Translations under genes and position numbers: made by a program
The notes under the pieces: generated by a model
The model's input: the letters and a program-made list of their open reading frames with translations, nothing else
Database searches by the model: none
Told to the model about the DNA's origin: nothing
Assembly (NCBI GenBank): GCA_044870155.1
Contig: JBIOYN010000289.1
Coordinates: forward strand, 1 to 52,004
Direction: 5' to 3'
Length of the DNA stretch: 52,004 bases
Source of the DNA: Acidimicrobiia bacterium
GTDB taxonomy: Bacteria; Actinomycetota; Acidimicrobiia; IMCC26256; BP-133
Part shown: positions 1 through 52,004 of the stretch, piece by piece
Position numbering within the stretch: position 1 is the first letter of the stretch
How the letters are laid out: the number at the start of each line of letters is the position of its first letter

Positions 1-9
1 GCTGAACAC

Positions 10-618
10 CTATCGCACGGTGAGACCGACCACGTCCTTGCCTTTTTTCATCGACTCCGCCAGCGCGGCCAGGACCTGCGAGCCGCGAGGGTGGACCGAC
101 AGCCGGTCGGTGGGGAACGAGGTCTGCCACACCGCCGAAGCCCCGCCCGCCCGGTACGCGTCCCCAAGGATGCGCCTGCCGTTCATGCGTCGAGCCACCA
201 TGGGTCCGCAGCTGCGGGCGAGCACCGAGCAGCCACCCGGGATCCCGCAGCTGAAGACGTCGAAGAACAGCTGCGAGGTGAAGAAGCCATAGGGGTCGAC
301 GTCGACGAGCATGCCCGACAACGACACCGGAACGCCCGTGAGATCGTCCTTGCGCCGGAGGCCCCTCCCGACGTCCACCCCGGTGACCGTGGCGTTGAAG
401 AACGCCGACCGGTGGGTGCCGTGCACGTTCCAGTTGTGCCCGGCAAGATCCTCGAGCACCCAGAGCCGGGCCCGCTCCCGGTAGGCGGCCACATCTCCCG
501 TGCCGAAGACCGTCCTGCTCGTCTCCACGTCGTAATAGTCCGGACGGTTGTTGGTGACGAGCGGATCCCAGGTGATCTGGCCCTGGAAATAGATGCGGGG
601 CGTGTCGAGGACGGACAC
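10..618 (-). CDS. hypothetical protein (202 aa), apparently co-transcribed with the upstream ferritin-like gene
   Basis: Complete ORF with TAG at 10-12. GTG start at 618 has GGAGGAG immediately upstream and lies 12 nt after the stop of the 631..1731 gene. High GC3. No motif I recognise. Confidence 0.55.
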   Translation of the reverse strand: MSVLDTPRIYFQGQITWDPLVTNNRPDYYDVETSRTVFGTGDVAAYRERARLWVLEDLAGHNWNVHGTHRSAFFNATVTGVDVGRGLRRKDDLTGVPVSLSGMLVDVDPYGFFTSQLFFDVFSCGIPGGCSVLARSCGPMVARRMNGRRILGDAYRAGGASAVWQTSFPTDRLSVHPRGSQVLAALAESMKKGKDVVGLTVR

Positions 619-630
619 CGCTCCTCCGTA

Positions 631-1731
631 TCAGAGGTCGTCGCGGAAGCGGAAGGCGGGCCCGGCCGACAGGTCGCTGTTGGCCAAGGGTGTGGCCAGG
701 GCGGACCGAGCGGAGCGGCGGAGGTCGAACATGGCCGCCACGGCGTTGCCCAGCCGGCCCGGCTCGCCGTTGACGGCCCGGTGCAGCTCGCGCAGCAGCG
801 CGGTGAAGGACCGGTCGCACTCCCGTTGCGCAGCTCGGGCCGGGACGTCGCCTGAGAAGTCGTGACACGCAGGATCGTCGATGGCGGGGAAGACGGCGGA
901 CCAGTCGACGCCGAGCCGCTCCTCTCCCCACCGGAACCCTTCCGGCGCGCCCGGGTCCCTCTCCAGCACCTGGTTCCGAAGGATCTCCTCGAAACGGCGG
1001 TAGTGGGAGACTTCGCCTTCGAAGTCGAGCGGGCACTCGAAGGGATCGGCGCCCTTCGGGGTGCCCTCACCCTCCGACCTGATCCTCCGAATCGCCTCCG
1101 CGGCGGTGTCAGAACCGGTGACCGGGAACAGCCGGCCGGCGAAGAACGGGTGGTCGGTCAGCTGGTGACGCGGGACCTCCGACCAGGTGTCGGGATCGAG
1201 CTTGCCGAGGGCGGTCTCGAGAGCGAGGTAGAACTGCCCGATGGTCTCGTAGCGCGGACCCAGGCTCGCCTCGTCCGGCAGGTCCGGAAAAACCTCCGGG
1301 TCCTCGGGCGTCTCGATCCGCATCGCCTGGGCCATCGCCGCCGGCGAGAAGGCCAGGAGCGACACGCAGAACGGCTGACCCAGATCGGCGCCGATGTCGT
1401 AGGGCAGAGGACCGGGATAGGTGGGAACCACCGACTCGTGGGCCAGCACCGGCGCTCCGCCGATGGCGTTGAGCACGTTGCAGGCCAGGGCGAGGTGGAC
1501 CATCTCGTCCTGGATGATCGAGTTGATGCGCCGGCGGGCCGCCTGGTTGGTTCCGTCCTTGATCGTGAACGCCGCGTAGAGGTAGGGGGGCAGGGTCGAC
1601 AGCTCGATCTCGATCGCCTGCTGCAGTGCCGCCCGCACGTCGGAGTCGGACTCGATTCTCCGGTACACCAGCCGGATGGGCGGTCCCGGGAGCCCCTCGA
1701 CGTTCCCTCCCACGAACGCCAGCCTAGGCAC
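631..1731 (-). CDS. ferritin-like domain-containing protein
   Basis: 366-aa ORF. The helical pattern AIEIELSTLPPYLYAAFTI...IIQDEMVHLALACNVLNAIGG resembles the Ferritin-like (PF12902-type) four-helix-bundle family as I remember it. GTG start; coding-like GC3. Confidence 0.65.
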   Translation of the reverse strand: MPRLAFVGGNVEGLPGPPIRLVYRRIESDSDVRAALQQAIEIELSTLPPYLYAAFTIKDGTNQAARRRINSIIQDEMVHLALACNVLNAIGGAPVLAHESVVPTYPGPLPYDIGADLGQPFCVSLLAFSPAAMAQAMRIETPEDPEVFPDLPDEASLGPRYETIGQFYLALETALGKLDPDTWSEVPRHQLTDHPFFAGRLFPVTGSDTAAEAIRRIRSEGEGTPKGADPFECPLDFEGEVSHYRRFEEILRNQVLERDPGAPEGFRWGEERLGVDWSAVFPAIDDPACHDFSGDVPARAAQRECDRSFTALLRELHRAVNGEPGRLGNAVAAMFDLRRSARSALATPLANSDLSAGPAFRFRDDL

Positions 1732-1826
1732 CGGGCGGAAAACGCGCCGCGGGCTCCCGCGAGTGGGATGCTACGGGCGACGCTCGCCCGGAGTGTCGTG
1801 CCGGTGAGACGAGTGAGGCGCACGCG

Positions 1827-3461
1827 GTGCTCGAACAGCGGCTACGGGCCATCCCGCTCTTCCGCAACCTCTCCGCCGAAGCGCTCGAGGTGCTGGCCAC
1901 CGGTCTCCGCCTCGAGTCGTACGAGCGGGGAGCGGTCGTCTTCCAGACGGGCGATCCGTCCGATGCCATGTACCTGGTCGAGAGCGGCCAGGTCGACGTG
2001 GTCCTCAACGCCGACCCCGCCGCCGAGGCGAACGACGAGCCCCTCGCCTCCCTGGGCCCGGGCAGCTTCGTGGGCGAGCTCGGCCTGCTCCTCGACGAAC
2101 CCCGCTCGGCCACGCTGGTGGTCACCCACGACGCCGAGCTGTGGGCGCTGGGCCGCACCGAGCTCGACGCCCTGCTCAGTCAACACCCGACGCTGGCCAT
2201 GGATGTCACCCGCGAGCTCGGCCGTCGCCTGGTGGCCACCAACCGCCGGGTCTCCCCCCCGCCGGTCACCCGGATCACGGCCATCTGGGGAGACGGCGCC
2301 CCCGAGCTCGCCCACACCCTCGCCGGCCTGGGCGTCGGGCGCGTCGGCGTGCTCGGCCTGCCCGGCGCCGGGCGCCTCCCCCCGCTTCGGCCGGAGGTGA
2401 CGGAACTCGCGCCCGAGCACCTGGACGCCGCCACCGTGGCCGGCTGGGCGCATGCCCAGGTCGACAGCCTCGACCACCTGCTGCTCGTCCTCCCCGGCGA
2501 GGCCGACCCCACCGCCCGGGCCGCCGTCGACCTGGCCGGACACCTGGTGGCCTTCACCACGCCGTGGCCGGACTGGACCGTGCGGACGGGCGCCGCCCGC
2601 CGGGTACTGCGCTGTGACGGCTCGTCGGCTTCGCTGCGCCGGGTGGCCCGCTGGGTGTCGGGCCGGGCGGTGGGGCTCGCCCTCTCGAGCGGCGGATCCA
2701 AGTGCGTCGCCCACCTCGGCGTGCTCCGGGTGCTGCGGGCGGCGGGGGTGGAGATCGACGCCGTGGCCGGCACCAGTGGCGGCGCCCTGGCGGCCGCCGG
2801 CCTCGCCTTCGACCTCCCCGAGGACCAGATGATGGCCTGGCTCGAGGAGCTCGGACGCAACACGACGTTGCGCCGGTTCGACCTCAACCTCGTGCCCCGC
2901 TCGGCCCTGTTCAAGGGCACCCGCCTGCGCACGCTCTTCGACACCTGGTTCGCCGGGCGGACGTTCGCCGACACCAGCATCCCGATGTGGATGGTGGCCA
3001 CCGACGTCGACACCGGCGAGGAGGTGGTGATCACCCACGGCCCCGTCGCCGACGGGATGCGAGCGTCCATGAGCATCCCCGGGGCGCTGGACCCCTGGCC
3101 CCACGACGGACGCCTCCTCATCGACGGAGCCGTCGTCAACCCCATGCCCGCCAGCGTGCTGCGCGATGCCGGTCTCCACTTCATCATCGGGTCGAGCGTC
3201 GCCGGCCAGGAGAGCCCCCGGAAGCGGGCGGCGGACGGGCGGGCGCCCCACATGATCCAGATCATCTCCCGGATCATGGGGGCCATGGAGCGGGAGATGA
3301 TCAAGGCCCAGATCCCCCTCGTCGACGTCATGATCCGGCCCCAGGTCTTCGCCTCCTCCAGCTTCGACTTCAGCCGGTCAGCGGCGTTCGCCGACGAGGG
3401 CGAGCGGGCCGCTCTCGAGAAGCTGGCCGAGATCCAGGCGCTGCTCCTGTCCCGACGGTAG
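1827..3461 (+). CDS. cyclic-nucleotide-binding domain / patatin-like phospholipase fusion protein
   Basis: The N-terminus has a cNMP-binding fold (LFRNLS...GAVVFQTGDPSDAMYLVESGQV...FVGELGLL). The C-terminal half has patatin motifs: oxyanion SSGGSKCVAH, nucleophile GTSGG, and the dyad Asp in LIDGAVVNPMP. GTG start. Confidence 0.85.
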   Translation: MLEQRLRAIPLFRNLSAEALEVLATGLRLESYERGAVVFQTGDPSDAMYLVESGQVDVVLNADPAAEANDEPLASLGPGSFVGELGLLLDEPRSATLVVTHDAELWALGRTELDALLSQHPTLAMDVTRELGRRLVATNRRVSPPPVTRITAIWGDGAPELAHTLAGLGVGRVGVLGLPGAGRLPPLRPEVTELAPEHLDAATVAGWAHAQVDSLDHLLLVLPGEADPTARAAVDLAGHLVAFTTPWPDWTVRTGAARRVLRCDGSSASLRRVARWVSGRAVGLALSSGGSKCVAHLGVLRVLRAAGVEIDAVAGTSGGALAAAGLAFDLPEDQMMAWLEELGRNTTLRRFDLNLVPRSALFKGTRLRTLFDTWFAGRTFADTSIPMWMVATDVDTGEEVVITHGPVADGMRASMSIPGALDPWPHDGRLLIDGAVVNPMPASVLRDAGLHFIIGSSVAGQESPRKRAADGRAPHMIQIISRIMGAMEREMIKAQIPLVDVMIRPQVFASSSFDFSRSAAFADEGERAALEKLAEIQALLLSRR

Positions 3462-3466
3462 GAAGG

Positions 3467-4792
3467 TCAGGCCGTCACCGCGAACAGGCGCCACTCGCCG
3501 GGAACGCCCTTGAGCTGGTGCGTACCGCGCTCGGCGAAGTCGATCCTCGAACCGGCCACGAGGTCCTTGACGGTGCTGGACACCAGGATCTCGCCGGGTT
3601 CGGCCAGCGTGGCCACGCGGGCGCCGGTGTGCACGGCCACGCCACCGACGTCGTCGCCCATGAGTTCGCATTCCCCGGTGTGGAGGCCGATGCGGACGTC
3701 GACCCCGAACTGGCGGACGGCGTTGCGCACGGCGCAGGCGCAGGTGATGGCGCGGCTGGGTGCGCTGAAGGTGGCGAGGAAGCCGTCGCCGGTCGTCTTC
3801 ACCTCGCGGCCCTCGAAGCGCCTGAGCTCGCGCCGCACGGCGGCGTCGTGCGTGGCCAGCAGATCCCGCCACCGCTGATCACCCATCTCCGCGGCCCGGA
3901 CCGTCGAACCCACGATGTCGGTGAACATGACCGTGGCCAGGACCCGGTTGGACTGGGTGTCGTGACGGACACCGGTGAGGAACTGCTCGATCTCGTCGAG
4001 GATGGGATCGGGGTCGTACATCAGCATCAGATGATCTTCCGAGGGGAACTCCACGATCTGGGCGCCGGGGATCTGCTGGGCCATGTAGCGGGCCGCCCCC
4101 ACGTGCGCCACCCGCTCCCGGGCGGGTTGGAGGATGAGCGTGGGCACGCTGATGGCCGACAGCACCTCCCGGCAGTCGAGCTGGCACAGCGCCTCGAGGA
4201 CGGCCCTGGCCATGGCCGGGCTGGCCCCCAGACGTTGGTAGCGGCCCCATGCGAACTGGAGGGCTTCGTTGTCAGCCTGGCTGGGGGCGAAGAGGTTGAT
4301 GAGCGCGGGCTCACCCCAGTTCTTGTCGATGTCGTCGACGTACTCGGCGATGTCTTCCTCGCTCCAGCCCCAGGGCCATTCCGGGCCGGCACTGAACTTC
4401 GGCGAGGACCCGTAGAGGACGAGCGCCGACGTCCGTTCCGGATGGGCGGCGGCGAACAGCAGCGACATCGGTCCGCCTTCGGAGACACCGAAGAAGGCGG
4501 CGCGCTCGGATCCGACGGTGTTCATGAGGGCCATCACGTCGTCGCTGCGTTCGTCGAGAGTCGGGACATGGTCGATGGGGTCGGACAGACCCGTGCCCCG
4601 CTTGTCCCACAGCACGACGCGCGCGAAGGAGGCGAGGCGTTCGAAGATCCGGGTCGTGGTGGGCATCTCCCAGTAGAAATCGAGGTTGGAGACGAACCCG
4701 GGGATGAACACCAGGTCCAGTGGACCGTCGCCGACCACCTGGTAGGCGATGCTGCCATCGCCGATCTTGGCGTACCTGGTCTTTGGCGCCAT
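3467..4792 (-). CDS. alpha/beta-hydrolase domain fused to class III adenylate/guanylate cyclase
   Basis: N-terminal alpha/beta-hydrolase pattern (LVFIPGFVSN..., nucleophile elbow VSEGG). C-terminal cyclase homology domain (VMFTDIVGST, VKTTGDGFLATF, RIGLHTGECE, VAVHTGARVA). Convergent with the cNMP-patatin gene, with 5 nt between the stops. Confidence 0.85.
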   Translation of the reverse strand: MAPKTRYAKIGDGSIAYQVVGDGPLDLVFIPGFVSNLDFYWEMPTTTRIFERLASFARVVLWDKRGTGLSDPIDHVPTLDERSDDVMALMNTVGSERAAFFGVSEGGPMSLLFAAAHPERTSALVLYGSSPKFSAGPEWPWGWSEEDIAEYVDDIDKNWGEPALINLFAPSQADNEALQFAWGRYQRLGASPAMARAVLEALCQLDCREVLSAISVPTLILQPARERVAHVGAARYMAQQIPGAQIVEFPSEDHLMLMYDPDPILDEIEQFLTGVRHDTQSNRVLATVMFTDIVGSTVRAAEMGDQRWRDLLATHDAAVRRELRRFEGREVKTTGDGFLATFSAPSRAITCACAVRNAVRQFGVDVRIGLHTGECELMGDDVGGVAVHTGARVATLAEPGEILVSSTVKDLVAGSRIDFAERGTHQLKGVPGEWRLFAVTA

Positions 4793-4944
4793 GTCGACCC
4801 CCGAACCAGTGGTAGGCCCGCACGCTAGCGGCCCGTTCGGCTACCGGTCAGTTACTCAGCGACACGCCGGGACCGCGATGAACACGCCGCCATCCGGGTA
4901 GCACTCATGGGCAACGACTACTGGGCGAACCCGGGGGGTGCGGC

Positions 4945-5799
4945 ATGACACTGCACGAGGTGGCACGGCGGATCGGCGACATGGAGGCCCTGGATCAGGC
5001 GACACGGCCGCTCGCCGGGGCGGCCAAGAAGCTGATCCCGCCCGGCCCGGCCAAGGACATCCTCAGCGGCACCCCGTTCGGTCACCCGCTCCATCCGGCG
5101 CTCACCGATGTTCCCATCGGCTCCTTCACGGCCGCCACCATCCTCGACCTGGTCGGCGGGGAGGGGTGCCAGGGGGCGGTCGAGGCCCTTCTGGCCCTGG
5201 GGATCGTCACTACCGCCCCCACCGCCGGCGCCGGCCTGGCGGACTGGTCCGACACCTACGGTTCGGAGCAGCGCATCGGCCTCGTCCACGCCGTGGCCAA
5301 CGTGACCTCGCTGTCCCTCTTCGCCGCGTCGCTGGTGGCCCGGCGGAGCGGGCACCGCGGCCTGGGCCGGGCCTTGAGCCTCCTGGGCATGACGACGCTG
5401 GCAGGCGGCGGCTACCTGGGCGGCCATCTCAGCTACGCCCGGGGCGTTGGGGTCAACAACGCCTTCTTCCAGCACGAGCCCGACGAGTGGACCCCCCTGA
5501 TGGCGGCGGGCGACCTCCAGGAGGGGAGTCCCACCAAGGTCGAGGCGGGCGACGCCACGATCCTGCTCTTCCGCTCAGGGGATCGCATCCTCGCCATCGG
5601 CAGCCGCTGCAGCCACGCCGGCGGGCCCCTGCACGAGGGCAAGATCGACGACGGCGACATGTGCGTGCAGTGCCCCTGGCACGGCAGCGTGTTCCGCCTC
5701 GAGGACGGCGCCGTCGTCCACGGCCCGGCCAGCGTGCCCCAGGCCGCCTACGACGTCCGGGTGCGGGACGGCAACATCGAGGTCCGGCACCGGCCCTGA
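4945..5799 (+). CDS. membrane protein with DUF2231-like N-terminal domain and C-terminal Rieske [2Fe-2S] domain
   Basis: Rieske motifs CSHAGGPL ... CPWHGSVF. The N-terminal part is hydrophobic (HPLHPALTDVPIG...), typical of DUF2231. ATG start. Confidence 0.8.
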   Translation: MTLHEVARRIGDMEALDQATRPLAGAAKKLIPPGPAKDILSGTPFGHPLHPALTDVPIGSFTAATILDLVGGEGCQGAVEALLALGIVTTAPTAGAGLADWSDTYGSEQRIGLVHAVANVTSLSLFAASLVARRSGHRGLGRALSLLGMTTLAGGGYLGGHLSYARGVGVNNAFFQHEPDEWTPLMAAGDLQEGSPTKVEAGDATILLFRSGDRILAIGSRCSHAGGPLHEGKIDDGDMCVQCPWHGSVFRLEDGAVVHGPASVPQAAYDVRVRDGNIEVRHRP

Positions 5800-5889
5800 C
5801 CCCAAGGGTGACCATGGGCTGAGACTCCCCATATCGGCGGGGCGGCGCTTCAGGGTCCCCGGGAACCGGTCGACATTCCGGATACGCAG

Positions 5890-6564
5890 GTGAACCACGG
5901 CGAGAGTCGAGGAACGCCATTGAAGAGACCTGGGGTCGCTGTCGCCCTGGCCACGCTTGGTGTGGTGGTGGCCGGGACCGCAAGCGTCGTGGGCGCGGGC
6001 GAGCGCGCCACCCCCATCCGAGCCTGCGCCCAGAAGGAGAACGGCCAGCTCCGTGTCCTGGGCGGCGGCGACGCCTGCCGTCCGAGTGAGTCGGGCCTGG
6101 AGTGGAACATCGAGGGCCCCGCCGGGCCCCCGGGGCCACCGGGGCCCACCGGCGCCACGGGACCGCCCGGCCCCTCGGGGCCCGCCGGACCGCGCGGCCT
6201 CACTGGACCCGAAGGACCCGAGGGACCGGCGGGCCCGGCCGGCCCGGCCGGACCGCAGGGGCCGGCGGGATCAGTGGAGCTGGTCGGTGTCACCGGGGTG
6301 GTGCGCGTGGGCACGTTGCCGGCACCCCTCCCCGCCCGCTCCAGCCAGGGATTCGTCGTGCGCTGTCCGGTGGGGAAGGTCGCCCTCGGCGGCGGGTTCA
6401 GCGTCTTTCCCGACGTCGGCGTCGACATCGTGCAGTCGCGGCCCATCGAGGGGCCCAGCCCTTTCGACACCCGCACGGACCCGGGTTGGATCGTCTCCGC
6501 CCACAACCGGTCCCTCTTCGACGCTTCCGTCGGGGTGTCGGTGGTCTGCGCCGCCATTCGTTGA
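5890..6564 (+). CDS. secreted collagen-like triple-helix repeat protein
   Basis: Signal-peptide-like N-terminus ([26 protein letters not shown]), 17 uninterrupted G-X-Y triplets, then a C-terminal globular region of about 98 aa. The real start may be TTG at 5920, which has GAGGAA upstream. Confidence 0.8.
6115..6267 (+). repeat. 17 x Gly-X-Y (collagen) coding repeat, mostly GGNCCN
   Basis: Translation is [52 protein letters not shown], read directly from the sequence. It also generates spurious Pro/Gly-rich ORFs on the other frames and strand. Confidence 0.9.
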
Positions 6565-6681
6565 CCCCCGCGCCCCGTCGTCCGGACCCGCCGCTGAATC
6601 GAGCCGAGTGTCGTGGGTTTGACGTTGCCGGCGTCAACCCCACCCCGCCCCCGCGGCGCTGCCGTCGGTAGCGTCCAGTGA

Positions 6682-7881
6682 GTGCGAACCACACGCGTGA
6701 TCAGCCTTCTGGCCGTGCTCGCCATCTTCGGTGCCGCCTGCGGCAGCAGCGGAGACGGCAAGGCCGCCGCCACCCGCGCCCAGGCCTTCACCATCGAGGT
6801 CGACGGCCAGGCCGACGGCATCTCGGTGGCCTTCAGCGCCTTCTTCCCCGACCGCCTCACCGTGCACCCCGGAGACAGCGTGACCGTCAGGCGCGCCTCC
6901 GGCCAACCCCACACCGCCACCCTGGGCACGCTCGTCGACGCCGCCGTGACCAGGCTCGGGGCGCTCGGGCCCCAGGCCTCGATCGCAACGGTGGAGAACT
7001 CGCCCGAGATGCTGCAGCTGCCCGACGCCTACCCCCATGAGATCACCGGGGACCACCAGGACGTCAACCAGTCCGCCGCCCAGCCGTGCTTCCTCGACAC
7101 CGGCGTCCCACCGCTGTCCCTCACCGGGGGCGCCGAGGCCTGCCCCCGGCGGGACCAGCCGGAGTTCGACGGCACCCAGAGCTTCTACAACAGCGGGGTG
7201 CTGATGAACGCCGGTGACACCTTCACCGTGCCCATCGCCAAAACCACCAGGCCGGGGCGCTACAGCCTGATGTGCATGCTGCACCGGTCGGCCGGGACGG
7301 GCCTGATCACGGTCGTGCCCGCCGGCGAGCCCGTCCCCATCCCGCACGACGCCACGGCGACCGGCCGCCGCCAGCTCGGCGACCTCGTCGCCACCCTGCG
7401 GCCGGTGGCGTCCGAAGCGGACCGGGCCACCGCCGACAACGCGCTGGCGGGGGCGGCCGACCCGACGGTGTACAGCGCTGTGGTGGCCCAGTTCGGTCCC
7501 CAGACGATCTCTCTCCCCGTGGGGGGCACGGCCACCTGGCACGTCAACGGCTTCCACACCATCAGCTTCGGAGCCCCCGCCGGGGCGGACGGGTCACTGA
7601 CGAGGTCGCCCGACGGCAGCATCCACCTCCACCCGGAGGGAATTCTGCCCGCCGGCTTCGAGGTGCCCGTTGCCGCCTACGTCTATCCCCCACCCGACGA
7701 CGGGCAGCCCGTGCTCATCGACGGGGGCGCCTGGGACGGCTCCGGGTTCCGCAGCACCGGGCTGGTCGGCTCCTATGCCCCCGTGCTCGTCACCGTGAAG
7801 CAGACCTTCACCCGGGCCGGCACCTATCCCTACCGCTGCCTGTTCCATCCCGCCATGGCCGGCGCCGTCCAGGTGGGGTGA
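6682..7881 (+). CDS. lipoprotein with two cupredoxin-like domains
   Basis: Lipobox-like N-terminus [12 protein letters not shown]. The C-terminal domain has a type-1 copper pattern ([11 protein letters not shown] ... [11 protein letters not shown] = C-x2-H-x2-M). The first domain has CMLHRSAG without an obvious axial Met. Confidence 0.7.
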
Positions 7882-7904
7882 GCCTGCCGGTACCGTGACT
7901 CGAG

Positions 7905-8831
7905 GTGACACCGCACCTCGAGCCCATGCTCTGTACCCTCGGCGCCCTCCCCACCGACGAGGGCCGTTGGTCGTTCGAACCGAAGTGGGACGGGTTCCGC
8001 GCCCTGCTCCACCTCGACGGCCACCGGGTGCGGGTGCTGTCCCGGCGGGGCGCCGACCTCACCGCCCGTTGCCCCGAGCTCGCACCCCTGGCCCGGGCCG
8101 TGCGCCGCCCCTGTGTCCTGGACGGCGAACTGGTGGTGCTCGACGCCGGGGGGCGACCGGACTTCGAGGCCATGCGCCGCCGGGGCCTGCTCGGCAAGGT
8201 CGAGGCGCCCATCCTCTTCGTCGCCTTTGACGTGCTCGCCCTCGACGGCGATCCCCTCACCGCCCGGCCGTGGCGGGCGCGCCGGTCAAACCTGGTCCGC
8301 CTCGGCGTCGACGGACCGGCGTGGACCACCACTCCGTCCTACGCCGGCGAGGGCCGCAGCCTCTTCGACGCCACGCTGGCCCAGGGACTCGAGGGCGTGG
8401 TGGCCAAGCGCCTCGATTCCCCCTACCGCCCCGGTGCCCGCAGCCGGGCCTGGGTCAAGGTCAAGCACATGCGCACCGCCACCTTCGTCGTCGGGGGAGT
8501 CGCCGTCGCCGACCCGGAGCGGAACCGCCGCGCCGCCCTCCTCGTGGGCGTCCCCGAGGCCGATGGCGGCCTCCGGTACTCCGGTCGCGTCGAAGCCGGC
8601 TTCCCGGTAGGAGGCATGGAGACGATCCGGGGCGCGCTGCAACCCCGGGTCACCAGCGCGTTCGGCATCCGCTTCCCCTACCCGGTGGAGCATTGCGAGC
8701 CGGAGCTCGAGGTGGCGGTGCAGTTCCTCGACCGCTCCGATCAGGGCTGGTTGCGGCACACCAGCTTCAAGGGGATCGTGCCCACCAGCGTGTTCAGGAA
8801 CCGTGCCGGGCGGCCTACCCCGGAGCGGTGA
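7905..8831 (+). CDS. ATP-dependent DNA ligase (LigD-ligase-domain / LigC-like, stand-alone)
   Basis: Adenylation motif I is FEPKWDGFRA (KxDG). Size is about 300 aa, with an OB-fold-type C-terminus. GTG start at 7905, or ATG at 7926 giving N-terminal MLCTLG. Confidence 0.85.
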   Translation: MTPHLEPMLCTLGALPTDEGRWSFEPKWDGFRALLHLDGHRVRVLSRRGADLTARCPELAPLARAVRRPCVLDGELVVLDAGGRPDFEAMRRRGLLGKVEAPILFVAFDVLALDGDPLTARPWRARRSNLVRLGVDGPAWTTTPSYAGEGRSLFDATLAQGLEGVVAKRLDSPYRPGARSRAWVKVKHMRTATFVVGGVAVADPERNRRAALLVGVPEADGGLRYSGRVEAGFPVGGMETIRGALQPRVTSAFGIRFPYPVEHCEPELEVAVQFLDRSDQGWLRHTSFKGIVPTSVFRNRAGRPTPER

Positions 8832-9402
8832 GACGGAACTCGACGCTGGCGTCGACGGCGTCCAGCTCCAGCGCCCGCTGGAACCGGGGGAGGGCTTCCT
8901 GCTCGATGCGGTTCCGCAGCAACGGGAGGTTGCAGCCCTTGACGACGTCCACCCGCAGGTCGATCTCGGGCGTCTCCGGATCGCCCGTCACCCGGGCGGA
9001 GGCGCCGGCCACGCCCCGGTAGGTCTCGATGTCGCCGGCCAGTGCCCGGGCGGCGCCGGCCGGACGGACCACCGTCAGGCCGCCTTCCTCGCGGTGCGCC
9101 AGGTCCACTCTCGTGAACGGCGCCGTCCCCAGTTGCGCCCGCAGCCAGCGCAGGCCGAGCAGGGCGAGCACGAGCGCCACCAGCGCCACCGCCGGCCAGG
9201 CCCAGGCGCGGTTGCGGGTGAAGGAGCTCCGCCACGACTCCACCAGCACCGGGTCGGATGCCGCCGGGTCCCCGAAGGCGCCCCACCCCCGGGCCAGGCC
9301 GTAGGCCCCCATCCCGAGGCACACGAGCCCGAGGAACATGAGCCCGAAACGGTTGCGGCGATCGACACCGGTGGACGCTCCCGTGACCGCCTGCCTGTTC
9401 AC
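8815..9402 (-). CDS. amaP: alkaline shock response membrane anchor protein AmaP-like
   Basis: The C-terminal 195 aa of the listed 333-aa ORF. GTG start at 9402 with GGAGGGAG upstream. Two TM segments followed by an Asp23-like soluble part. Last gene of the Asp23 operon. The upstream part of the ORF is out-of-frame read-through. Confidence 0.75.
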   Translation of the reverse strand: MNRQAVTGASTGVDRRNRFGLMFLGLVCLGMGAYGLARGWGAFGDPAASDPVLVESWRSSFTRNRAWAWPAVALVALVLALLGLRWLRAQLGTAPFTRVDLAHREEGGLTVVRPAGAARALAGDIETYRGVAGASARVTGDPETPEIDLRVDVVKGCNLPLLRNRIEQEALPRFQRALELDAVDASVEFRLTAPG

Positions 9403-9418
9403 TGGCTCTCCCTCCGGC

Positions 9419-9937
9419 TCATTTGTTGCGCGGGTGGATGTCGACGGCCACCCGGAGCCGCCCGTCGAGGCCGAGATCGCGCAGGTGCGCGTGGGCGGCC
9501 TCCTCCAGCCGGGGTCGCAGCTCGTCCGGGGGAGCGACGGTGGCAGCAACGACCCGTGCTCGCCGCCGCCGGATCCTGGCCGTGGCCGTCGCCACCCCGG
9601 TCTCGTTGCCCACCGTGCGGGCCAGGGCCCGCTCGAGGCTGCGCCGGGCGACGCCGGCGCGGGCCACGCCGGGTTCGAGGGGAATGCTGCGGGGCCGGGG
9701 CTTGACCACCTGGAGGATGACCATGATCGCCCCCGCCAGGGCGAGGGCCAGGAACAGCGTCCGGGCGCCGGATGAGTCCCAATGGTTGGTGCGGGCGCTC
9801 CGGTACCAGCTGTCATAGGGGACGAGCCACGGACCCCGGCCGGCGCTGGCCAGGGCGATCTCGATGATCACCACCACGCCGCCGGCGGCGAGGCCGAGCG
9901 CCGCGGCCACGGCCAGCACGCGGTTGACGATTCTCAC
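9419..9937 (-). CDS. DUF6286-like membrane protein of Asp23 clusters
   Basis: 172 aa. GTG start with GGAGG upstream. Two TM helices and an Arg-rich soluble tail. Its position between Asp23 and AmaP is typical of actinobacterial Asp23 loci (from memory). Confidence 0.65.
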   Translation of the reverse strand: MRIVNRVLAVAAALGLAAGGVVVIIEIALASAGRGPWLVPYDSWYRSARTNHWDSSGARTLFLALALAGAIMVILQVVKPRPRSIPLEPGVARAGVARRSLERALARTVGNETGVATATARIRRRRARVVAATVAPPDELRPRLEEAAHAHLRDLGLDGRLRVAVDIHPRNK

Positions 9938-9941
9938 GGCG

Positions 9942-10319
9942 TCACCTCCGCAACCTCCGGGGGGCGGGCAGGATGAGCTCGGGGACGGCGATGTTGACCT
10001 CCCGGACGGTTGTCCCCGTCAACGCGCCGACGCGCTCGGCGACGTGGCGGCGGACCCGGTCGGCCACCTGGCGCACCGGCTCGGGGTAGGCCACGTTGAA
10101 GGTGAGGTCGAGCACCAGGCCCTCGTCGTCGACTTCCACCGAGGCGTCGGCGGGGGCACCACTGGTCCAGGGCAGGAGCCGGTCGAGGCCGGTCTTGACC
10201 TCACCCTCCACTCCGGTCACCTCGCTGGCCGCACGCGCCGCCATCCGTTCGAACACGGCGGGGGCGATGGTGGTCTCCCCGCGCTGGCTGACGGCCGGAG
10301 GCTCCTCGAGCGTGCTCAC
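9942..10319 (-). CDS. Asp23/Gls24 family envelope stress protein
   Basis: 125 aa from GTG at 10319. Motifs TIAPAVFERMAARAASEVTGV ... LDLTFNVAYPEP ... REVNIAV. The start overlaps the upstream stop by 4 nt (GTGA). Confidence 0.8.
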   Translation of the reverse strand: MSTLEEPPAVSQRGETTIAPAVFERMAARAASEVTGVEGEVKTGLDRLLPWTSGAPADASVEVDDEGLVLDLTFNVAYPEPVRQVADRVRRHVAERVGALTGTTVREVNIAVPELILPAPRRLRR

Positions 10320-10510
10320 CGCCGCGTTGTCGACCGGCCGGCCCGCCCACCCAGGAACTCCGAGAGGTCGAGCTCGCCGTCGATGACCTTGGGAGTGAGG
10401 TACCCGAGGAGGCCCGCGAAGGCGACGACCAGCATCGCCCCGAAGCCCTCGAGAACGAGGGCGAGGCCGAGAATCAGGCCGACGAGAAGGCCGACGGTCG
10501 TGGTCTGCAT
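10316..10510 (-). CDS. DUF2273-like small membrane protein
   Basis: 64 aa from ATG at 10510, preceded by GGAGGAG. Two hydrophobic helices. Embedded in the Asp23 operon. Confidence 0.65.
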   Translation of the reverse strand: MQTTTVGLLVGLILGLALVLEGFGAMLVVAFAGLLGYLTPKVIDGELDLSEFLGGRAGRSTTRR

Positions 10511-10530
10511 GCTGTTCTCCTCCAAGGAAG

Positions 10531-10872
10531 TCAGCCGCCGTCCGGTAAGAAGATCTGAGCGCCCTCGCCGGCGCCGGGGACGTCGACGTCATCTACGTGC
10601 ACGTCGATGGGGAGCCCGCCGGCGGCCGGGCTCACGGCGGCGCGCACCTCGGCGGCCAGCTCCGGCACCCGGACCCCCCAACAGGCCACGACGTGCACCT
10701 CGATCTGGCCGCCCGCCAACCGGACACCGGGGACGCGCCGGCCGGGCAGGTAGGTCGCCACCTCCCCGAACGGTCCGGCGGAGAGGCGGGCCACGGAGCG
10801 GCAGCTCTCCACCCGCTCGGCCACCGCCTCGGCGTCGATGGCGTCGATGAGTCCGGTGGGTCGGTCGGTCAC
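10531..10872 (-). CDS. Asp23/Gls24 family protein (short)
   Basis: 113 aa from GTG at 10872, which overlaps the stop of the upstream Asp23 gene (GTGA). Contains VAERVESCRSVARLSAGPFGEVATYL ... IEVHVVA. Confidence 0.75.
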   Translation of the reverse strand: MTDRPTGLIDAIDAEAVAERVESCRSVARLSAGPFGEVATYLPGRRVPGVRLAGGQIEVHVVACWGVRVPELAAEVRAAVSPAAGGLPIDVHVDDVDVPGAGEGAQIFLPDGG

Positions 10873-11333
10873 GGCAGCCGCTGGTTCCCGCCGTCCTCGT
10901 TGTCGCCGTCGTCCAGCCAGATGTCGTCGACCGCGATGTTCACCTCGGTCACCGCCAGTCCCGTCATGCGCTCCACGCGCTGGATGACGTTGTTGCGGAC
11001 CGAACGGGACAGGTCGGGAATGGACACGCCGTACTCGACGACCAGGTCCAGGTCGATGGAGGCGTCGGTCTCGCCGACCTCGACGCTCACCCCCTGGGTC
11101 GGGGCGGGCGTGCTGGGGCCCACCGGGAGCATCTCCTTGAGCGCTCCCAGGGCCCGGGCGGCGCCGGCGCCCATCTGGTGGACACCAGAGACCTCGCGGG
11201 CGGCGATCCCGGCGATCTTGGCCACCACGGAGTCCGCCACCGTGGTCGTGCCGTGCTCGGTCTGGAGCTCGCCCTTGTTGCCACCGCTGTCGGTGCGCTC
11301 CTTGGTGGCGGACGCGGTGCCTGCCTGTGCCAT
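10869..11333 (-). CDS. Asp23/Gls24 family envelope stress protein
   Basis: 154 aa from ATG at 11333 with GGGAGGG upstream. Contains TTVADSVVAKIAGIAAREVSGVH ... IDLDLVVEYGVSIPD ... VTEVNIAV. The remaining 343 codons of the listed ORF are antisense to the MBL gene. Confidence 0.85.
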   Translation of the reverse strand: MAQAGTASATKERTDSGGNKGELQTEHGTTTVADSVVAKIAGIAAREVSGVHQMGAGAARALGALKEMLPVGPSTPAPTQGVSVEVGETDASIDLDLVVEYGVSIPDLSRSVRNNVIQRVERMTGLAVTEVNIAVDDIWLDDGDNEDGGNQRLP

Positions 11334-11498
11334 CGGACCCTCCCGTTGGTCTCTCTTTGGTGCGGTTTGTGCCTTTCGATCCGGCCCGGCTCCTACCCGC
11401 CGGCGGTCCGGCAAAACGTCGGAATCTGACGTTGCCGACCCCTCCCATCGCCGCTTACCGTTGCCGGCGTCGGGGGCGCCGGGGACCGGGGGGCGGCA

Positions 11499-12521
11499 AT
11501 GTGCCTGGCTGAGGTCTGTGACGGGGGCACGCATGCGGTGTCGCGCCGGGACGTGCTGCGGGCGGGCATCGCCGGCGGCACACTGGCCCTGGGCGCGCCA
11601 CTCGCCTTCCCCGGGGTGGCGGCCGGCGCCGAGCGGGCCACTCCGGTCCGGTCCCGACGCTCCCGGACCGTCCGCCTGACCTGGTTCGGGACCAGCGGCT
11701 GGAAGATCGAGTTCGAAGCCGGCGGGATCCCGCGGACGGTCCTCTTCGATCCCTACCTGGCCCGATTCGAAACCGGCTTCTTCCGCAACGCCTTCGACCC
11801 CGGGACACCGCTCCAACCCGCCGACCCGGCCCTGATCGAACGCCACGTTCCCGCCTCCGTCGACCACATCCTCATCGGCCACGGTCACTGGGACCACCTG
11901 GCCGACGTGCCCGCCATCCAGCGGCGGACCAACGCCATGGTCATCGGCTCCGAGACCCACTGGCACCTGCTGCGGGCCTTCGGCCTGCCCGACCCCAAGC
12001 TCGTCATCGTGGAGGGCGGCGAGGTCATGGCCTTTGACGGCTACTGCATCGAGGTGTTCACCGGTCTGCACTCGATGGGGCCGCTGAAGAAGTTCGCCCT
12101 CCCCGGGCATCTCCTCTCCGACCCCGAGCCACCGCGGGTGGTGGGTGACCTCCCGGAGGGCGACTCGCTCTGCTACCTCCTCGCCATCGACGATGGCCCG
12201 TCCGTGTTCCTCATGTCCAGCGCCAACTTCGTCGAGCGCGCCCTGGCCGGGATCCGCCCTGACGCCGCCCTGGTGGCCGGCATCTTCCGGGGGCAGATCG
12301 CCGGCTACGCCCGGCGTCTGACCCGGGCGCTCGGCCACCCGAAGGTCCTGCTCCCCACCCATTGGGACAACTTCGAGCGCCCTTACTCCGACGGTCCCCG
12401 GGACCTCAGCGACGTGTTCGGCGAATCCGGCTCGCTCGACGCCTTCGTGCGGGAGTTGAAGCAGGCGTCGCCCCGGAGCCGCGTCGTCGTCCTCGACTTC
12501 TTCGAGCCTTTCGACCTCTGA
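11499..12521 (+). CDS. MBL-fold metallo-hydrolase with twin-arginine signal
   Basis: HxHxDH motif (IGHGHWDH). Tat-like SRRDVLRAGIAGG followed by AxA. The start may be GTG at 11538. Confidence 0.8.
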   Translation: MCLAEVCDGGTHAVSRRDVLRAGIAGGTLALGAPLAFPGVAAGAERATPVRSRRSRTVRLTWFGTSGWKIEFEAGGIPRTVLFDPYLARFETGFFRNAFDPGTPLQPADPALIERHVPASVDHILIGHGHWDHLADVPAIQRRTNAMVIGSETHWHLLRAFGLPDPKLVIVEGGEVMAFDGYCIEVFTGLHSMGPLKKFALPGHLLSDPEPPRVVGDLPEGDSLCYLLAIDDGPSVFLMSSANFVERALAGIRPDAALVAGIFRGQIAGYARRLTRALGHPKVLLPTHWDNFERPYSDGPRDLSDVFGESGSLDAFVRELKQASPRSRVVVLDFFEPFDL

Positions 12522-12657
12522 TCGTCCGCCCCGGGGCTGGGCCCCCTGGGCGGGGGGTGGCGCCCGCCCGCAGATTCGCCCACTTTGTCACCCGGATATC
12601 GCCAGATTGCGTCGCCGCCACCTGCCGGGCCCGCCCCACCCGCCGATATAAACGGTC

Positions 12658-15429
12658 GTGACCCTGCTCGGCCTGACGGAGTGGCTGGAGCTCGAGGTGT
12701 TCGTCCTCCTGGCCCTGATGTCGCTGGCAAAGTGGCGCCGGCGGCGGGAGCCGGCCGCGGGCTGGCTCGCGCTCACCTTCGCCCTGCTGGGGGGCATCCT
12801 GCTCGCCGACCGGTTCGTCCCGCTGTCGGCCAAGGCCCTGGGCGACTGGTTCTGGTTCGACCGGGTCCTCATCGTGGATCTCGCCCTGGTTCCCTACTGC
12901 CTGCACCGCTTCACGTCGGCGTTCCTGCAGACGCCCCGGCGGGCGAGGATGGTGGCCGGAGCGGGGACGGCCCTCTTCGCCGCCATCGCCTTCGTCCTCC
13001 CTGAGATCCCGGGGGGGCACCCGCGGGACTGGCCGTGGTGGTACGCCCTCTACGTCGCCTGGTTCCTGGCCGGGTGGACGGCCCTGTCGTCCCTCTCCGT
13101 CGTCCGCCTGTGGCGGGGGGGCCGGGGCCAGCCGACCGTCATCCGCCAGCGGATGCGGATGCTGGCCATCGCCGCCGTCGTCCTCAACGCCACGCTGTTC
13201 CTGCTGGCCAACTCCAGCGACCATGCCTGGACGGGCCTGGCCAGCTCGGTCCTGTTCCTGGCCGGCTTCGCCCCCCCGCCGGCCCTGCGGGCCCGGTGGC
13301 GGCGCCCGGAGGTGGAGGCCTTCCGCCGGGCCGAGGCCGACCTCATGGGGGCCGACACCACCGAGTCCGTCACCACCCTCATGCTCCCCCACGCCGCCCG
13401 GCTCGTCGGCGCCCCGGCCGCGGTGCTGGTCGGCGACGACGGCGGGGTGCGGGCCGCCCACGGCATCACGGGCCCGGAGGCGGACGACCTGGTCCGGCGG
13501 CTTCCGGCCCCCTCCGACGGGAGTGACGAAGGGCCCGTCGTCGGGCGGGACATCGTGGCCGTGCGGGTCCGGTCGGGCTGGCTGGCGGTGGCCACCACGG
13601 CGGCCACGCCCTTCTTCGGCATCGATGAGCTCGGCCTCCTCCAGACGTTGGCCCACCTCGCCGGCCTCGCCCTCGATCGGGCCGAGCTGTTCGACCGGGA
13701 GCGCACCTCCCGCCAGGTCCTGGCCGAGCGGGAGTTCCAGCTGGCCGAAGCCCAGCGGACGGCCCGGCTCGGCAGTTACACGTGGGACACGGCGTCGGGG
13801 ACGGCGGTGTGGTCCGACGAGATGTACCGGGTCCTCGGATTCACGCCGGGCGAGGTCACCAACCACGGCGAGGCCTTCGCCTCCCGCCTCCACCCCGACG
13901 ACCGGGAGCGGGTCATCGAGGTGTGGCGGGCCGCGCCCGGGATCACAGAGCCGACGTCGATCGAGTACCGCATCGTCCTGCCCGACGGGGGGATCCGATG
14001 GGTATACGGCCAGGTCTCCCCCGCCCTGGACGCCGGCGGCGCGGTCCGTCGCCTCATCGGGACGATCCAGGACGTCACCGAACGCAAGCTGGCCGAGGAG
14101 GCCATCGTCTTCCAGGCCGGCCACGACGACCTCACCCAGCTCCCCAACCGGGCCCTGTTCCTCGACCGCCTGGGGCAGGTCCTCACCCGGCGCAGCCGGC
14201 ACCCGTCGGGGGTGGCCGTGCTCTTCCTCGACCTGGACCGGTTCAAGTGGCTCAACGACAGCCTGGGCCACGCCGCCGGCGACGAGCTGCTGATGGAGGT
14301 GGCCGCCCGCCTGCGCGACACCATGCGGGCCGAGGACACCGTGGCCCGCTTCGGGGGCGACGAGTTCGTGGTGCTGTGCCAGGACGTCGCCGACCAGGCC
14401 GAGGCCGAGGCCCTGGCCGGCCGGCTGGCCGCCGTCCTCGCCGCCCCCATCGTGGTCGCCGGCGAGGAGACCACGGTCACGGTCAGCATCGGGATCGCCT
14501 ACGCCCCGCCCGCAAGCTCGGGGGAGACGCCGGGGTCGCTCGTCCGCGACGCCGACGCCGCCATGTACCGGGCCAAGGAGCAGGGCCGGAACCGCCACGC
14601 CGTGTTCGACGTGACCACCCTGGAGCTGGCGCTGGTTCGTCACGAGACCGTCAACGCCCTGCGCCGGGGCATCGAGCGGGGTGAGCTCGTGGTGCACTAC
14701 CAGCCCGCCCTCGACCTCACCACCGGGCGCGTGGTGGGAGTCGAGGGACTGGTCCGCTGGGACCACCCCCAGCGCGGCCTCCTCCCACCGGGCGAGTTCA
14801 TCGCCCTGGCCGAGGAGACGGGACTCGTCGTCCCCCTCGGGACCGAGGTCCTGGCCACCGCCTGCCGGCAGGTCACCGCCTGGCAGCGCCATGGCCAGTG
14901 CGCCGAAGACCTGTGGCTCTCGGTCAACCTGGCCGTCCGCCAGCTGCTGGCCGCCGACCTGTGCGCCGTCGTCGAGGACGCGCTGGCCGACTCCGGCCTG
15001 GCCCCGCACCGGCTCTGCCTGGAGATCACCGAGAGCGCCCTGCTGGAGGACAGCGAATCCTCCACCCGGGTCCTCAACCGCCTCAAGATGCTGGGGGTGC
15101 GCATCGGCGTCGACGACTTCGGGACGGGGTTCTCGTCGCTCACGTATCTCAAGCGGTTCCCCGTCGACGTGCTCAAGATCGACCGGTCCTTCGTGGCCGG
15201 CCTGTGCCTGGACCCTCAGGACCGGGCCATCGTGGCCAGCGTCATCGACCTGGCCCACGCCTTCGGGCTGACCACCACGGCCGAGGGTGTGGAGACCGAC
15301 GAGCAGCTGGCCCAGCTCCGGGCCCTGGGCTGCGAGCAGGGCCAGGGGTACCTCTGGAGCCGCCCGCTCCCCGCCGACGCCGCCGGCCGGTGGCTCGCCG
15401 AGCGTGCCGTCGGGGTTTCTTCGCGCTAG
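12658..15429 (+). CDS. multi-TM sensor, GAF-like/PAS/GGDEF/EAL diguanylate cyclase-phosphodiesterase
   Basis: About 6-7 N-terminal TM helices and a PAS domain (GSYTWDTASGTAVWSDEMYRVLGF). Intact GGDEF (RFGGDEF) with I-site RAED 5 aa upstream. EAL-domain motifs EGLVRW, NLAVRQL, EITES, DDFGTGFSSL, KIDRSF, EGVE, QGY. Confidence 0.9.
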   Translation: MTLLGLTEWLELEVFVLLALMSLAKWRRRREPAAGWLALTFALLGGILLADRFVPLSAKALGDWFWFDRVLIVDLALVPYCLHRFTSAFLQTPRRARMVAGAGTALFAAIAFVLPEIPGGHPRDWPWWYALYVAWFLAGWTALSSLSVVRLWRGGRGQPTVIRQRMRMLAIAAVVLNATLFLLANSSDHAWTGLASSVLFLAGFAPPPALRARWRRPEVEAFRRAEADLMGADTTESVTTLMLPHAARLVGAPAAVLVGDDGGVRAAHGITGPEADDLVRRLPAPSDGSDEGPVVGRDIVAVRVRSGWLAVATTAATPFFGIDELGLLQTLAHLAGLALDRAELFDRERTSRQVLAEREFQLAEAQRTARLGSYTWDTASGTAVWSDEMYRVLGFTPGEVTNHGEAFASRLHPDDRERVIEVWRAAPGITEPTSIEYRIVLPDGGIRWVYGQVSPALDAGGAVRRLIGTIQDVTERKLAEEAIVFQAGHDDLTQLPNRALFLDRLGQVLTRRSRHPSGVAVLFLDLDRFKWLNDSLGHAAGDELLMEVAARLRDTMRAEDTVARFGGDEFVVLCQDVADQAEAEALAGRLAAVLAAPIVVAGEETTVTVSIGIAYAPPASSGETPGSLVRDADAAMYRAKEQGRNRHAVFDVTTLELALVRHETVNALRRGIERGELVVHYQPALDLTTGRVVGVEGLVRWDHPQRGLLPPGEFIALAEETGLVVPLGTEVLATACRQVTAWQRHGQCAEDLWLSVNLAVRQLLAADLCAVVEDALADSGLAPHRLCLEITESALLEDSESSTRVLNRLKMLGVRIGVDDFGTGFSSLTYLKRFPVDVLKIDRSFVAGLCLDPQDRAIVASVIDLAHAFGLTTTAEGVETDEQLAQLRALGCEQGQGYLWSRPLPADAAGRWLAERAVGVSSR

Positions 15430-15466
15430 CCCTCAACTTCCGCCCACGGCGGCCGACAGAAAGTGC

Positions 15467-15934
15467 ATGGCCGCCAACGAAGAAGGATCCGTCATCGACA
15501 CCCAGACCGGGCTCCCCAACCGGGGATGCTGGGATGCCATGCTCGAAGCCGAGGCGCTGCGCACCGCCCGCCACGGTGGGCGCCACGGACTCATCCGGGT
15601 CGTCCTGCGCCAGCCCGGGATCGACGGAGCTCTGGCCCAGAAGGTGGCCGCGCTGCTGGGCGCCACGCTGCGGGAGGTCGACGTCCTGGCCCGGCTCGAC
15701 GACGCCGAGTTCGGGATCCTGGCCCTGCACTGCGACTCACTCGAGACGGTGACGAACCGCCTCCGCCACCTCCTGGCGGGCGCCACCCCGTCCGTCCCCG
15801 CCGTCTTCTCGGCCCGGACTGCCGGCGCCGACCTGCAGGCCGTCTGGACGCAGCTGGAGACCGGTGCCCGGCCCGAGATCAACGGGATGCCCTACGTCGA
15901 CTTCGTGGCCCGCACCCAGCCCTGCCTGAACTGA
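15467..15934 (+). CDS. stand-alone degenerate GGDEF domain protein (DDAEF) retaining an RxxD I-site
   Basis: 155 aa from ATG at 15467. Contains TGLPNRGCW ... LREVDVLARLDDAEFGILAL, so GGDEF is replaced by DDAEF and REVD sits exactly 5 residues upstream. The upstream part of the listed ORF overlaps the previous gene out of frame. Confidence 0.65.
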   Translation: MAANEEGSVIDTQTGLPNRGCWDAMLEAEALRTARHGGRHGLIRVVLRQPGIDGALAQKVAALLGATLREVDVLARLDDAEFGILALHCDSLETVTNRLRHLLAGATPSVPAVFSARTAGADLQAVWTQLETGARPEINGMPYVDFVARTQPCLN

Positions 15935-15954
15935 CCCGGCCGTAGGCTGGGGTC

Positions 15955-16848
15955 GTGCGGATCGTGTCGCTGATCCCTTCGGCCACGGAGATCCTCTTCG
16001 CCGTGGGCGCCGGCGACGAGGTGGTGGGCGTCACGTTCGAGTGCGACCACCCGCCCGAGGCCCGCTCCCGGCGGGTGGTGTCCAACACCGCCCTGCCCGA
16101 GGGCCTGACGCCGGCCCAGATCGACGCCGAGGTCAGCGCCCGGGTGGCCGCCGGCGAGGACATCTACCGCCTCGATGCCGGCGCCCTGGCCGAGCTCGAT
16201 CCCGAGGTCATCGTCACCCAGGACCTGTGCGCGGTGTGCGCCGTGAGCGTGGCCGGCGTCGACGAGGCCCTCGACCACCTGGGGTGTCACGCCGAGGTCA
16301 TCACGCTCGACCCCATGACCCTGGAGGAGGTCCTCGGCTCCATCCTGCGAGTGGGCGAGGTCACGGGCCGGACCGAGGCGGCCCGCCAACTGGTCGGCGA
16401 GCTTCGGGCCCGCCTGGCGGCCGTCGCCACCGCCGTCGCCGGCCGGCCCCGGCCCCGGATCGCCGTGCTGGAGTGGACGGACCCGCCCTACTCGTCGGGG
16501 CACTGGGTTCCTGACATGGTGGCCGCCGCCGGGGCCACGTCGGTGCTGGGCGCCGCCGGCGAGCGGTCCCGGCGCATCGGGTGGGGCGAGGTCGCCGCCG
16601 GACGGCCGGATCTCGTGGTCGTCGCCCCCTGCGGCTATCGCCTGGACCCCGCCGCCCTGCTGGCGGAGAAGATCGTGGCCGCCGGCGTCCTCCCGCCCGG
16701 GGTCCCGGTGTGGGCCGTCGACGCCGACGCCGTCTTCGTGCGCCCCGGGCCCCGGCTGGTCGACGGCGTGGAGGCCCTGGCCGCCATCGCCCACCCCGGA
16801 GCGCTGCCCCCACGGGACGACATGGCCCGTCCGCTGGCGGGTACCTAG
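15955..16848 (+). CDS. BtuF/TroA-like (class III) substrate-binding protein without signal peptide
   Basis: The N-terminus MRIVSLIPSATEILFAVGAGDEVVGVT is the first beta-alpha unit of the cobalamin/siderophore-type binding fold. An in-frame TAG lies 12 nt upstream of the GTG start, so no signal peptide can be added. Confidence 0.75.
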   Translation: MRIVSLIPSATEILFAVGAGDEVVGVTFECDHPPEARSRRVVSNTALPEGLTPAQIDAEVSARVAAGEDIYRLDAGALAELDPEVIVTQDLCAVCAVSVAGVDEALDHLGCHAEVITLDPMTLEEVLGSILRVGEVTGRTEAARQLVGELRARLAAVATAVAGRPRPRIAVLEWTDPPYSSGHWVPDMVAAAGATSVLGAAGERSRRIGWGEVAAGRPDLVVVAPCGYRLDPAALLAEKIVAAGVLPPGVPVWAVDADAVFVRPGPRLVDGVEALAAIAHPGALPPRDDMARPLAGT

Positions 16849-16932
16849 TCCCGACCCGGGCCAGAACCGCCCGACCGGGCTATGGAAAACGCGGGCTCCC
16901 GGCGTTGAAATTGAGGTGACACGAGGAGCACG

Positions 16933-18342
16933 GTGAGCCCGAGACCGGCGGACCCGCAGCTGAGGACGGCCCCGGCCGCTTCCTCCGAGGGCACTGCGCT
17001 CCGCGCCGCCCTGGCGCAGGCCCAGACCCGGATCGCCGTGCTCGAGGGCCTGCTGCGGGAGCAGGCCACCACCGACGCCCTGACCGGCCTCCCCAACCAG
17101 ATCATCTTCGGCCCCCGGGTGGAGGAGGCGCTGGCCCGGGCCGAGACCGGCGGGCACATGGTGGCGGTGGCCTTCGTCGACCTCGACCGCTTCCGCACCG
17201 TCAACGACGTCCTCGGTCATGCCTCCGGCGACAAGTTGCTCCAGCAGGTCGCCGAGCGTCTGGTGGGCGGGCTCGGGCGAGGGAACGTGTTCCGGATGGC
17301 GGGCGACGAGTTCGTCCTCCTGCGGGAGGACGTGGGCCGGCGCGAGGACCCGAGCCGGTGCTTCGACCGGGTGCGGACCGCCCTCCAGCGGCCCTTCGTG
17401 TGCGACGGCCACGAGCTGTTCGTCTCCGCCAGCATCGGCATCGCCCTCTACCCCTACGACGGCGAGGACGTCGGCACCCTGGTGAAGAACGCCGACTGCG
17501 CCATGTTCCGGGCCAAGGAGCGGGGCGGAGACACCGCCGAGTGCTACTCCCAGGGCCTGTTCGAGGAGGCCCGCCGGCGGCTCCTGCTGGAACGCAGCCT
17601 GCGCCAGGCGCTCGACAGAGACGAGATCGTGCTCGAGTACCAGCCCCAGATGGATCTGGGCACGGGGCGGATCGTGGGCCTGGAGGCGCTGGCCCGCTGG
17701 CGCCACCCCGACCTCGGCCTGCTGTGGCCCGGTGCCTTCATGCCCCTGGCCGAGGAGACGGGCCTGGTGAACCCCATCGGGGAGCGGATCCTGGAGATGG
17801 CCTGCGCCCAGGCCGGCGTCTGGGCGGCCATCGACGCCGACCTGCGGGTGTGGGTCAACCTCTCGGCCCGCCAGTTCCACCACGGCGACCTGCCCGCCCT
17901 CGTCGCCCGTACCCTGGAGCACTGCGGCCTGCCCGGCTCCCAGCTCGGCGTCGAGATCACCGAGAGCTTCGCCATGCGCCATCCGGCCGAGGCCGCCGCC
18001 GTCCTCCAGCGGGTGGCGTCCATGGGCGTCAGGACCGCACTCGATGACTTCGGGACCGGCTACTCGTCCCTCGCCTACCTCAGCCGCTTTCCCATCGACG
18101 TCCTCAAGCTCGATCGCTCGTTCGTGCAGAGCGCGCCCGCCCAGGCCGGCGACGCCGCCATCGCCCGGGCCATCATCTTGCTGGCCCACGGGCTCCAGCT
18201 GACGGTGGTGGCCGAAGGGGTAGAGACCCTCCAACAGCAGGCCTTCCTGCGCCGCGAAGGGTGCGACCAGGCCCAGGGCTTCCTCCTGGGCCGGCCGGTG
18301 GGTCCGGCGGTGGTGCCCGGCCTGCTCATGGCGGCGAGCTGA
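16933..18342 (+). CDS. GGDEF(AGDEF)-EAL domain protein
   Basis: Coiled-coil N-terminus. GGDEF domain with the MAGDEF variant and no RxxD. EAL-domain motifs LEALARW, NLSARQF, EITES, DDFGTGYSSL, KLDRSF, EGVE, QGF. Confidence 0.9.
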   Translation: MSPRPADPQLRTAPAASSEGTALRAALAQAQTRIAVLEGLLREQATTDALTGLPNQIIFGPRVEEALARAETGGHMVAVAFVDLDRFRTVNDVLGHASGDKLLQQVAERLVGGLGRGNVFRMAGDEFVLLREDVGRREDPSRCFDRVRTALQRPFVCDGHELFVSASIGIALYPYDGEDVGTLVKNADCAMFRAKERGGDTAECYSQGLFEEARRRLLLERSLRQALDRDEIVLEYQPQMDLGTGRIVGLEALARWRHPDLGLLWPGAFMPLAEETGLVNPIGERILEMACAQAGVWAAIDADLRVWVNLSARQFHHGDLPALVARTLEHCGLPGSQLGVEITESFAMRHPAEAAAVLQRVASMGVRTALDDFGTGYSSLAYLSRFPIDVLKLDRSFVQSAPAQAGDAAIARAIILLAHGLQLTVVAEGVETLQQQAFLRREGCDQAQGFLLGRPVGPAVVPGLLMAAS

Positions 18343-18742
18343 GATAGGCCTCCGTGAGCCACCCCCGGATGTCGTCGTCGACGTCAGCGGGGCTCCGGAG
18401 GTCGGCCACGTGGAAGTAGCGGCCGTGGTGGTACCGCACCTTCCGGGTGATCGTCCGGTGGCGCACCGGGCGGGGCAGCCCGAACCACAGCGCCACCCAC
18501 TGCTGCATGGGCCGCAGCTCGGCGAACGTCCGGGACCGCTTGAGGAAGATCCCCACCGAGACCGGCTCGACGTGGATCGGCCCGACCGTCTCGAGGTGGC
18601 GGAGCACGGCCTCGAAGACGGGGCGCTCATGCGCCGGCCCGGTGGAGAAGTACTCCTCCAGCGACAGGGCGGGGGCGCACTCGTGCCCTTGTCGCTTTCG
18701 TCCGAATTGCCGCCCGCACTCCGGGCAGGTCCATGCCGGCAC
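18326..18742 (-). CDS. DUF5655-like protein with N-terminal Cys-pair (zinc-ribbon-like)
   Basis: 138 aa with CPECGRQF...HEC at the N-terminus. Coding-like GC3. The 3' end overlaps the convergent GGDEF-EAL gene by 17 nt. Confidence 0.55.
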   Translation of the reverse strand: MPAWTCPECGRQFGRKRQGHECAPALSLEEYFSTGPAHERPVFEAVLRHLETVGPIHVEPVSVGIFLKRSRTFAELRPMQQWVALWFGLPRPVRHRTITRKVRYHHGRYFHVADLRSPADVDDDIRGWLTEAYLSSPP

Positions 18743-18792
18743 GGCGGAAATCGTGCCTCACCAGACGGGACCGGGCCCTAGATTTGCCCGTC

Positions 18793-19308
18793 GTGACCAT
18801 CCTCGAAGGGGCGCTGGTGCGGCTGCGCCCGGCGACTACGGACGACATCCCCGAACTGGTCCGGATCCGGACCCAACCCGAGGTCTACCGGCACTGGCGG
18901 GGTGGCGACGACCTGGTGGCGGCGGTGGAGGACGACTGCGCCGAGCCCGACGTGAGGAAGTACGTGATCGAGTTCGAGGACCGGGTGGTGGGCTGGATCC
19001 AGTGGGAGGCAGAGGAGGAACCCGACTACCGCCACGCCAGCATGGACCTCTACGTGGACGCCGCCGTGCACGGCCGCGGGGTGGGGACCGACGCCGTGCG
19101 CACCGTGGCCCGGCACCTGATCACCGACCATGGCCATCACCGGTTGACCATCGATCCCGCCGCCCACAACGCCCCCGCCATCCGGGCCTACAGCAAGGTC
19201 GGCTTCCGCCCCGTCGGGATCACCCGGCGCTCGGAGCGGGGGCCCGACGGCACCTGGCACGACGGCCTCCTCATGGACCTCCTCGCCGAGGAGCTCATCG
19301 ACGACTGA
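18793..19308 (+). CDS. GNAT family N-acetyltransferase
   Basis: Acetyl-CoA motif region VHGRGVGTDAVRTVARHL ... NAPAIRAYSKVGFRPVG. I chose GTG at 18793 because the listed start at 18733 overlaps the divergent gene. Confidence 0.8.
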   Translation: MTILEGALVRLRPATTDDIPELVRIRTQPEVYRHWRGGDDLVAAVEDDCAEPDVRKYVIEFEDRVVGWIQWEAEEEPDYRHASMDLYVDAAVHGRGVGTDAVRTVARHLITDHGHHRLTIDPAAHNAPAIRAYSKVGFRPVGITRRSERGPDGTWHDGLLMDLLAEELIDD

Positions 19309-19326
19309 CCAACGATTGGAGACGCC

Positions 19327-21012
19327 ATGACCCCGACCGCCCTGCACTTCCAGGAGGTGTCGGCCCCCACGCCCGATCTCGAGGCCCTGGCCGGCCGCAT
19401 CGGCGCGCTCCGGGCCGACCTGGCCGGCGCCGGAACGGTGGACGACTGCCTGGCCGCCGTCCGCGCCTGGGACGGGGTGCGCCGGGAGGTGGACACCTAC
19501 AGCGCGCTCGTCCACCTGCGCTTCAGCCAGGACACCAGCGACGCCGGGGCCAAGGCCGCCCGCCAGGCGTGGGACGAGGCCGAGCCCCGCTGGACCGAGC
19601 TCGAGGTGGCCATGAAGCAGGCGCTGCTCGACCACCCGCTGCGCCCGCAGCTGGAGGAGGCCCTGGGCGCCCAGGCCTTCGCCCTGTGGCGCTCCGACGT
19701 GCTCGCCTTCGACCCCGCCATCAAGGCCGACCTGGCCAAGGAGTCGGAGCTGGGCGCCGAGTACGTCGAGCTCCTGGCCGCCGCCGAGCTGTCCTTCGGT
19801 GGCGAGACGCTCAACCTGTCGTCCATCCAGAAGCACCGCCAGAGCGGCGACCGCGACGTCCGCCACGGCGCCGAGGTCGTCCACTGGGACTGGTTCGCGG
19901 CCAACGGTGAGGCGCTCGACCGGATCTTCGACGACCTGGTGCGGCTGCGGACGGCGATGGCCCGCCAGCTCGGCTTCGACGACTTCACCGCCCTCGGCTA
20001 CCAGCGCATGTGCCGGGTCGACTACGACCGGGGCGACGTCGAGCGGCTGCGGGCAGCCGTCCGGGAGCACGTGGTGCCCCTGGCCACCGAGATCCGCCGG
20101 CGCCAGGCCACGGTGCTGGGCGTCGAGCGGCTCATGGCCTGGGACGAGGAGGTCCACGACCCCAAGGGCAACCCCGCCCCCCTGGGCGACCACGACTGGA
20201 TGCTGGCCCGGGCCACGGAGATGTTCGACGCCATGGGCGACCTCGGGCCCTTCTTCCGTCTGATGAACGGCGGCGGCTTCCTCGACCTCGCCGACCGCAA
20301 GGGAAAGGCCGGCGGCGGGTTCTGCACCAGCTTCCCCACCCACGGCATGCCCTTCGTGTACGCCAACTTCAACGGCACCAAGGGCGACGTGGAGGTCTTC
20401 ACCCACGAGATGGGCCACGCCTTTCAGGCCTACCTGAGCCGGGCGCTGCCGCTCACCGACTACCTGTGGCCCACGTACGAGTCGGCCGAGGTCCACTCCA
20501 TGAGCCTCGAGTTCCTGACCTGGCCCCACATGGAGCGCTTCTTTGGTGACGACGCCGAGCGCTTCCGCCGCCTGCACCTGGCCGGGGCCATCGTCTTCCT
20601 CCCCTACGGGACGGCCGTCGACCACTTCCAGCACGAGATCTACGCCCGGCCCGACCTCACCCCCGCCGAGCGCCATGACGTGTGGCGGGAGATGGAGCGC
20701 ATGTACCTGCCGTGGCGGGACTGGGGCGACCTCGCCCATCCGGCCAAGGGCGGGCGCTGGCAACAGCAGCGCCACATCTACCTCCGGCCCTTCTATTACA
20801 TCGACTACGTGCTGGCCCAGACGTGCGCCCTGCAGTTCTGGGTCCGGGCCGAAGCCGACCGCGACGCCGCCATGCGCGACTACGTCGCCCTGTGCCAGCG
20901 GGGCGGGGCGGCGCCGTTCCAGGCCCTCGTCCGCTCGGCCGGCCTGACCACCCCCTTCGACGACAACTGCCTGGCCGAAGTCGTCGGCCAAGCCCGCGCC
21001 GCCCTCAGCTGA
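19327..21012 (+). CDS. M3 family oligoendopeptidase (PepF-like)
   Basis: HEMGHAF zinc motif with a downstream Glu. 561 aa. GGAG lies upstream of the ATG. Confidence 0.9.
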   Translation: MTPTALHFQEVSAPTPDLEALAGRIGALRADLAGAGTVDDCLAAVRAWDGVRREVDTYSALVHLRFSQDTSDAGAKAARQAWDEAEPRWTELEVAMKQALLDHPLRPQLEEALGAQAFALWRSDVLAFDPAIKADLAKESELGAEYVELLAAAELSFGGETLNLSSIQKHRQSGDRDVRHGAEVVHWDWFAANGEALDRIFDDLVRLRTAMARQLGFDDFTALGYQRMCRVDYDRGDVERLRAAVREHVVPLATEIRRRQATVLGVERLMAWDEEVHDPKGNPAPLGDHDWMLARATEMFDAMGDLGPFFRLMNGGGFLDLADRKGKAGGGFCTSFPTHGMPFVYANFNGTKGDVEVFTHEMGHAFQAYLSRALPLTDYLWPTYESAEVHSMSLEFLTWPHMERFFGDDAERFRRLHLAGAIVFLPYGTAVDHFQHEIYARPDLTPAERHDVWREMERMYLPWRDWGDLAHPAKGGRWQQQRHIYLRPFYYIDYVLAQTCALQFWVRAEADRDAAMRDYVALCQRGGAAPFQALVRSAGLTTPFDDNCLAEVVGQARAALS

Positions 21013-21054
21013 CCCCTCCCGTCGCCCCGGACCCGGGGCCCTCCCTTCCCCGAT

Positions 21055-21095
21055 TTGGTGACGGATTTTTTCGCACGCTGAGAATTTCTGTCACC
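21055..21095. promoter_or_regulatory. inverted repeat TGGTGACGGA-N21-TCTGTCACCA in an AT-richer spacer upstream of ccr
   Basis: Read directly: arms at 21055-21064 and 21086-21095 match in 9 of 10 positions. It lies about 100 nt upstream of the ccr start in a 179-nt intergenic region. Confidence 0.3.
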
Positions 21096-21191
21096 AGAAC
21101 GGTGCGGTGGCCCAATCCGGCGCCTCCCCCGGGTTTGCGGCTCGGCGGCCGATGGGGGTAGGCCATCGCCCAGTCGACCACCCGAGAGGAC

Positions 21192-22469
21192 GTGGCGCCC
21201 ATGACAGATCGTCGGTCCGTGGTCAACACCGACGCCGACCCCACCCCCATCGGTTCCCTCCCGCCGGTGGGTGAGGTCCCCGGGAAGATGCACGCCCAGG
21301 TGGTGCGCCAGGACCGTTACGGCGAACCGGCCGGGGCCTTCCAGGTCGAAGTGGTCGACACGCCGCCCATCGGGCCCGACGAGGTCCTCATCGCCGTGAT
21401 GGCGGCGGGCATCAACTACAACAACGTGTGGGCCGCCCGCGGCTATCCGGTCGACCAGGTCGCCGTGCGCCAGAAGCAGGGTGAGACCGAGGACTTCCAC
21501 GTAGGCGGCAGTGACCTGTCGGGCATCGTCTACGCCGTGGGCGAAGACGTGGCCGGCATCGGCATCGGCGACGAGGTCGTGGTCCACCATGGCTGGTGGT
21601 CGCCCGACGACCCCTGGGTGCAGGGGGGCAAGGACCCCATGCTGGCGCCCTCGGCCCGCATCTGGGGCTACGACACCAACTACGGCTCGTTCGGCCAGTT
21701 CAGCCGAGCCCAGGCCCACCAGGTCCTGCCCCGGGCCGGCGGGCTCACCTGGGAGGAGGCGGCCGCCCCCACCCTGGTGGGCACCACCGCCTACCGGATG
21801 CTGCACGGCTGGGGTCCCAACGTGGTCCAGCCCGACGACGTGGTGCTGGTGTGGGGCGGCTCCGGCGGCCTGGGGTCGCAGGCCATCCAGCTCGCCCGCC
21901 ACGCCGGCGCCCAGGCCGTGGCCGTCGCCTCCGACGAGGAGCGGGGCCAGTACGCCCAGAAGCTGGGGGCGGTGGGCTGGATCAACCGGCGGGGCTACAG
22001 CCACTGGGGCATTCCCCCCCGGGTGGACGACGCCGCCGGCCAGAAGGAGTGGAGCGCCGGCGCCCGCGCCTTCGGCAAGAAGCTGTCCGAGATCCTGGGC
22101 GTTCGCCGGGACCCGGCCATCGTGTTCGAGCACCCCGGCCAGGACACCATCCCCACTTCCATCTTCCTGTGTGCCACGGGCGGGATGGTCGTCATCTGCG
22201 CCGGCACCACCGGTTACGACGCCGTCGTCGACCTGCGCTACCACTGGACCCGCCAGAAGCGCCTGCAGGGCTCCCACGGGACCAATGACGAACAGGCCCG
22301 GGCCTACAACGACCTGGTGTGCCGGGGCGAGATCGACCCCTGTCTGGGCAAGGTGCGGCCCTTCACCGAGATCCCCGACGCCCACGAGGCCATGGCCCGG
22401 GGCGAGGAGGTGTTCGGCAACACCGTCTGCCTGGTGGGCGCCGCCGAACCCGGCACCGGCCGCCGGTAG
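21192..22469 (+). CDS. ccr: crotonyl-CoA carboxylase/reductase
   Basis: MDR-superfamily protein with Ccr-typical stretches (AAGINYNNVWAARG, RIWGYDTNYGSFGQF, VLVWGGSGGLGSQAIQLA, RYHWTRQKRLQGSH). Start is GTG at 21192 or ATG at 21201. Confidence 0.85.
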   Translation: MAPMTDRRSVVNTDADPTPIGSLPPVGEVPGKMHAQVVRQDRYGEPAGAFQVEVVDTPPIGPDEVLIAVMAAGINYNNVWAARGYPVDQVAVRQKQGETEDFHVGGSDLSGIVYAVGEDVAGIGIGDEVVVHHGWWSPDDPWVQGGKDPMLAPSARIWGYDTNYGSFGQFSRAQAHQVLPRAGGLTWEEAAAPTLVGTTAYRMLHGWGPNVVQPDDVVLVWGGSGGLGSQAIQLARHAGAQAVAVASDEERGQYAQKLGAVGWINRRGYSHWGIPPRVDDAAGQKEWSAGARAFGKKLSEILGVRRDPAIVFEHPGQDTIPTSIFLCATGGMVVICAGTTGYDAVVDLRYHWTRQKRLQGSHGTNDEQARAYNDLVCRGEIDPCLGKVRPFTEIPDAHEAMARGEEVFGNTVCLVGAAEPGTGRR

Positions 22470-22556
22470 GACCAGCGGGAACAAAGCAGCAGGTAAAAGC
22501 AGAAAAATCCGGAGCAAAGCCGCGCCTTCGGCGCCGGAATCACGTACCTTCGATAC

Positions 22557-24083
22557 ATGGAACCGGAGCTGGGGCCGCCGACTCTGCCCACTCCGCCGGC
22601 GCGACGTCGCGGACCGCGCCGGGCCCTCGTCGGGGGCCTGGCCGTCCTCTCTCTGGCCACCGGCGCGCTGGTCAGCGTGGCCCCGTGGCAGCAGGAGCGG
22701 CCGGCCCGGATCGCCGCCGTGGCCAAGCCGGTGGCGCCTGCCACCACGGCGACGTCCGCCCCCCCGACCACCACCGCGCCCCCGGTCGTGGAGGTGGTCG
22801 AATCCACGACGACGACGACGACGGCCGCCTCGACCCCGACCACGGCCGCCGCCCCACCCGCGACCGTCCCCAAGGTCGTCCCCGCCGCGGGCATGACCTT
22901 CCCCCAGCGACTGGAGCTGGCCCTGGGGGGCACCCCTGGCTGCCTGGTGGTCGAGCAGGACGGAGCGGTGATCTACGAGCGCAGCCCGGCCACGCCCTTC
23001 GTGCCCGCCTCCAGCCAGAAGCTCATGGTCGGCATCGCCGTGCTCTCCCGCCTGGGGCCGGACTACCGCTTCGAGACCAAGGTGGTGGCGCCGGCCAAGC
23101 CGGGCGAGGACGGGCGGCTGGACGGTGCCTGGCTGGTGGGTGGCGGCGACCCGTACCTGGCCACCCCCGACTACATCGCCTACGCCGCCTCCAAGCCCCG
23201 CCTCGTCACCCTGCCCCTCACCCCGCTCACCGCACTGGCCGATGACCTGGTGGCCGCCGGGGTGCGCGACGTCCCCGGTGGCCTCTACGCCGACGAGTCC
23301 CGCCACGACACCCAGCGGTCCGTCCCGACGTGGAAGCCGTCCTACGTCCAGGAGGCCGAGGTGGGCTCACTCGGCGCCCTCACGGTCAACGAGGGCTTCT
23401 CCTCCTGGGGCCCGTCCCAGGCGGTGGCCCCCGACCCGGCGGCCAGCGCCACCAACGCCCTCACCGCCCTCCTCCAGGAGCGGGGGGTGGCCTCGGCGCC
23501 GCCGGGGGCGGCACCCGACGGCAGCCGGACGGCTCCCGCCGGCGGGGTGGTCATCGCCTCGGTGCGCTCGGCGCCGCTGGCCACCATCGTGGGCGCCATG
23601 CTGCGCAGCAGCGACAACTACGCCGCCGAGATGCTTCTCCGCGAGCTCGACCACGCAACCGGCGGGGCGGGATCCACGGCCGGTGGCGCCGCCCGGGTGG
23701 TGGACGAGATGGGCCGGGCCGGGGTGAACACCGAGAGCGTCCACCTCAACGACGGCTCGGGCCTCGACCTCGGCAACCGCTCCACGTGCCGGGCCCTGCT
23801 GGGCGCGCTGATGCTGTCGTCCCGTCCCGAGCTCTCCGCCGTGGCCGATGGCCTGGCCGTGGCCGGGCGTAGCGGCACGCTCATCAAGCGCTTCCTGGGC
23901 ACCGCCGCCGAAGGACGCCTGGCAGCCAAGACCGGCTGGCTCAACGGCGCCGCCGCCCTCGTCGGGCGCCTCGACGGCACCCCGGCCCGCCGCTTCGCCC
24001 TGGTGATCAACGGCAACTTCAACTGGGCCACCGCCAGCGCCCTCGAGAACCGAGTGGTCGAGGTCCTGGCCATCGTGCCCTGA
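22557..24083 (+). CDS. D-alanyl-D-alanine carboxypeptidase/endopeptidase (PBP4, S13 family)
   Basis: SxxK (SSQK), SxN (SDN) and KTG (AAKTGW) motifs in the correct order. N-terminal TM anchor and a Thr/Pro-rich linker. Confidence 0.85.
   Translation: MEPELGPPTLPTPPARRRGPRRALVGGLAVLSLATGALVSVAPWQQERPARIAAVAKPVAPATTATSAPPTTTAPPVVEVVESTTTTTTAASTPTTAAAPPATVPKVVPAAGMTFPQRLELALGGTPGCLVVEQDGAVIYERSPATPFVPASSQKLMVGIAVLSRLGPDYRFETKVVAPAKPGEDGRLDGAWLVGGGDPYLATPDYIAYAASKPRLVTLPLTPLTALADDLVAAGVRDVPGGLYADESRHDTQRSVPTWKPSYVQEAEVGSLGALTVNEGFSSWGPSQAVAPDPAASATNALTALLQERGVASAPPGAAPDGSRTAPAGGVVIASVRSAPLATIVGAMLRSSDNYAAEMLLRELDHATGGAGSTAGGAARVVDEMGRAGVNTESVHLNDGSGLDLGNRSTCRALLGALMLSSRPELSAVADGLAVAGRSGTLIKRFLGTAAEGRLAAKTGWLNGAAALVGRLDGTPARRFALVINGNFNWATASALENRVVEVLAIVP
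22806..22823 (+). repeat. (ACG)6 trinucleotide repeat encoding Thr6 in the PBP4 linker
   Basis: Read directly: acgacgacgacgacgacg. Confidence 0.9.
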
Positions 24084-24234
24084 CGGGGAGTATCCGCGGC
24101 CAACGAACGGCTACCACCTACCCTCGCATTGCGTCATTTGCCCCGGAAGCGATTTGCCCGGAGCCGCAGGCGTCAGGTGGCTCCGCCGTCGAAAGAAGTG
24201 TGCGAAGGGACCGCTCCCCCACCGGGAGGAATAC

Positions 24235-25608
24235 GTGACCACGACCTTGCCGCACCACCCCGAGCAGCGGGAGGGGGGTGTAGCGACGACCGTGGTGCTC
24301 GACACGTGCGTGCTCCTCGCCGACCCCGATTCCCTCTACGCCTTCGGGGACGCCGACATCGTCTTGCCCCTCACCGTCATCGAGGAGCTCGACGGGCACA
24401 AGAGCCGCCTCGACGACGTCGGCCGGGCGGCCCGGGCCGTGGTCCGGGATCTGGAGCGGCTGCGGGTGGAGGGCGGGGGCGACTTCCGGGAGCCCGTGGC
24501 CCTGCCCACCGGGGGCACGGTGCGGGTGGAGATCAACGGCCTGCTCATCGACCGGGTGGCGGCTATCGGCCTCGACCCCACGTCAGGCGACAACCGCATC
24601 CTGGCCGCCGCCCTCGGGTTGGCGGAGGAGGGCACGGCCCCGGTCAAGGTGGTGTCGGCGGACGCCGCCCTGCGCATCAAGGCCTCCCAGCTCGGCCTCA
24701 CGGCCGAGGACTATCACCGCACCCGTCGGGGCCAGGACGCCCTTGGCGTGCGGGGTTGGCACCGGGTGGAGGCGGAGCGCGCCCTCATCGACGCCCTCTA
24801 CACCGACGGGGTGGCGCCCGTCCCCAACGCCTTCGACGGCATCGTCACCAACGAGTACGTCGTGCTCGTCGCCGGGTCGTCCTCCGCCCTGGCCCGCGTC
24901 TTCCGGGGCTCACTGCACCTGGTGGAGCGGCGCCGTCAGATCTGGGGGCTCAACGCCCGCTCCAAGGAGCAGATCTTCGCCCTCGACCTGCTCATGGATC
25001 CCGACGTGGCCGTCGTCGCCCTGTCGGGCCTGGCGGGCACGGGCAAGACGATCCTGGCCCTGGCCGCCGGCCTCGACCAGGTCATGGAGCCCGGCCCCGA
25101 CCGCCGGCCCCGCTACGACCAGCTCGCCATCTACCGCCCGGTGGTGGCCCACGGCAAGGCCGACCTCGGCTTCCTTCCCGGAGGCCTGGAGGAGAAGCTC
25201 TCTCCGTGGATGGCGGCCATCCTCGACAACGTGACCGCCCTCACCGAGCACCGCTCCTACGCCGACGCCCGCCGGGTGGTCGACGAGATGATCGCCCAGG
25301 GCCGCCTGTCGCTCGAGGCCGTCACCTTCCTGCGGGGGCGGTCCCTCCAGAACCAGTTCATCATCGTCGACGAGGCCCAGAACCTCGAGGTGCCCACCCT
25401 CAAGACGCTCCTCACCCGGGTGGCGGAAGGCACCAAGATCGTCTTCACCGGCGACCTGGCCCAGATCGACACGCCCTACGTGTCGGCCCACAACAACGCC
25501 CTCGCCGTGCTCATGGAGGCCTTCGCCGGCCAGGAGTGCTTCGGGGCCGTGACCCTGACCAAGGGCGAGCGCTCCCGGGTCGCCGACCTGGCCGCCGACC
25601 TACTCTGA
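24235..25608 (+). CDS. PhoH2: PIN-domain RNase fused to PhoH-like ATPase
   Basis: PIN acidic residues (VVLDTCVLL, TVIEELD, GDNRILAAAL, VSADAAL). Walker A GLAGTGKT and Walker B IIVDEAQN. I chose GTG at 24235 because GGGAGGA lies 5-6 nt upstream. Confidence 0.85.
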   Translation: MTTTLPHHPEQREGGVATTVVLDTCVLLADPDSLYAFGDADIVLPLTVIEELDGHKSRLDDVGRAARAVVRDLERLRVEGGGDFREPVALPTGGTVRVEINGLLIDRVAAIGLDPTSGDNRILAAALGLAEEGTAPVKVVSADAALRIKASQLGLTAEDYHRTRRGQDALGVRGWHRVEAERALIDALYTDGVAPVPNAFDGIVTNEYVVLVAGSSSALARVFRGSLHLVERRRQIWGLNARSKEQIFALDLLMDPDVAVVALSGLAGTGKTILALAAGLDQVMEPGPDRRPRYDQLAIYRPVVAHGKADLGFLPGGLEEKLSPWMAAILDNVTALTEHRSYADARRVVDEMIAQGRLSLEAVTFLRGRSLQNQFIIVDEAQNLEVPTLKTLLTRVAEGTKIVFTGDLAQIDTPYVSAHNNALAVLMEAFAGQECFGAVTLTKGERSRVADLAADLL

Positions 25609-26121
25609 GGTTCCGACCTCCAGCACCCGCTCGACGTCGAGGGCGGTGGTGAACACATCGAGCACCGGGCAGTGGGCGTCGACGGAGCGGCGCAGCTCCT
25701 CGTAGCGCTCCGGCGTTTCGGGCCCCTCGATGATGACGGTGCAGCGCAGCCCGGTCGGCCCCGCCGGGACGCCCTCCTCGAAACCCAGGAGCCCGCGCTG
25801 GTCGAGGTCGGCCTCCACCTTGACAGTGATGGCGTCGAAGGGAATGCCCGTGAACTCGGACCAGTAGCGGTAGCTGATGGCCTGGCACGACGCCAGCGAG
25901 GAGAGCACCAGCTGGACCGGGTTGGGGCCCGTCCCCGTCCCACCCACGGACGGCGGCTCGTCCACGATCAGGGCGTGGCGCCCGGCCTGGACGGCGACCG
26001 CCATCCCCTCCTCCAGACGACCCTCGGTCCGGAGGCGGACCACCGCTCGGGCCGGGTCCTTCTCCACCACGGTGCGGACGGCATCGACGGCGTCAAGAAT
26101 CGACATGGCCCGACCGTACAC
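25600..26121 (-). CDS. OsmC/Ohr family protein
   Basis: PNPVQLVLSSLASC ... VDAHCPV, the two conserved Cys of the OsmC fold. The start may be the second ATG at 26106. The 3' end overlaps phoH2 by 9 nt (convergent). Confidence 0.8.
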   Translation of the reverse strand: MYGRAMSILDAVDAVRTVVEKDPARAVVRLRTEGRLEEGMAVAVQAGRHALIVDEPPSVGGTGTGPNPVQLVLSSLASCQAISYRYWSEFTGIPFDAITVKVEADLDQRGLLGFEEGVPAGPTGLRCTVIIEGPETPERYEELRRSVDAHCPVLDVFTTALDVERVLEVGTSE

Positions 26122-26129
26122 TCGACGCT

Positions 26130-26375
26130 ATGGATCAGGCGGCCCAGATCGCAGGGGCGATGCTCATCCTGGGCGCCTTCGTGGCCGGCCAGGCGCACCG
26201 GCTGTCCACCGACTCCGTCCCCTTCCTGGCCATGAACACGGTGGGCGCCGGCATCCTCACCGTGGTGGCCGCCGCCGACCGCGACGCCGGCTTCCTCCTT
26301 CTCGAGGGGGTGTGGACCCTGGTGTCGGCCCGGGGCCTCGTCCGAGCCGTGTGGCGACCGGTCCGACCCGGGTAA
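26130..26375 (+). CDS. small two/three-helix membrane protein (CBU_0592-like)
   Basis: 81 aa, hydrophobic, high GC3. The pattern NTVGAGILTVV ... LLLEGVWTLVS resembles that small-membrane-protein family (from memory). Confidence 0.55.
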   Translation: MDQAAQIAGAMLILGAFVAGQAHRLSTDSVPFLAMNTVGAGILTVVAAADRDAGFLLLEGVWTLVSARGLVRAVWRPVRPG

Positions 26376-26525
26376 CTTGGCACGCGATGACGTTTTCGCT
26401 CTGGCAGCAAAGATTCGGCCGGAGTGGAGAGGCCGGCCCGAGCTAGGGTCCACTAAGTCAGCGGATTTGGTGGACAAGCAGCCCACACCGACAAGTGAGG
26501 CGCCAGAGTTCGAAGGGGGGGTCCC

Positions 26526-26813
26526 ATGGTCGCCATGAATCGGTCCGGTTCGGTGCAGGATGTGAGCGGAGACCTCGAGCGGGTTGGTTCCTTCCTGGGC
26601 CACCTGGCCGCCCAGCAGGCCCAGATCCTGGAGCGAATCGACCGCCTGGTGGCGCTGAACGAGCAGATGTGGGACCACCACCTCGCCTTCTGCGGGCATC
26701 TCATCGAGTCGGTCACCCAGACCGAGGTGCAGATCCTCGACGCCCAGTCCGAGCTCGTGCGCCAGCTCGAGGCCCTGCGGGGTGGGCCGGGCCCGCCGAC
26801 GGCCGAGGCCTGA
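26526..26813 (+). CDS. hypothetical 95-aa coiled-coil protein
   Basis: ATG with a purine-rich GAAGGGGGGG upstream. High GC3 and heptad-like Leu/Gln pattern. No recognisable family. Confidence 0.45.
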   Translation: MVAMNRSGSVQDVSGDLERVGSFLGHLAAQQAQILERIDRLVALNEQMWDHHLAFCGHLIESVTQTEVQILDAQSELVRQLEALRGGPGPPTAEA

Positions 26814-27200
26814 CTAGCGGCTGCGCCGGCCGGCGTCGAGCTCGATCAGGCTGGCGTACATCGTCAGCATCAGCTCCTTGTGGGCTCGGCTGAGCGTCTC
26901 GTTCTCCTCGATGGCCTTGACGATGTCACATCGGTGCTCCTGCTCCTCCGGGGCCCGGTACTGGAGGATGCCCGCCAGCGTGCCCGGTGACAGCTCGAAG
27001 ATGCGCTCCAGCTCGAACACCCGGTCCGGGCTGGGCATGGACTTCCCGCTGGCCCATGCGCTCACCGCGCTCTGGGTGGTCCCCAGCCGCTCGGCCAGCG
27101 AGGCCTGACTGAGGCCCCACAGCTTCAAGTGGCGGCGCAGCGCGGCACCGAACCGCTGCCGCTTTTCGGCCGTTCTCCCCGTGCCGGCCACTCCCTCCAC
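26814..27200 (-). CDS. XRE-family helix-turn-helix transcriptional regulator
   Basis: HTH LSQASLAERLGTTQSAVSAWASGKSMP. 128 aa. Its stop codon abuts the stop of the convergent 95-aa ORF. Confidence 0.75.
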   Translation of the reverse strand: MEGVAGTGRTAEKRQRFGAALRRHLKLWGLSQASLAERLGTTQSAVSAWASGKSMPSPDRVFELERIFELSPGTLAGILQYRAPEEQEHRCDIVKAIEENETLSRAHKELMLTMYASLIELDAGRRSR

Positions 27201-27442
27201 CCCCCGGAGGCGCTCCCTGCCAGTCCGACGGACCGACGGCGGATCCTGCTCCTTCCCGGCTGGGGAATCCAGTCCGCCGCCTGGGCTTCCGTGTCACTTT
27301 CAATCAATGGGACTTTTGAACATATCAGCACGACTGATCGTGGTCACGCGCGGAAGGGATCAGAAGGCCAACCCAACATTCGGTGAACTGCCCTCTGCCC
27401 CTGGAGTAGCGTGACAACGATCGCATCATCGCCGGAGGAGAT

Positions 27443-28954
27443 GTGGCAAGTCCCCGCCATCGGGCTGTCCCGGCGGACGAGGGGCGCCAGTGGCTGCGGC
27501 TGGTCACCGAGGTCGTGGCCGGGTGGAGCTGGGGTGACCTCGACCGCCCCATCCCCGAGCGGCCGGCGTCCGGTCTGCCGCCTGAGCTGGTCGAGCTGCA
27601 CGCCGGCCTGGAGCTGACCCGCCAGGCCCTGCAGGCGGAGCGGAGCCGGACCCGGGGCCGCGAGGCGCTCGTCGACGCCCTCACCGGGCTGCCCAATCGG
27701 GCGCTGTTCCTCCGGATGGTCCAGCGGATGGTGGCCCGCCTCGAACGCCACGGCGGCACCGCCACGCTGGTCCTGCTCGACCTCGACAACTTCCGCCCCG
27801 TGAACGACGACCTCGGCCACGACGCCGGCGACCACCTGCTGATGGCGGTGGCGGACCGGCTGGCGGCCACCACCCGGGCCGACGACGCCATGGCCCGCCT
27901 GGGCGGCGACGAGTTCGCCGTCCTGGCCGAGGGCACGGGGTTGCAGAACGCCGGCCGTCTGGCCGAGCGCCTGCTCGCTTCCTTCGTCGCGCCCTTCGAC
28001 GTCGGCGGCCACGAGGTCACCCTCACCGCCAGCGCCGGCCTGGCCGCCGTCGAGGTGGGAGTGGACGCCACCGAGCTCCTGCGCCGGGGCGACGTGGCCC
28101 TGTACGTGGCCAAGCGCTCGGGCAAGGCCCGGGCCACCAGCTTCGAGCCCGCCATGGACGACTCGACCCGGGGCCGGCTCCGCCTGGAGGCCGACCTGCG
28201 GCGGGCCGTGGAGGGCGACGAGCTGCGCCTCCACTACCAGCCGCTGTTCGCTCTGGACTCGGGCCGGGTGGTGGCCCTGGAGGCGCTCCTGCGGTGGGAG
28301 CACCCGAACCGGGGCCTCCTGGCCCCGGGGGCGTTCATCGGCCTGGCCGAGGAGACCGGGCTCATCGTCCCCATCGGGGAGTGGGTCCTCCAGCGCGCCG
28401 CCACCGAACACGCCCGGCTCCGGGGCCGCTACGAGGGCGAGGTCGGCCTGCCCGTCCACATGAACGTCTCCGCCCGCCAGTTCCGGGACGCCGCCTTCGT
28501 CAGGGCGGTGGCCAGCATCGTGGACCGGTACCGGATCGCCCCGGGCGGTTTCGGCCTCGAGATCACCGAGTCCCTGGTCCTGGACGAGACCGAGCAGACC
28601 ATCGACCTCCTGGGCCGGCTGCGGAAACTCGGCGTCGTCATCTCCGTGGACGATTTCGGTGTCGGCTACTCCTCACTCACCTACCTGCGGCGCTTCCCCG
28701 TCGACGTCCTCAAGCTCGACCGGTCCTTCATCGAGCCCATCGCCGATCAGGTGGAGGCCCGGGCGGTGGTGAAGGCCGTCATCCGCCTCGGCCACGACCT
28801 CGGGCTCAGGGTGGTGGCCGAGGGCGTGGAGGACGAGGAGCAGCTGGGGTGGCTGCGGGAGTGGGGCTGTGACGCCGCCCAGGGCTTCCTCCTGGCGCGG
28901 CCCATGCCCGCCTCCGAGCTCGACGACTTCCTCGACGCCGCCATCCTGGGCTGA
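27443..28954 (+). CDS. GGDEF-EAL domain protein
   Basis: Intact RLGGDEF with I-site RADD 5 aa upstream. EAL-domain motifs LEALLRW, NVSARQF, EITES, DDFGVGYSSL, KLDRSF, EGVE, QGF. GTG start is uncertain. Confidence 0.9.
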   Translation: MASPRHRAVPADEGRQWLRLVTEVVAGWSWGDLDRPIPERPASGLPPELVELHAGLELTRQALQAERSRTRGREALVDALTGLPNRALFLRMVQRMVARLERHGGTATLVLLDLDNFRPVNDDLGHDAGDHLLMAVADRLAATTRADDAMARLGGDEFAVLAEGTGLQNAGRLAERLLASFVAPFDVGGHEVTLTASAGLAAVEVGVDATELLRRGDVALYVAKRSGKARATSFEPAMDDSTRGRLRLEADLRRAVEGDELRLHYQPLFALDSGRVVALEALLRWEHPNRGLLAPGAFIGLAEETGLIVPIGEWVLQRAATEHARLRGRYEGEVGLPVHMNVSARQFRDAAFVRAVASIVDRYRIAPGGFGLEITESLVLDETEQTIDLLGRLRKLGVVISVDDFGVGYSSLTYLRRFPVDVLKLDRSFIEPIADQVEARAVVKAVIRLGHDLGLRVVAEGVEDEEQLGWLREWGCDAAQGFLLARPMPASELDDFLDAAILG

Positions 28955-29002
28955 GCTGGCGGCGGCCGGGCCGGCCCCGCGTCCCTCAAGGCCGCCGCCA
29001 GC
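28955..29002 (+). terminator. 13-bp perfect-stem hairpin immediately after the GGDEF-EAL stop codon
   Basis: GCTGGCGGCGGCC (28955-28967) pairs with GGCCGCCGCCAGC (28990-29002) across a 22-nt loop. There is no U-tract. Confidence 0.4.
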
Positions 29003-29020
29003 GGTGCCGATGCAACATTT

Positions 29021-29596
29021 GTGCCACCCACGCCGAACACCCAGCGCGTCGGCGAGGGCTTCGATGACGTTCTGGCGGCGGCCCAGGCCGGTGCTGAGTG
29101 GGCCGTGGCCGTCCTCTACCGCTCGTTGCAGCCCCGCCTGCTGCGGTTTCTGCGCGCCCAGGCCCCGGCCCACGACGCCGAGGACATCGCCGCCCAGACC
29201 TGGCTGGAGGTGGCCAAGGGGCTGGGCCGGTTCTCCGGCGACGAGGACGGGTTCGGGGCATTTGTCTTCACCGTGGCCCGCCGGCGCCTCACCGACCACC
29301 GCCGGTCCGCCCGCCGCCGCCCCGTGGACCTCGTGGGCGACGATTCCCTGAGCGCCCTGCCCGGCGGCGGCGACCCCGAGACCGAGACCATGACCCGGCT
29401 GGAGGGCGAGGACGCCGCCCGCCGGCTGGCCGAGCTGCTGCCTCCCGAGCAGGCCGAGATCGTCCTGCTGCGGGTGGTGGCCGGCCTCACCGTCGACCAG
29501 GTGGCCGAGCTCCTCGGCCGCAAGCCCGGCACCGTCCGGGTGCTGCAGCACCGGGCCCTCCGGCGATTGGCCCGCCAGCTCGGCGACGAGGTGTAA
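29021..29596 (+). CDS. ECF-type RNA polymerase sigma-70 factor
   Basis: Region 2 (DAEDIAAQTWLEVAKGLGRF, FVFTVARRRLTDHRR) and region 4.2 HTH (LTVDQVAELLGRKPGTVRVLQHRALRRL). Confidence 0.85.
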   Translation: MPPTPNTQRVGEGFDDVLAAAQAGAEWAVAVLYRSLQPRLLRFLRAQAPAHDAEDIAAQTWLEVAKGLGRFSGDEDGFGAFVFTVARRRLTDHRRSARRRPVDLVGDDSLSALPGGGDPETETMTRLEGEDAARRLAELLPPEQAEIVLLRVVAGLTVDQVAELLGRKPGTVRVLQHRALRRLARQLGDEV

Positions 29597-29602
29597 CGCA
29601 CC

Positions 29603-30502
29603 ATGCCACGGCGGAGATATCACGGAGTGAACATGGACCGAAACCGACGCCCCCGCCCCGATTCGTCCACCGCTGACCGCCTCCTGGCGGGGCAGGTCGG
29701 CCCGGACGACGCGCCTCCCGGCTACCGCAAGGTGGCGACGCTGCTGGGTGAGGCGGGCGGCGGTTTCTCCGAGCCGGCCGTCGGCGCCGACGAGACCGCC
29801 CTGTTCGGGGTCATGGCCGCCGCCATCCAGGCCGCACCCGTCGCCCCCGCCCTCCCCGGAAGGAAGCGGATGCTGCGCAAGATTCTGGCCGCCAAGACCG
29901 TCGCCATCGCCTCCTTCCTGGCCCTGTCCGCCAGCGGCGCCGCCGCCGCCACCGGCAACCTCCCCGACGCCGCCCAGGACAAGGTGGCCAATGCCGCCAA
30001 GCACGTCGGGCTCAACCTTCCCTACGGCACCGAGCGGATCACCGAGGGCTGCAACACGAATGCCGAGACGGCCCTTCGCAACCGGGGCCAGTACCTGAAG
30101 TGGGTCCGCGAGAACGACCCCGCGCACCTCGACGCGGCCAAGGCCTCCAAGTGCGGCATGCCGGTCGTCTCCCAGGAGCACCCCGACGCCGACGAGGGCG
30201 AGTCCGGGAACAACGGCCAGGGCGGAACCAAGGGCAAGTCAGGCGAACCCCACGGCAAGCCCGAGAATCCCGGCCAGTCCGGTGACGACCACGGCGGTCC
30301 GGCCGAGAACCCGGCCGGTGCTGAGACTCCCGCCGGGAGCATCGAGACCGGTGACGACGCCAGCGGCGACGCCAACGAGGCGGGCTCCGGCCATGCCGAG
30401 CAGGGCGCGAACAACGGGGCGGACAACGCCGACCAGGGCTCGGGCAACGCCGGGGACCACCCCAGCGTGGGCGACCTGCCGGTGCCGGTTCCCGGCTCCT
30501 GA
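29603..30502 (+). CDS. putative anti-sigma factor-like single-pass membrane protein with acidic Gly/Asn-rich tail
   Basis: Lies immediately downstream of the ECF sigma gene. One TM segment (ILAAKTVAIASFLALSASGAAAA) and a low-complexity C-terminus. Alternative start is ATG at 29633, with GGAG upstream. The functional call rests on position only. Confidence 0.5.
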   Translation: MPRRRYHGVNMDRNRRPRPDSSTADRLLAGQVGPDDAPPGYRKVATLLGEAGGGFSEPAVGADETALFGVMAAAIQAAPVAPALPGRKRMLRKILAAKTVAIASFLALSASGAAAATGNLPDAAQDKVANAAKHVGLNLPYGTERITEGCNTNAETALRNRGQYLKWVRENDPAHLDAAKASKCGMPVVSQEHPDADEGESGNNGQGGTKGKSGEPHGKPENPGQSGDDHGGPAENPAGAETPAGSIETGDDASGDANEAGSGHAEQGANNGADNADQGSGNAGDHPSVGDLPVPVPGS

Positions 30503-30521
30503 CGCCGGGCCGCGACGCCAG

Positions 30522-32591
30522 TTAGGGCAGCGCCCGCCGGTGCGCCGGCCAGTACAGGAACGCCTCCCGCTCTGAGCGCGGACCCACCGGACCCGACACC
30601 GGGAAGGGGTCCTTGGGAATGGCGTACTTGAGGTCCCCGAGGGTCTCGTCGGCGACCCGCCGGAGGGCGGCCGCCTCGCTGTGGTCGTCGGCGGGCTCGG
30701 CCTGGCCCACGGCGATGTTCTCCCCGTCGTCGGGGAAGGGCTGGATGGCCTCGCTGTAGTCGCTGGCGTCGCCCATCCGGACGATCCGGGCCACCGAAGG
30801 GACGGCGCCCCGCAGGCTCTGCTTGATGAGGACCAGGTAGTAGTAGCCGGGCGGGGCGGCGACCCCGTCGGGCGGGGCGATCACCTCCAGGGTGGTGCTG
30901 CCCGTCCGGGTGTAGTCGAGCCGCAGCGCCCGCTGGTCGTTGTCGACGCCGTGCTGAGGTGAGGCGATGCGCAGCATCACCACGCCGGCGATGCTGTCCG
31001 GCTCGTCGGTGCGGATCCGGAACTTCTCCCCCCAGGCGATGCCGGCCTGGGCGTGGGTGATCACCGGCCGCGCCCCCCGGAAGAGGTAGCGGGGGCTGTA
31101 GATCTCGAAGCTGGGGTCGGGGTCGCGGTTGGAGAAGACCTCTCCCGTACTGCCCTGGGCCGCCTCCCCGGGGGACGGGGAGTGGCCGCCGAGGAGCACC
31201 CGCATGTCGGGGAGGAGCACGGCGGAGCTGTGGTAGTCCCGGTCCCGGGTGTGGTCGGCGACCTCGTTCCACTCCCGCTTGTACGGGTTGTACTGCTCGT
31301 CGGAATGCACGGCCACGCTGCTGCCCGGCGCCAGGACGTCGTCGGTGTCGGCCCCGCCGACCGCCAGCACGCTGCCGTCGGGAAGGATGACCCCGGAGGC
31401 GAAGGTGCGGGCCCGGTCCAGGTCACCGGTGTCGCTGTTGGCGATGTTGCCGCTCTTGTCCACGGTGGTGAGGTCGGCGTTGGCCACCGCCACCCCGGAC
31501 CCCGGCGAGGGGCCCAGGGTCCCGCCGAACGTGAGGATCGTCATCTGGTCGTAGGGGGGGTCCATCATGAGCGGCACCTGGGCGGCGCCGCTGCGGGCCC
31601 CGAGGTTGGGCCTGCTGGCCCGCTCCCACTGCTGGGTGGCGGGGTCGAAGAACTGCTGGAACCCGTAGAAGGCCTCGTCGGCGGACTGGCCGTGGGGCCC
31701 CCACATCTGGCCGGCGGCGTTGTAGAAGACCTTGTTGTTGGGGGTGAGGAAGAGGCGGGGTTGGAGCGGCAGGGTGGATTCCGAACCCGGGCCGGGGTGG
31801 TTCTCCGTCCACACGTCGGTGGCCGGGTCGTAGGTCTCGGTGATGCGCACCTGGCTGGACTGGGCGCCGTTCACCACCCGGCTGAGCCCGCCGGCGACCA
31901 GCACCTTGCCGTCAGCCAGGGTGACCGCCCCGCCGTACCAGCGGCCGTGGTTGAGGGCGCCCGCCACCTGCCAGCTGTTGGTCCGCCAGTCGAAGATCCG
32001 GGCGCTCTGGGAACCCTCGGGATCGAGCGCCCCTCCGCCCGGGACGCCCACGCCGGCGTCGGCCGGTGTGGCCGGCCCGGAGGAGGCGTTGCCCCCCACG
32101 GCCAGGACCCGCCCGTCGGCCAGGGCGACCAGGTCGGCGCACTGCAGCGACCCACCGGCGGGATCGGCTTCCACGCCGTCCCGGGAGGTGGGGGGCACGA
32201 TGAACTCGGGGCTGCCGCTGCGCAGATCGAGGACCCGGCTCTGGCCCGAGCCGTCGGGGGGGACGGACGCCTCGCCTTCCTGGGAGGGCCGGCTCTCCAC
32301 GCCGTCCACGTAGACCACCCGGCCGTCGGGGAGGACGGCCGCCCCCTTGGCCACCGGCTTGCAGCGGTCGCCGGCATCCCGGTCGGCGCCCTTCTGCCCG
32401 GGCGCGGTCGGGCACAGCGCCCCCTCCTCGAACGGCTCGCTCCACAAGCCCACGTTGTCGGGGGTGCCGCCCCGGGCCGAGCTCGGCGGCGCGGTGACGA
32501 AGACGAGGAGCGGGCAGGCGAGCACCAGGGCCCACCAACGGATTGCCGGCCGTCGTACGGGTGCCTTGGCCTGCCCCATTGCCTCCCTCAT
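30522..32591 (-). CDS. secreted copper-radical oxidase (galactose/glyoxal oxidase-like, kelch beta-propeller + DUF1929)
   Basis: Signal peptide from ATG at 32591. Candidate Cys-Tyr cofactor residues (LQCADLVALADGRV; GRWYGGAV). Cu ligands in RDYHSSAVLLPD and SPQHGVDNDQR. C-terminal EIYSPRYLF...RP E-set domain. The first 78 codons of the listed ORF are rejected. Confidence 0.85.
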   Translation of the reverse strand: MREAMGQAKAPVRRPAIRWWALVLACPLLVFVTAPPSSARGGTPDNVGLWSEPFEEGALCPTAPGQKGADRDAGDRCKPVAKGAAVLPDGRVVYVDGVESRPSQEGEASVPPDGSGQSRVLDLRSGSPEFIVPPTSRDGVEADPAGGSLQCADLVALADGRVLAVGGNASSGPATPADAGVGVPGGGALDPEGSQSARIFDWRTNSWQVAGALNHGRWYGGAVTLADGKVLVAGGLSRVVNGAQSSQVRITETYDPATDVWTENHPGPGSESTLPLQPRLFLTPNNKVFYNAAGQMWGPHGQSADEAFYGFQQFFDPATQQWERASRPNLGARSGAAQVPLMMDPPYDQMTILTFGGTLGPSPGSGVAVANADLTTVDKSGNIANSDTGDLDRARTFASGVILPDGSVLAVGGADTDDVLAPGSSVAVHSDEQYNPYKREWNEVADHTRDRDYHSSAVLLPDMRVLLGGHSPSPGEAAQGSTGEVFSNRDPDPSFEIYSPRYLFRGARPVITHAQAGIAWGEKFRIRTDEPDSIAGVVMLRIASPQHGVDNDQRALRLDYTRTGSTTLEVIAPPDGVAAPPGYYYLVLIKQSLRGAVPSVARIVRMGDASDYSEAIQPFPDDGENIAVGQAEPADDHSEAAALRRVADETLGDLKYAIPKDPFPVSGPVGPRSEREAFLYWPAHRRALP

Positions 32592-32717
32592 GCGTTCCCG
32601 GGCTGGGCGGATGCTACCCCGCCGCTCCCGGACGCACCTAGGCCACCAGGGTTCGTCCCCACCCTGCGGGCGAGCAAAACCGTTTGCCCGCCGGCGGGGA
32701 CGGGTAGCGCCCGGTCG

Positions 32718-33188
32718 ATGGCGGCCCCCGCCTTCCCGGCAGCGACGCGCGTCCGCCTGCGGCTCAAGGCCGGAGCCCTCTCCGTCACCGCCGGGGTGGC
32801 CCACGGGCTGGTGGCGCCCGAGCACCTGCGGGAGTGGTGGGGCTATGGCCTGTTCTTCGCCCTCGCCGCCCTGGGACAGGTGTTCTTCGGGGGCCTGCTC
32901 CTCACCTCGCCCTGGAGCTACGACGAGACCGGCGGCCGGGTGGCCGACGACGGCGCCGGAGGGGGAGGCGGCCGTCGGACCGAGCGGCTGGTGGCCCTGG
33001 TCGGGATCGTGGCCAACTCCGCCGTGATCGTGCTCTACGTGGTCACCCGCACGGTCGGGGTCCCTTTCCTGGGGCCGGCGGCGGGCGAGGTGGAGCCGCT
33101 GGGAGCGGGCGGGGTGGTCACCACGGCCCTCGAGGCGGTCCTGGTGGGGCTGCTCGTGGCCCTCCGGCGCCCGGTGCCCGGCCGATAG
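32718..33188 (+). CDS. hypothetical 4-TM membrane protein preceding ctaE
   Basis: 156 aa from ATG at 32718. High GC3 and hydrophobic segments. Ends 8 nt before ctaE. It is the C-terminal part of a 711-aa artefactual ORF. Confidence 0.55.
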   Translation: MAAPAFPAATRVRLRLKAGALSVTAGVAHGLVAPEHLREWWGYGLFFALAALGQVFFGGLLLTSPWSYDETGGRVADDGAGGGGGRRTERLVALVGIVANSAVIVLYVVTRTVGVPFLGPAAGEVEPLGAGGVVTTALEAVLVGLLVALRRPVPGR

Positions 33189-33196
33189 CGGGACCC

Positions 33197-33769
33197 ATGG
33201 CCCGGCCCGCGCATCCCACCTCCAGCCGGGTCCCGCTCCTCCCGCTCGGGACGGTGGTGTGGCTGACGTCGGAGGTCACGTTCTTCGGCTCGCTGTTCGC
33301 CGCCTATTTCACGCTCCGGGCCACCACCCCCGGCCCCTGGCCGCCGGCCGGCGTGGAGCTCGAGACCGCCTTCACCGGAATGGCCACCCTGCTGCTGGTC
33401 GCCTCCAGCGGGACGGTCCAGCTGGCGGTGCGGGCCATCGCCGCCGGGGACCGGGCCCGGTTCCGGCGCTGGCTGGCGCTGACCGCCACCCTGGCCCTGG
33501 TCTTCCTGGCCAACCAGGCCCGGGAGTGGTCGATGGCCGCCTTCGGACCCTCGTCGCATGGCTACGGCTCCGCCTTCTTCGTCATGACCGGCTTCCACGG
33601 CGCCCACGTGACCGGGGGCGTGATCGCCATGGCCGTGCTGCTGGGCCGCTCGGCCAGCGCCGGCTTCGGGGCCGAGGCCACCGACGCCGTCGAGGTCCTC
33701 TCCTACTACTGGCACTTCGTCGACGTGGTGTGGGTCGTGATGTTCGCCACGCTGTTCCTGTTCCCGTGA
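33197..33769 (+). CDS. ctaE: cytochrome c oxidase subunit III
   Basis: 190 aa. Contains FFVMTGFHGAHVTGG ... YYWHFVDVVWVVMF. Its position upstream of qcrCAB is typical of Actinomycetota. Confidence 0.9.
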   Translation: MARPAHPTSSRVPLLPLGTVVWLTSEVTFFGSLFAAYFTLRATTPGPWPPAGVELETAFTGMATLLLVASSGTVQLAVRAIAAGDRARFRRWLALTATLALVFLANQAREWSMAAFGPSSHGYGSAFFVMTGFHGAHVTGGVIAMAVLLGRSASAGFGAEATDAVEVLSYYWHFVDVVWVVMFATLFLFP

Positions 33770-34497
33770 CCGCCGTCCTCGCCCTGGTGGCCGGGCTGGT
33801 GACGCTCCTGGTGGCCCTGGGTGGCCCGGGGACGGCCGAGGCCCGGTCCACCGGCTCGGGTGCCGGCGACGGCCGGGTGCTCTACGAGACGGGCTGCTCG
33901 TCGTGCCACGGCCTGTCCGGCGATGGCACCCGCCTGGGGCCGCCCCTCGTGGGCGTGGGGGCGGCGGCGGTCGACTTCTATCTCTCCACCGGGCGGATGC
34001 CCCTGGACGAGCCCCGGGCCCAGGCGGTGCGCAAGCCCCCCGCCTACTCGTCCGAGGAGATCCGCCGGCTGACCGCCTACGTGGCCGCCTTCGGCCGAGG
34101 GGGCCCCGCCATCCCCGCCGTCTCCCCCGCGGCCGGCGACCTGGCCCGGGGCAACCAGCTCTACACCGCCAACTGCGCCGCCTGCCACAACTCGGCCGGC
34201 TCGGGCGGCGCCCTGGGCCAGGCCGTCTTCGCCCCCGGTGTCCGCCAGGCCACGGCCGTCCAGATCGCCGAGGCCATCCGGGTGGGCCCGGGAGACATGC
34301 CGGTGTTCGGCACCGACACCCTCGACAGCCACGAGGTCGACTCCGTCGTGCGCTACCTGCTCCACCTGCGCCTGGCCGACGACCGGGGCGGCGCCCCCCT
34401 CGGGCGCCTCGGGCCCGTCCCCGAAGGCATGGTGGCGTGGGTGGCCGGCCTCGGACCCATGCTGCTGGCCGCCTTCTGGATCGGAACCCGGCAATGA
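33766..34497 (+). CDS. qcrC: cytochrome bc1 complex diheme cytochrome c subunit
   Basis: Two CxxCH motifs (CSSCH, CAACH) and a C-terminal TM anchor. The GTG start overlaps the ctaE stop (GTGA). Confidence 0.9.
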   Translation: MTAVLALVAGLVTLLVALGGPGTAEARSTGSGAGDGRVLYETGCSSCHGLSGDGTRLGPPLVGVGAAAVDFYLSTGRMPLDEPRAQAVRKPPAYSSEEIRRLTAYVAAFGRGGPAIPAVSPAAGDLARGNQLYTANCAACHNSAGSGGALGQAVFAPGVRQATAVQIAEAIRVGPGDMPVFGTDTLDSHEVDSVVRYLLHLRLADDRGGAPLGRLGPVPEGMVAWVAGLGPMLLAAFWIGTRQ

Positions 34498-35357
34498 GGC
34501 CGGCGCGGCCGGGGACCGACGGCATGACCGAGCGGGGCATCGCTCTCGCCCTGGTGGCCGCCACCGCCGCCGCCCTCGGCCTCACCGCCGTGTACGTGGC
34601 CGGCGGCCAGCCCCAGCTGGAAGGCGCCCTCCTCGGGATCAGCCTGGGCGGCATCGGCATCGCCGTGCTCCTGTGGGCCCGGCACCTGTTCCCCGACGAG
34701 GAGGTGGTCGGTGAGCGCCCGCCGCTCGCCTCCCGGCCCGAGGACGTGGGCGCCTTCACCGCCAGCTTCGAGGCCGGCGAGCGCAGCTTCGCCCGCCGGC
34801 GCTTCCTGTCCCGGCTGCTGGGCACCAGCCTGGGGGCGCTGGGCCTGGCCGCCCTCTTCCCCCTCCGCTCCCTGGGGCCGAGCCCGGGGCGGGCGCTGTT
34901 CCGCACCTCCTGGCGGCGGGGCTCCCGGCTGGTGACGGAGGAGGGCCGCTTCGTGCGGCCCGACGACCTCGACGTGGGCGGCGTCCTCACCGTCTTCCCC
35001 GCCGGCCACGCCGACGCCGAGGACAGCGCCACCGTGCTCATCCGGGTGGAGCCCGAGCTGCTCCAGCTCCCGCCCGGGCGGGAGGGCTGGGCCCCCGACG
35101 GCCTGATCGCCTACTCCAAGATCTGCACCCACGTGGCCTGCCCCGTGGGCCTCTACCAGGAGACGGAGCACCGACTGCTGTGCCCCTGCCACCAGAGCAC
35201 CTTCGAGGTCCTCCACGGCGCCCGGCCCGTGTTCGGGCCCGCCACCCGACCCTTGCCCCAGCTGCCCCTGGCCATCGACGACGAGGGCTTCCTGGTGGCC
35301 CAGTCCGACTTCCCCGAACCCATCGGCCCCGCCTTCTGGGACCGGGAGCAGACCTGA
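34494..35357 (+). CDS. qcrA: cytochrome bc1 complex Rieske iron-sulfur subunit
   Basis: CTHVAC ... CPCHQS Rieske motifs and N-terminal TM helices. The ATG overlaps the qcrC stop (ATGA). Alternative start is at 34524. Confidence 0.9.
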   Translation: MRPARPGTDGMTERGIALALVAATAAALGLTAVYVAGGQPQLEGALLGISLGGIGIAVLLWARHLFPDEEVVGERPPLASRPEDVGAFTASFEAGERSFARRRFLSRLLGTSLGALGLAALFPLRSLGPSPGRALFRTSWRRGSRLVTEEGRFVRPDDLDVGGVLTVFPAGHADAEDSATVLIRVEPELLQLPPGREGWAPDGLIAYSKICTHVACPVGLYQETEHRLLCPCHQSTFEVLHGARPVFGPATRPLPQLPLAIDDEGFLVAQSDFPEPIGPAFWDREQT

Positions 35358-35361
35358 GCCG

Positions 35362-36765
35362 GTGGTGATCCGCCGCCTGGCCCGCGCTGTCGACGACCGC
35401 CTGGGGGCGGCCCGCTTCGCCAACGCCGCCGTCAACAAGATCTTCCCCGACCACTGGTCGTTCATGATCGGCGAGATCGCCCTCTACTGCTTCGTCGTCC
35501 TGGTGGCCACCGGGGTGTTCCTCACCTTCTTCTTCGAGGCGTCGTCGCGAGAGGTCGTCTACCACGGCCCCTACCAGGCGCTGCGGGGCGTGGAGATGTC
35601 CGCCGCCTACCGCTCCAGCCTCGAGCTCAGCTTCGAGGTGCGCGCCGGGCTGGTCATGCGCCAGATCCACCACTGGGCGGCGCTGGTGTTCCTGGCCGCC
35701 CTCGTCGTCCATCTCATGCGGGTGTTCTTCACCGGCGCCTTCCGCCGCCCCCGGGAGCTCAACTGGCTGGTGGGCGTGACCCTCCTGGTGCTGGCCATCG
35801 TCAACGGCTTCCTCGGCTACTCCCTGCTCGACGACCTCCTGTCGGGCACCGGCCTGCGGGTGGCGTGGTCCATCGCCCTGTCCGTGCCCGCGCTGGGCCC
35901 GGCGGTGGCCTTCGCCTTCTTCGGCGGCGAGTTCCCCGACCCCGCCACCATTCCCCGCTTCTTCGTGCTCCACGTCCTGTTGGTGCCCGCCCTGATCGTG
36001 GGGCTGCTCTCGGCCCACCTGGCCATGGTGTGGCGCCAGAAGCACACCCAGTTCAAGGGCCCGGGGCGCAGAGAGGACAACATCATCGGCTCGCGCCTGT
36101 GGCCCGCCTACGCCATGAAGTCCACCGGCCTGTTCCTGGTGGTGACGGCGGTGCTGTGCGCCCTGGGCGGCCTGGCCCAGATCAACCCCATCTGGATCTA
36201 CGGGCCTTTCCGCACCCAGTTGGCCACCACCGCGGCCACGTCGGCGTCCCAGCCCGACTGGTACATGGGCTGGGTCGACGGCGCCTTGCGGCTCATGCCC
36301 GCCTGGGAGATCCGGGCCTTCGGCTACACCGTGCCCAACCCCTTCTTCCCCGGCGTGCTCCTGCCCGGCCTGACCTTCGGCGCCATGTACCTGTGGCCCT
36401 TCCTGGAGGCCCGCTTCACCGGCGACCGGTCGGCTCACAACCTGTTGGACCGGCCCCGGGACGCTCCGCTGCGCTCGGCCGTGGGAACGTCGGTGTTCGC
36501 CTTCTACGTCGTGCTCTTCCTGGCCGGGAGCAACGACATCCTGGCCTCGCTCCTCCAGGTGGCGCCCGAGTCGATCACCACCGCCTTCCGGGTGCTGGTC
36601 TTCGTGCTGCCGGCGGGGGTGTTCTGGTTCACCCGCCGGGTGTGCCGGGAGCTGCGCCGGCGGGCGGACGGCGGCCCGCCCGAGCCGCCCGTCCACCGGG
36701 TGGTGCGGACGCCGGCGGGGGGCTACGGCGTCGAGGACCGCGTCGAGGCTGGCCCTGCCGCTTGA
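35362..36765 (+). CDS. qcrB: cytochrome bc1 complex cytochrome b subunit
   Basis: 467 aa. Cytochrome b N- and C-terminal helices (FPDHWSFMIGEIALYCF, RQIHHWAA, heme His residues). Confidence 0.9.
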   Translation: MVIRRLARAVDDRLGAARFANAAVNKIFPDHWSFMIGEIALYCFVVLVATGVFLTFFFEASSREVVYHGPYQALRGVEMSAAYRSSLELSFEVRAGLVMRQIHHWAALVFLAALVVHLMRVFFTGAFRRPRELNWLVGVTLLVLAIVNGFLGYSLLDDLLSGTGLRVAWSIALSVPALGPAVAFAFFGGEFPDPATIPRFFVLHVLLVPALIVGLLSAHLAMVWRQKHTQFKGPGRREDNIIGSRLWPAYAMKSTGLFLVVTAVLCALGGLAQINPIWIYGPFRTQLATTAATSASQPDWYMGWVDGALRLMPAWEIRAFGYTVPNPFFPGVLLPGLTFGAMYLWPFLEARFTGDRSAHNLLDRPRDAPLRSAVGTSVFAFYVVLFLAGSNDILASLLQVAPESITTAFRVLVFVLPAGVFWFTRRVCRELRRRADGGPPEPPVHRVVRTPAGGYGVEDRVEAGPAA

Positions 36766-38996
36766 GCCTCCGAGAACTTCCAGCCGGTCGCCAGCAGCTC
36801 CCCCATGGCCTCGCTCGGGACGGGACGGGCGAAGAGGTAGCCCTGACCGAAGTCGCAGTTGAGGCGGCGGAGCTCCGCCAGCTGCTCCGTGGTCTCGATA
36901 CCCTCCGCCACCGTCCGGAGGTCGAGTGTGTCCGCCAGCCGGATGATGGCGTGCGCCAGGGCGGCATCCTCGGGACCGCCGGCGAGGGTGCCGACGAACG
37001 CCTTGTCGATCTTGAGCACGTCGACGGGGAACCGTCGCAGATAGCTGAGCGACGAGTATCCGGTTCCGAAGTCGTCGATCGCCAGGCGAATCCCCAGCTG
37101 TTTGAGGATGTGCAGCTGCTCCACCACCCGGCCCGGCTCCTCCATGAGCGCACTCTCGGTGATCTCGAGGACGAGACGCCTCGGGTCCAGTCCCGAGCTG
37201 GACAGGGCAGCTTCGACGTGTCGGCGAAGATCGGGGTCCTCCAGCTGGCGGGCGGAGAGGTTGACGCTCAGGTGGGGCGCGGGTGAGAGCCCGTGCTCGC
37301 GCTGCCACTTGACGAGCTGGCTGCACGTTTCGTCCAGGACCCAGCGTCCTATCGCCGTGATGGCACCGGTCTCCTCGGCGACGGGGATGAAGGCGGCCGG
37401 GGAGACCAGGCCGTGCCCGGGCCGGTTCCAGCGAACCAGTGCCTCCATTCCGGTCAGTCCCCCGTCGGCGAGGCGGATCACCGGCTGGTAGTAGAGGACG
37501 AACTCGCCGGCCGCCAGCGCCCGGCTGAGGTCCGCTTCCAGCTCCAGGCGTTCCAGGGCGGCGGTGTGCATGGCGCCTTCGAAGACGGCCTGACCGCCCT
37601 TCCCCTGGCGTTTGGCGATGTACATGGCCAGGTCGGCGTCGCGCAGCAGCTCCTCGGCGGCCCGTCCGTGGCTGCCGGTGGCGATGCCGATGCTGGCCCG
37701 GGCCAGAATCTCCCGGCCCCCGACGGCGAAGGGCACGGCCAGCTCCCGACCCAGGCGCTCGGCGATCCCCGTCGCCACCTCCGCGCCCGTGTCCTCCAGG
37801 AGCACAGCGAACTCGTCGCCTCCGATGCGGGCGATGGTGTCGGCAGGTCGGATGGAACCTCGCAGGCGCTCGGCCACGGCCACCAGCAGCTTGTCTCCCG
37901 CGGAGTGGCCGAGGCTGTCGTTCACCCTCTTGAATCCGTCGAGGTCGAGGAACAGCACCGTCATGGGAGAAGCGCTGCGCGCGCTCCGGTCCAGGGCATG
38001 GGTCATCCGGTCCAGGAGCAGGGTGCGGTTGGCCAGCCCGGTCAGCGGATCGTGCAGGGCCTGGTTGACGAGCTGGGCCTCCAGGCGCTTGCGCTCCGAG
38101 ATGTCGTGGACGAAGGCGCTGAAGGCGTAGGTCGATCCCACCTGGGTCGCCCACACGGAGAGCTCCACCGGAAACTCCCGCTCGTCGCGGTCGAGGGCGC
38201 ACAGCTCCAGCCGCTGGCCGAGGATGGCCGTCTTCCGGGTGTCGAGAAATCGCCGGAGTCCGCGGCGGTGCGATGAGCGGAACCTGACGGGGATGATCAG
38301 CTCGGCCACCGGCTTTCCCAGGGCCTCCTCCCGGGACCAGCCGAAGGCGGTCTCGGCCTGCCGGTTCCACTCCGTGACCAGACCGGCGTCGTCCATCCCG
38401 ATGAAGGCGTCCCCCGCCGTCTCGATGACCGCCCTCAGCCGTTCCTCGCTGCCGCGCAGGGCGTCCTCCGCCCGCCTCCGCTCCACCACCCGGCTCAGCT
38501 GGGTGCCCAGGTGGGTGGCCAGCTCGAGGAGCGGTTCGTCGGGCTCGAGCCGTTCGAGGGTGAAGAACTCCAGGACGGCGACGACCTCGTTTCCGAGGAG
38601 GACGGGGAACCCCAGGGCGGCCCTGATCCCTGCCTGACGGGCTGCCTCGATGCGGGGGAAGTTGCCGTCGGCGGTGACGTCGGGCACCCACGCCGGCTCC
38701 CCCGACGCCGCCACCCGCCCGGGGAGACCCTCGCCCACCGCCATCGCCGTCTCGTCGGTCGCTTCCCGGAAGCCGCGGAGGCGGTCGTCGTCCGCCAGGT
38801 GCCAGAGCGGTGCTGGCAGCAGCATCCCGTCGCCGGCCGGGAAGTAGACGTGCCCGACGGCCCACCCGGTGTAGGCGCACACGTGGTCGAGCGTTCGCTG
38901 GAGCGCCTCCTCCACCGTCCCGGCCTCGTTGGCGGCCACTGCGATGGCGTTGAGGAGCTGCAGAAAGGCCTGTTCCCGGCGTACGGGCTTCGACAT
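36723..38996 (-). CDS. GAF-PAS-GGDEF-EAL signalling protein
   Basis: N-terminal GAF (GWAVGHVYF...GLPGRVAASGEPAWV) and PAS (IETAGDAFIGMDDAGLVTEWNRQAE). Intact RIGGDEF with I-site RPAD. EAL-domain motifs MEALVRW, NLSARQL, EITES, DDFGTGYSSL, KIDKAF, EGIE, QGY. Confidence 0.9.
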   Translation of the reverse strand: MSKPVRREQAFLQLLNAIAVAANEAGTVEEALQRTLDHVCAYTGWAVGHVYFPAGDGMLLPAPLWHLADDDRLRGFREATDETAMAVGEGLPGRVAASGEPAWVPDVTADGNFPRIEAARQAGIRAALGFPVLLGNEVVAVLEFFTLERLEPDEPLLELATHLGTQLSRVVERRRAEDALRGSEERLRAVIETAGDAFIGMDDAGLVTEWNRQAETAFGWSREEALGKPVAELIIPVRFRSSHRRGLRRFLDTRKTAILGQRLELCALDRDEREFPVELSVWATQVGSTYAFSAFVHDISERKRLEAQLVNQALHDPLTGLANRTLLLDRMTHALDRSARSASPMTVLFLDLDGFKRVNDSLGHSAGDKLLVAVAERLRGSIRPADTIARIGGDEFAVLLEDTGAEVATGIAERLGRELAVPFAVGGREILARASIGIATGSHGRAAEELLRDADLAMYIAKRQGKGGQAVFEGAMHTAALERLELEADLSRALAAGEFVLYYQPVIRLADGGLTGMEALVRWNRPGHGLVSPAAFIPVAEETGAITAIGRWVLDETCSQLVKWQREHGLSPAPHLSVNLSARQLEDPDLRRHVEAALSSSGLDPRRLVLEITESALMEEPGRVVEQLHILKQLGIRLAIDDFGTGYSSLSYLRRFPVDVLKIDKAFVGTLAGGPEDAALAHAIIRLADTLDLRTVAEGIETTEQLAELRRLNCDFGQGYLFARPVPSEAMGELLATGWKFSEAQAAGPASTRSSTP

Positions 38997-39046
38997 CAGG
39001 CGCCTCCACCGGAGACGAGGCCGGCGATTGCGATGCTACCCATGAA

Positions 39047-39448
39047 TCAGAGACGGGCCCGGGAGGACTCCGCCGCCAGACCCGCCGCCGCCAGCAGCAG
39101 CAGCACCAGACCGGGGACGGCCAGCCAGCGGCTGAACACGCCGAAGAAGGCGATGATCGCCGCCCCTCCCCCCATGACCACCGGCCACGGGCTGCGGGTG
39201 GGGAACACCCCGACCTCGCCGGCCCCCTCGGCCGGGGTGGCCTCCGGGTCGTCCTCGGGCCGGCCGCCCGTCCGCCGGGCCTGGAGGAACAGGTAGGCGC
39301 CGAGGAACAGGAGCGCCATGACGGTGGCCAGGAGGGCGATGGCCCCGCCGTGCTCGTGCGCCGCCATCCAGTAGATCGCCGTCCAGGGGGCCAGGAACAC
39401 CCCCAGCCCCAGCATGACGACCGCCGCCGACTTCACGCCGCCCCGCAT
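39047..39448 (-). CDS. ctaF: cytochrome c oxidase subunit 4 (actinobacterial CtaF)
   Basis: 133 aa with 4 TM helices. The central RPEDDPEA...GAGEVGVFPTRSPWP matches the RPED...GE.GFF...S.WP signature of CtaF as I remember it from mycobacterial CtaF. Confidence 0.8.
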   Translation of the reverse strand: MRGGVKSAAVVMLGLGVFLAPWTAIYWMAAHEHGGAIALLATVMALLFLGAYLFLQARRTGGRPEDDPEATPAEGAGEVGVFPTRSPWPVVMGGGAAIIAFFGVFSRWLAVPGLVLLLLAAAGLAAESSRARL

Positions 39449-39451
39449 TCT

Positions 39452-39489
39452 GTGAGGTTTCTGCCAGCAATTGCTGGCAAAAGCCTCAC
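39452..39489. promoter_or_regulatory. 38-nt palindrome with a perfect 18-bp core TGCCAGCAATTGCTGGCA, between ctaD and ctaF
   Basis: Read directly: GTGAGG-TTTC-TGCCAGCAATTGCTGGCA-AAAG-CCTCAC. The outer 6-bp arms are also complementary. It ends 3 nt upstream of the ctaF ATG on the minus-strand mRNA. Confidence 0.5.
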
Positions 39490-39509
39490 GAGTTCCGGTG
39501 GCATGCCCG

Positions 39510-41135
39510 TCACCCTCCGTCCTGGGGGGCGTGGCGGGCGTCGAAGGCGGGGCGCTCGGAGCGGATGGGCGGGAGCTCGACGAAGTTGAGGGGGGGCGGG
39601 GGCGAGGTGGTGGCCCACTCCAGGGAGTAGCCGCCCCAGGGGTCGGCGCCGGCCGGCGCGCCCCGGCGGCGGGACCGGGCCACGTTCACCAGGAAGAGCA
39701 CGATGGCGAGGACGGACAGGACGTGGCCCAGGCTGGAGAACAGGTTCAGGTCCTCGAAGCCCTGGCCCCTCGGATAGTCGGCGATGCGCCGGGGCATCCC
39801 CCGCAGGCCGAGCAGGTGCTGGGGGAAGAAGGTGAGGTTGAACCCGGCGAACATGAGCCAGAACTGGGCCTTGCCCAACCCTTCGGACAGCCGGTGGCCG
39901 GTGAACTTCGGGTACCAGAAGAACAGGCCGGCGAAGAGGCCGAACAGGGCGGAGCCGAAGAGCACGTAGTGCATGTGGGCGACCACGAAGTACGTGTCGT
40001 GGACGTGGACGTCGAAGGGGACGGCGGCCAGCATCGGCCCGGTCAGGCCGCCGACCAGGAACACGACGAGGAAGCCGGTGGCGTAGAGCATGGGGGTGTC
40101 GAAGCGCAGGCGTCCGCCCCACATGGTGGCGACCCAGCCGAAGATCTTCACCCCGGTGGGGACGGCGATGAGCATGGTCGTCCCGGCGAAGAACGGGTTG
40201 TTGACGGCGAAGGTGGCGAACATGTGGTGGCCCCAGGTCGTCACCGAGTAGGCGCCGATGGCGAGGGTGCCGAGCACGAAGGCCTTGTAGCCGAAGAGGG
40301 GCTTGCGGGAGAAGACGGGGATGACCTCGGTGACCACGCCGAAGTAGGGCAGGGCCACGATGTAGACCTCGGGATGGCCGAAGAACCAGAACAGGTGCTG
40401 CCACAGGATGGGCATGGGCTCGCCGGCGCGGGCCTCGAAGAAGTGGGTCCCGAGGCGCCGGTCGGTGAAGAGCATGGCCAGGGCGCCGGTCACCACCGGG
40501 AAGGCGAGCAGGATGAGCAGGCTCACCACCACCATGTTCCAGGTGAAGATGGGCATGCGGAACAGGGTCATGCCCGGCGCCCGCAGTCCGATCACGGTGG
40601 TGACCAGGTTGACGGCGGTGAGCACGCTGGCCACCCCCGTGAGCATGAGGCCGGTGATCCACAGGTCGCCGCCCACGCCGGCGGAGTAGACGCTGTTGGA
40701 CTCGGGGGCGTAAGCCGTCCAGCCGAAGTCGGCGGCGCCGCCGGCGGTGAGGAACCCGGAGAGCATCACCACACCGCCGCCGACGAAGAGCCAGTAGGAC
40801 AGGGCGTTGAGGCGGGGGAAGGCCATGTCGGGGGCGCCCACCTGGAGGGGCACCAGGTAGTTGGCCAGGCCGGCGGCCATGGGCACGGCGAAGAGGAACA
40901 TCATGATGCTGCCGTGCATCGTGAAGAACTCGTTGTAGCGCTGGGCGGAGAGGACCTGCGTCCCGGGCTCGGCCAGCTCGGCCCGCATGAAGCTGGCCAG
41001 GATGCCGCCGGCCAGGAAGAAGCCGAAGGCGGTGACCATGTAGAGGATGCCGATCCGCTTGTGGTCGGCGGTGGAGAACCACTCCACGAGCGGTGCTGGG
41101 CGCGCTTCGACCTCGGCAACACCCGCGATTGCCAT
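39510..41135 (-). CDS. ctaD: cytochrome c oxidase subunit I
   Basis: 541 aa. Canonical heme-copper oxidase subunit I sequence (WFFGHPEVYI, HHMF, VVAHMHYVLFG). Confidence 0.95.
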   Translation of the reverse strand: MAIAGVAEVEARPAPLVEWFSTADHKRIGILYMVTAFGFFLAGGILASFMRAELAEPGTQVLSAQRYNEFFTMHGSIMMFLFAVPMAAGLANYLVPLQVGAPDMAFPRLNALSYWLFVGGGVVMLSGFLTAGGAADFGWTAYAPESNSVYSAGVGGDLWITGLMLTGVASVLTAVNLVTTVIGLRAPGMTLFRMPIFTWNMVVVSLLILLAFPVVTGALAMLFTDRRLGTHFFEARAGEPMPILWQHLFWFFGHPEVYIVALPYFGVVTEVIPVFSRKPLFGYKAFVLGTLAIGAYSVTTWGHHMFATFAVNNPFFAGTTMLIAVPTGVKIFGWVATMWGGRLRFDTPMLYATGFLVVFLVGGLTGPMLAAVPFDVHVHDTYFVVAHMHYVLFGSALFGLFAGLFFWYPKFTGHRLSEGLGKAQFWLMFAGFNLTFFPQHLLGLRGMPRRIADYPRGQGFEDLNLFSSLGHVLSVLAIVLFLVNVARSRRRGAPAGADPWGGYSLEWATTSPPPPLNFVELPPIRSERPAFDARHAPQDGG

Positions 41136-41199
41136 TGGCCGCTGAACTACCCGGGCCCAGCCGCCGTCAACCAGATAGCAGCCACCGCCAAGCAGTGAG

Positions 41200-41430
41200 T
41201 CAGCGGCCGGCCGGCTCCAACGGGGACTCGAGGCTGGCGAAGGCGTCGACCACCTCGCCCAGCAGGTGGCGGCGCAAGCGGGCGAACAGCAGCGCCTGCT
41301 CGTCCGGTGAGGTGGCGGCCAGCAGTCTTCCCAGATCGCTGGTCTCGGGGATGGAGAGCTCCACCTCGGATTCCCCCGAGCTCCAGCCGTACAGCCTGAC
41401 CGTCACCTCAACCGGCGGTGTAACCCCCAC
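41200..41430 (-). CDS. hypothetical 76-aa protein downstream of the APH-fold kinase
   Basis: High GC3. GTG start without a clear RBS. No recognisable motif. Confidence 0.35.
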   Translation of the reverse strand: MGVTPPVEVTVRLYGWSSGESEVELSIPETSDLGRLLAATSPDEQALLFARLRRHLLGEVVDAFASLESPLEPAGR

Positions 41431-41505
41431 GGTTTCGACGATATTCGCAGCAACCTGAAAGCTCGGTGAGAATCCTTCAGGTGTTGCCCGGGGTTCGCCC
41501 TGCGG

Positions 41506-42528
41506 TCACCCGGGGGGCACCGGGAGTTCCCCCGACATCCACTCCTCGCACTGTTCCAGCCACGCCGGGGCGAAGCTCGGATCGGCCACCGGCTTCACCA
41601 CCAGCTTGTAGTAGAGGATCTCGAGGAAGGTGCGGGCCAGGTAGGCCGGGAGCAGCTCCACCCCGCGGCCGGCGGTGCCGTACCCGGCGAGGAAGGCCTG
41701 GTTCCACGGCGCGATGCGCTCGAAGGAGCCCGTGCGCACCCACGACATGGTCAGGCACTGGCCAAGGAAGTGGGCCAGGTCCCGGGCCGGGGGGGCGAGG
41801 GCATGACGGTCGAAGTCGATGACCGTCGTCCGCCGGCTGCCGACGTAGATGTTCTTGGGCTGGTAGTCGCCGTGGGTGATGACCAGGGAAGAGCCACCGG
41901 CGACCTCCAGGGCGGAGGCGGCGGCCTCGGCCACCGCCGAGACGCGCCCGGCCAGGTTGGGATGGGCGTCGGCCAGGGCGGAGGCGTAGCTCGTGAGCTT
42001 GTCCGTCTCGAAGCGGGACGGCAGCGGCCCGGTCGCCGACCCGGGGGCGGCGGCGTGGAGCTTGGCCAGCCAACGACCGGCGGCGCGGACCCGGGAGATG
42101 CCCCCTTCGGGGGCGGGAAGGTGGTCGTAGAGCGGATGCCCGCCGGCCCGGCCCTGGAGGAGGACCTTGGTCTCCGGGATCCAGGCGATCGGCTCGGTGA
42201 TGCACAGCGGATGGTCGTCGGAGAAGCCCCGGGCCCACAGGTGGCGCATGAGCTCGAACGTGCCCGCCCCGCCACCCCGGTAGTAGGCCTTGCCGATGAC
42301 GATCTTGAGCACGGACGTCGTGCTTCCGGTGTCCTCGTAGCTCACCCGGTAGCTGACCACCGGGCGGTGGCGCGACGCCTGGAGGACCCGGCCGTCGCAG
42401 CCGGTGAGTCGCAACCCCTCGCCGGCTACGGCCGCCAGGACCTCGGTGACGTCGCCGGCCTCCACCGGGGCGCCGTCCCCCAGCCGATCGGGCCCGCGTG
42501 ACGCAGATTTGTTGACCGCCATCCCCAT
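41506..42528 (-). CDS. APH/CotS-fold phosphotransferase, catalytic motifs intact (K0)
   Basis: 340 aa from ATG at 42528 (or 42522). Beta3 Lys in VLKIV. Brenner motif THGDYQPKNIYV (HxDxxxxN) and metal-binding VIDFD. The upstream 99 codons of the listed ORF run into the divergent gene and are rejected. Confidence 0.8.
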   Translation of the reverse strand: MGMAVNKSASRGPDRLGDGAPVEAGDVTEVLAAVAGEGLRLTGCDGRVLQASRHRPVVSYRVSYEDTGSTTSVLKIVIGKAYYRGGGAGTFELMRHLWARGFSDDHPLCITEPIAWIPETKVLLQGRAGGHPLYDHLPAPEGGISRVRAAGRWLAKLHAAAPGSATGPLPSRFETDKLTSYASALADAHPNLAGRVSAVAEAAASALEVAGGSSLVITHGDYQPKNIYVGSRRTTVIDFDRHALAPPARDLAHFLGQCLTMSWVRTGSFERIAPWNQAFLAGYGTAGRGVELLPAYLARTFLEILYYKLVVKPVADPSFAPAWLEQCEEWMSGELPVPPG

Positions 42529-42623
42529 CCCCGAAACCGTTGAGAAACCTGCGGGCCCCCACCACTTGTCTCTCTTGGCCCGCCCAGTTTGAATCAGCGG
42601 GGCGAAATGGGTCAAGTGCGGCT

Positions 42624-42641
42624 TTTGTCGGGATTTGTCGG
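42624..42641. promoter_or_regulatory. direct repeat TTTGTCGG-GA-TTTGTCGG (10-bp phasing) in the divergent K0/sulfotransferase intergenic region
   Basis: Read directly. It lies in a 133-nt spacer of lower GC than the flanks. Confidence 0.25.
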
Positions 42642-42661
42642 AAAAGCGGCAGGAGTGGGCG

Positions 42662-43270
42662 GTGGCCGAAGAGAATGTCTCCGTGGGGACGCAGCCGACG
42701 ATCGGGGATGAGATCGCGGTGGTCGCCGGGCTGCCGCGCTGTGGCACCTCGATGATGATGCGCATGCTGGAGGCGGGCGGCCTCCCCGTCCTGGTGGACG
42801 GCGTGCGCCGGCCCGACGAGGACAACCCCCGCGGCTACTACGAGTTCGAGCGGGTCAAGCAGCTCAAGGTGGACAAAGCCTGGCTGCCCGAGGCCCGGGG
42901 CCGGGTGGTGAAGATGGTCTCCGCGCTGCTGCCCGAGTTGCCGGGGGGCCACCACTACCGGGTCGTGTTCATGGAACGGGACATGGCCGAGATGCTGGCG
43001 TCCCAGCAGGCCATGCTGGCCCGCCAGGGTGAAGCCCCTGACGACCGGCCGGTGGAGCAACAGGTGGCCGCCTTCTCGGGCCACGTCGCCTCGCTCTTCG
43101 CCTGGCTCGACCGCCAGCCCAACTTCGCCGTGCTCCGGGTCAGCTACAACGAGATGCTGGACGACCCCCGGAGCCAGATCGACCGGGTGAACGGGTTCCT
43201 GGGGGGGACGCTCGACACCGCCGCCATGGTCGCCGTCGTCGACCACGCCCTCTACCGGCAGCGGGCATGA
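42662..43270 (+). CDS. PAPS-dependent sulfotransferase family protein
   Basis: 5'-PSB loop GLPRCGTSMMMRML and a 3'-PB-like FMERDMAEMLAS. I chose GTG at 42662 because GGAG lies 6 nt upstream; the listed start at 42635 is a TTG without an RBS. The stop overlaps the next start (ATGA). Confidence 0.8.
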   Translation: MAEENVSVGTQPTIGDEIAVVAGLPRCGTSMMMRMLEAGGLPVLVDGVRRPDEDNPRGYYEFERVKQLKVDKAWLPEARGRVVKMVSALLPELPGGHHYRVVFMERDMAEMLASQQAMLARQGEAPDDRPVEQQVAAFSGHVASLFAWLDRQPNFAVLRVSYNEMLDDPRSQIDRVNGFLGGTLDTAAMVAVVDHALYRQRA

Positions 43271-44343
43271 CGGGCGGCGCCGGCGGGCCTCCGCTCCCCC
43301 GGCGCCGGGACCGGGCCGTCCTGGCCGTCGATGGCGTGGCCCGGGTCTGGGACCTGGGGCGCTGGGAGGACTGGCGCCGCACGCCCAAGGGCTCCACCAA
43401 CACGTCGTACTTCGTCACCACCGACCGGGATCGTTTCGTGGTGCGGGTCTCCAACCCCCGCAAGACCGAGGCGGGCATGGACCAGGAGGTGGCGCTGCTC
43501 GAGCATCTGCGGGCCCGGGGCTACCCGGCGCCGGCCGTCGTCCCCACGCGGACGGGCGAGCCCTGGGCGCTCGTCGACGGCGCCCTGTGCCTGGTGACCA
43601 AGCGGATCCCCGGGGCCTTCGGCGACCTGGCCGATCCCTGGCACCTGGCCGAGTCGGCCCGGGCCCTGGCCCGCTTCCACCGGGAGGGCCGTGACCTGCC
43701 CGAGGGGGCCCGGCCGGCGCTGGGCTCGGAGATGGGGCTCCTGGCCGGGGGGCATGGACTCGTCCAGCGGGCGGGCGAGCTCGTCGCCAAGCTCACCGGG
43801 GTCGAGAGCCGGGATCGCTTCGCCCGGGCGTGGGAGGTGATCGAGCCCCGCTTCGCCGCCGCCGGCCCCTTGCTCTCGGCCGACGGCGAGCTGCCCCGCA
43901 TGGTCACCCACGGCTCGCTCGGCGTCTCCGCCGTGCTGTTCGAGGGGACCCGGCTCACCGGCGTCCTCGACTACGAGCGGGCCGCCCACGAGGTTCGGGC
44001 CCTCGACGTCGCCTACACCCTGCGGGCCCTCACCCGGCGTCCCAAGGAGGACACCGGGGCCTTCGACCTCCCACGTCTCCGCACGTTCATGGTGGCTTAC
44101 CAGAATGAGGAGCCCCTCGCCCCCGGTGAAGCCGAGCGGCTGGCCCAGGTCATGCGGGCTCAGCGCCTGCTCAAGGTGGCGGGCAAGGCGGGCAACCTCG
44201 TGGCCAAGCACACCGTCGTGGCCCAGGAGGAGAAGGACGCCCTGAAGCTGATCGAGACCCTCGAGCTCGAGGTGCCCAGGCTGGCCTGGCTCGAGGATCA
44301 CGAAGCCGAGCTCCTCGACGCCTGCGCCGGCCACGTCGTCTGA
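43267..44343 (+). CDS. APH/homoserine-kinase-II-fold protein with degenerate catalytic loop (P1: HGS, beta3 Arg)
   Basis: The fold is recognisable (LEHLRARGYPAP, VLDYERA, RALDVAYTL). HxDxxxxN is replaced by THGSLGVSA and the beta3 Lys by Arg (FVVRVS). Confidence 0.8.
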   Translation: MTGGAGGPPLPRRRDRAVLAVDGVARVWDLGRWEDWRRTPKGSTNTSYFVTTDRDRFVVRVSNPRKTEAGMDQEVALLEHLRARGYPAPAVVPTRTGEPWALVDGALCLVTKRIPGAFGDLADPWHLAESARALARFHREGRDLPEGARPALGSEMGLLAGGHGLVQRAGELVAKLTGVESRDRFARAWEVIEPRFAAAGPLLSADGELPRMVTHGSLGVSAVLFEGTRLTGVLDYERAAHEVRALDVAYTLRALTRRPKEDTGAFDLPRLRTFMVAYQNEEPLAPGEAERLAQVMRAQRLLKVAGKAGNLVAKHTVVAQEEKDALKLIETLELEVPRLAWLEDHEAELLDACAGHVV

Positions 44344-44347
44344 CCCT

Positions 44348-44384
44348 GCGTTCCTGCCGGGCGACGGGTGCCCGTCAGGAACGC
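44348..44384. terminator. 37-nt hairpin between convergent genes (copy A of a repeated element)
   Basis: GCGTTCCTGCCGGGC-gacgggt-GCCCGTCAGGAACGC: a 15-bp stem with one mismatch. It sits 4 nt after the P1 stop and 12 nt after the sulfatase-like stop. The same arms recur at 51068-51104. Confidence 0.55.
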
Positions 44385-44396
44385 CGGACCGGCAGG

Positions 44397-46166
44397 TCAG
44401 GCGAGGTAGCCGAGCTTGCGGAGCTGGGCTTCGGTCTCGGGATCGAGCTCGACGAGGGCGCCCGGGGCCTGGAACGAGGCCGTGCGCTCGGCCCAGGCGT
44501 CGAGGCGACGCTCGAGGGCGGCAGCGAGGTCGGGTTCGGCGTCGACGAGGTTCTCGGACTCGGCGGGGTCGGCCACGTGGCGGTAGAGCTCACGTTCCCG
44601 GGCCACGTACTGGCCGGCGCGGACCATGGCCAGCACCTCTTCCCGCTGCCACTTCCTCGAGCTGTCGTGGCGGTGCACGAGACGCGTCTGGGTGGGGTCG
44701 ATGCGCACGGGGCGACCCATGACCACGACGGTGACGGCGCCGCCGCCGGCGTCGACCACGGACTCCGCGGGGCCTTCGAGCTTGGACTCGCCGCCGGGCT
44801 TGCGCCACATGACGCTGCGGGCGCGCCGCCCGCCTCCGCTCGGGCCCGGCGGGTCCAGGATGACGTTGATGCGGTCGCCGGGCACCAGCTCGGCCAGGGG
44901 GAAGGGGCCCTTGTCCAGGCCGACGAGGTCGGTGGTGGCATCGACGGTGAAGTCGAAGCCCAGGACGGTGACGGCCCCGTCCGATGGGTCGACGCGCTCC
45001 ACCAGCCCCAGGAGCTTGTCCGGCCCGGGGATGCCGATGGTCACCTTGGTGGGGAGAAAACCGCCGCCCACCGCCTGTCCTTTGATCTCCAGGGGGGTGC
45101 CCGGAGTCAGGTCGGACAGGCGGGCGGGCGGGGCCTTCGAGACGTGGAACGTCTCGATGAAGTGGTGCTCGGCGGTGGTGACCGACCGGCTGTAGCGCAC
45201 CCGCTTGAGCAGTTCAGAGAACGCCACCTCCCCGTTGGCGGCCGGGCCGGCACCCGCGCCCAACCAGGGCAGCAGGCTGCAGCCGGGGACGTCGGGCACG
45301 GGCACGCCCGCCACCTCCAGGAGTGTGGGCAGCAGATCGATGTGTGACACCGGCGGCGCCGGAGTGTTGCCGGCGCCCACGCCGTCGGACCGGCGGACGA
45401 CGAGCGGCACCCACACCAGCTGGCGGTACAGGCTCTGGCCGTGGCTCAGCATCACACCGTGCTCGTTGAGCTCCTCACCGTGGTCGGCGGTGAGGACGAC
45501 CCAGGTGTCCTCCCCACGTCCCGCCGCCTCCAGGAACGCCAGCAGGCGGCCGATGTGGGCGTCGGCCCGGCGGACGCCGGCGGCGTAGTAGCTGAGGAGG
45601 GTCTCGGGCCCGGCGTCGACCACGGCGGCATCGACACCCCGCTCGACCAGCGGGCGGGTGGGGAAGAGCTCGGCGGGCAGCGGGCTGTGCACGTCCATCA
45701 GGTGCACGTAGGCGGCCCAGGGGCCGTCCCCGGCCTCGCCCAGCCAGGCTTCGAAGTCGTCGACCACGGCGGCGCCGTCGGTGGTGGTCCGGAACTCGAC
45801 ATGGCCGAAGCCGGCGGTGATCCCGAACTCCGGCTTCAGGTAGGCATTGCCGGCCACGAAGGCGGCGGTGGCGAAGCCGGCCCCGCCCAGGCAGCCGGCC
45901 AGGGTGGGCAGGTCGGGATGGAGAGCGGTGAGCTTGGTGCCCTCACCCCCCGGGCGGGGCCCGCCCATCACGTGCTGGCTGGGATAGAGCCCGGTCATGA
46001 TCGACGCCACCGACGGGTGGGTCCACGACGCCTGGCTGACGGCGTTGGCGAAGCGCACACCCCCGGCCGCCAGGCGGTCCATGTGGGGGGTGCCCCGATC
46101 GGTGCCGGCGTAACAGCCCAGGTGGTCGGCCCGCAGGGCGTCGACACAGATGATCAGGAAGTTCAC
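44397..46166 (-). CDS. alkaline-phosphatase-superfamily 'sulfatase-like' hydrolase/transferase with Thr at the nucleophile position and a C-terminal beta-rich extension
   Basis: Metal and catalytic motifs ICVDALRADHLG, SWTHPSVASIMTG and LTADHGEELNEHG. The C/S-x-P-x-R signature reads T-H-P-S-V. About 230 extra C-terminal residues carry repeated V..G....V/D patterns. The GTG start overlaps the upstream stop (GTGA). Confidence 0.85.
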   Translation of the reverse strand: MNFLIICVDALRADHLGCYAGTDRGTPHMDRLAAGGVRFANAVSQASWTHPSVASIMTGLYPSQHVMGGPRPGGEGTKLTALHPDLPTLAGCLGGAGFATAAFVAGNAYLKPEFGITAGFGHVEFRTTTDGAAVVDDFEAWLGEAGDGPWAAYVHLMDVHSPLPAELFPTRPLVERGVDAAVVDAGPETLLSYYAAGVRRADAHIGRLLAFLEAAGRGEDTWVVLTADHGEELNEHGVMLSHGQSLYRQLVWVPLVVRRSDGVGAGNTPAPPVSHIDLLPTLLEVAGVPVPDVPGCSLLPWLGAGAGPAANGEVAFSELLKRVRYSRSVTTAEHHFIETFHVSKAPPARLSDLTPGTPLEIKGQAVGGGFLPTKVTIGIPGPDKLLGLVERVDPSDGAVTVLGFDFTVDATTDLVGLDKGPFPLAELVPGDRINVILDPPGPSGGGRRARSVMWRKPGGESKLEGPAESVVDAGGGAVTVVVMGRPVRIDPTQTRLVHRHDSSRKWQREEVLAMVRAGQYVARERELYRHVADPAESENLVDAEPDLAAALERRLDAWAERTASFQAPGALVELDPETEAQLRKLGYLA

Positions 46167-47203
46167 GAGCCTCCTCCCGATCGCTCCACGGCGGCCAGCA
46201 GCTCATCGCCCTGGCCCAGGGATCGGACCCGGGCCAGCTCCAGGGTGATCTTGCGCAGGTCGTTGGCCGACAAGGGGTCGCCGGCCAGGAGCCGGGCGTA
46301 GCGGCCCAGCGCCCGCTTGAGCCGCTTGGCCAGCAGCAGCAGGGGGATGGCCTCCAGCTCGGCCGGCGCCAGGGGGGAGACGTCCTGGTAGGCGTCCACG
46401 AAACGGGCGGCCACGGCCCGGTCGAGGTGCACCTTGTAGTCGGGCGACGCCGGGTCGCCGTAGACCTTGGCGAAGTCGTGGACGGCGACGGCCACGTCCA
46501 GCGCCCGGGCCTCGACGTGGGCGCTGTCGAAGTCGAGGACGACCAGGAGCCGGTCCCCGTCGAACAGGGCGCTCCCCCGCCGGCAGCCGCCGTGGATGGT
46601 GGTGAGGGGGAGCGAGCGGTACAGGTCCTCCAGCCGGCGCCGGACGGCCCTGCCCTCGGCCAGGGCGAAGCGCAGCGGGGCGGCCAGTCCGTCGGGGACG
46701 TTGGCCAGGAACCGCTCCTCGGCGGGGACAGCGGCCAGCCGCTCGGCCAGGGCCACGGGCACGAGCGCGGCGTCGGGGGTGGGGACGGAGGCCGAGAAGC
46801 CCTCGACCAGCCCGTGGTAGCGGGCCAGCGCCGCCGCCACCGCCTCCGCCTGGCCGGGAACCCCGGCGGAGGCGGGCTGCCCGGCCACGAAGCGGGCCAT
46901 CCGCCACAGCCAGCCCTCGACGAGGGCGCAGGGATCGCCATCCACCGTGGGGACGTACTCGGGGGCCGGGAACCCCCGGGCCCGCAGGTGGGCCACCAGC
47001 TCGTGCTCGAAGCGGACGGCCTCGGGCGTCTTGGCCCGGTAGGAGCGCCGGAGCACGAAGGACCCTCGCGTCGTGGTCAGGCGCCAGTGCTGGCTCTTGC
47101 CCAGCGGCAGGGCCTCGACGTCCTGCCACCCGCCGGCGTCGAAGGTGCGCTCCAGCGCCGCACGGGGCAGGCCGGCCCCCGGGGTGAGGTCGAGCTCAGG
47201 CAT
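46163..47203 (-). CDS. APH/homoserine-kinase-II-fold protein with degenerate catalytic loop (P2: HGG, beta3 Arg)
   Basis: 346 aa from ATG at 47203. Paralogue of P1 (VAHLRARGFPAP; VLDFDSA; RALDVAVAV). The catalytic loop reads TIHGGCRRGSALF and beta3 reads FVLRRS. Confidence 0.8.
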   Translation of the reverse strand: MPELDLTPGAGLPRAALERTFDAGGWQDVEALPLGKSQHWRLTTTRGSFVLRRSYRAKTPEAVRFEHELVAHLRARGFPAPEYVPTVDGDPCALVEGWLWRMARFVAGQPASAGVPGQAEAVAAALARYHGLVEGFSASVPTPDAALVPVALAERLAAVPAEERFLANVPDGLAAPLRFALAEGRAVRRRLEDLYRSLPLTTIHGGCRRGSALFDGDRLLVVLDFDSAHVEARALDVAVAVHDFAKVYGDPASPDYKVHLDRAVAARFVDAYQDVSPLAPAELEAIPLLLLAKRLKRALGRYARLLAGDPLSANDLRKITLELARVRSLGQGDELLAAVERSGGGS

Positions 47204-48254
47204 CGGCGGGCAGCCGGCCCTCGATGAGCGCCGAGAAGTCGGCCCGGTAGGTCTGCACCGCCCGGTCGTCCTCGGGGCTGTCGCCATTCTTCAGCTTGCG
47301 GTTCATGGAGTGGAACACGAAGCGGGCCCAGTGGAAGCGGAGGTTGGCCAACCAGGCGGCGGCGTCGGGCACCGCCGCCCGGTAGGCGTCGAGGAAGGCG
47401 TCAGTGGCGGCCTCCACCTCCTCAGCGCGGCGGCCGTCGCCCGTCAGCTGGCGCCGGAGCCGGTGCAGGAACTCGGCCGTGTCGCGGGCGGGGTCGGACG
47501 GCCGGGAGCGGTCGAGGTCGATCACCGTCGTCGCCCTGTCGTGCCCGGCTTCGGCGCCCAGGAACACGTGGATGGGGCGGTACTGGCCGTGACTCTGGAC
47601 GGCCAGCCCGTCGACGGTGTCGAGGGCCAGGGCCTCGAGCTGTTCGATCATGCGCAGGGCGGGCGGGACGCGCTCGGGTCGCTCGGCCGCCACCTTGGCC
47701 AGGCGCCGGGTGAGAGACAGGATCTCGGTGGAGACCAGCATCGAGTGGGGTTTCCCGATCCGCAGCGGGGTGGAGTGGAGCCGCCCCAGCCAGGTGGCCG
47801 CCTCCCGGACGGCGGTGAGGCGGGCGGCGGGATCGTCGCCGCCCAGCACGTCGGCCACCGATGGCCCCCGCGCCTCGGCGCACACCAGCAGGTCGAGGTC
47901 ACCCATCCAGGCCAGGGGCTCCACCACCTGGTAGGCGGCACCGGGCCCGAAGCCGCCCTCCTCCCGCAGGCGGACGAGCTTGTCGTGGATGGCCCGCCCT
48001 TCGGTGCCGGGCGGGAAGAACTTGGCGAACACGGCCCGGCCCCCGTTGCGGCGCACTTCCACCGTGGCCGCCCCGGTGGAGTCGAGCTGGATGACGCGGA
48101 CGCCCCAGTCAGCCTGGTGGCCGTTTCCGTTCCCGGAGGGGCCGCCGTTGGCCACCTCCACCAGCGGCCGGAAGTGGGCCTCCAGGAACTCCGTTTCCGA
48201 GGCGGCGGCCACCCGCCGCCCCAGCTCGGCCTTCACGTCCTTGGTGATGCTCAT
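47196..48254 (-). CDS. APH/CotS-fold protein with degenerate catalytic loop (P3: HGQ)
   Basis: 352 aa from ATG at 48254, with AAGGAG 5 nt upstream. Paralogue of K0 (VIDLD, ARDTAEFL). The catalytic loop reads SHGQYRPIHVFL and the beta3 Lys is retained (VFAKFF). Overlaps P2 by 8 nt. Confidence 0.8.
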   Translation of the reverse strand: MSITKDVKAELGRRVAAASETEFLEAHFRPLVEVANGGPSGNGNGHQADWGVRVIQLDSTGAATVEVRRNGGRAVFAKFFPPGTEGRAIHDKLVRLREEGGFGPGAAYQVVEPLAWMGDLDLLVCAEARGPSVADVLGGDDPAARLTAVREAATWLGRLHSTPLRIGKPHSMLVSTEILSLTRRLAKVAAERPERVPPALRMIEQLEALALDTVDGLAVQSHGQYRPIHVFLGAEAGHDRATTVIDLDRSRPSDPARDTAEFLHRLRRQLTGDGRRAEEVEAATDAFLDAYRAAVPDAAAWLANLRFHWARFVFHSMNRKLKNGDSPEDDRAVQTYRADFSALIEGRLPADA

Positions 48255-50070
48255 CGGTCTCCTTTGGATCGGCAAGGGCGTCACCGCGCGACAGGGCGAC
48301 CAGCTCGGCGTAGCTGCCGCCCAGCGCACACAGCTCCTCGTGGCTGCCCCGTTCCACCACCCGCCCGTCCTCCAGGTAGGCGATGAGGTCGGCCCGGCGC
48401 ACGGTGGACAGCCGGTGGGCGATGACGATGGTCGTCCGGCCCTCCATGAGGCGCTCCACGGCGTCGAGGACGACGCGCTCGGAGCGGATGTCGAGCCCGG
48501 AGGTGGGCTCGTCGAGGATGAGGACGGGCGACTGGCGCACCAGGGCCCGGGCGATGGCCAGGCGCTGGCGCTGCCCGCCCGAGAGCGTCTCGCCCCGCTC
48601 CTCGACCAGGGTGTCGTAGCCCAGGGGCAGGGCGGAGACGAAGTCGTGGGCGTTGGCCGCCCGGGCGGCGGCCTCGATCTCGGCCCGGGTGGCGTCGGGC
48701 CGCCCGTAGGCGATGTTCTCGGCCACCGTCGCCCGCACCAGCACCGACTCCTGGGGCACCACCGCCACCTGGGCCTGGAGGCTCTCCAGGGTGAAGCTGC
48801 GGATGTCGGCCCCGTCGATGAGGACCGCCCCCGAGTCGGGGTCGTACAGCCGGGGCACCAGGCCCGCCAGCGTCGTCTTGCCCGCCCCGGTGGCGCCCAC
48901 CAGGGCCAGCACCTGGCCGGCGGGAACTTCGAGTTCGACTTCGTGGAGGACGGGCCGGCCGGGCACGTAGGAGAACGTCACGCCCGAGAAGCGGACGGTG
49001 CCGCTCAGGCGGGGGGCGGGCCGGGCGCCGGGCAGGTCGGTGACGGCGAGCGGCGTGGCCAGGATCTCGGCGATGCGCTCGGCCCGCACGCTGGTGCGAC
49101 TGGCCTTGGCCGCCAGGCGGGACAAGGCCCGGGTGGGTCCGTAGAAGTCGCGCAGGTAGGAGGTGAACACCAGCAGCTGGCCCAGCTCCAGGCGCCCGGC
49201 GCGCACCTCGTGGGCCCCCAGAGCGAGGAGGGCGGCCAGGCCCAGCGCCGGCACCACCCCGAGCCAGGACGAGAACGCCGACTCGGTGCGGGACAGGGCC
49301 AGGTTGGCCTCCAGCACCTCGCCGCCGGCCGACTCGAACCGCTCGGTCTCATGCTTCTCCCGGCCGAACACCTTGACCAGGCGCATGGAGGACAGGACCT
49401 CGGAGGTCAGCGACGTCATGTCGCCTTCCAGGTTGCGGGCCCGGACCTCGGCGGCCTTGATGCGGCGGCGGAAGCGGGTGTTGGTGACGGCCATGAGCGG
49501 GGTCATGACCAGCAGCACCAGCGACAGGCGCCAGTCGAGGGTGAAGGTGATGACCACCATGCCGATGCCGAGCAGGCCGGAGGACACGGCCTCGAGGAGG
49601 TTGTCGGTGACCAGCGCCTGGACGGGCTCGGCGTCGCGGGTCACCCGGGTCAGCAGCTCGCCGGTCTGGGCCCGGTCGTGGAAAGCGAGCGACAGGCGCT
49701 GGAGGTGCTGGTAGAGGGCGACGCGGATCCGGAAGGCGACCTTCTGGCCCACGATCTGCATGAGGTAGCTGCGGATGAAGTCGACGGCGGCTTCGAGGGC
49801 GGCGATGGCGATGACGGCCGCCACCACCACCAGCACGAGGAATTCGAAGCTGGCGTCGGTCCGGGGCTTGCCCAGCACCTCGTCGACCAGGAAGGCGAGG
49901 GGCCAGGGCTTGGCCAGCCGGAAGGCGGTGCTGGACAGCACGAGCACCAGGGCCAGCACCAGCGTGGGCAGGTGGGGCCGGGCGAAGGGGCCGAAGACCC
50001 GGAACGCCTGGCGCAGCCCGAACCGGGCGGAGGGCCGCTCCCCCGCGGGCCGGGAGTCGTTCCCGCTCAT
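48109..50070 (-). CDS. ABC exporter, fused transmembrane and ATP-binding domains (MsbA-type half-transporter)
   Basis: 653 aa from ATG at 50070, which forms an ATGA overlap with the upstream stop. Six TM helices. Walker A GATGAGKTT, signature LSGGQRQR, Walker B VLILDEPTS, H-loop IAHRL. No in-frame stop occurs until 48109, so about 48 codons overlap P3. Confidence 0.9.
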   Translation of the reverse strand: MSGNDSRPAGERPSARFGLRQAFRVFGPFARPHLPTLVLALVLVLSSTAFRLAKPWPLAFLVDEVLGKPRTDASFEFLVLVVVAAVIAIAALEAAVDFIRSYLMQIVGQKVAFRIRVALYQHLQRLSLAFHDRAQTGELLTRVTRDAEPVQALVTDNLLEAVSSGLLGIGMVVITFTLDWRLSLVLLVMTPLMAVTNTRFRRRIKAAEVRARNLEGDMTSLTSEVLSSMRLVKVFGREKHETERFESAGGEVLEANLALSRTESAFSSWLGVVPALGLAALLALGAHEVRAGRLELGQLLVFTSYLRDFYGPTRALSRLAAKASRTSVRAERIAEILATPLAVTDLPGARPAPRLSGTVRFSGVTFSYVPGRPVLHEVELEVPAGQVLALVGATGAGKTTLAGLVPRLYDPDSGAVLIDGADIRSFTLESLQAQVAVVPQESVLVRATVAENIAYGRPDATRAEIEAAARAANAHDFVSALPLGYDTLVEERGETLSGGQRQRLAIARALVRQSPVLILDEPTSGLDIRSERVVLDAVERLMEGRTTIVIAHRLSTVRRADLIAYLEDGRVVERGSHEELCALGGSYAELVALSRGDALADPKETDEHHQGREGRAGAAGGRRLGNGVPGGPLPAAGGGGQRRPLRERKRPPG

Positions 50071-52004
50071 GCCGGTGCCACCCTGTCCTGCTCGGGCCGG
50101 CGGTGGACGGGCCGGACGGCGCCGGCCGGCACGGTGCGCAGGTCGATCTCGGCCGGCCGGGAACGGTCCCCCACCCCGAGGCGGAACCCGAACGAGGGCT
50201 GCCACGCCGCCACCCGCAGCACCAGGACGTGTCCGGCGGGGCGGGAAGGCGGGGTCTCCCAGACGAGCGGCTGACCCGGGGGCAGGTCGACCCACACCTC
50301 CGCCGCCCCGGCGGCGAACCCCCGCCGGCGGCCGTCGTGCACGGTGGTGACGGTGGCCCGCCCCTCCCGCAGCAGCACCAGGTAGTCGGGTGAGAGGCCG
50401 AGTTCCACCCGGAAGCGCTCGGTGGCCTCGGCCAGGTCGTAGGCCACGTCCAGGTGGTCGGCGTCGGGGCCGAGCCGCACGCGCTTGGTCGACCCCAGGA
50501 GCGGCGAGCCGGCCTCGACGTTGCGCAGCTCCGCCTCCACCGCTCCATCGCCCAGGAGGCGGGTGGCCGCCACCTCCCAGCGCTCGTTCTCGTGACCCAC
50601 GTCGGCCAGGGCGCCGGGGTGGTTGGCCGGGACCTCCATGTAGCGGTTGACGTCCTCCTGCCAGTTCCAGTCGTCCGCCGGGTTGCCCACCACCAGGGCG
50701 CCGGCCGACAGGTCGTAGAGGGCCACCAGACGGGCGCCGAAGCGGGGCGAGAGGACGGCGAAGAGCCGGTCGTTGGCCAGCACCACCTCGACCTCGCCGT
50801 CGTCGTCGAGATCGGCGCTCCACACCCGGGGCCCGCCGTTGCCCTGACGGGCGCCGCATGACGCCGGGAACCGGGCGGCGGCCACGGTGTGGAGGGCGGC
50901 CCGGGCGTGGGAGGCGGCGGCCCGGGCCCAGGGCGCAGGCTCGTCGGGGCTCGCCCCCAGCCCGTGCCAGGCCGTCTCGTAGGCGGCGGCCATGAGCTGC
51001 GTCCAGGCCAGGTCCCACAGCCGGGAGGCGGCCCGGGCCCCGGCGCCGTTGCGGGACGGGTGTTCCGGCGTTCCTGCCGGGCACCTGTCGCCCGTCAGGA
51101 ACGCCGGTGGAATGCCGGCCGGGGTGGCGGGGCCGGGGGGGCCGGCCGACAGGGTCGCTTCCAGGCGTTCCAGGTGGGCCCGGTAGGGGGCGTAGAGCGC
51201 CGACGCCCACCAGCGCTGGTAGTCGTCGCCGGCGCCGCCGGCGGCCAGCTCGTAGAACGTGCCGGGCTCCACCGCCCGGGTGTCGGACGGCGGATGGGCG
51301 GCCAGCCATGGGCCCACCAGCACGGTGTCCACCTTGTCGGTGGAGGCCAGCCAGCGCAACAGGCCCTCGTAGGCGTCGACCCCGGACCGGCGCCACGCCC
51401 CGCTGGTCCACGGACCCACCGCCGCCGTCTTTTCCAGGTCGTCGGCGTAGAGCGCCAGGGTCCCCCGACCGGCGGCACGCGCCGCGCCGAGGGTGTCGAA
51501 CAGGAGCCGCCACGCCGCCATGTCCCTGGGCGGCACGGCGTAGCGCAGGTCTCCGGAGATGGGCACAGCCACCAGGCCGCCGGCCCCGGCCACCCGCCAC
51601 GGTCGCAGATGGGCGCCGTCCCGCTGCCGCCCCGGACCGTCCCCGTTGGCGCCGGCGTCGCCGGGGACCGGAGGGGCGGGGAGCAGGGGCGGCGGGCCGG
51701 CGGCGGAGGCGGGCAGCGGCGAACGGCCCGGCGCCGTCTCCCGGTCGAACCCGGCCCGGTGCGCCGCCGGGTAGGCCAGCCGGTCGTCGAGGAGCACGTA
51801 GCGGTACCCACCGTTGGCCAGCCCCGGATCGCCCACCACCGGCGCCAGGGCGGCCGTGTCCCACACCCGCTCCGGCACCCAGAAGCCGGACACCTCCGGC
51901 GCCGCCACCCCCAGGTGGCGCGTCAGCAGGTCGAGCTCCTCGGCCACCTGTCGCCGGTTGTGCTCGGCGCTGAAGAGCGGCATGACGGGCTGGGACCAGG
52001 CGCT
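50067..52004 (-). CDS. GH57-like alpha-glucan-active enzyme (alpha-amylase/4-alpha-glucanotransferase-type, with DUF1925/1926-like C-terminal half), 5'-truncated by the window edge
   Basis: Regions resembling the GH57 conserved regions: GFWVPERVW (nucleophile Glu), LYADDLEKT (acid/base Asp) and AAYETAWHG. The reading frame stays open upstream of the listed Met to position 52004 (SAWSQPV-MPLF), so the N-terminus lies outside the window. Confidence 0.7.
   Translation of the reverse strand, partial: SAWSQPVMPLFSAEHNRRQVAEELDLLTRHLGVAAPEVSGFWVPERVWDTAALAPVVGDPGLANGGYRYVLLDDRLAYPAAHRAGFDRETAPGRSPLPASAAGPPPLLPAPPVPGDAGANGDGPGRQRDGAHLRPWRVAGAGGLVAVPISGDLRYAVPPRDMAAWRLLFDTLGAARAAGRGTLALYADDLEKTAAVGPWTSGAWRRSGVDAYEGLLRWLASTDKVDTVLVGPWLAAHPPSDTRAVEPGTFYELAAGGAGDDYQRWWASALYAPYRAHLERLEATLSAGPPGPATPAGIPPAFLTGDRCPAGTPEHPSRNGAGARAASRLWDLAWTQLMAAAYETAWHGLGASPDEPAPWARAAASHARAALHTVAAARFPASCGARQGNGGPRVWSADLDDDGEVEVVLANDRLFAVLSPRFGARLVALYDLSAGALVVGNPADDWNWQEDVNRYMEVPANHPGALADVGHENERWEVAATRLLGDGAVEAELRNVEAGSPLLGSTKRVRLGPDADHLDVAYDLAEATERFRVELGLSPDYLVLLREGRATVTTVHDGRRRGFAAGAAEVWVDLPPGQPLVWETPPSRPAGHVLVLRVAAWQPSFGFRLGVGDRSRPAEIDLRTVPAGAVRPVHRRPEQDRVAPA
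51068..51104. repeat. copy B of the 37-nt hairpin element, located inside the GH57-like coding sequence
   Basis: GCGTTCCTGCCGGGC-acctgtc-GCCCGTCAGGAACGC. Both 15-nt arms, plus the following CGG, are identical to copy A at 44348-44387. The loop is 6 of 7 the reverse complement of the copy A loop. Confidence 0.8.

Follow-up and report, generated by a model that had tools for sequence, protein, structure and literature searches.

A conserved gene cluster joining a GH57 enzyme, an APH-fold kinase, pseudokinase-like proteins, and an ABC exporter, with a possible role in glycan modification and export

Bacteria build and export glycans by routes that offer points of comparison for the locus described here. 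Pairs of glycosyltransferases (GTs) and GH57 enzymes build defined cytoplasmic alpha-glucans, as in the mycobacterial MGLP cluster, and ABC-dependent glycan export can be gated by a terminal phosphate added by a kinase, as exemplified by WbdD and Wzt in the Escherichia coli O9a system. In the GlgE pathway, TreS occurs fused to the maltokinase Mak. Here, we examined a 52,004-nucleotide stretch of DNA from an Acidimicrobiia bacterium (GenBank assembly GCA_044870155.1, contig JBIOYN010000289.1, positions 1 to 52,004, forward strand; hereafter, the window), in which a GH57 gene lies together with four genes of the APH fold, an ABC exporter gene, and genes for a sulfotransferase and an alkaline phosphatase (AP)-superfamily enzyme. 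Literature searches and a PADLOC search revealed no characterized pathway onto which this set maps.

The initial annotation was correct in what it observed: all ten genes, their strands, and their overlaps are present (Table 1). The window is about 72% G+C, and a third-position GC frame plot supports exactly the genes and strands that had been annotated. Read directly from the sequence, the GH57 and ABC genes are joined by an ATGA overlap, the ABC and P3 genes by a 146-nt overlap, P3 and P2 by an 8-nt overlap, P2 and the AP gene by a GTGA overlap, and the sulfotransferase gene and P1 by an ATGA overlap. The 146-nt overlap is specific to this strain and to L001, a related Acidimicrobiia locus (as are L002, L082, L083, and L164/L165, below); in L002, the same junction is a 4-nt overlap. 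A consensus sigma-70 scan of the presumed promoter region between K0 and the sulfotransferase gene found nothing, which is uninformative for this phylum. The convergent gap between P1 and the AP gene holds a stable hairpin (dG of -38.1 kcal/mol; z of -2.9 against shuffled sequences) that is a likely bidirectional terminator, although a consensus scan does not call it because it has no T-tract.

Table 1. Features of the locus, with positions numbered from the first letter of the window
Feature	Position	Strand	Description and motifs
orf76	41200..41430	-	Small acidic protein of 76 aa with no family match, 75 nt downstream of K0
K0	41506..42528	-	APH-fold kinase with intact catalytic motifs: Lys80; HGD at 41877..41851; Asn226; IDFD at 41820..41809
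Intergenic region	42529..42661		Divergent region between K0 and the sulfotransferase-P1 pair; presumed promoters
Sulfotransferase	42662..43270	+	PAPS type, about 200 aa; start may instead be TTG at 42635; PSB-like loop GLPRCGTS at 42728..42751
P1	43267..44343	+	APH-fold pseudokinase-like protein of the homoserine-kinase-II/CotS-like branch; HGS in place of HGD (from 43906); Arg in place of the beta3 Lys
Hairpin	44338..44402		G+C-rich hairpin in the convergent gap between P1 and the AP gene; likely bidirectional terminator
AP-superfamily enzyme	44397..46166	-	Cytoplasmic; sulfatase-like core and C-terminal region of about 260 aa; Thr at the formylglycine position (SWTHPS, 46028..46011); Arg of CxPxR is Val
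P2	46163..47203	-	APH-fold pseudokinase-like protein, paralogous to P1; HGG.RRGS (from 46597); RRS in place of the beta3 Lys
P3	47196..48254	-	APH-fold pseudokinase-like protein, paralogous to K0; HGQ in place of HGD (from 47594); Lys78 and IDLDRS retained
ABC exporter	48109..50070	-	Half-transporter of the exporter (MsbA/NdvA-like) architecture; last ~49 codons overlap P3
GH57	50067..>52004	-	4-alpha-glucanotransferase-like branch; cut by the window end, about 82 N-terminal codons missing; nucleophile WVPERVW at 51881..51861; acid/base YADDLEK at 51449..51429; YETAWH at 50981..50964

Pfam matches above the gathering score support these assignments. K0, P1, P2, and P3 all match APH (PF01636; E of 9.7e-15, 6.7e-22, and 8.4e-22 for K0, P1, and P2, respectively), and P1 additionally matches PDB entry 2PPQ (E of 8e-13). 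The sulfotransferase matches Sulfotransfer_3 (46.3 bits) and Sulfotransfer_1 (36.6 bits), and the AP enzyme matches Sulfatase (E of 1.9e-41) plus Phosphodiest. The exporter matches ABC_membrane (E of 3.6e-49) plus ABC_tran (E of 1.4e-34) and has five transmembrane-like windows, while its score of 481 bits against the MsbA equivalog is below that model's 602-bit cutoff. The protein that had been called GH57-like is a bona fide GH57: full-length homologs carry PF03065, the catalytic Glu and Asp are invariant in the GH57 alignment, and the family profile hits 1K1W at an E of 2e-26, so the enzyme looks catalytically competent. By contrast, orf76 has a GC3 of 0.90 in its frame but no match in Pfam, NCBIfam, or PADLOC.

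Chance adjacency had been named beforehand as an outcome that would overturn the initial annotation, and it fails for the core of the cluster. GH57, K0, the ABC exporter, and the P1, P2, and P3 families co-occur in Actinomycetota, Chloroflexota, Acidobacteriota, and Deltaproteobacteria-labeled metagenome-assembled genomes; the core is conserved in Pseudonocardia, Nocardioides, Pseudarthrobacter, Arthrobacter, Geodermatophilus, Modestobacter, Rubrobacter, and Sporichthyaceae. In Myxococcota, only a GH57-K0 fusion protein is on record, without a locus. Also, the same gene order recurs at 69 to 90% protein identity in independent metagenomes, which is far beyond chance, and chance adjacency fails for the AP enzyme, the sulfotransferase, and orf76 too, albeit only within Acidimicrobiia. 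K0 is adjacent to or fused with GH57 in 40 of 50 informative loci and lies elsewhere in the same cluster in 6 more. These loci were collected using GH57 as the anchor, with only two reciprocal checks made from P3.

Gene fusions provide further evidence for physical or functional coupling between the parts. GT5-GH57 proteins of 1,169 to 1,177 aa join GH57 to a glycogen synthase-like domain that keeps the KVGGL motif, GH57-K0 fusions account for 25 of the 120 best GH57 homologs, and GH57-GT2 fusions occur as well. P3 is frequently found in tandem P3-P3 fusions or fused to K0, as K0-P3 or K0-P3-P3. Moreover, next to the cluster in L002, an ABC exporter is fused to an APH domain that lacks the catalytic Asp (HGY).

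The four APH-fold genes, which had been described as kinase-fold paralogs, are two ancient pairs rather than recent duplicates: K0 and P3 share 27% identity, while P1 and P2 share 32%. Only K0 can be a conventional kinase. Its Lys, HGD, Asn, and DFD motifs are invariant in 50 orthologs, whereas H(G/A)S is conserved in 20 orthologs of P1 and the corresponding P2 motif in 32 orthologs. HGQ, HGR, or HGS is conserved in 45 of 46 aligned P3-type domains; one, from locus L027, keeps HGD, and two Sporichthyaceae copies read AGQ. Apart from that one HGD-bearing domain, P1 to P3 lack the catalytic Asp in every ortholog examined but have many invariant residues, with 47 invariant columns in P3; they are conserved pseudokinase-like proteins. 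AlphaFold models of K0 (pLDDT of 90) and P3 (pLDDT of 85) both have the APH fold, but the fold matches of K0 are generic (TM of 0.5 to 0.64), and peptide kinases score as well as sugar kinases. The pseudokinase genes track the ABC gene, which co-occurs with at least two of them in 31 of 35 loci against 0 of 10 loci that lack it (Fisher test, 3e-7, uncorrected for phylogeny).

The remaining genes are lineage-specific additions. The sulfotransferase occurs inside the cluster only in Acidimicrobiia loci (the window, L001, L002, L082, L083, and L164/L165), and it is a peripheral recruit from a large family, with more than 500 metagenomic relatives lying elsewhere. Similarly, orf76 is conserved at 75 to 97% identity after K0 in L001, L002, L082, and L165 but was not found in the other loci at an E of ≤1. 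The enzyme initially annotated as sulfatase-like is probably a phosphoesterase, because alignment to 4UPI puts Thr on the nucleophile position and SWT[HR]PS is conserved in all cluster orthologs. Four other, unrelated phosphoesterase types recur in related clusters, where they take its place: an NPP-like enzyme, a secreted Metallophos enzyme, a secreted beta-propeller phytase overlapping P1, and a PTP/DSP-like enzyme, pointing to phosphate turnover as the central chemistry. However, the AP enzyme here is cytoplasmic while the phosphoesterases of the related clusters HR25 and L165 are secreted, and so they may not be equivalent; a direct comparison of the subthreshold DUF5666 regions was not significant. 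Every enzyme encoded in the window lacks a signal peptide or transmembrane segment, but several accessory proteins encoded outside it have signal peptides, which fits an exported product. A secreted BNR/Asp-box propeller and a two-component sensor lie beyond the window end.

The interpretation offered with the initial annotation, that the locus may make, decorate, and export an alpha-glucan-derived oligosaccharide or another small molecule, is supported in part. The co-conserved unit and the lack of a matching characterized pathway hold, and an anabolic alpha-glucan link is plausible given the GT5 fusions of this GH57 clade; nevertheless, three of the four putative kinases, the sulfatase, and the place of the sulfotransferase had to be reassessed. 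We tentatively propose that the locus is the Acidimicrobiia version of a widespread but uncharacterized machine that modifies and exports a glycan. In this model, GH57, together with a GT where one is present (in most Actinomycetota, as a fused GT5 domain), would build or remodel an alpha-glucan-derived oligo- or polysaccharide in the cytoplasm, and K0 would add a phosphate to it. The pseudokinases would keep a binding pocket without being able to transfer phosphate and would act as accessory, reader, or adaptor subunits that couple the tagged glycan or the kinase to the ABC exporter. A phosphoesterase, here the Thr-type AP-superfamily protein, would later remove or transfer the phosphate, and in this lineage, the sulfotransferase coupled to P1 would add sulfate as an extra decoration. 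While conservation, fusions, motif states, and co-occurrence come directly from sequence and structure comparisons, every step of this mechanism is inferred, including the substrate, its phosphorylation, its sulfation, the direction of transport, and the adaptor role of the pseudokinases, which rests only on fusions and co-occurrence. Also, this lineage has no GT5 or other GT within 10 kb, so GH57 here may remodel a glucan made elsewhere or simply degrade one, K0 is not specifically like any sugar kinase, and exporter-fold ABC proteins sometimes import.

Of the alternatives, a catabolic or salvage locus survives best, although we consider it unlikely. In this view, GH57 degrades or disproportionates intracellular or imported alpha-glucan, K0 phosphorylates the released sugar as a maltokinase would, and the ABC protein with the pseudokinases imports substrate or exports an unrelated compound. 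The GH57 family includes amylases and 4-alpha-glucanotransferases, the closest solved structure is 1K1W, GH57-K0 fusions resemble TreS-Mak fusions, the fold search with P3 lists maltokinase 4U94 (TM of 0.57), and no GT is nearby. However, this GH57 clade is repeatedly fused to biosynthetic GTs (GT5 and GT2); no TreS, GlgE, sugar-binding protein, or importer-type ABC component is in any locus; K0 has no sequence match to maltokinase in the PDB, and Mak is not among its top 50 fold matches; and accessory proteins are secreted.

Somewhat less likely is an intracellular regulatory module, in which K0 and the pseudokinases form a signaling complex that controls GH57/GT5 activity, and thereby storage-glucan metabolism, by phosphorylating proteins, with the ABC protein and other enzymes only loosely linked. 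Pseudokinases usually act as allosteric regulators or scaffolds, K0-pseudokinase fusions exist, and a HAMP-HisKA sensor recurs next to the cluster in 8 loci. Nevertheless, the ABC gene is inside the translationally coupled operon and tracks the pseudokinases, the recurrent phosphoesterases include secreted ones, and the APH branch of the fold is dominated by small-molecule kinases.

A peptide-modification (RiPP-like) locus, in which K0 phosphorylates Ser/Thr of a small precursor (orf76 being the candidate), the pseudokinases act as recognition subunits, and the ABC protein exports the product, is doubtful. The best TM-score of K0 is to the class V lanthipeptide kinase LxmK (0.64), TvaE also scores well for both K0 and P3, NCBIfam gives a weak LxmK match (E of 8.7e-5), a conserved 76-aa ORF follows K0, and MsbA-like exporters are common in RiPP loci. 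Yet the fold scores do not discriminate among APH-fold enzymes, orf76 exists only in the Acidimicrobiia sublineage whereas K0, P1 to P3, and ABC are always tied to GH57, no lyase, cyclase, protease, or RRE gene is in any locus, and the K0-GH57 and GT5-GH57 fusions make no sense for a peptide pathway. Finally, a resistance or self-protection locus, in which an APH-type kinase inactivates an aminoglycoside-like or pseudo-oligosaccharide compound (e.g., an amylase inhibitor) that the ABC pump expels, as in the phosphorylate-then-export logic of acarbose producers, is the least likely, because although APH-fold kinases and ABC exporters are classic resistance elements, corramycin and aminoglycoside phosphotransferases are among the fold matches, and an alpha-glucan-active enzyme sits in the same operon, no biosynthetic genes for such a compound are nearby, no NCBIfam resistance model is approached (APH(3'), for example, scores far below its cutoff), the locus is chromosomal with stable synteny, and strict conservation of three dead kinases and of GT5-GH57 fusions across phyla is not what resistance cassettes look like.

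We tentatively place the cluster, on present evidence, among glycan modification and export loci. Where the mycobacterial MGLP cluster pairs a GT with GH57 and the O9a system gates ABC-dependent export with a kinase-added phosphate, this apparently undescribed cluster joins a GH57 enzyme, one APH-fold kinase with intact motifs, an MsbA/NdvA-like exporter, and three conserved pseudokinase-like proteins, to which the Acidimicrobiia version adds a sulfotransferase.

The window is about 72% G+C, and so spurious ORFs are abundant. Nevertheless, a third-codon-position GC analysis picks out one frame per stretch between 39.5 and 52.0 kb, and it reproduces the genes and strands called in the initial annotation, the observation of which is confirmed. 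In Pfam, the four proteins that we call K0, P1, P2, and P3 fall in the APH phosphotransferase family (PF01636), all above the gathering score. A 202- to 211-aa protein matches Sulfotransfer_3 (46.3 bits; cut-off, 27) and Sulfotransfer_1 (36.6 bits; cut-off, 22), a 589-aa protein of the alkaline phosphatase (AP) superfamily matches Sulfatase (E 1.9e-41) with a Phosphodiest co-hit (E 2.5e-13), and a 653-aa protein has ABC_membrane plus ABC_tran. Only this general exporter architecture is satisfied by the ABC protein; the MsbA equivalog TIGR02203 scores 481 bits against a cut-off of 602 and all other named exporter models are also below their cut-offs. The junctions read as annotated: GH57/ABC and sulfotransferase/P1 share ATGA, P2/AP shares GTGA, P3/P2 overlap by 8 nt, and ABC/P3 overlap by 146 nt. 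In the last of these, approximately 49 codons of the ABC gene run through the start of P3 in another frame, and the GC content at third positions follows the P3 frame. In L002, a related metagenomic locus, the ABC protein is 624 aa and the junction is a 4-nt overlap; the tail therefore looks like a recent stop-codon shift shared with L001, the closest metagenomic relative, and not a functional extension. The convergent P1/AP gap folds into a strong hairpin, although sigma-70 and terminator consensus scans found nothing. Positions of features in the window and in related loci are collected in the table below.

Positions of neighboring and related features in the window and in metagenomic loci
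Sequence	Position	Strand	Feature
Window	12652-15429		GGDEF-EAL (c-di-GMP turnover) protein
Window	16915-18342		GGDEF-EAL (c-di-GMP turnover) protein
Window	27410-28954		GGDEF-EAL (c-di-GMP turnover) protein
Window	36723-39035		GGDEF-EAL (c-di-GMP turnover) protein
Window	28955-29596		ECF sigma factor gene
Window	30522-33275	minus	917-aa kelch/galactose-oxidase-like protein with a GO-like E-set domain
Window	33259-36765 and 39047-41135		Respiratory genes qcrCAB, ctaF, and ctaD
Window	48109-48254		Last ~49 codons of the ABC gene, overlapping the start of P3
L001	3215-3937		COX2 gene
L001; L165	7473-9764 and 4074-5897 (L001); 3634-6883 (L165)		Secreted proteins flanking the Acidimicrobiia cluster
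L002	21170-22247		Second ABC exporter (1017 aa) fused to an APH-fold domain

The last gene is cut by the window end, and the truncated fragment does not reach the PF03065 threshold on its own. However, its full-length relatives are 700 to 735 aa, and 119 of the 120 best homologues, up to 90% identical, carry Glyco_hydro_57 (PF03065); the loci L031 and L014 score E 3.7e-13 and 1.2e-17. The catalytic nucleophile Glu (CSR-3) and acid/base Asp (CSR-4), which are E139 and D283 in the numbering of homologue P0001, are invariant in 22 diverse sequences, and the window copy has WVPERVW and YADDLEK. Moreover, the profile of this family alignment finds the Thermococcus litoralis 4-alpha-glucanotransferase 1K1W at E 2e-26. 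It is therefore a true GH57 of the 4-alpha-glucanotransferase-like branch.

Chance adjacency, which had been named beforehand as an outcome that would undo the initial interpretation, is rejected, as the order is conserved in independent metagenomes and the core across phyla. The closest relatives come from metagenomic Acidimicrobiia contigs, of which L001 (90% identity), L002 (69%), and L082 keep the whole order: a secreted BNR-like gene, then GH57-ABC-P3-P2-AP converging on P1-sulfotransferase, then K0 and the small gene orf76. Loci L083 and L164/L165 keep partial or rearranged versions of it. In L002, the gene beyond orf76 is different, which puts the boundary of the block after orf76. A scan of one genome per species with a GH57 alignment gave 62 loci with a close GH57, onto which the window's proteins were mapped. 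K0 is adjacent to or fused with GH57 in 40 of 50 informative loci and lies elsewhere in the same cluster in 6 more. Of the loci with at least 7 kb downstream, 35 have the ABC gene, and 31 of those 35 have at least two pseudokinase-type APH genes, while none of the 10 loci without the ABC gene do (Fisher 3e-7, not corrected for phylogeny).

In cultured Actinomycetota, namely Pseudonocardia, Nocardioides, Pseudarthrobacter, Geodermatophilus, and Modestobacter, the block is exactly GT5-GH57, K0, ABC, P1, P3, and P2, about 9.7 kb long. A search for additional conserved flanking genes in these organisms recovered only apparent clusters that were antisense shadow ORFs of the core genes. Two reciprocal checks starting from P3 homologues landed in the same kind of cluster: Arthrobacter sp. 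U41 (CP015732.1, about 3.81 Mb) has GT5-GH57, K0, ABC, P3, and P2, and a Thermodesulfobacteriota contig, which is cut upstream and may or may not have had a GH57 gene there, has three APH genes, ABC, and then a PTP-like phosphatase. By contrast, Bacillota carry only a GT4-K0-GH57 trio with other kinase-like genes of the HipA_2 and RIO-like types. In spore-forming members (L029, L033, L040, L043, L044, L048, and L049), a different conserved block surrounds K0-GH57, consisting of a RIO-like small protein, GT4/GT5, K0, GH57, a HipA_2-like kinase, and a RIO-like small protein, with no ABC gene and no P1 to P3. The pairing of GT4 with an APH-fold protein recalls Bacillus subtilis cotSA-cotS.

Gene fusions further link the parts. 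Of the 120 best GH57 homologues, 25 carry a C-terminal APH domain, which in Acidobacteria is of the K0 type, and one relative is a GH57-GT2 fusion. Most Actinomycetota and Rubrobacter fuse a GT5 "starch synthase" domain with an intact KVGGL motif to the N terminus of GH57. A profile search of 1.84 billion representatives with P3 found only 108 proteins at E<=1e-30, many of which are tandem two-domain proteins; one protein of 1054 aa has a live K0-type domain followed by two dead P3-type domains, and an 861-aa protein is a K0-P3 fusion. Right after orf76 in L002 lies a second ABC exporter, the C-terminal APH-fold domain of which reads HGY instead of HGD and so lacks the catalytic Asp. Taken together, these fusions chain GT5, GH57, K0, and P3, and separately they link an ABC exporter to a dead APH domain.

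Only one of the four proteins annotated as kinases retains the residues of a conventional kinase. In K0, the beta3 Lys (K80), the catalytic loop (H219-G-D221 and N226), and the metal-binding motif (D238-F-D240, within (I)DFD) are invariant or nearly so in 33 to 50 sequences. In nearly all orthologues, P1 reads H(G/A)S, P2 reads HGG (HGG.RRGS), and P3 reads HGQ, HGR, or HGS in place of HGD, although one aligned P3-type sequence (from locus L027) keeps HGD; P1 and P2 also replace the beta3 Lys with Arg. The second Asp motif (LDYE/LDFD/IDLD) and many other positions nevertheless stay invariant, including 47 columns in 37 P3 sequences. These are not decaying genes but conserved kinase-fold proteins that cannot carry out canonical phosphotransfer. 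The four form two old pairs, K0 with P3 at 27% identity and P1 with P2 at 32%, and P1 and P2 belong to the homoserine-kinase-II/CotS-like branch. Predicted structures of K0 (pLDDT 90) and P3 (pLDDT 85) match APH-fold structures with probability 1.0, but only generically: TM-scores of 0.5 to 0.64 cover PsiK, Rv3168, corramycin kinase, LxmK, TvaE, aminoglycoside kinases, and, for P3, maltokinase, and they give no substrate clue.

The enzyme initially annotated as sulfatase-like aligns to the sulfatase/phosphonate-monoester-hydrolase clade (4UPI and 4UPK; E about 3e-21), and its CVDALRADH N terminus, with the metal-ligand Asp of the AP superfamily, is conserved. However, the C/S-x-P-x-R motif that provides the formylglycine nucleophile reads T-H-P-S-V, such that Thr49 aligns to the nucleophile position of 4UPI and Val replaces the Arg. 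SWT[HR]PS is conserved in all cluster orthologues, which come from Acidimicrobiia and Rubrobacter, and a true type I sulfatase is rejected on this basis. The protein has no signal peptide, and an exact-sequence look-up of it, and of P0037, found no record. Related clusters carry other phosphoesterases in or beside the operon: an NPP-type enzyme next to the AP gene in Rubrobacter, a secreted calcineurin-like enzyme in the "bacterium HR25" lineage, a secreted beta-propeller phytase overlapping P1 in L164/L165, and a PTP/DSP-like enzyme in locus L167. We infer from these five unrelated phosphoesterase folds around one kinase that adding and removing phosphate is the core chemistry and that the AP enzyme here is probably a phosphoesterase. 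A shared DUF5666 module linking the AP enzyme to the HR25 Metallophos protein does not hold up, as direct BLASTP was not significant (E 1.1), and so our argument rests only on the weaker point that a phosphoesterase recurs.

The sulfotransferase, which has the GLPRCGTS loop expected for a 5'-PSB site but only marginal PDB sequence matches, belongs to a very common and well-conserved family of about 200 aa for which we could identify no characterized member. More than 500 metagenomic relatives share 53 to 73% identity, and nearly all sit outside this cluster with no conserved neighbor. The exceptions are three EPS-type loci (L087, L090, and L097), in which it sits beside a Wzz-like chain-length protein and a second sulfotransferase, and two loci with a Thr-type AP gene nearby: in L084, a Thr-type AP enzyme lies immediately upstream, and in L149, an AP-like gene lies about 3 kb upstream. 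Inside the cluster it occurs only in Acidimicrobiia, always next to P1, even after rearrangement, and orf76 has the same narrow distribution. Secreted BNR/Asp-box propellers recur in Acidimicrobiia and HR25, and a HAMP-HisKA sensor recurs in 8 loci. The secreted proteins flanking the Acidimicrobiia cluster are BNR/Asp-box propellers, in up to three paralogues, and a repeat protein of 553 to 607 aa with no Pfam match but clear internal repeats.

No GT5 or PAPS-synthesis gene was found in the window. Instead, the cluster abuts respiratory genes, and in L001 a COX2 gene lies on its far side, as if the ~17-kb block sits between cytochrome oxidase genes; in L002 the flanks differ. The same 52-kb window holds four separate c-di-GMP turnover proteins, two of them with PAS or GAF sensor domains, and a kelch/galactose-oxidase-like protein next to an ECF sigma factor gene.

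The initial interpretation of a locus that makes, decorates, and exports an alpha-glucan-derived oligosaccharide or another small molecule is partly supported: the claims of a single unit and of novelty hold, whereas sulfation is peripheral, the sulfatase-like enzyme is probably a phosphoesterase, and three of the four kinase-fold proteins are pseudokinases. Our analysis establishes a conserved operon with a fusion network linking its parts, a competent-looking GH57, one live and three dead APH-fold proteins, recurrent phosphoesterases, and cytoplasmic enzymes accompanied by secreted accessory proteins. The chemistry, in contrast, is inferred throughout, including the use of PAPS by the sulfotransferase and the substrate class of the AP enzyme. 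Tentatively, we propose that an alpha-glucan-derived glycan is built or remodeled by GH57, with GT5 where fused; that K0 phosphorylates it; that the ABC protein exports it with P1 to P3 as accessory or reader subunits; that the phosphate is later removed or transferred; and that Acidimicrobiia add sulfate.

A more far-reaching version of this model, which we consider unlikely although it is not excluded, is that the three conserved dead kinases are a new kind of accessory module for an ABC exporter. They would form a complex with the one live kinase, recognize the phosphate-tagged alpha-glucan chain, and hand it to the transporter, after which a phosphoesterase would remove the tag. That would be a previously unknown route by which monoderm bacteria move cytoplasmically made alpha-glucans, here also sulfated, across the membrane. 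To our knowledge, how such glucans reach the cell surface in actinobacteria is unresolved, and a conserved operon that welds a GT5/GH57 glucan enzyme to a kinase and an ABC exporter offers a concrete, testable candidate. Also, one live APH-fold kinase with three dead ones, conserved across at least four phyla and found as fused polypeptides, would be an unusually clear bacterial case of pseudokinases with a conserved job. The core occurs in culturable, tractable genera (Arthrobacter, Pseudarthrobacter, Nocardioides, and Modestobacter), which makes experiments feasible, while the sulfotransferase of the Acidimicrobiia version points to sulfated glycans in an uncultured soil lineage.

Among the alternatives, a catabolic or salvage locus is unlikely but survives best. 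A maltokinase or GlgE pathway identity for K0 was rejected, as K0 has no PDB sequence hit to Mak (Mak/Pep2), Mak is absent from its top 50 fold matches, and no TreS or GlgE gene is in the loci. An intracellular regulatory kinase complex is somewhat less likely still. A RiPP-like peptide modification locus is very unlikely: the LxmK model of class V lanthipeptide kinases matches only weakly (21.8 bits against a cut-off of 315), no lyase or cyclase genes are present, and orf76 is absent from most clusters. A resistance cassette is the least likely of these, and a known antiphage defense system is rejected, as PADLOC returned only generic ABC-ATPase hits. Some room remains for an explanation of another sort.

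Neither NCBIfam equivalogs nor PADLOC nor the literature, as far as open-access papers and bioRxiv reach, yielded a description of a GH57-APH-ABC cluster, and the papers found included a 2024 review of prokaryotic alpha-glucan enzymes and a GH57 family survey. In silico GH57 surveys do recognize "4-alpha-glucanotransferase-like" and "non-specified amylase" groups of uncharacterized bacterial proteins related to 4-alpha-glucanotransferases with complete catalytic machinery, among which this clade probably falls, but the survey concerned (PMC6037648) does not mention kinases, fusions to APH domains, or gene context, and the words "kinase," "fusion," and "glycosyltransferase" do not occur in it.

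We tentatively place the locus with glycan modification and export loci, four of which are closest in logic, although it is a member of none of them. First, in the mycobacterial 6-O-methylglucose lipopolysaccharide (MGLP) cluster, Rv3030-Rv3037c, a glycosyltransferase works with a GH57 enzyme to build a defined cytoplasmic alpha-(1->4)-glucan, which clustered tailoring enzymes then decorate. However, that GH57 belongs to the branching-enzyme branch, the decorations are methyl and acyl groups, no APH-fold kinase, pseudokinase, or ABC exporter is known there, and the product stays in the cytoplasm. Second, in ABC-transporter-dependent O-antigen export in Escherichia coli O9a, the kinase-fold domain of WbdD phosphorylates the glycan terminus, and a dedicated recognition module attached to the Wzm/Wzt transporter reads the tag before export. 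This is the logic proposed here, by analogy only, for K0, the pseudokinases, and the ABC-APH fusion, but Wzm/Wzt is a different ABC architecture with a carbohydrate-binding module rather than a pseudokinase, its glycan is lipid-linked polymannose, and no polyprenol-phosphate GT genes are present here.

Third, the cyclic beta-glucan system has a fused GT-GH synthase (Cgs), an MsbA-like ABC half-transporter (NdvA/ChvA), and an AP-superfamily "sulfatase-domain" phosphoglycerol transferase (CgmB/OpgB) that handles a phospho-substituent. The ABC protein here scores E 7e-112 on the glucan-exporter model, although this is below the model's cut-off and MsbA scores higher. In addition, the glucan here would be alpha rather than beta, the AP enzyme is cytoplasmic and soluble, and the cyclic beta-glucan system is not known to have kinases or pseudokinases. 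Finally, the TreS-Mak fusions of the GlgE pathway involve GH13 rather than GH57 and a maltokinase to which K0 shows no specific similarity, but they, too, join an alpha-glucan-active enzyme to an APH-fold sugar kinase, in an arrangement like that of the GH57-K0 fusions.

Follow-up and report, generated by a model that had tools for sequence, protein, structure and literature searches.

The bacterial spore kinases (BSKs) of Bacillales and Clostridiales, namely CotS, YtaA/CotI, YutH and BSKC1-7, include classes predicted to be pseudokinases (Scheeff et al. 2010, PMC2860764), and these pseudokinases are linked to glycosyltransferases (PMC2860764). RosX, TvaE and ThoE are kinase-fold proteins that are not kinases and work beside an active kinase, and in RosX and TvaE both the Mg-binding motif and the residues that bind ATP are missing (PMC12291118). 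We describe here four paralogous kinase-fold genes (K0, P1, P2 and P3) in a 52,004-nucleotide stretch of DNA from an Acidimicrobiia bacterium, the whole of which is referred to as the window. These genes and their neighbours are as follows (domain names and bit scores are from Pfam):

41506-42528, minus strand: K0, canonical CAK/APH-fold kinase (APH 54.4 bits; ITHGDYQPKN...VIDFD, beta3 VIGK)
42635-43270, plus strand: PAPS-type sulfotransferase (Sulfotransfer_3 and Sulfotransfer_1)
43267-44343, plus strand: P1, CAK-fold paralogue (APH 78.9 bits; VTHGSLGVSA...VLDYE, LDYE kept, beta3 VVRVS)
44397-46166, minus strand: alkaline-phosphatase-superfamily 'sulfatase-like' hydrolase or transferase (Sulfatase 142.8 bits)
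46163-47203, minus strand: P2, CAK-fold paralogue (APH 78.5 bits; TIHGGCRRGS...VLDFD, LDFDS kept, beta3 VLRRS)
47196-48254, minus strand: P3, CAK-fold paralogue of K0 (APH 35.4 bits; QSHGQYRPIH...VIDLD, IDLDRS kept)
48109-50070, minus strand: MsbA-like ABC exporter, a TMD-NBD half-transporter (ABC_membrane, ABC_tran)
50067-52004, minus strand: GH57-family protein, C-terminal two-thirds, first gene of the operon (69% identity to its orthologue at the related locus L002)

All four kinase-fold proteins score above the gathering threshold of the APH model (PF01636, 23.2 bits). K0, which starts at 42528 or 42522, is the only one of them with a complete catalytic loop (HGDxxxxN); HxDxxxxN is replaced by HGSLGVSA in P1, HGGCRRGS in P2 and HGQYRPIH in P3, and the metal-binding DxD is retained in all three. 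An earlier interpretation of the letters alone (the sequence-only reading) had claimed just this, with the catalytic Asp replaced by Ser, Gly and Gln in P1, P2 and P3, the Asn absent and the metal-binding Asp kept, and the translations, HMMER and four-family alignments agree with it. When P1 and P2 are aligned by HMMER to 2ppq, a solved homoserine kinase II (vIHaDlfqdNvfF...liDf), the catalytic Asp of the latter falls on the Ser of P1 and the Gly of P2 and its Asn on P1 Ala and P2 Ser, the same loop position as in the four-family alignment. Between the His and the DxD, the alignments of the P1, P2 and P3 families show no further conserved Asp, and the alternative loop Asp that the earlier interpretation had named as fatal to its claim did not appear. 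The sequence strings quoted at the time (FVVRVS, FVLRRS, LEHLRARGYPAP and VAHLRARGFPAP) were all found. P3 retains the beta3 Lys (VFAK). The Lys-to-Arg change at beta3 of P1 and P2 is real but is no evidence of inactivity, because Arg is a frequent substitution within this kinase group (e.g. choline kinase R146, PMC2860764) and homoserine kinase II has Thr at this position.

The proposed pairing of paralogues holds as well, with BLASTP giving 27% identity for K0 and P3 (E = 4e-14), 32% for P1 and P2 (E = 2.5e-24) and a weak match of K0 to P1 (E = 0.002). The span given earlier, 43267-48254, does not take in K0; the limits of P2 and P3 listed above are corrected ones. AF2 models are confident kinase folds (pTM 0.90; pLDDT 91.7 for P2 and 89.7 for P3). 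The structures nearest P2 are sugar and small-molecule kinases, the best being homoserine kinase II, N-acetylhexosamine 1-kinase (TM 0.77) and YtaA (2q83), and those nearest P3 are LxmK (9dk3), corramycin phosphotransferase, PsiK, TvaE (8jsu) and APH(3').

Whether the substitutions are conserved family-wide, a question left over from the sequence-only reading, can be answered. THGS, R60 and D235 are invariant in the P1 orthologues (18/18; 51-99% identity). The P2 relatives (n=120, down to 38% identity) all have Gly at the Asp position followed by Arg-Arg, Ser in place of the Asn, and DxD (120/120 for each feature). Gln at the Asp position and His in place of the Asn are likewise found in 120/120 P3 relatives, where beta3 Lys is present in 119/120 and DxD in 119/119. 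Each family has its own distinct fixed loop across loci (P1 H-G-S-x-G; P2 H-[GA]-G-[CA]-R-R-G-S; P3 H-G-Q-[YF]-R-P-I-H), and the D-to-S, D-to-G and D-to-Q states hold across 40+ syntenic loci. The 27 library matches with E < 1e-30 are P1-like except for two or three (P0283 is P2-like), and their readable catalytic loops carry Ser at the Asp position (Gly in P0283), never Asp; canonical HGD....N reappears only in far more distant relatives, from E ~2e-26 outward. Against two orthologous loci, dN/dS was 0.29 and 0.24 for K0, 0.34 and 0.40 for P1, 0.28 and 0.25 for P2, and 0.27 and 0.24 for P3 (0.24-0.40 overall), values that extreme GC3 bias compresses, so that they are informative only in comparison with the genes nearby, which P1-P3 resemble, as they do K0. 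K0 is 68% identical to its L002 counterpart, and K0, P3 and P2 are 45%, 46% and 42% identical to the members of the Arthrobacter U41 operon, which puts the paralogues on a par with K0 in divergence. We conclude that P1, P2 and P3 are ancient CAK/APH-fold families under purifying selection, with loops rebuilt to fixed motifs.

K0, P1, P2 and P3 form the centre of an operon for GH57/GlgA and an ABC exporter that is conserved widely, a context that the sequence-only reading had missed. The operon is present in 40+ Actinomycetota genomes, in the order GH57 (often GlgA-GH57), K0, ABC, (P1-like), P3, P2 at ~30 Actinomycetota loci, and more divergent forms of it occur in Acidobacteriota and Chloroflexi. 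A single canonical kinase is always accompanied by two to four non-canonical paralogues, with three of them in variants from Acidobacteriota and Chloroflexi; the K0 orthologue has THGD[FY]QPKN in nearly all Actinomycetota operons examined and HGD....N variants in the other two phyla. P1 is not lineage-specific; P1-like genes with H[GA]S.G are located between ABC and P3 in ~20 other operons. The N-terminal catalytic domain of the GH57 protein lies past the window end, but the full-length L002 orthologue matches Pfam GH57 and 4-alpha-glucanotransferase 1k1w (E = 3.7e-11), and the GH57 proteins of Arthrobacter and others carry a fused glycogen synthase of GlgA type (TIGR02095, 448 bits vs a cut-off of 328). 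The ABC exporter is a core member, with its synteny kept at all related loci of sufficient length; the NCBIfam models nearest its orthologue are MsbA-type, with scores below their cut-offs. A search of the literature found no published account of this GH57/ABC/kinase-paralogue operon.

Translational coupling to neighbours, as previously reported, is seen in an ATGA overlap between the sulfotransferase gene (divergent from K0) and P1, a ATGCCTGA overlap between P3 and P2 and a GTGA overlap between the P2 stop and the sulfatase-like gene, and further in an ATGA overlap between the GH57 stop and the ABC gene. The sulfotransferase gene adjoins P1 in L002 and L004 only, and is an accessory of the Acidimicrobiia version, as is the sulfatase-like gene at the end of the minus-strand operon, whose product has T-H-P-S-V (conserved in L002 and L004) in place of the C/S-x-P-S-R of sulfatases.

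P1-P3 share with the BSKs the CAK/APH fold, a closest resemblance to homoserine kinase II, an occurrence as clustered paralogues, some without the catalytic Asp yet with structural residues kept, and a tight linkage to glycosyltransferase genes. The best NCBIfam matches of P1 and P2 are HSK2 and then the CotS family, the latter far under cut-off (35 vs 172.7 bits). However, the hosts here are non-sporulating Actinomycetota, Acidobacteriota and Chloroflexi, and GH57/GlgA and an ABC exporter accompany the kinase-fold genes instead of spore-coat GT4 enzymes; degradation among BSK pseudokinases is varied and often extreme, whereas P1-P3 have an invariant rebuilt loop per family together with DxD. 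ThrB_alt (2ppq) and NahK (4ocu), to which P1 and P2 are closest in sequence and among solved structures, have the same bilobal small-molecule-kinase architecture and DxD. P1 and P2 nevertheless lack the catalytic Asp and Asn and reach 94 and 74 bits with the homoserine kinase type II model (cut-off 271), and neither can work as a homoserine or sugar-1 kinase in the canonical way. In common with LanX, RosX, TvaE and ThoE, P1-P3 combine an APH-like fold without the catalytic Asp with an active paralogous kinase (LanK or TvaC there) in the same pathway, but they keep DxD and beta3 Lys/Arg, have no RiPP context (no precursor, lyase or decarboxylase) and are < 20% identical to these proteins in sequence.

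Natural fusions, of a kind not described for BSKs, tie two of the families to their partners. P1-like domains are fused to the ABC exporter in P0262 and P0284 (ABC_membrane+ABC_tran+P1-like) and a P2-like domain to GH57 in P0283, the contig of origin of which was looked for and not found; locus L045 has the order GH57 - ABC::P1 - P3. No fusions of P3 were seen, and the functional and physical linkage shown by these genes is confined to P1 and P2. The fusions also lend independent support to the earlier proposal of scaffolds, binders or partners.

We suggest, giving the idea an even chance, that P1-P3 are pseudokinase-type subunits, preserved by selection, of a machinery for alpha-glucan processing and export. 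The GlgA/GH57 enzyme would make or remodel an alpha-glucan-derived molecule, as its domains suggest, and among the subunits only K0 could use the standard Asp-base mechanism to phosphorylate a hydroxyl. P1, P2 and P3, probably without kinase activity, would act in a complex as non-phosphorylating, ligand- or nucleotide-binding adaptors linking the cytoplasmic enzymes to the exporter, with P1 attached to the ABC transporter, P2 to GH57 and P3, by virtue of its paralogy, perhaps paired with K0. The Arg-Arg loop of P2 and the Gln/His loop of P3 would be suited to an anionic, phosphorylated or sulfated intermediate, and in Acidimicrobiia the sulfotransferase and the sulfatase-like enzyme may have been additions to the system. 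Inactive kinase-fold domains joined to or paired with a transporter or an active kinase are known from the MviN(MurJ)-pseudokinase of M. tuberculosis, STRADalpha-LKB1 and Fam20A-Fam20C, which parallel the ABC::P1-like fusions and the K0/P3 pair. Their folds are Hanks-type or Fam20-type, not CAK/APH, and the analogy is functional only, with phospho-dependent regulation not in evidence for P1-P3.

Pure scaffolds usually lose DxD, beta3 and loop residues; the strict retention of DxD, beta3 Lys/Arg and the new loop residues speaks against a role as adaptors, because it is expected of an active site in use. The absence of an Asp base is by itself no proof of absent catalysis, and SelO, SidJ and POMK, formerly called pseudokinases, later proved to be active enzymes. 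A less probable alternative, put forward only tentatively, is that P1, P2 and/or P3 use the kinase fold for chemistry without an Asp general base, e.g. phosphoryl transfer to an anionic acceptor (sugar phosphate to diphosphate), SelO-like nucleotidyl transfer, or transfer or hydrolysis of a phospho- or sulfo-sugar, with the four paralogues working sequentially on one intermediate. RR, S, Q and H are as invariant as catalytic residues (each 120/120), DxD and beta3 Lys/Arg are ~100% kept, unlike in RosX and TvaE where the Mg site is lost, and a distinct fixed loop per family is what distinct reactions would predict. On the other hand, the second-Mg Asn is gone too, the ABC and GH57 fusions suit adaptors at least equally well, and sequence alone assigns no chemistry; no CAK-fold enzyme that carries Gly, Ser or Gln in place of the Asp is known to be active.

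P1-P3 are most improbable as LanX/TvaE-like proteins of a RiPP pathway (class V lanthipeptide or thioamitide type), a pathway where their role would be to bind a leader peptide or to serve as cyclases next to the kinase K0, and where the peptide would leave the cell through the ABC protein. The LxmK and TvaE matches of P3 have Foldseek TM-scores of ~0.58 and those to APH(3') are nearly as good; K0 matches the NCBIfam LxmK model weakly (E = 1.6e-4). The operon does contain an ABC exporter, but Pfam finds no peptidase domain in it, and the conserved 76-aa ORF downstream of K0 has no Cys/Ser/Thr-rich core and occurs only in the window and L002. Across 44 loci the operon has no gene for a lyase (LanY/HopA1), cyclase, decarboxylase or YcaO, and what constantly accompanies it is GH57/GlgA rather than an enzyme that modifies peptides.

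Recent pseudogenisation or an alignment artefact, with nothing found in favour of either, is refuted by the conservation data, since no orthologue in relatives carries HGD, the substitutions are fixed family-wide and across phyla at 40+ loci, dN/dS is like that of K0 and the neighbouring genes, the ORFs are intact (GC3 0.93-0.94), as had already been argued against decay, and the 2ppq and four-family alignments concur on the loop.

Three of the four kinase-fold paralogues encoded in the window (P1, P2 and P3) lack the catalytic Asp which the fourth, K0, retains. The window has a G+C content of 72%, and its nearest relatives are Acidimicrobiia metagenome-assembled genomes. Real genes around K0–P3 were picked out by codon-position G+C (GC3 of 0.91–0.94):

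39510-41135, minus strand, ctaD
41506-42528, minus strand, K0, canonical kinase-like, Pfam APH
42635-43270, plus strand, sulfotransferase
43267-44343, plus strand, P1, Pfam APH
44397-46166, minus strand, sulfatase-like gene
46163-47203, minus strand, P2, Pfam APH
47196-48254, minus strand, P3, Pfam APH
48109-50070, minus strand, ABC exporter
50067-52004, minus strand, GH57-family gene, continuing beyond the window end

Translational coupling, as claimed in the sequence-only reading, is borne out by start/stop overlaps at four junctions: sulfotransferase/P1 (ATGA), P3/P2 (ATGCCTGA), P2/sulfatase-like gene (GTGA) and GH57/ABC (ATGA). At 48109-48254 (minus strand) the last part of the ABC exporter ORF encodes a low-complexity tail rich in Gly, Arg and Pro and overlaps the P3 gene by 146 nt, against only 4 nt in L002, an orthologous Acidimicrobiia locus. 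The tail may be genuine and variable, or it may stem from a frameshift or misassembly close to the 3' end.

All four proteins belong to the APH/CAK (choline-aminoglycoside kinase) fold group by curated profile score, with 54.4 (K0), 78.9 (P1), 78.5 (P2) and 35.4 bits (P3) against Pfam PF01636 APH (gathering score 23.2). The motif strings read by eye from the sequence are present in the proteins: the Brenner motif HxDxxxxN is kept in K0 alone (HGDYQPKN) and replaced in P1 (HGSLGVSA), P2 (HGGCRRGS) and P3 (HGQYRPIH), and the metal-binding Asp of DxD/DxE (DFG-equivalent) is kept in all four (IDFD, LDYE, LDFD and IDLD). The absence of the catalytic Asp holds in proper alignments. HMMER alignment to 2ppq, a solved homoserine kinase II (...vIHaDlfqdNvfF...liDf), places Ser (P1) and Gly (P2) on the Asp column and Ala (P1) and Ser (P2) on the Asn column, and a four-family alignment places Gln and His of P3 at those columns. 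No other Asp of the loop is conserved, and a substitute catalytic residue there was accordingly rejected. The proposed paralogue pairs are likewise recovered by BLASTP (K0/P3, 27% identity, E = 4e-14; P1/P2, 32%, E = 2.5e-24). The Lys-to-Arg change at beta3 in P1 and P2, also pointed out from the sequence, is real but has no bearing on activity, because Arg commonly substitutes for this Lys in CAK-group kinases (e.g. choline kinase R146; PMC2860764) and homoserine kinase II has Thr; P3 retains the Lys. By the residue definition of a pseudokinase (orthologue-wide loss of the beta3 Lys, the catalytic-loop Asp or the DFG Asp), P1, P2 and P3 all qualify, with the catalytic-loop Asp and Asn missing from every member of the three families.

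The residues that replace the motif are themselves conserved. T-H-G-S is found in 18/18 P1 orthologues (51–99% identity), along with invariant R60 and D235. By alignment-column counts, 120 P2 relatives (down to 38% identity) have His, Gly at the Asp site, Arg-Arg, Ser at the Asn site and D-x-D in 120/120 each, and the beta3 Arg in 116/117; 120 P3 relatives have Gln, Arg-Pro and His at the Asn site in 120/120 each, D-x-D in 119/119 and the beta3 Lys in 119/120. An exhaustive HMMER search of P1 against 1.84 billion representative proteins returned 27 matches with E < 1e-30, P1-like save two or three (P0283, a natural fusion protein, is P2-like). None of the readable catalytic loops among these has Asp at that site, the P1-like loops having [HQ]-[GA]-S-x-G instead. 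Beyond the 27, P2-type loops come next (HGGCRRGS, H[GA]SCR..S), and canonical HGD....N loops appear only from E ~2e-26 outward.

dN/dS (Nei-Gojobori) of window genes against the orthologous Acidimicrobiia loci L002 and L004; absolute values are inflated by GC3 bias, and the comparison between genes alone is meaningful
K0: 0.29 (L002), 0.24 (L004)
P1: 0.34 (L002), 0.40 (L004)
P2: 0.28 (L002), 0.25 (L004)
P3: 0.27 (L002), 0.24 (L004)
ABC: 0.18 (L002), 0.21 (L004)

The dN/dS of P1–P3 lies alongside that of K0, so selection constrains the non-canonical paralogues no less than the canonical kinase. The earlier claim that the genes are not decaying stands on these K0-like values and on substitutions fixed family-wide; with the alignments concordant as well, decay or misalignment is effectively excluded. 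We conclude that P1–P3 are three ancient, selectively maintained kinase-fold families without the Asp base and the Asn, with DxD kept and with new invariant loop residues.

Gene neighbourhoods were compared for Arthrobacter sp. U41, one Acidimicrobiia contig and 42 further loci that the P3 profile picked out of 185,579 species genomes; operon proteins were mapped onto the loci by tblastn. A constant order, GlgA-GH57 fusion – K0 – ABC – (P1-like) – P3 – P2, is seen in Arthrobacter, Pseudarthrobacter, Pseudonocardia, Modestobacter, Geodermatophilus, Nocardioides and several MAGs, the glycosyltransferase part of the fusion passing the NCBIfam glgA model (448 bits vs a cut-off of 328). GH57 occurs without GlgA in Sporichthyaceae, Acidimicrobiia and Chloroflexi, and the Acidobacteriota version comprises GH57, K0, three P3-like paralogues and ABC. 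Apart from one Verrucomicrobia MAG, every host falls in Actinomycetota (Acidimicrobiia, Arthrobacter and Pseudonocardia among them), Acidobacteriota or Chloroflexi. P1 is not peculiar to one lineage: the Acidimicrobiia have simply shifted it to a site beside a sulfotransferase, and that gene and the sulfatase-like gene are limited to this class.

Catalytic loops, anchored on the DxD motif, were taken from 152 kinase-like genes in these loci. K0 orthologues read THGD[FY]QPKN in nearly all Actinomycetota loci and HGD....N variants elsewhere. P1-like loops read H[GA]S[YLF]G in 21/21, P2 loops H[GA]G[AC]RRGS in nearly all, and P3 loops HGQ[YF]RPIH in nearly all Actinomycetota loci; those of the Acidobacteriota paralogues are HGQYRHIH, HGQFTPAN and HGR[YF]HHEH. 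The different phyla therefore follow one rule, a single canonical kinase accompanied by two to four rebuilt paralogues. P1–P3 are obligatory members of an operon of GH57/GlgA, ABC exporter and kinase.

Divergent operons with three P3-like paralogues and this last set of loops were seen in loci L032–L037, L039, L041 and L042 (Acidobacteriota, Chloroflexi and Actinomycetota MAGs). In the Anaerolineae locus L040, the loop of a P3-like protein reads THGDYHASH, with Asp retained and Asn changed to His, and may represent an evolutionary intermediate.

Two of the three families also occur fused to operon partners. Among distant P1 relatives, P0262 (1057 aa) and P0284 (898 aa) join ABC_membrane and ABC_tran to a P1-like domain, with loops IQGSFGRSAL and HASYGTSAL, and P0283 (1003 aa) joins GH57 to a P2-like domain (HGGCRRDS...LLDFDSAR). 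The order on the P0262-bearing contig is GH57 – ABC::P1 – P3, so this fusion belongs to the same operon; no contig on record encodes P0283. From these natural fusions, the Rosetta-stone argument would assign P1 to the exporter and P2 to the GH57 enzyme. No P3 fusion was seen among these proteins, and paralogy by itself would suggest a pairing of P3 with K0.

The observation made from the sequence is confirmed, and its interpretation, that P1–P3 are pseudokinases serving as scaffolds, binders or partners or else have a different chemistry, is supported. We suggest, as a reading that has about an even chance of being correct, that P1–P3 are non-phosphorylating adaptor or ligand-binding subunits. 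The operon enzymes would make or remodel a molecule derived from alpha-glucan, K0 would phosphorylate it, and P1–P3 would couple both steps to export. An anionic intermediate would suit the loops of P2, with its cationic Arg-Arg, and of P3, with its Gln and His.

The main rival, which we consider possible though the less probable of the two, is that P1–P3 are enzymes with a non-canonical chemistry. The new loop residues are conserved almost without exception, as are DxD and the beta3 Lys/Arg, which resembles an active site still in use, unlike in RosX and TvaE, kinase-fold proteins of RiPP pathways whose Mg site is lost (PMC12291118). A broader and doubtful proposal is that the operon encodes a hitherto unrecognised machine, shared by several phyla, for making, modifying and exporting a molecule derived from alpha-glucan, in which P1–P3 dock physically on the ABC exporter and GH57 and, as new enzyme or receptor classes, use the ATP/Mg site for chemistry on an anionic sugar (phospho- or sulfo-); the loops of these candidate classes would be H-G-S-x-G, H-G-G-x-R-R-G-S and H-G-Q-Y-R-P-I-H. 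If true, this would be a small-molecule bacterial counterpart of 'pseudokinases' later found to be enzymes.

The bilobal protein-kinase-like fold was found in AF2 models of P2 (pLDDT 91.7, pTM 0.90) and P3 (pLDDT 89.7, pTM 0.90), whose best Foldseek PDB matches are all APH/CAK kinases (probability 1.00). Nearest to P2 are homoserine kinase II, N-acetylhexosamine 1-kinase (TM 0.77), YtaA/CotI and amicoumacin kinase, and nearest to P3 are LxmK, corramycin phosphotransferase, PsiK, TvaE and APH(3'). Against PDB sequences, P3 had no match and K0 no credible one (best relevant, spectinomycin phosphotransferase, E = 0.15).

The structural likeness of P3 to LxmK/TvaE prompted consideration of a RiPP role as a LanX/TvaE-type cyclase. 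LanX/TvaE show that an APH-like fold is reusable alongside an active kinase (PMC12291118), but in a different context. A 76-aa ORF (MGVTPPVEVTVRLYGW..., 41200-41430, minus strand) lies immediately downstream of K0 and is 75% identical to L002:7872-8105, a counterpart with no family in precomputed Pfam annotation; sought across related loci as a RiPP precursor, it was present in only these two. No precursor peptide, LanK, LanY lyase, LanD or cyclase gene was found in any related locus. We rejected this role because the ORF is missing from other loci, lyase and cyclase genes are lacking and DxD is retained; the gene context is wrong.

Bacterial spore kinases are the nearest precedent: this CAK family has homoserine kinase II among its relatives, several of its classes became pseudokinases independently, and they cluster with glycosyltransferases (PMC2860764). 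P1 and P2 are alike in mode of working but fall outside that family: they score 35.0 and 33.9 bits against NCBIfam TIGR02906 CotS (cut-off 172.7), and their hosts are non-sporulating, with neither endospore formers nor a spore-coat association among the hosts found. For homoserine kinase type II (NF003558/TIGR00938) the scores are 93.6 and 74.2 bits (cut-off 271), with the Asp replaced. Identity as homoserine kinase II, CotS, an APH resistance enzyme or maltokinase was rejected, every profile score being far under its cut-off. A defence-system role is unsupported, as PADLOC gave no anti-phage match for K0, P1, P2, P3 or GH57, and generic NBD matches only for the ABC protein.

Database names such as 'phosphotransferase' and 'homoserine kinase type II' for P1–P3-type proteins are mechanistically wrong. 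To our knowledge, inactive members of the APH/CAK small-molecule-kinase fold are known solely from spore-coat proteins and RiPP cyclases. Bacterial pseudokinase work has centred on Hanks-type Ser/Thr kinases, and a 2025 review is limited to these, APH/CAK-fold families not being treated (PMC12599244). No description of the operon was found in literature on GH57 with phosphotransferase and ABC, GT5-GH57 fusions or APH-fold bacterial pseudokinases, nor in the GH57 and fusion passages of an alpha-glucan review (PMC11046441; 12 of 22 matching places). What emerges is not a trio of odd genes but a widespread, uncharacterised multi-paralogue module, a clean system of one canonical kinase and two to four paralogues with 100% conserved replacement loop residues, genetically wired and at times fused to an ABC exporter and a glycogen-synthase/GH57 enzyme. 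The operon may expose a new route of alpha-glucan modification and export in Actinomycetota. Its hosts Arthrobacter, Pseudarthrobacter and Pseudonocardia are cultivable and genetically tractable, which makes the role of a kinase fold without the catalytic Asp directly testable.

In the product of the 'sulfatase' gene (44397-46166, minus strand), T49-H-P-S-V stands where sulfatases have the C/S-x-P-S-R formylglycine motif, a replacement shared by two orthologues. This excludes a formylglycine sulfatase; were Thr the nucleophile, the protein would rather be a phosphodiesterase or phosphotransferase within the alkaline-phosphatase superfamily. Its C-terminal extension is long and matches DUF5666 weakly. 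Other window genes, with no apparent tie to K0–P3, encode a galactose-oxidase/glyoxal-oxidase-like Kelch protein, a GAF-PAS-GGDEF-EAL signalling protein and, near ctaD, cytochrome b (30522-33275, minus; 36723-39035, minus; 35107-36765, plus). In L002 a second cluster (1509-7846) flanks K0 where the window has ctaD, with genes for NTP_transf_3, a CDP-glycerol glycerophosphotransferase-like product, an APH protein (486 aa) and an ABC::APH fusion (1017 aa) whose APH type differs, a further tie between ABC exporters and kinase-fold domains.
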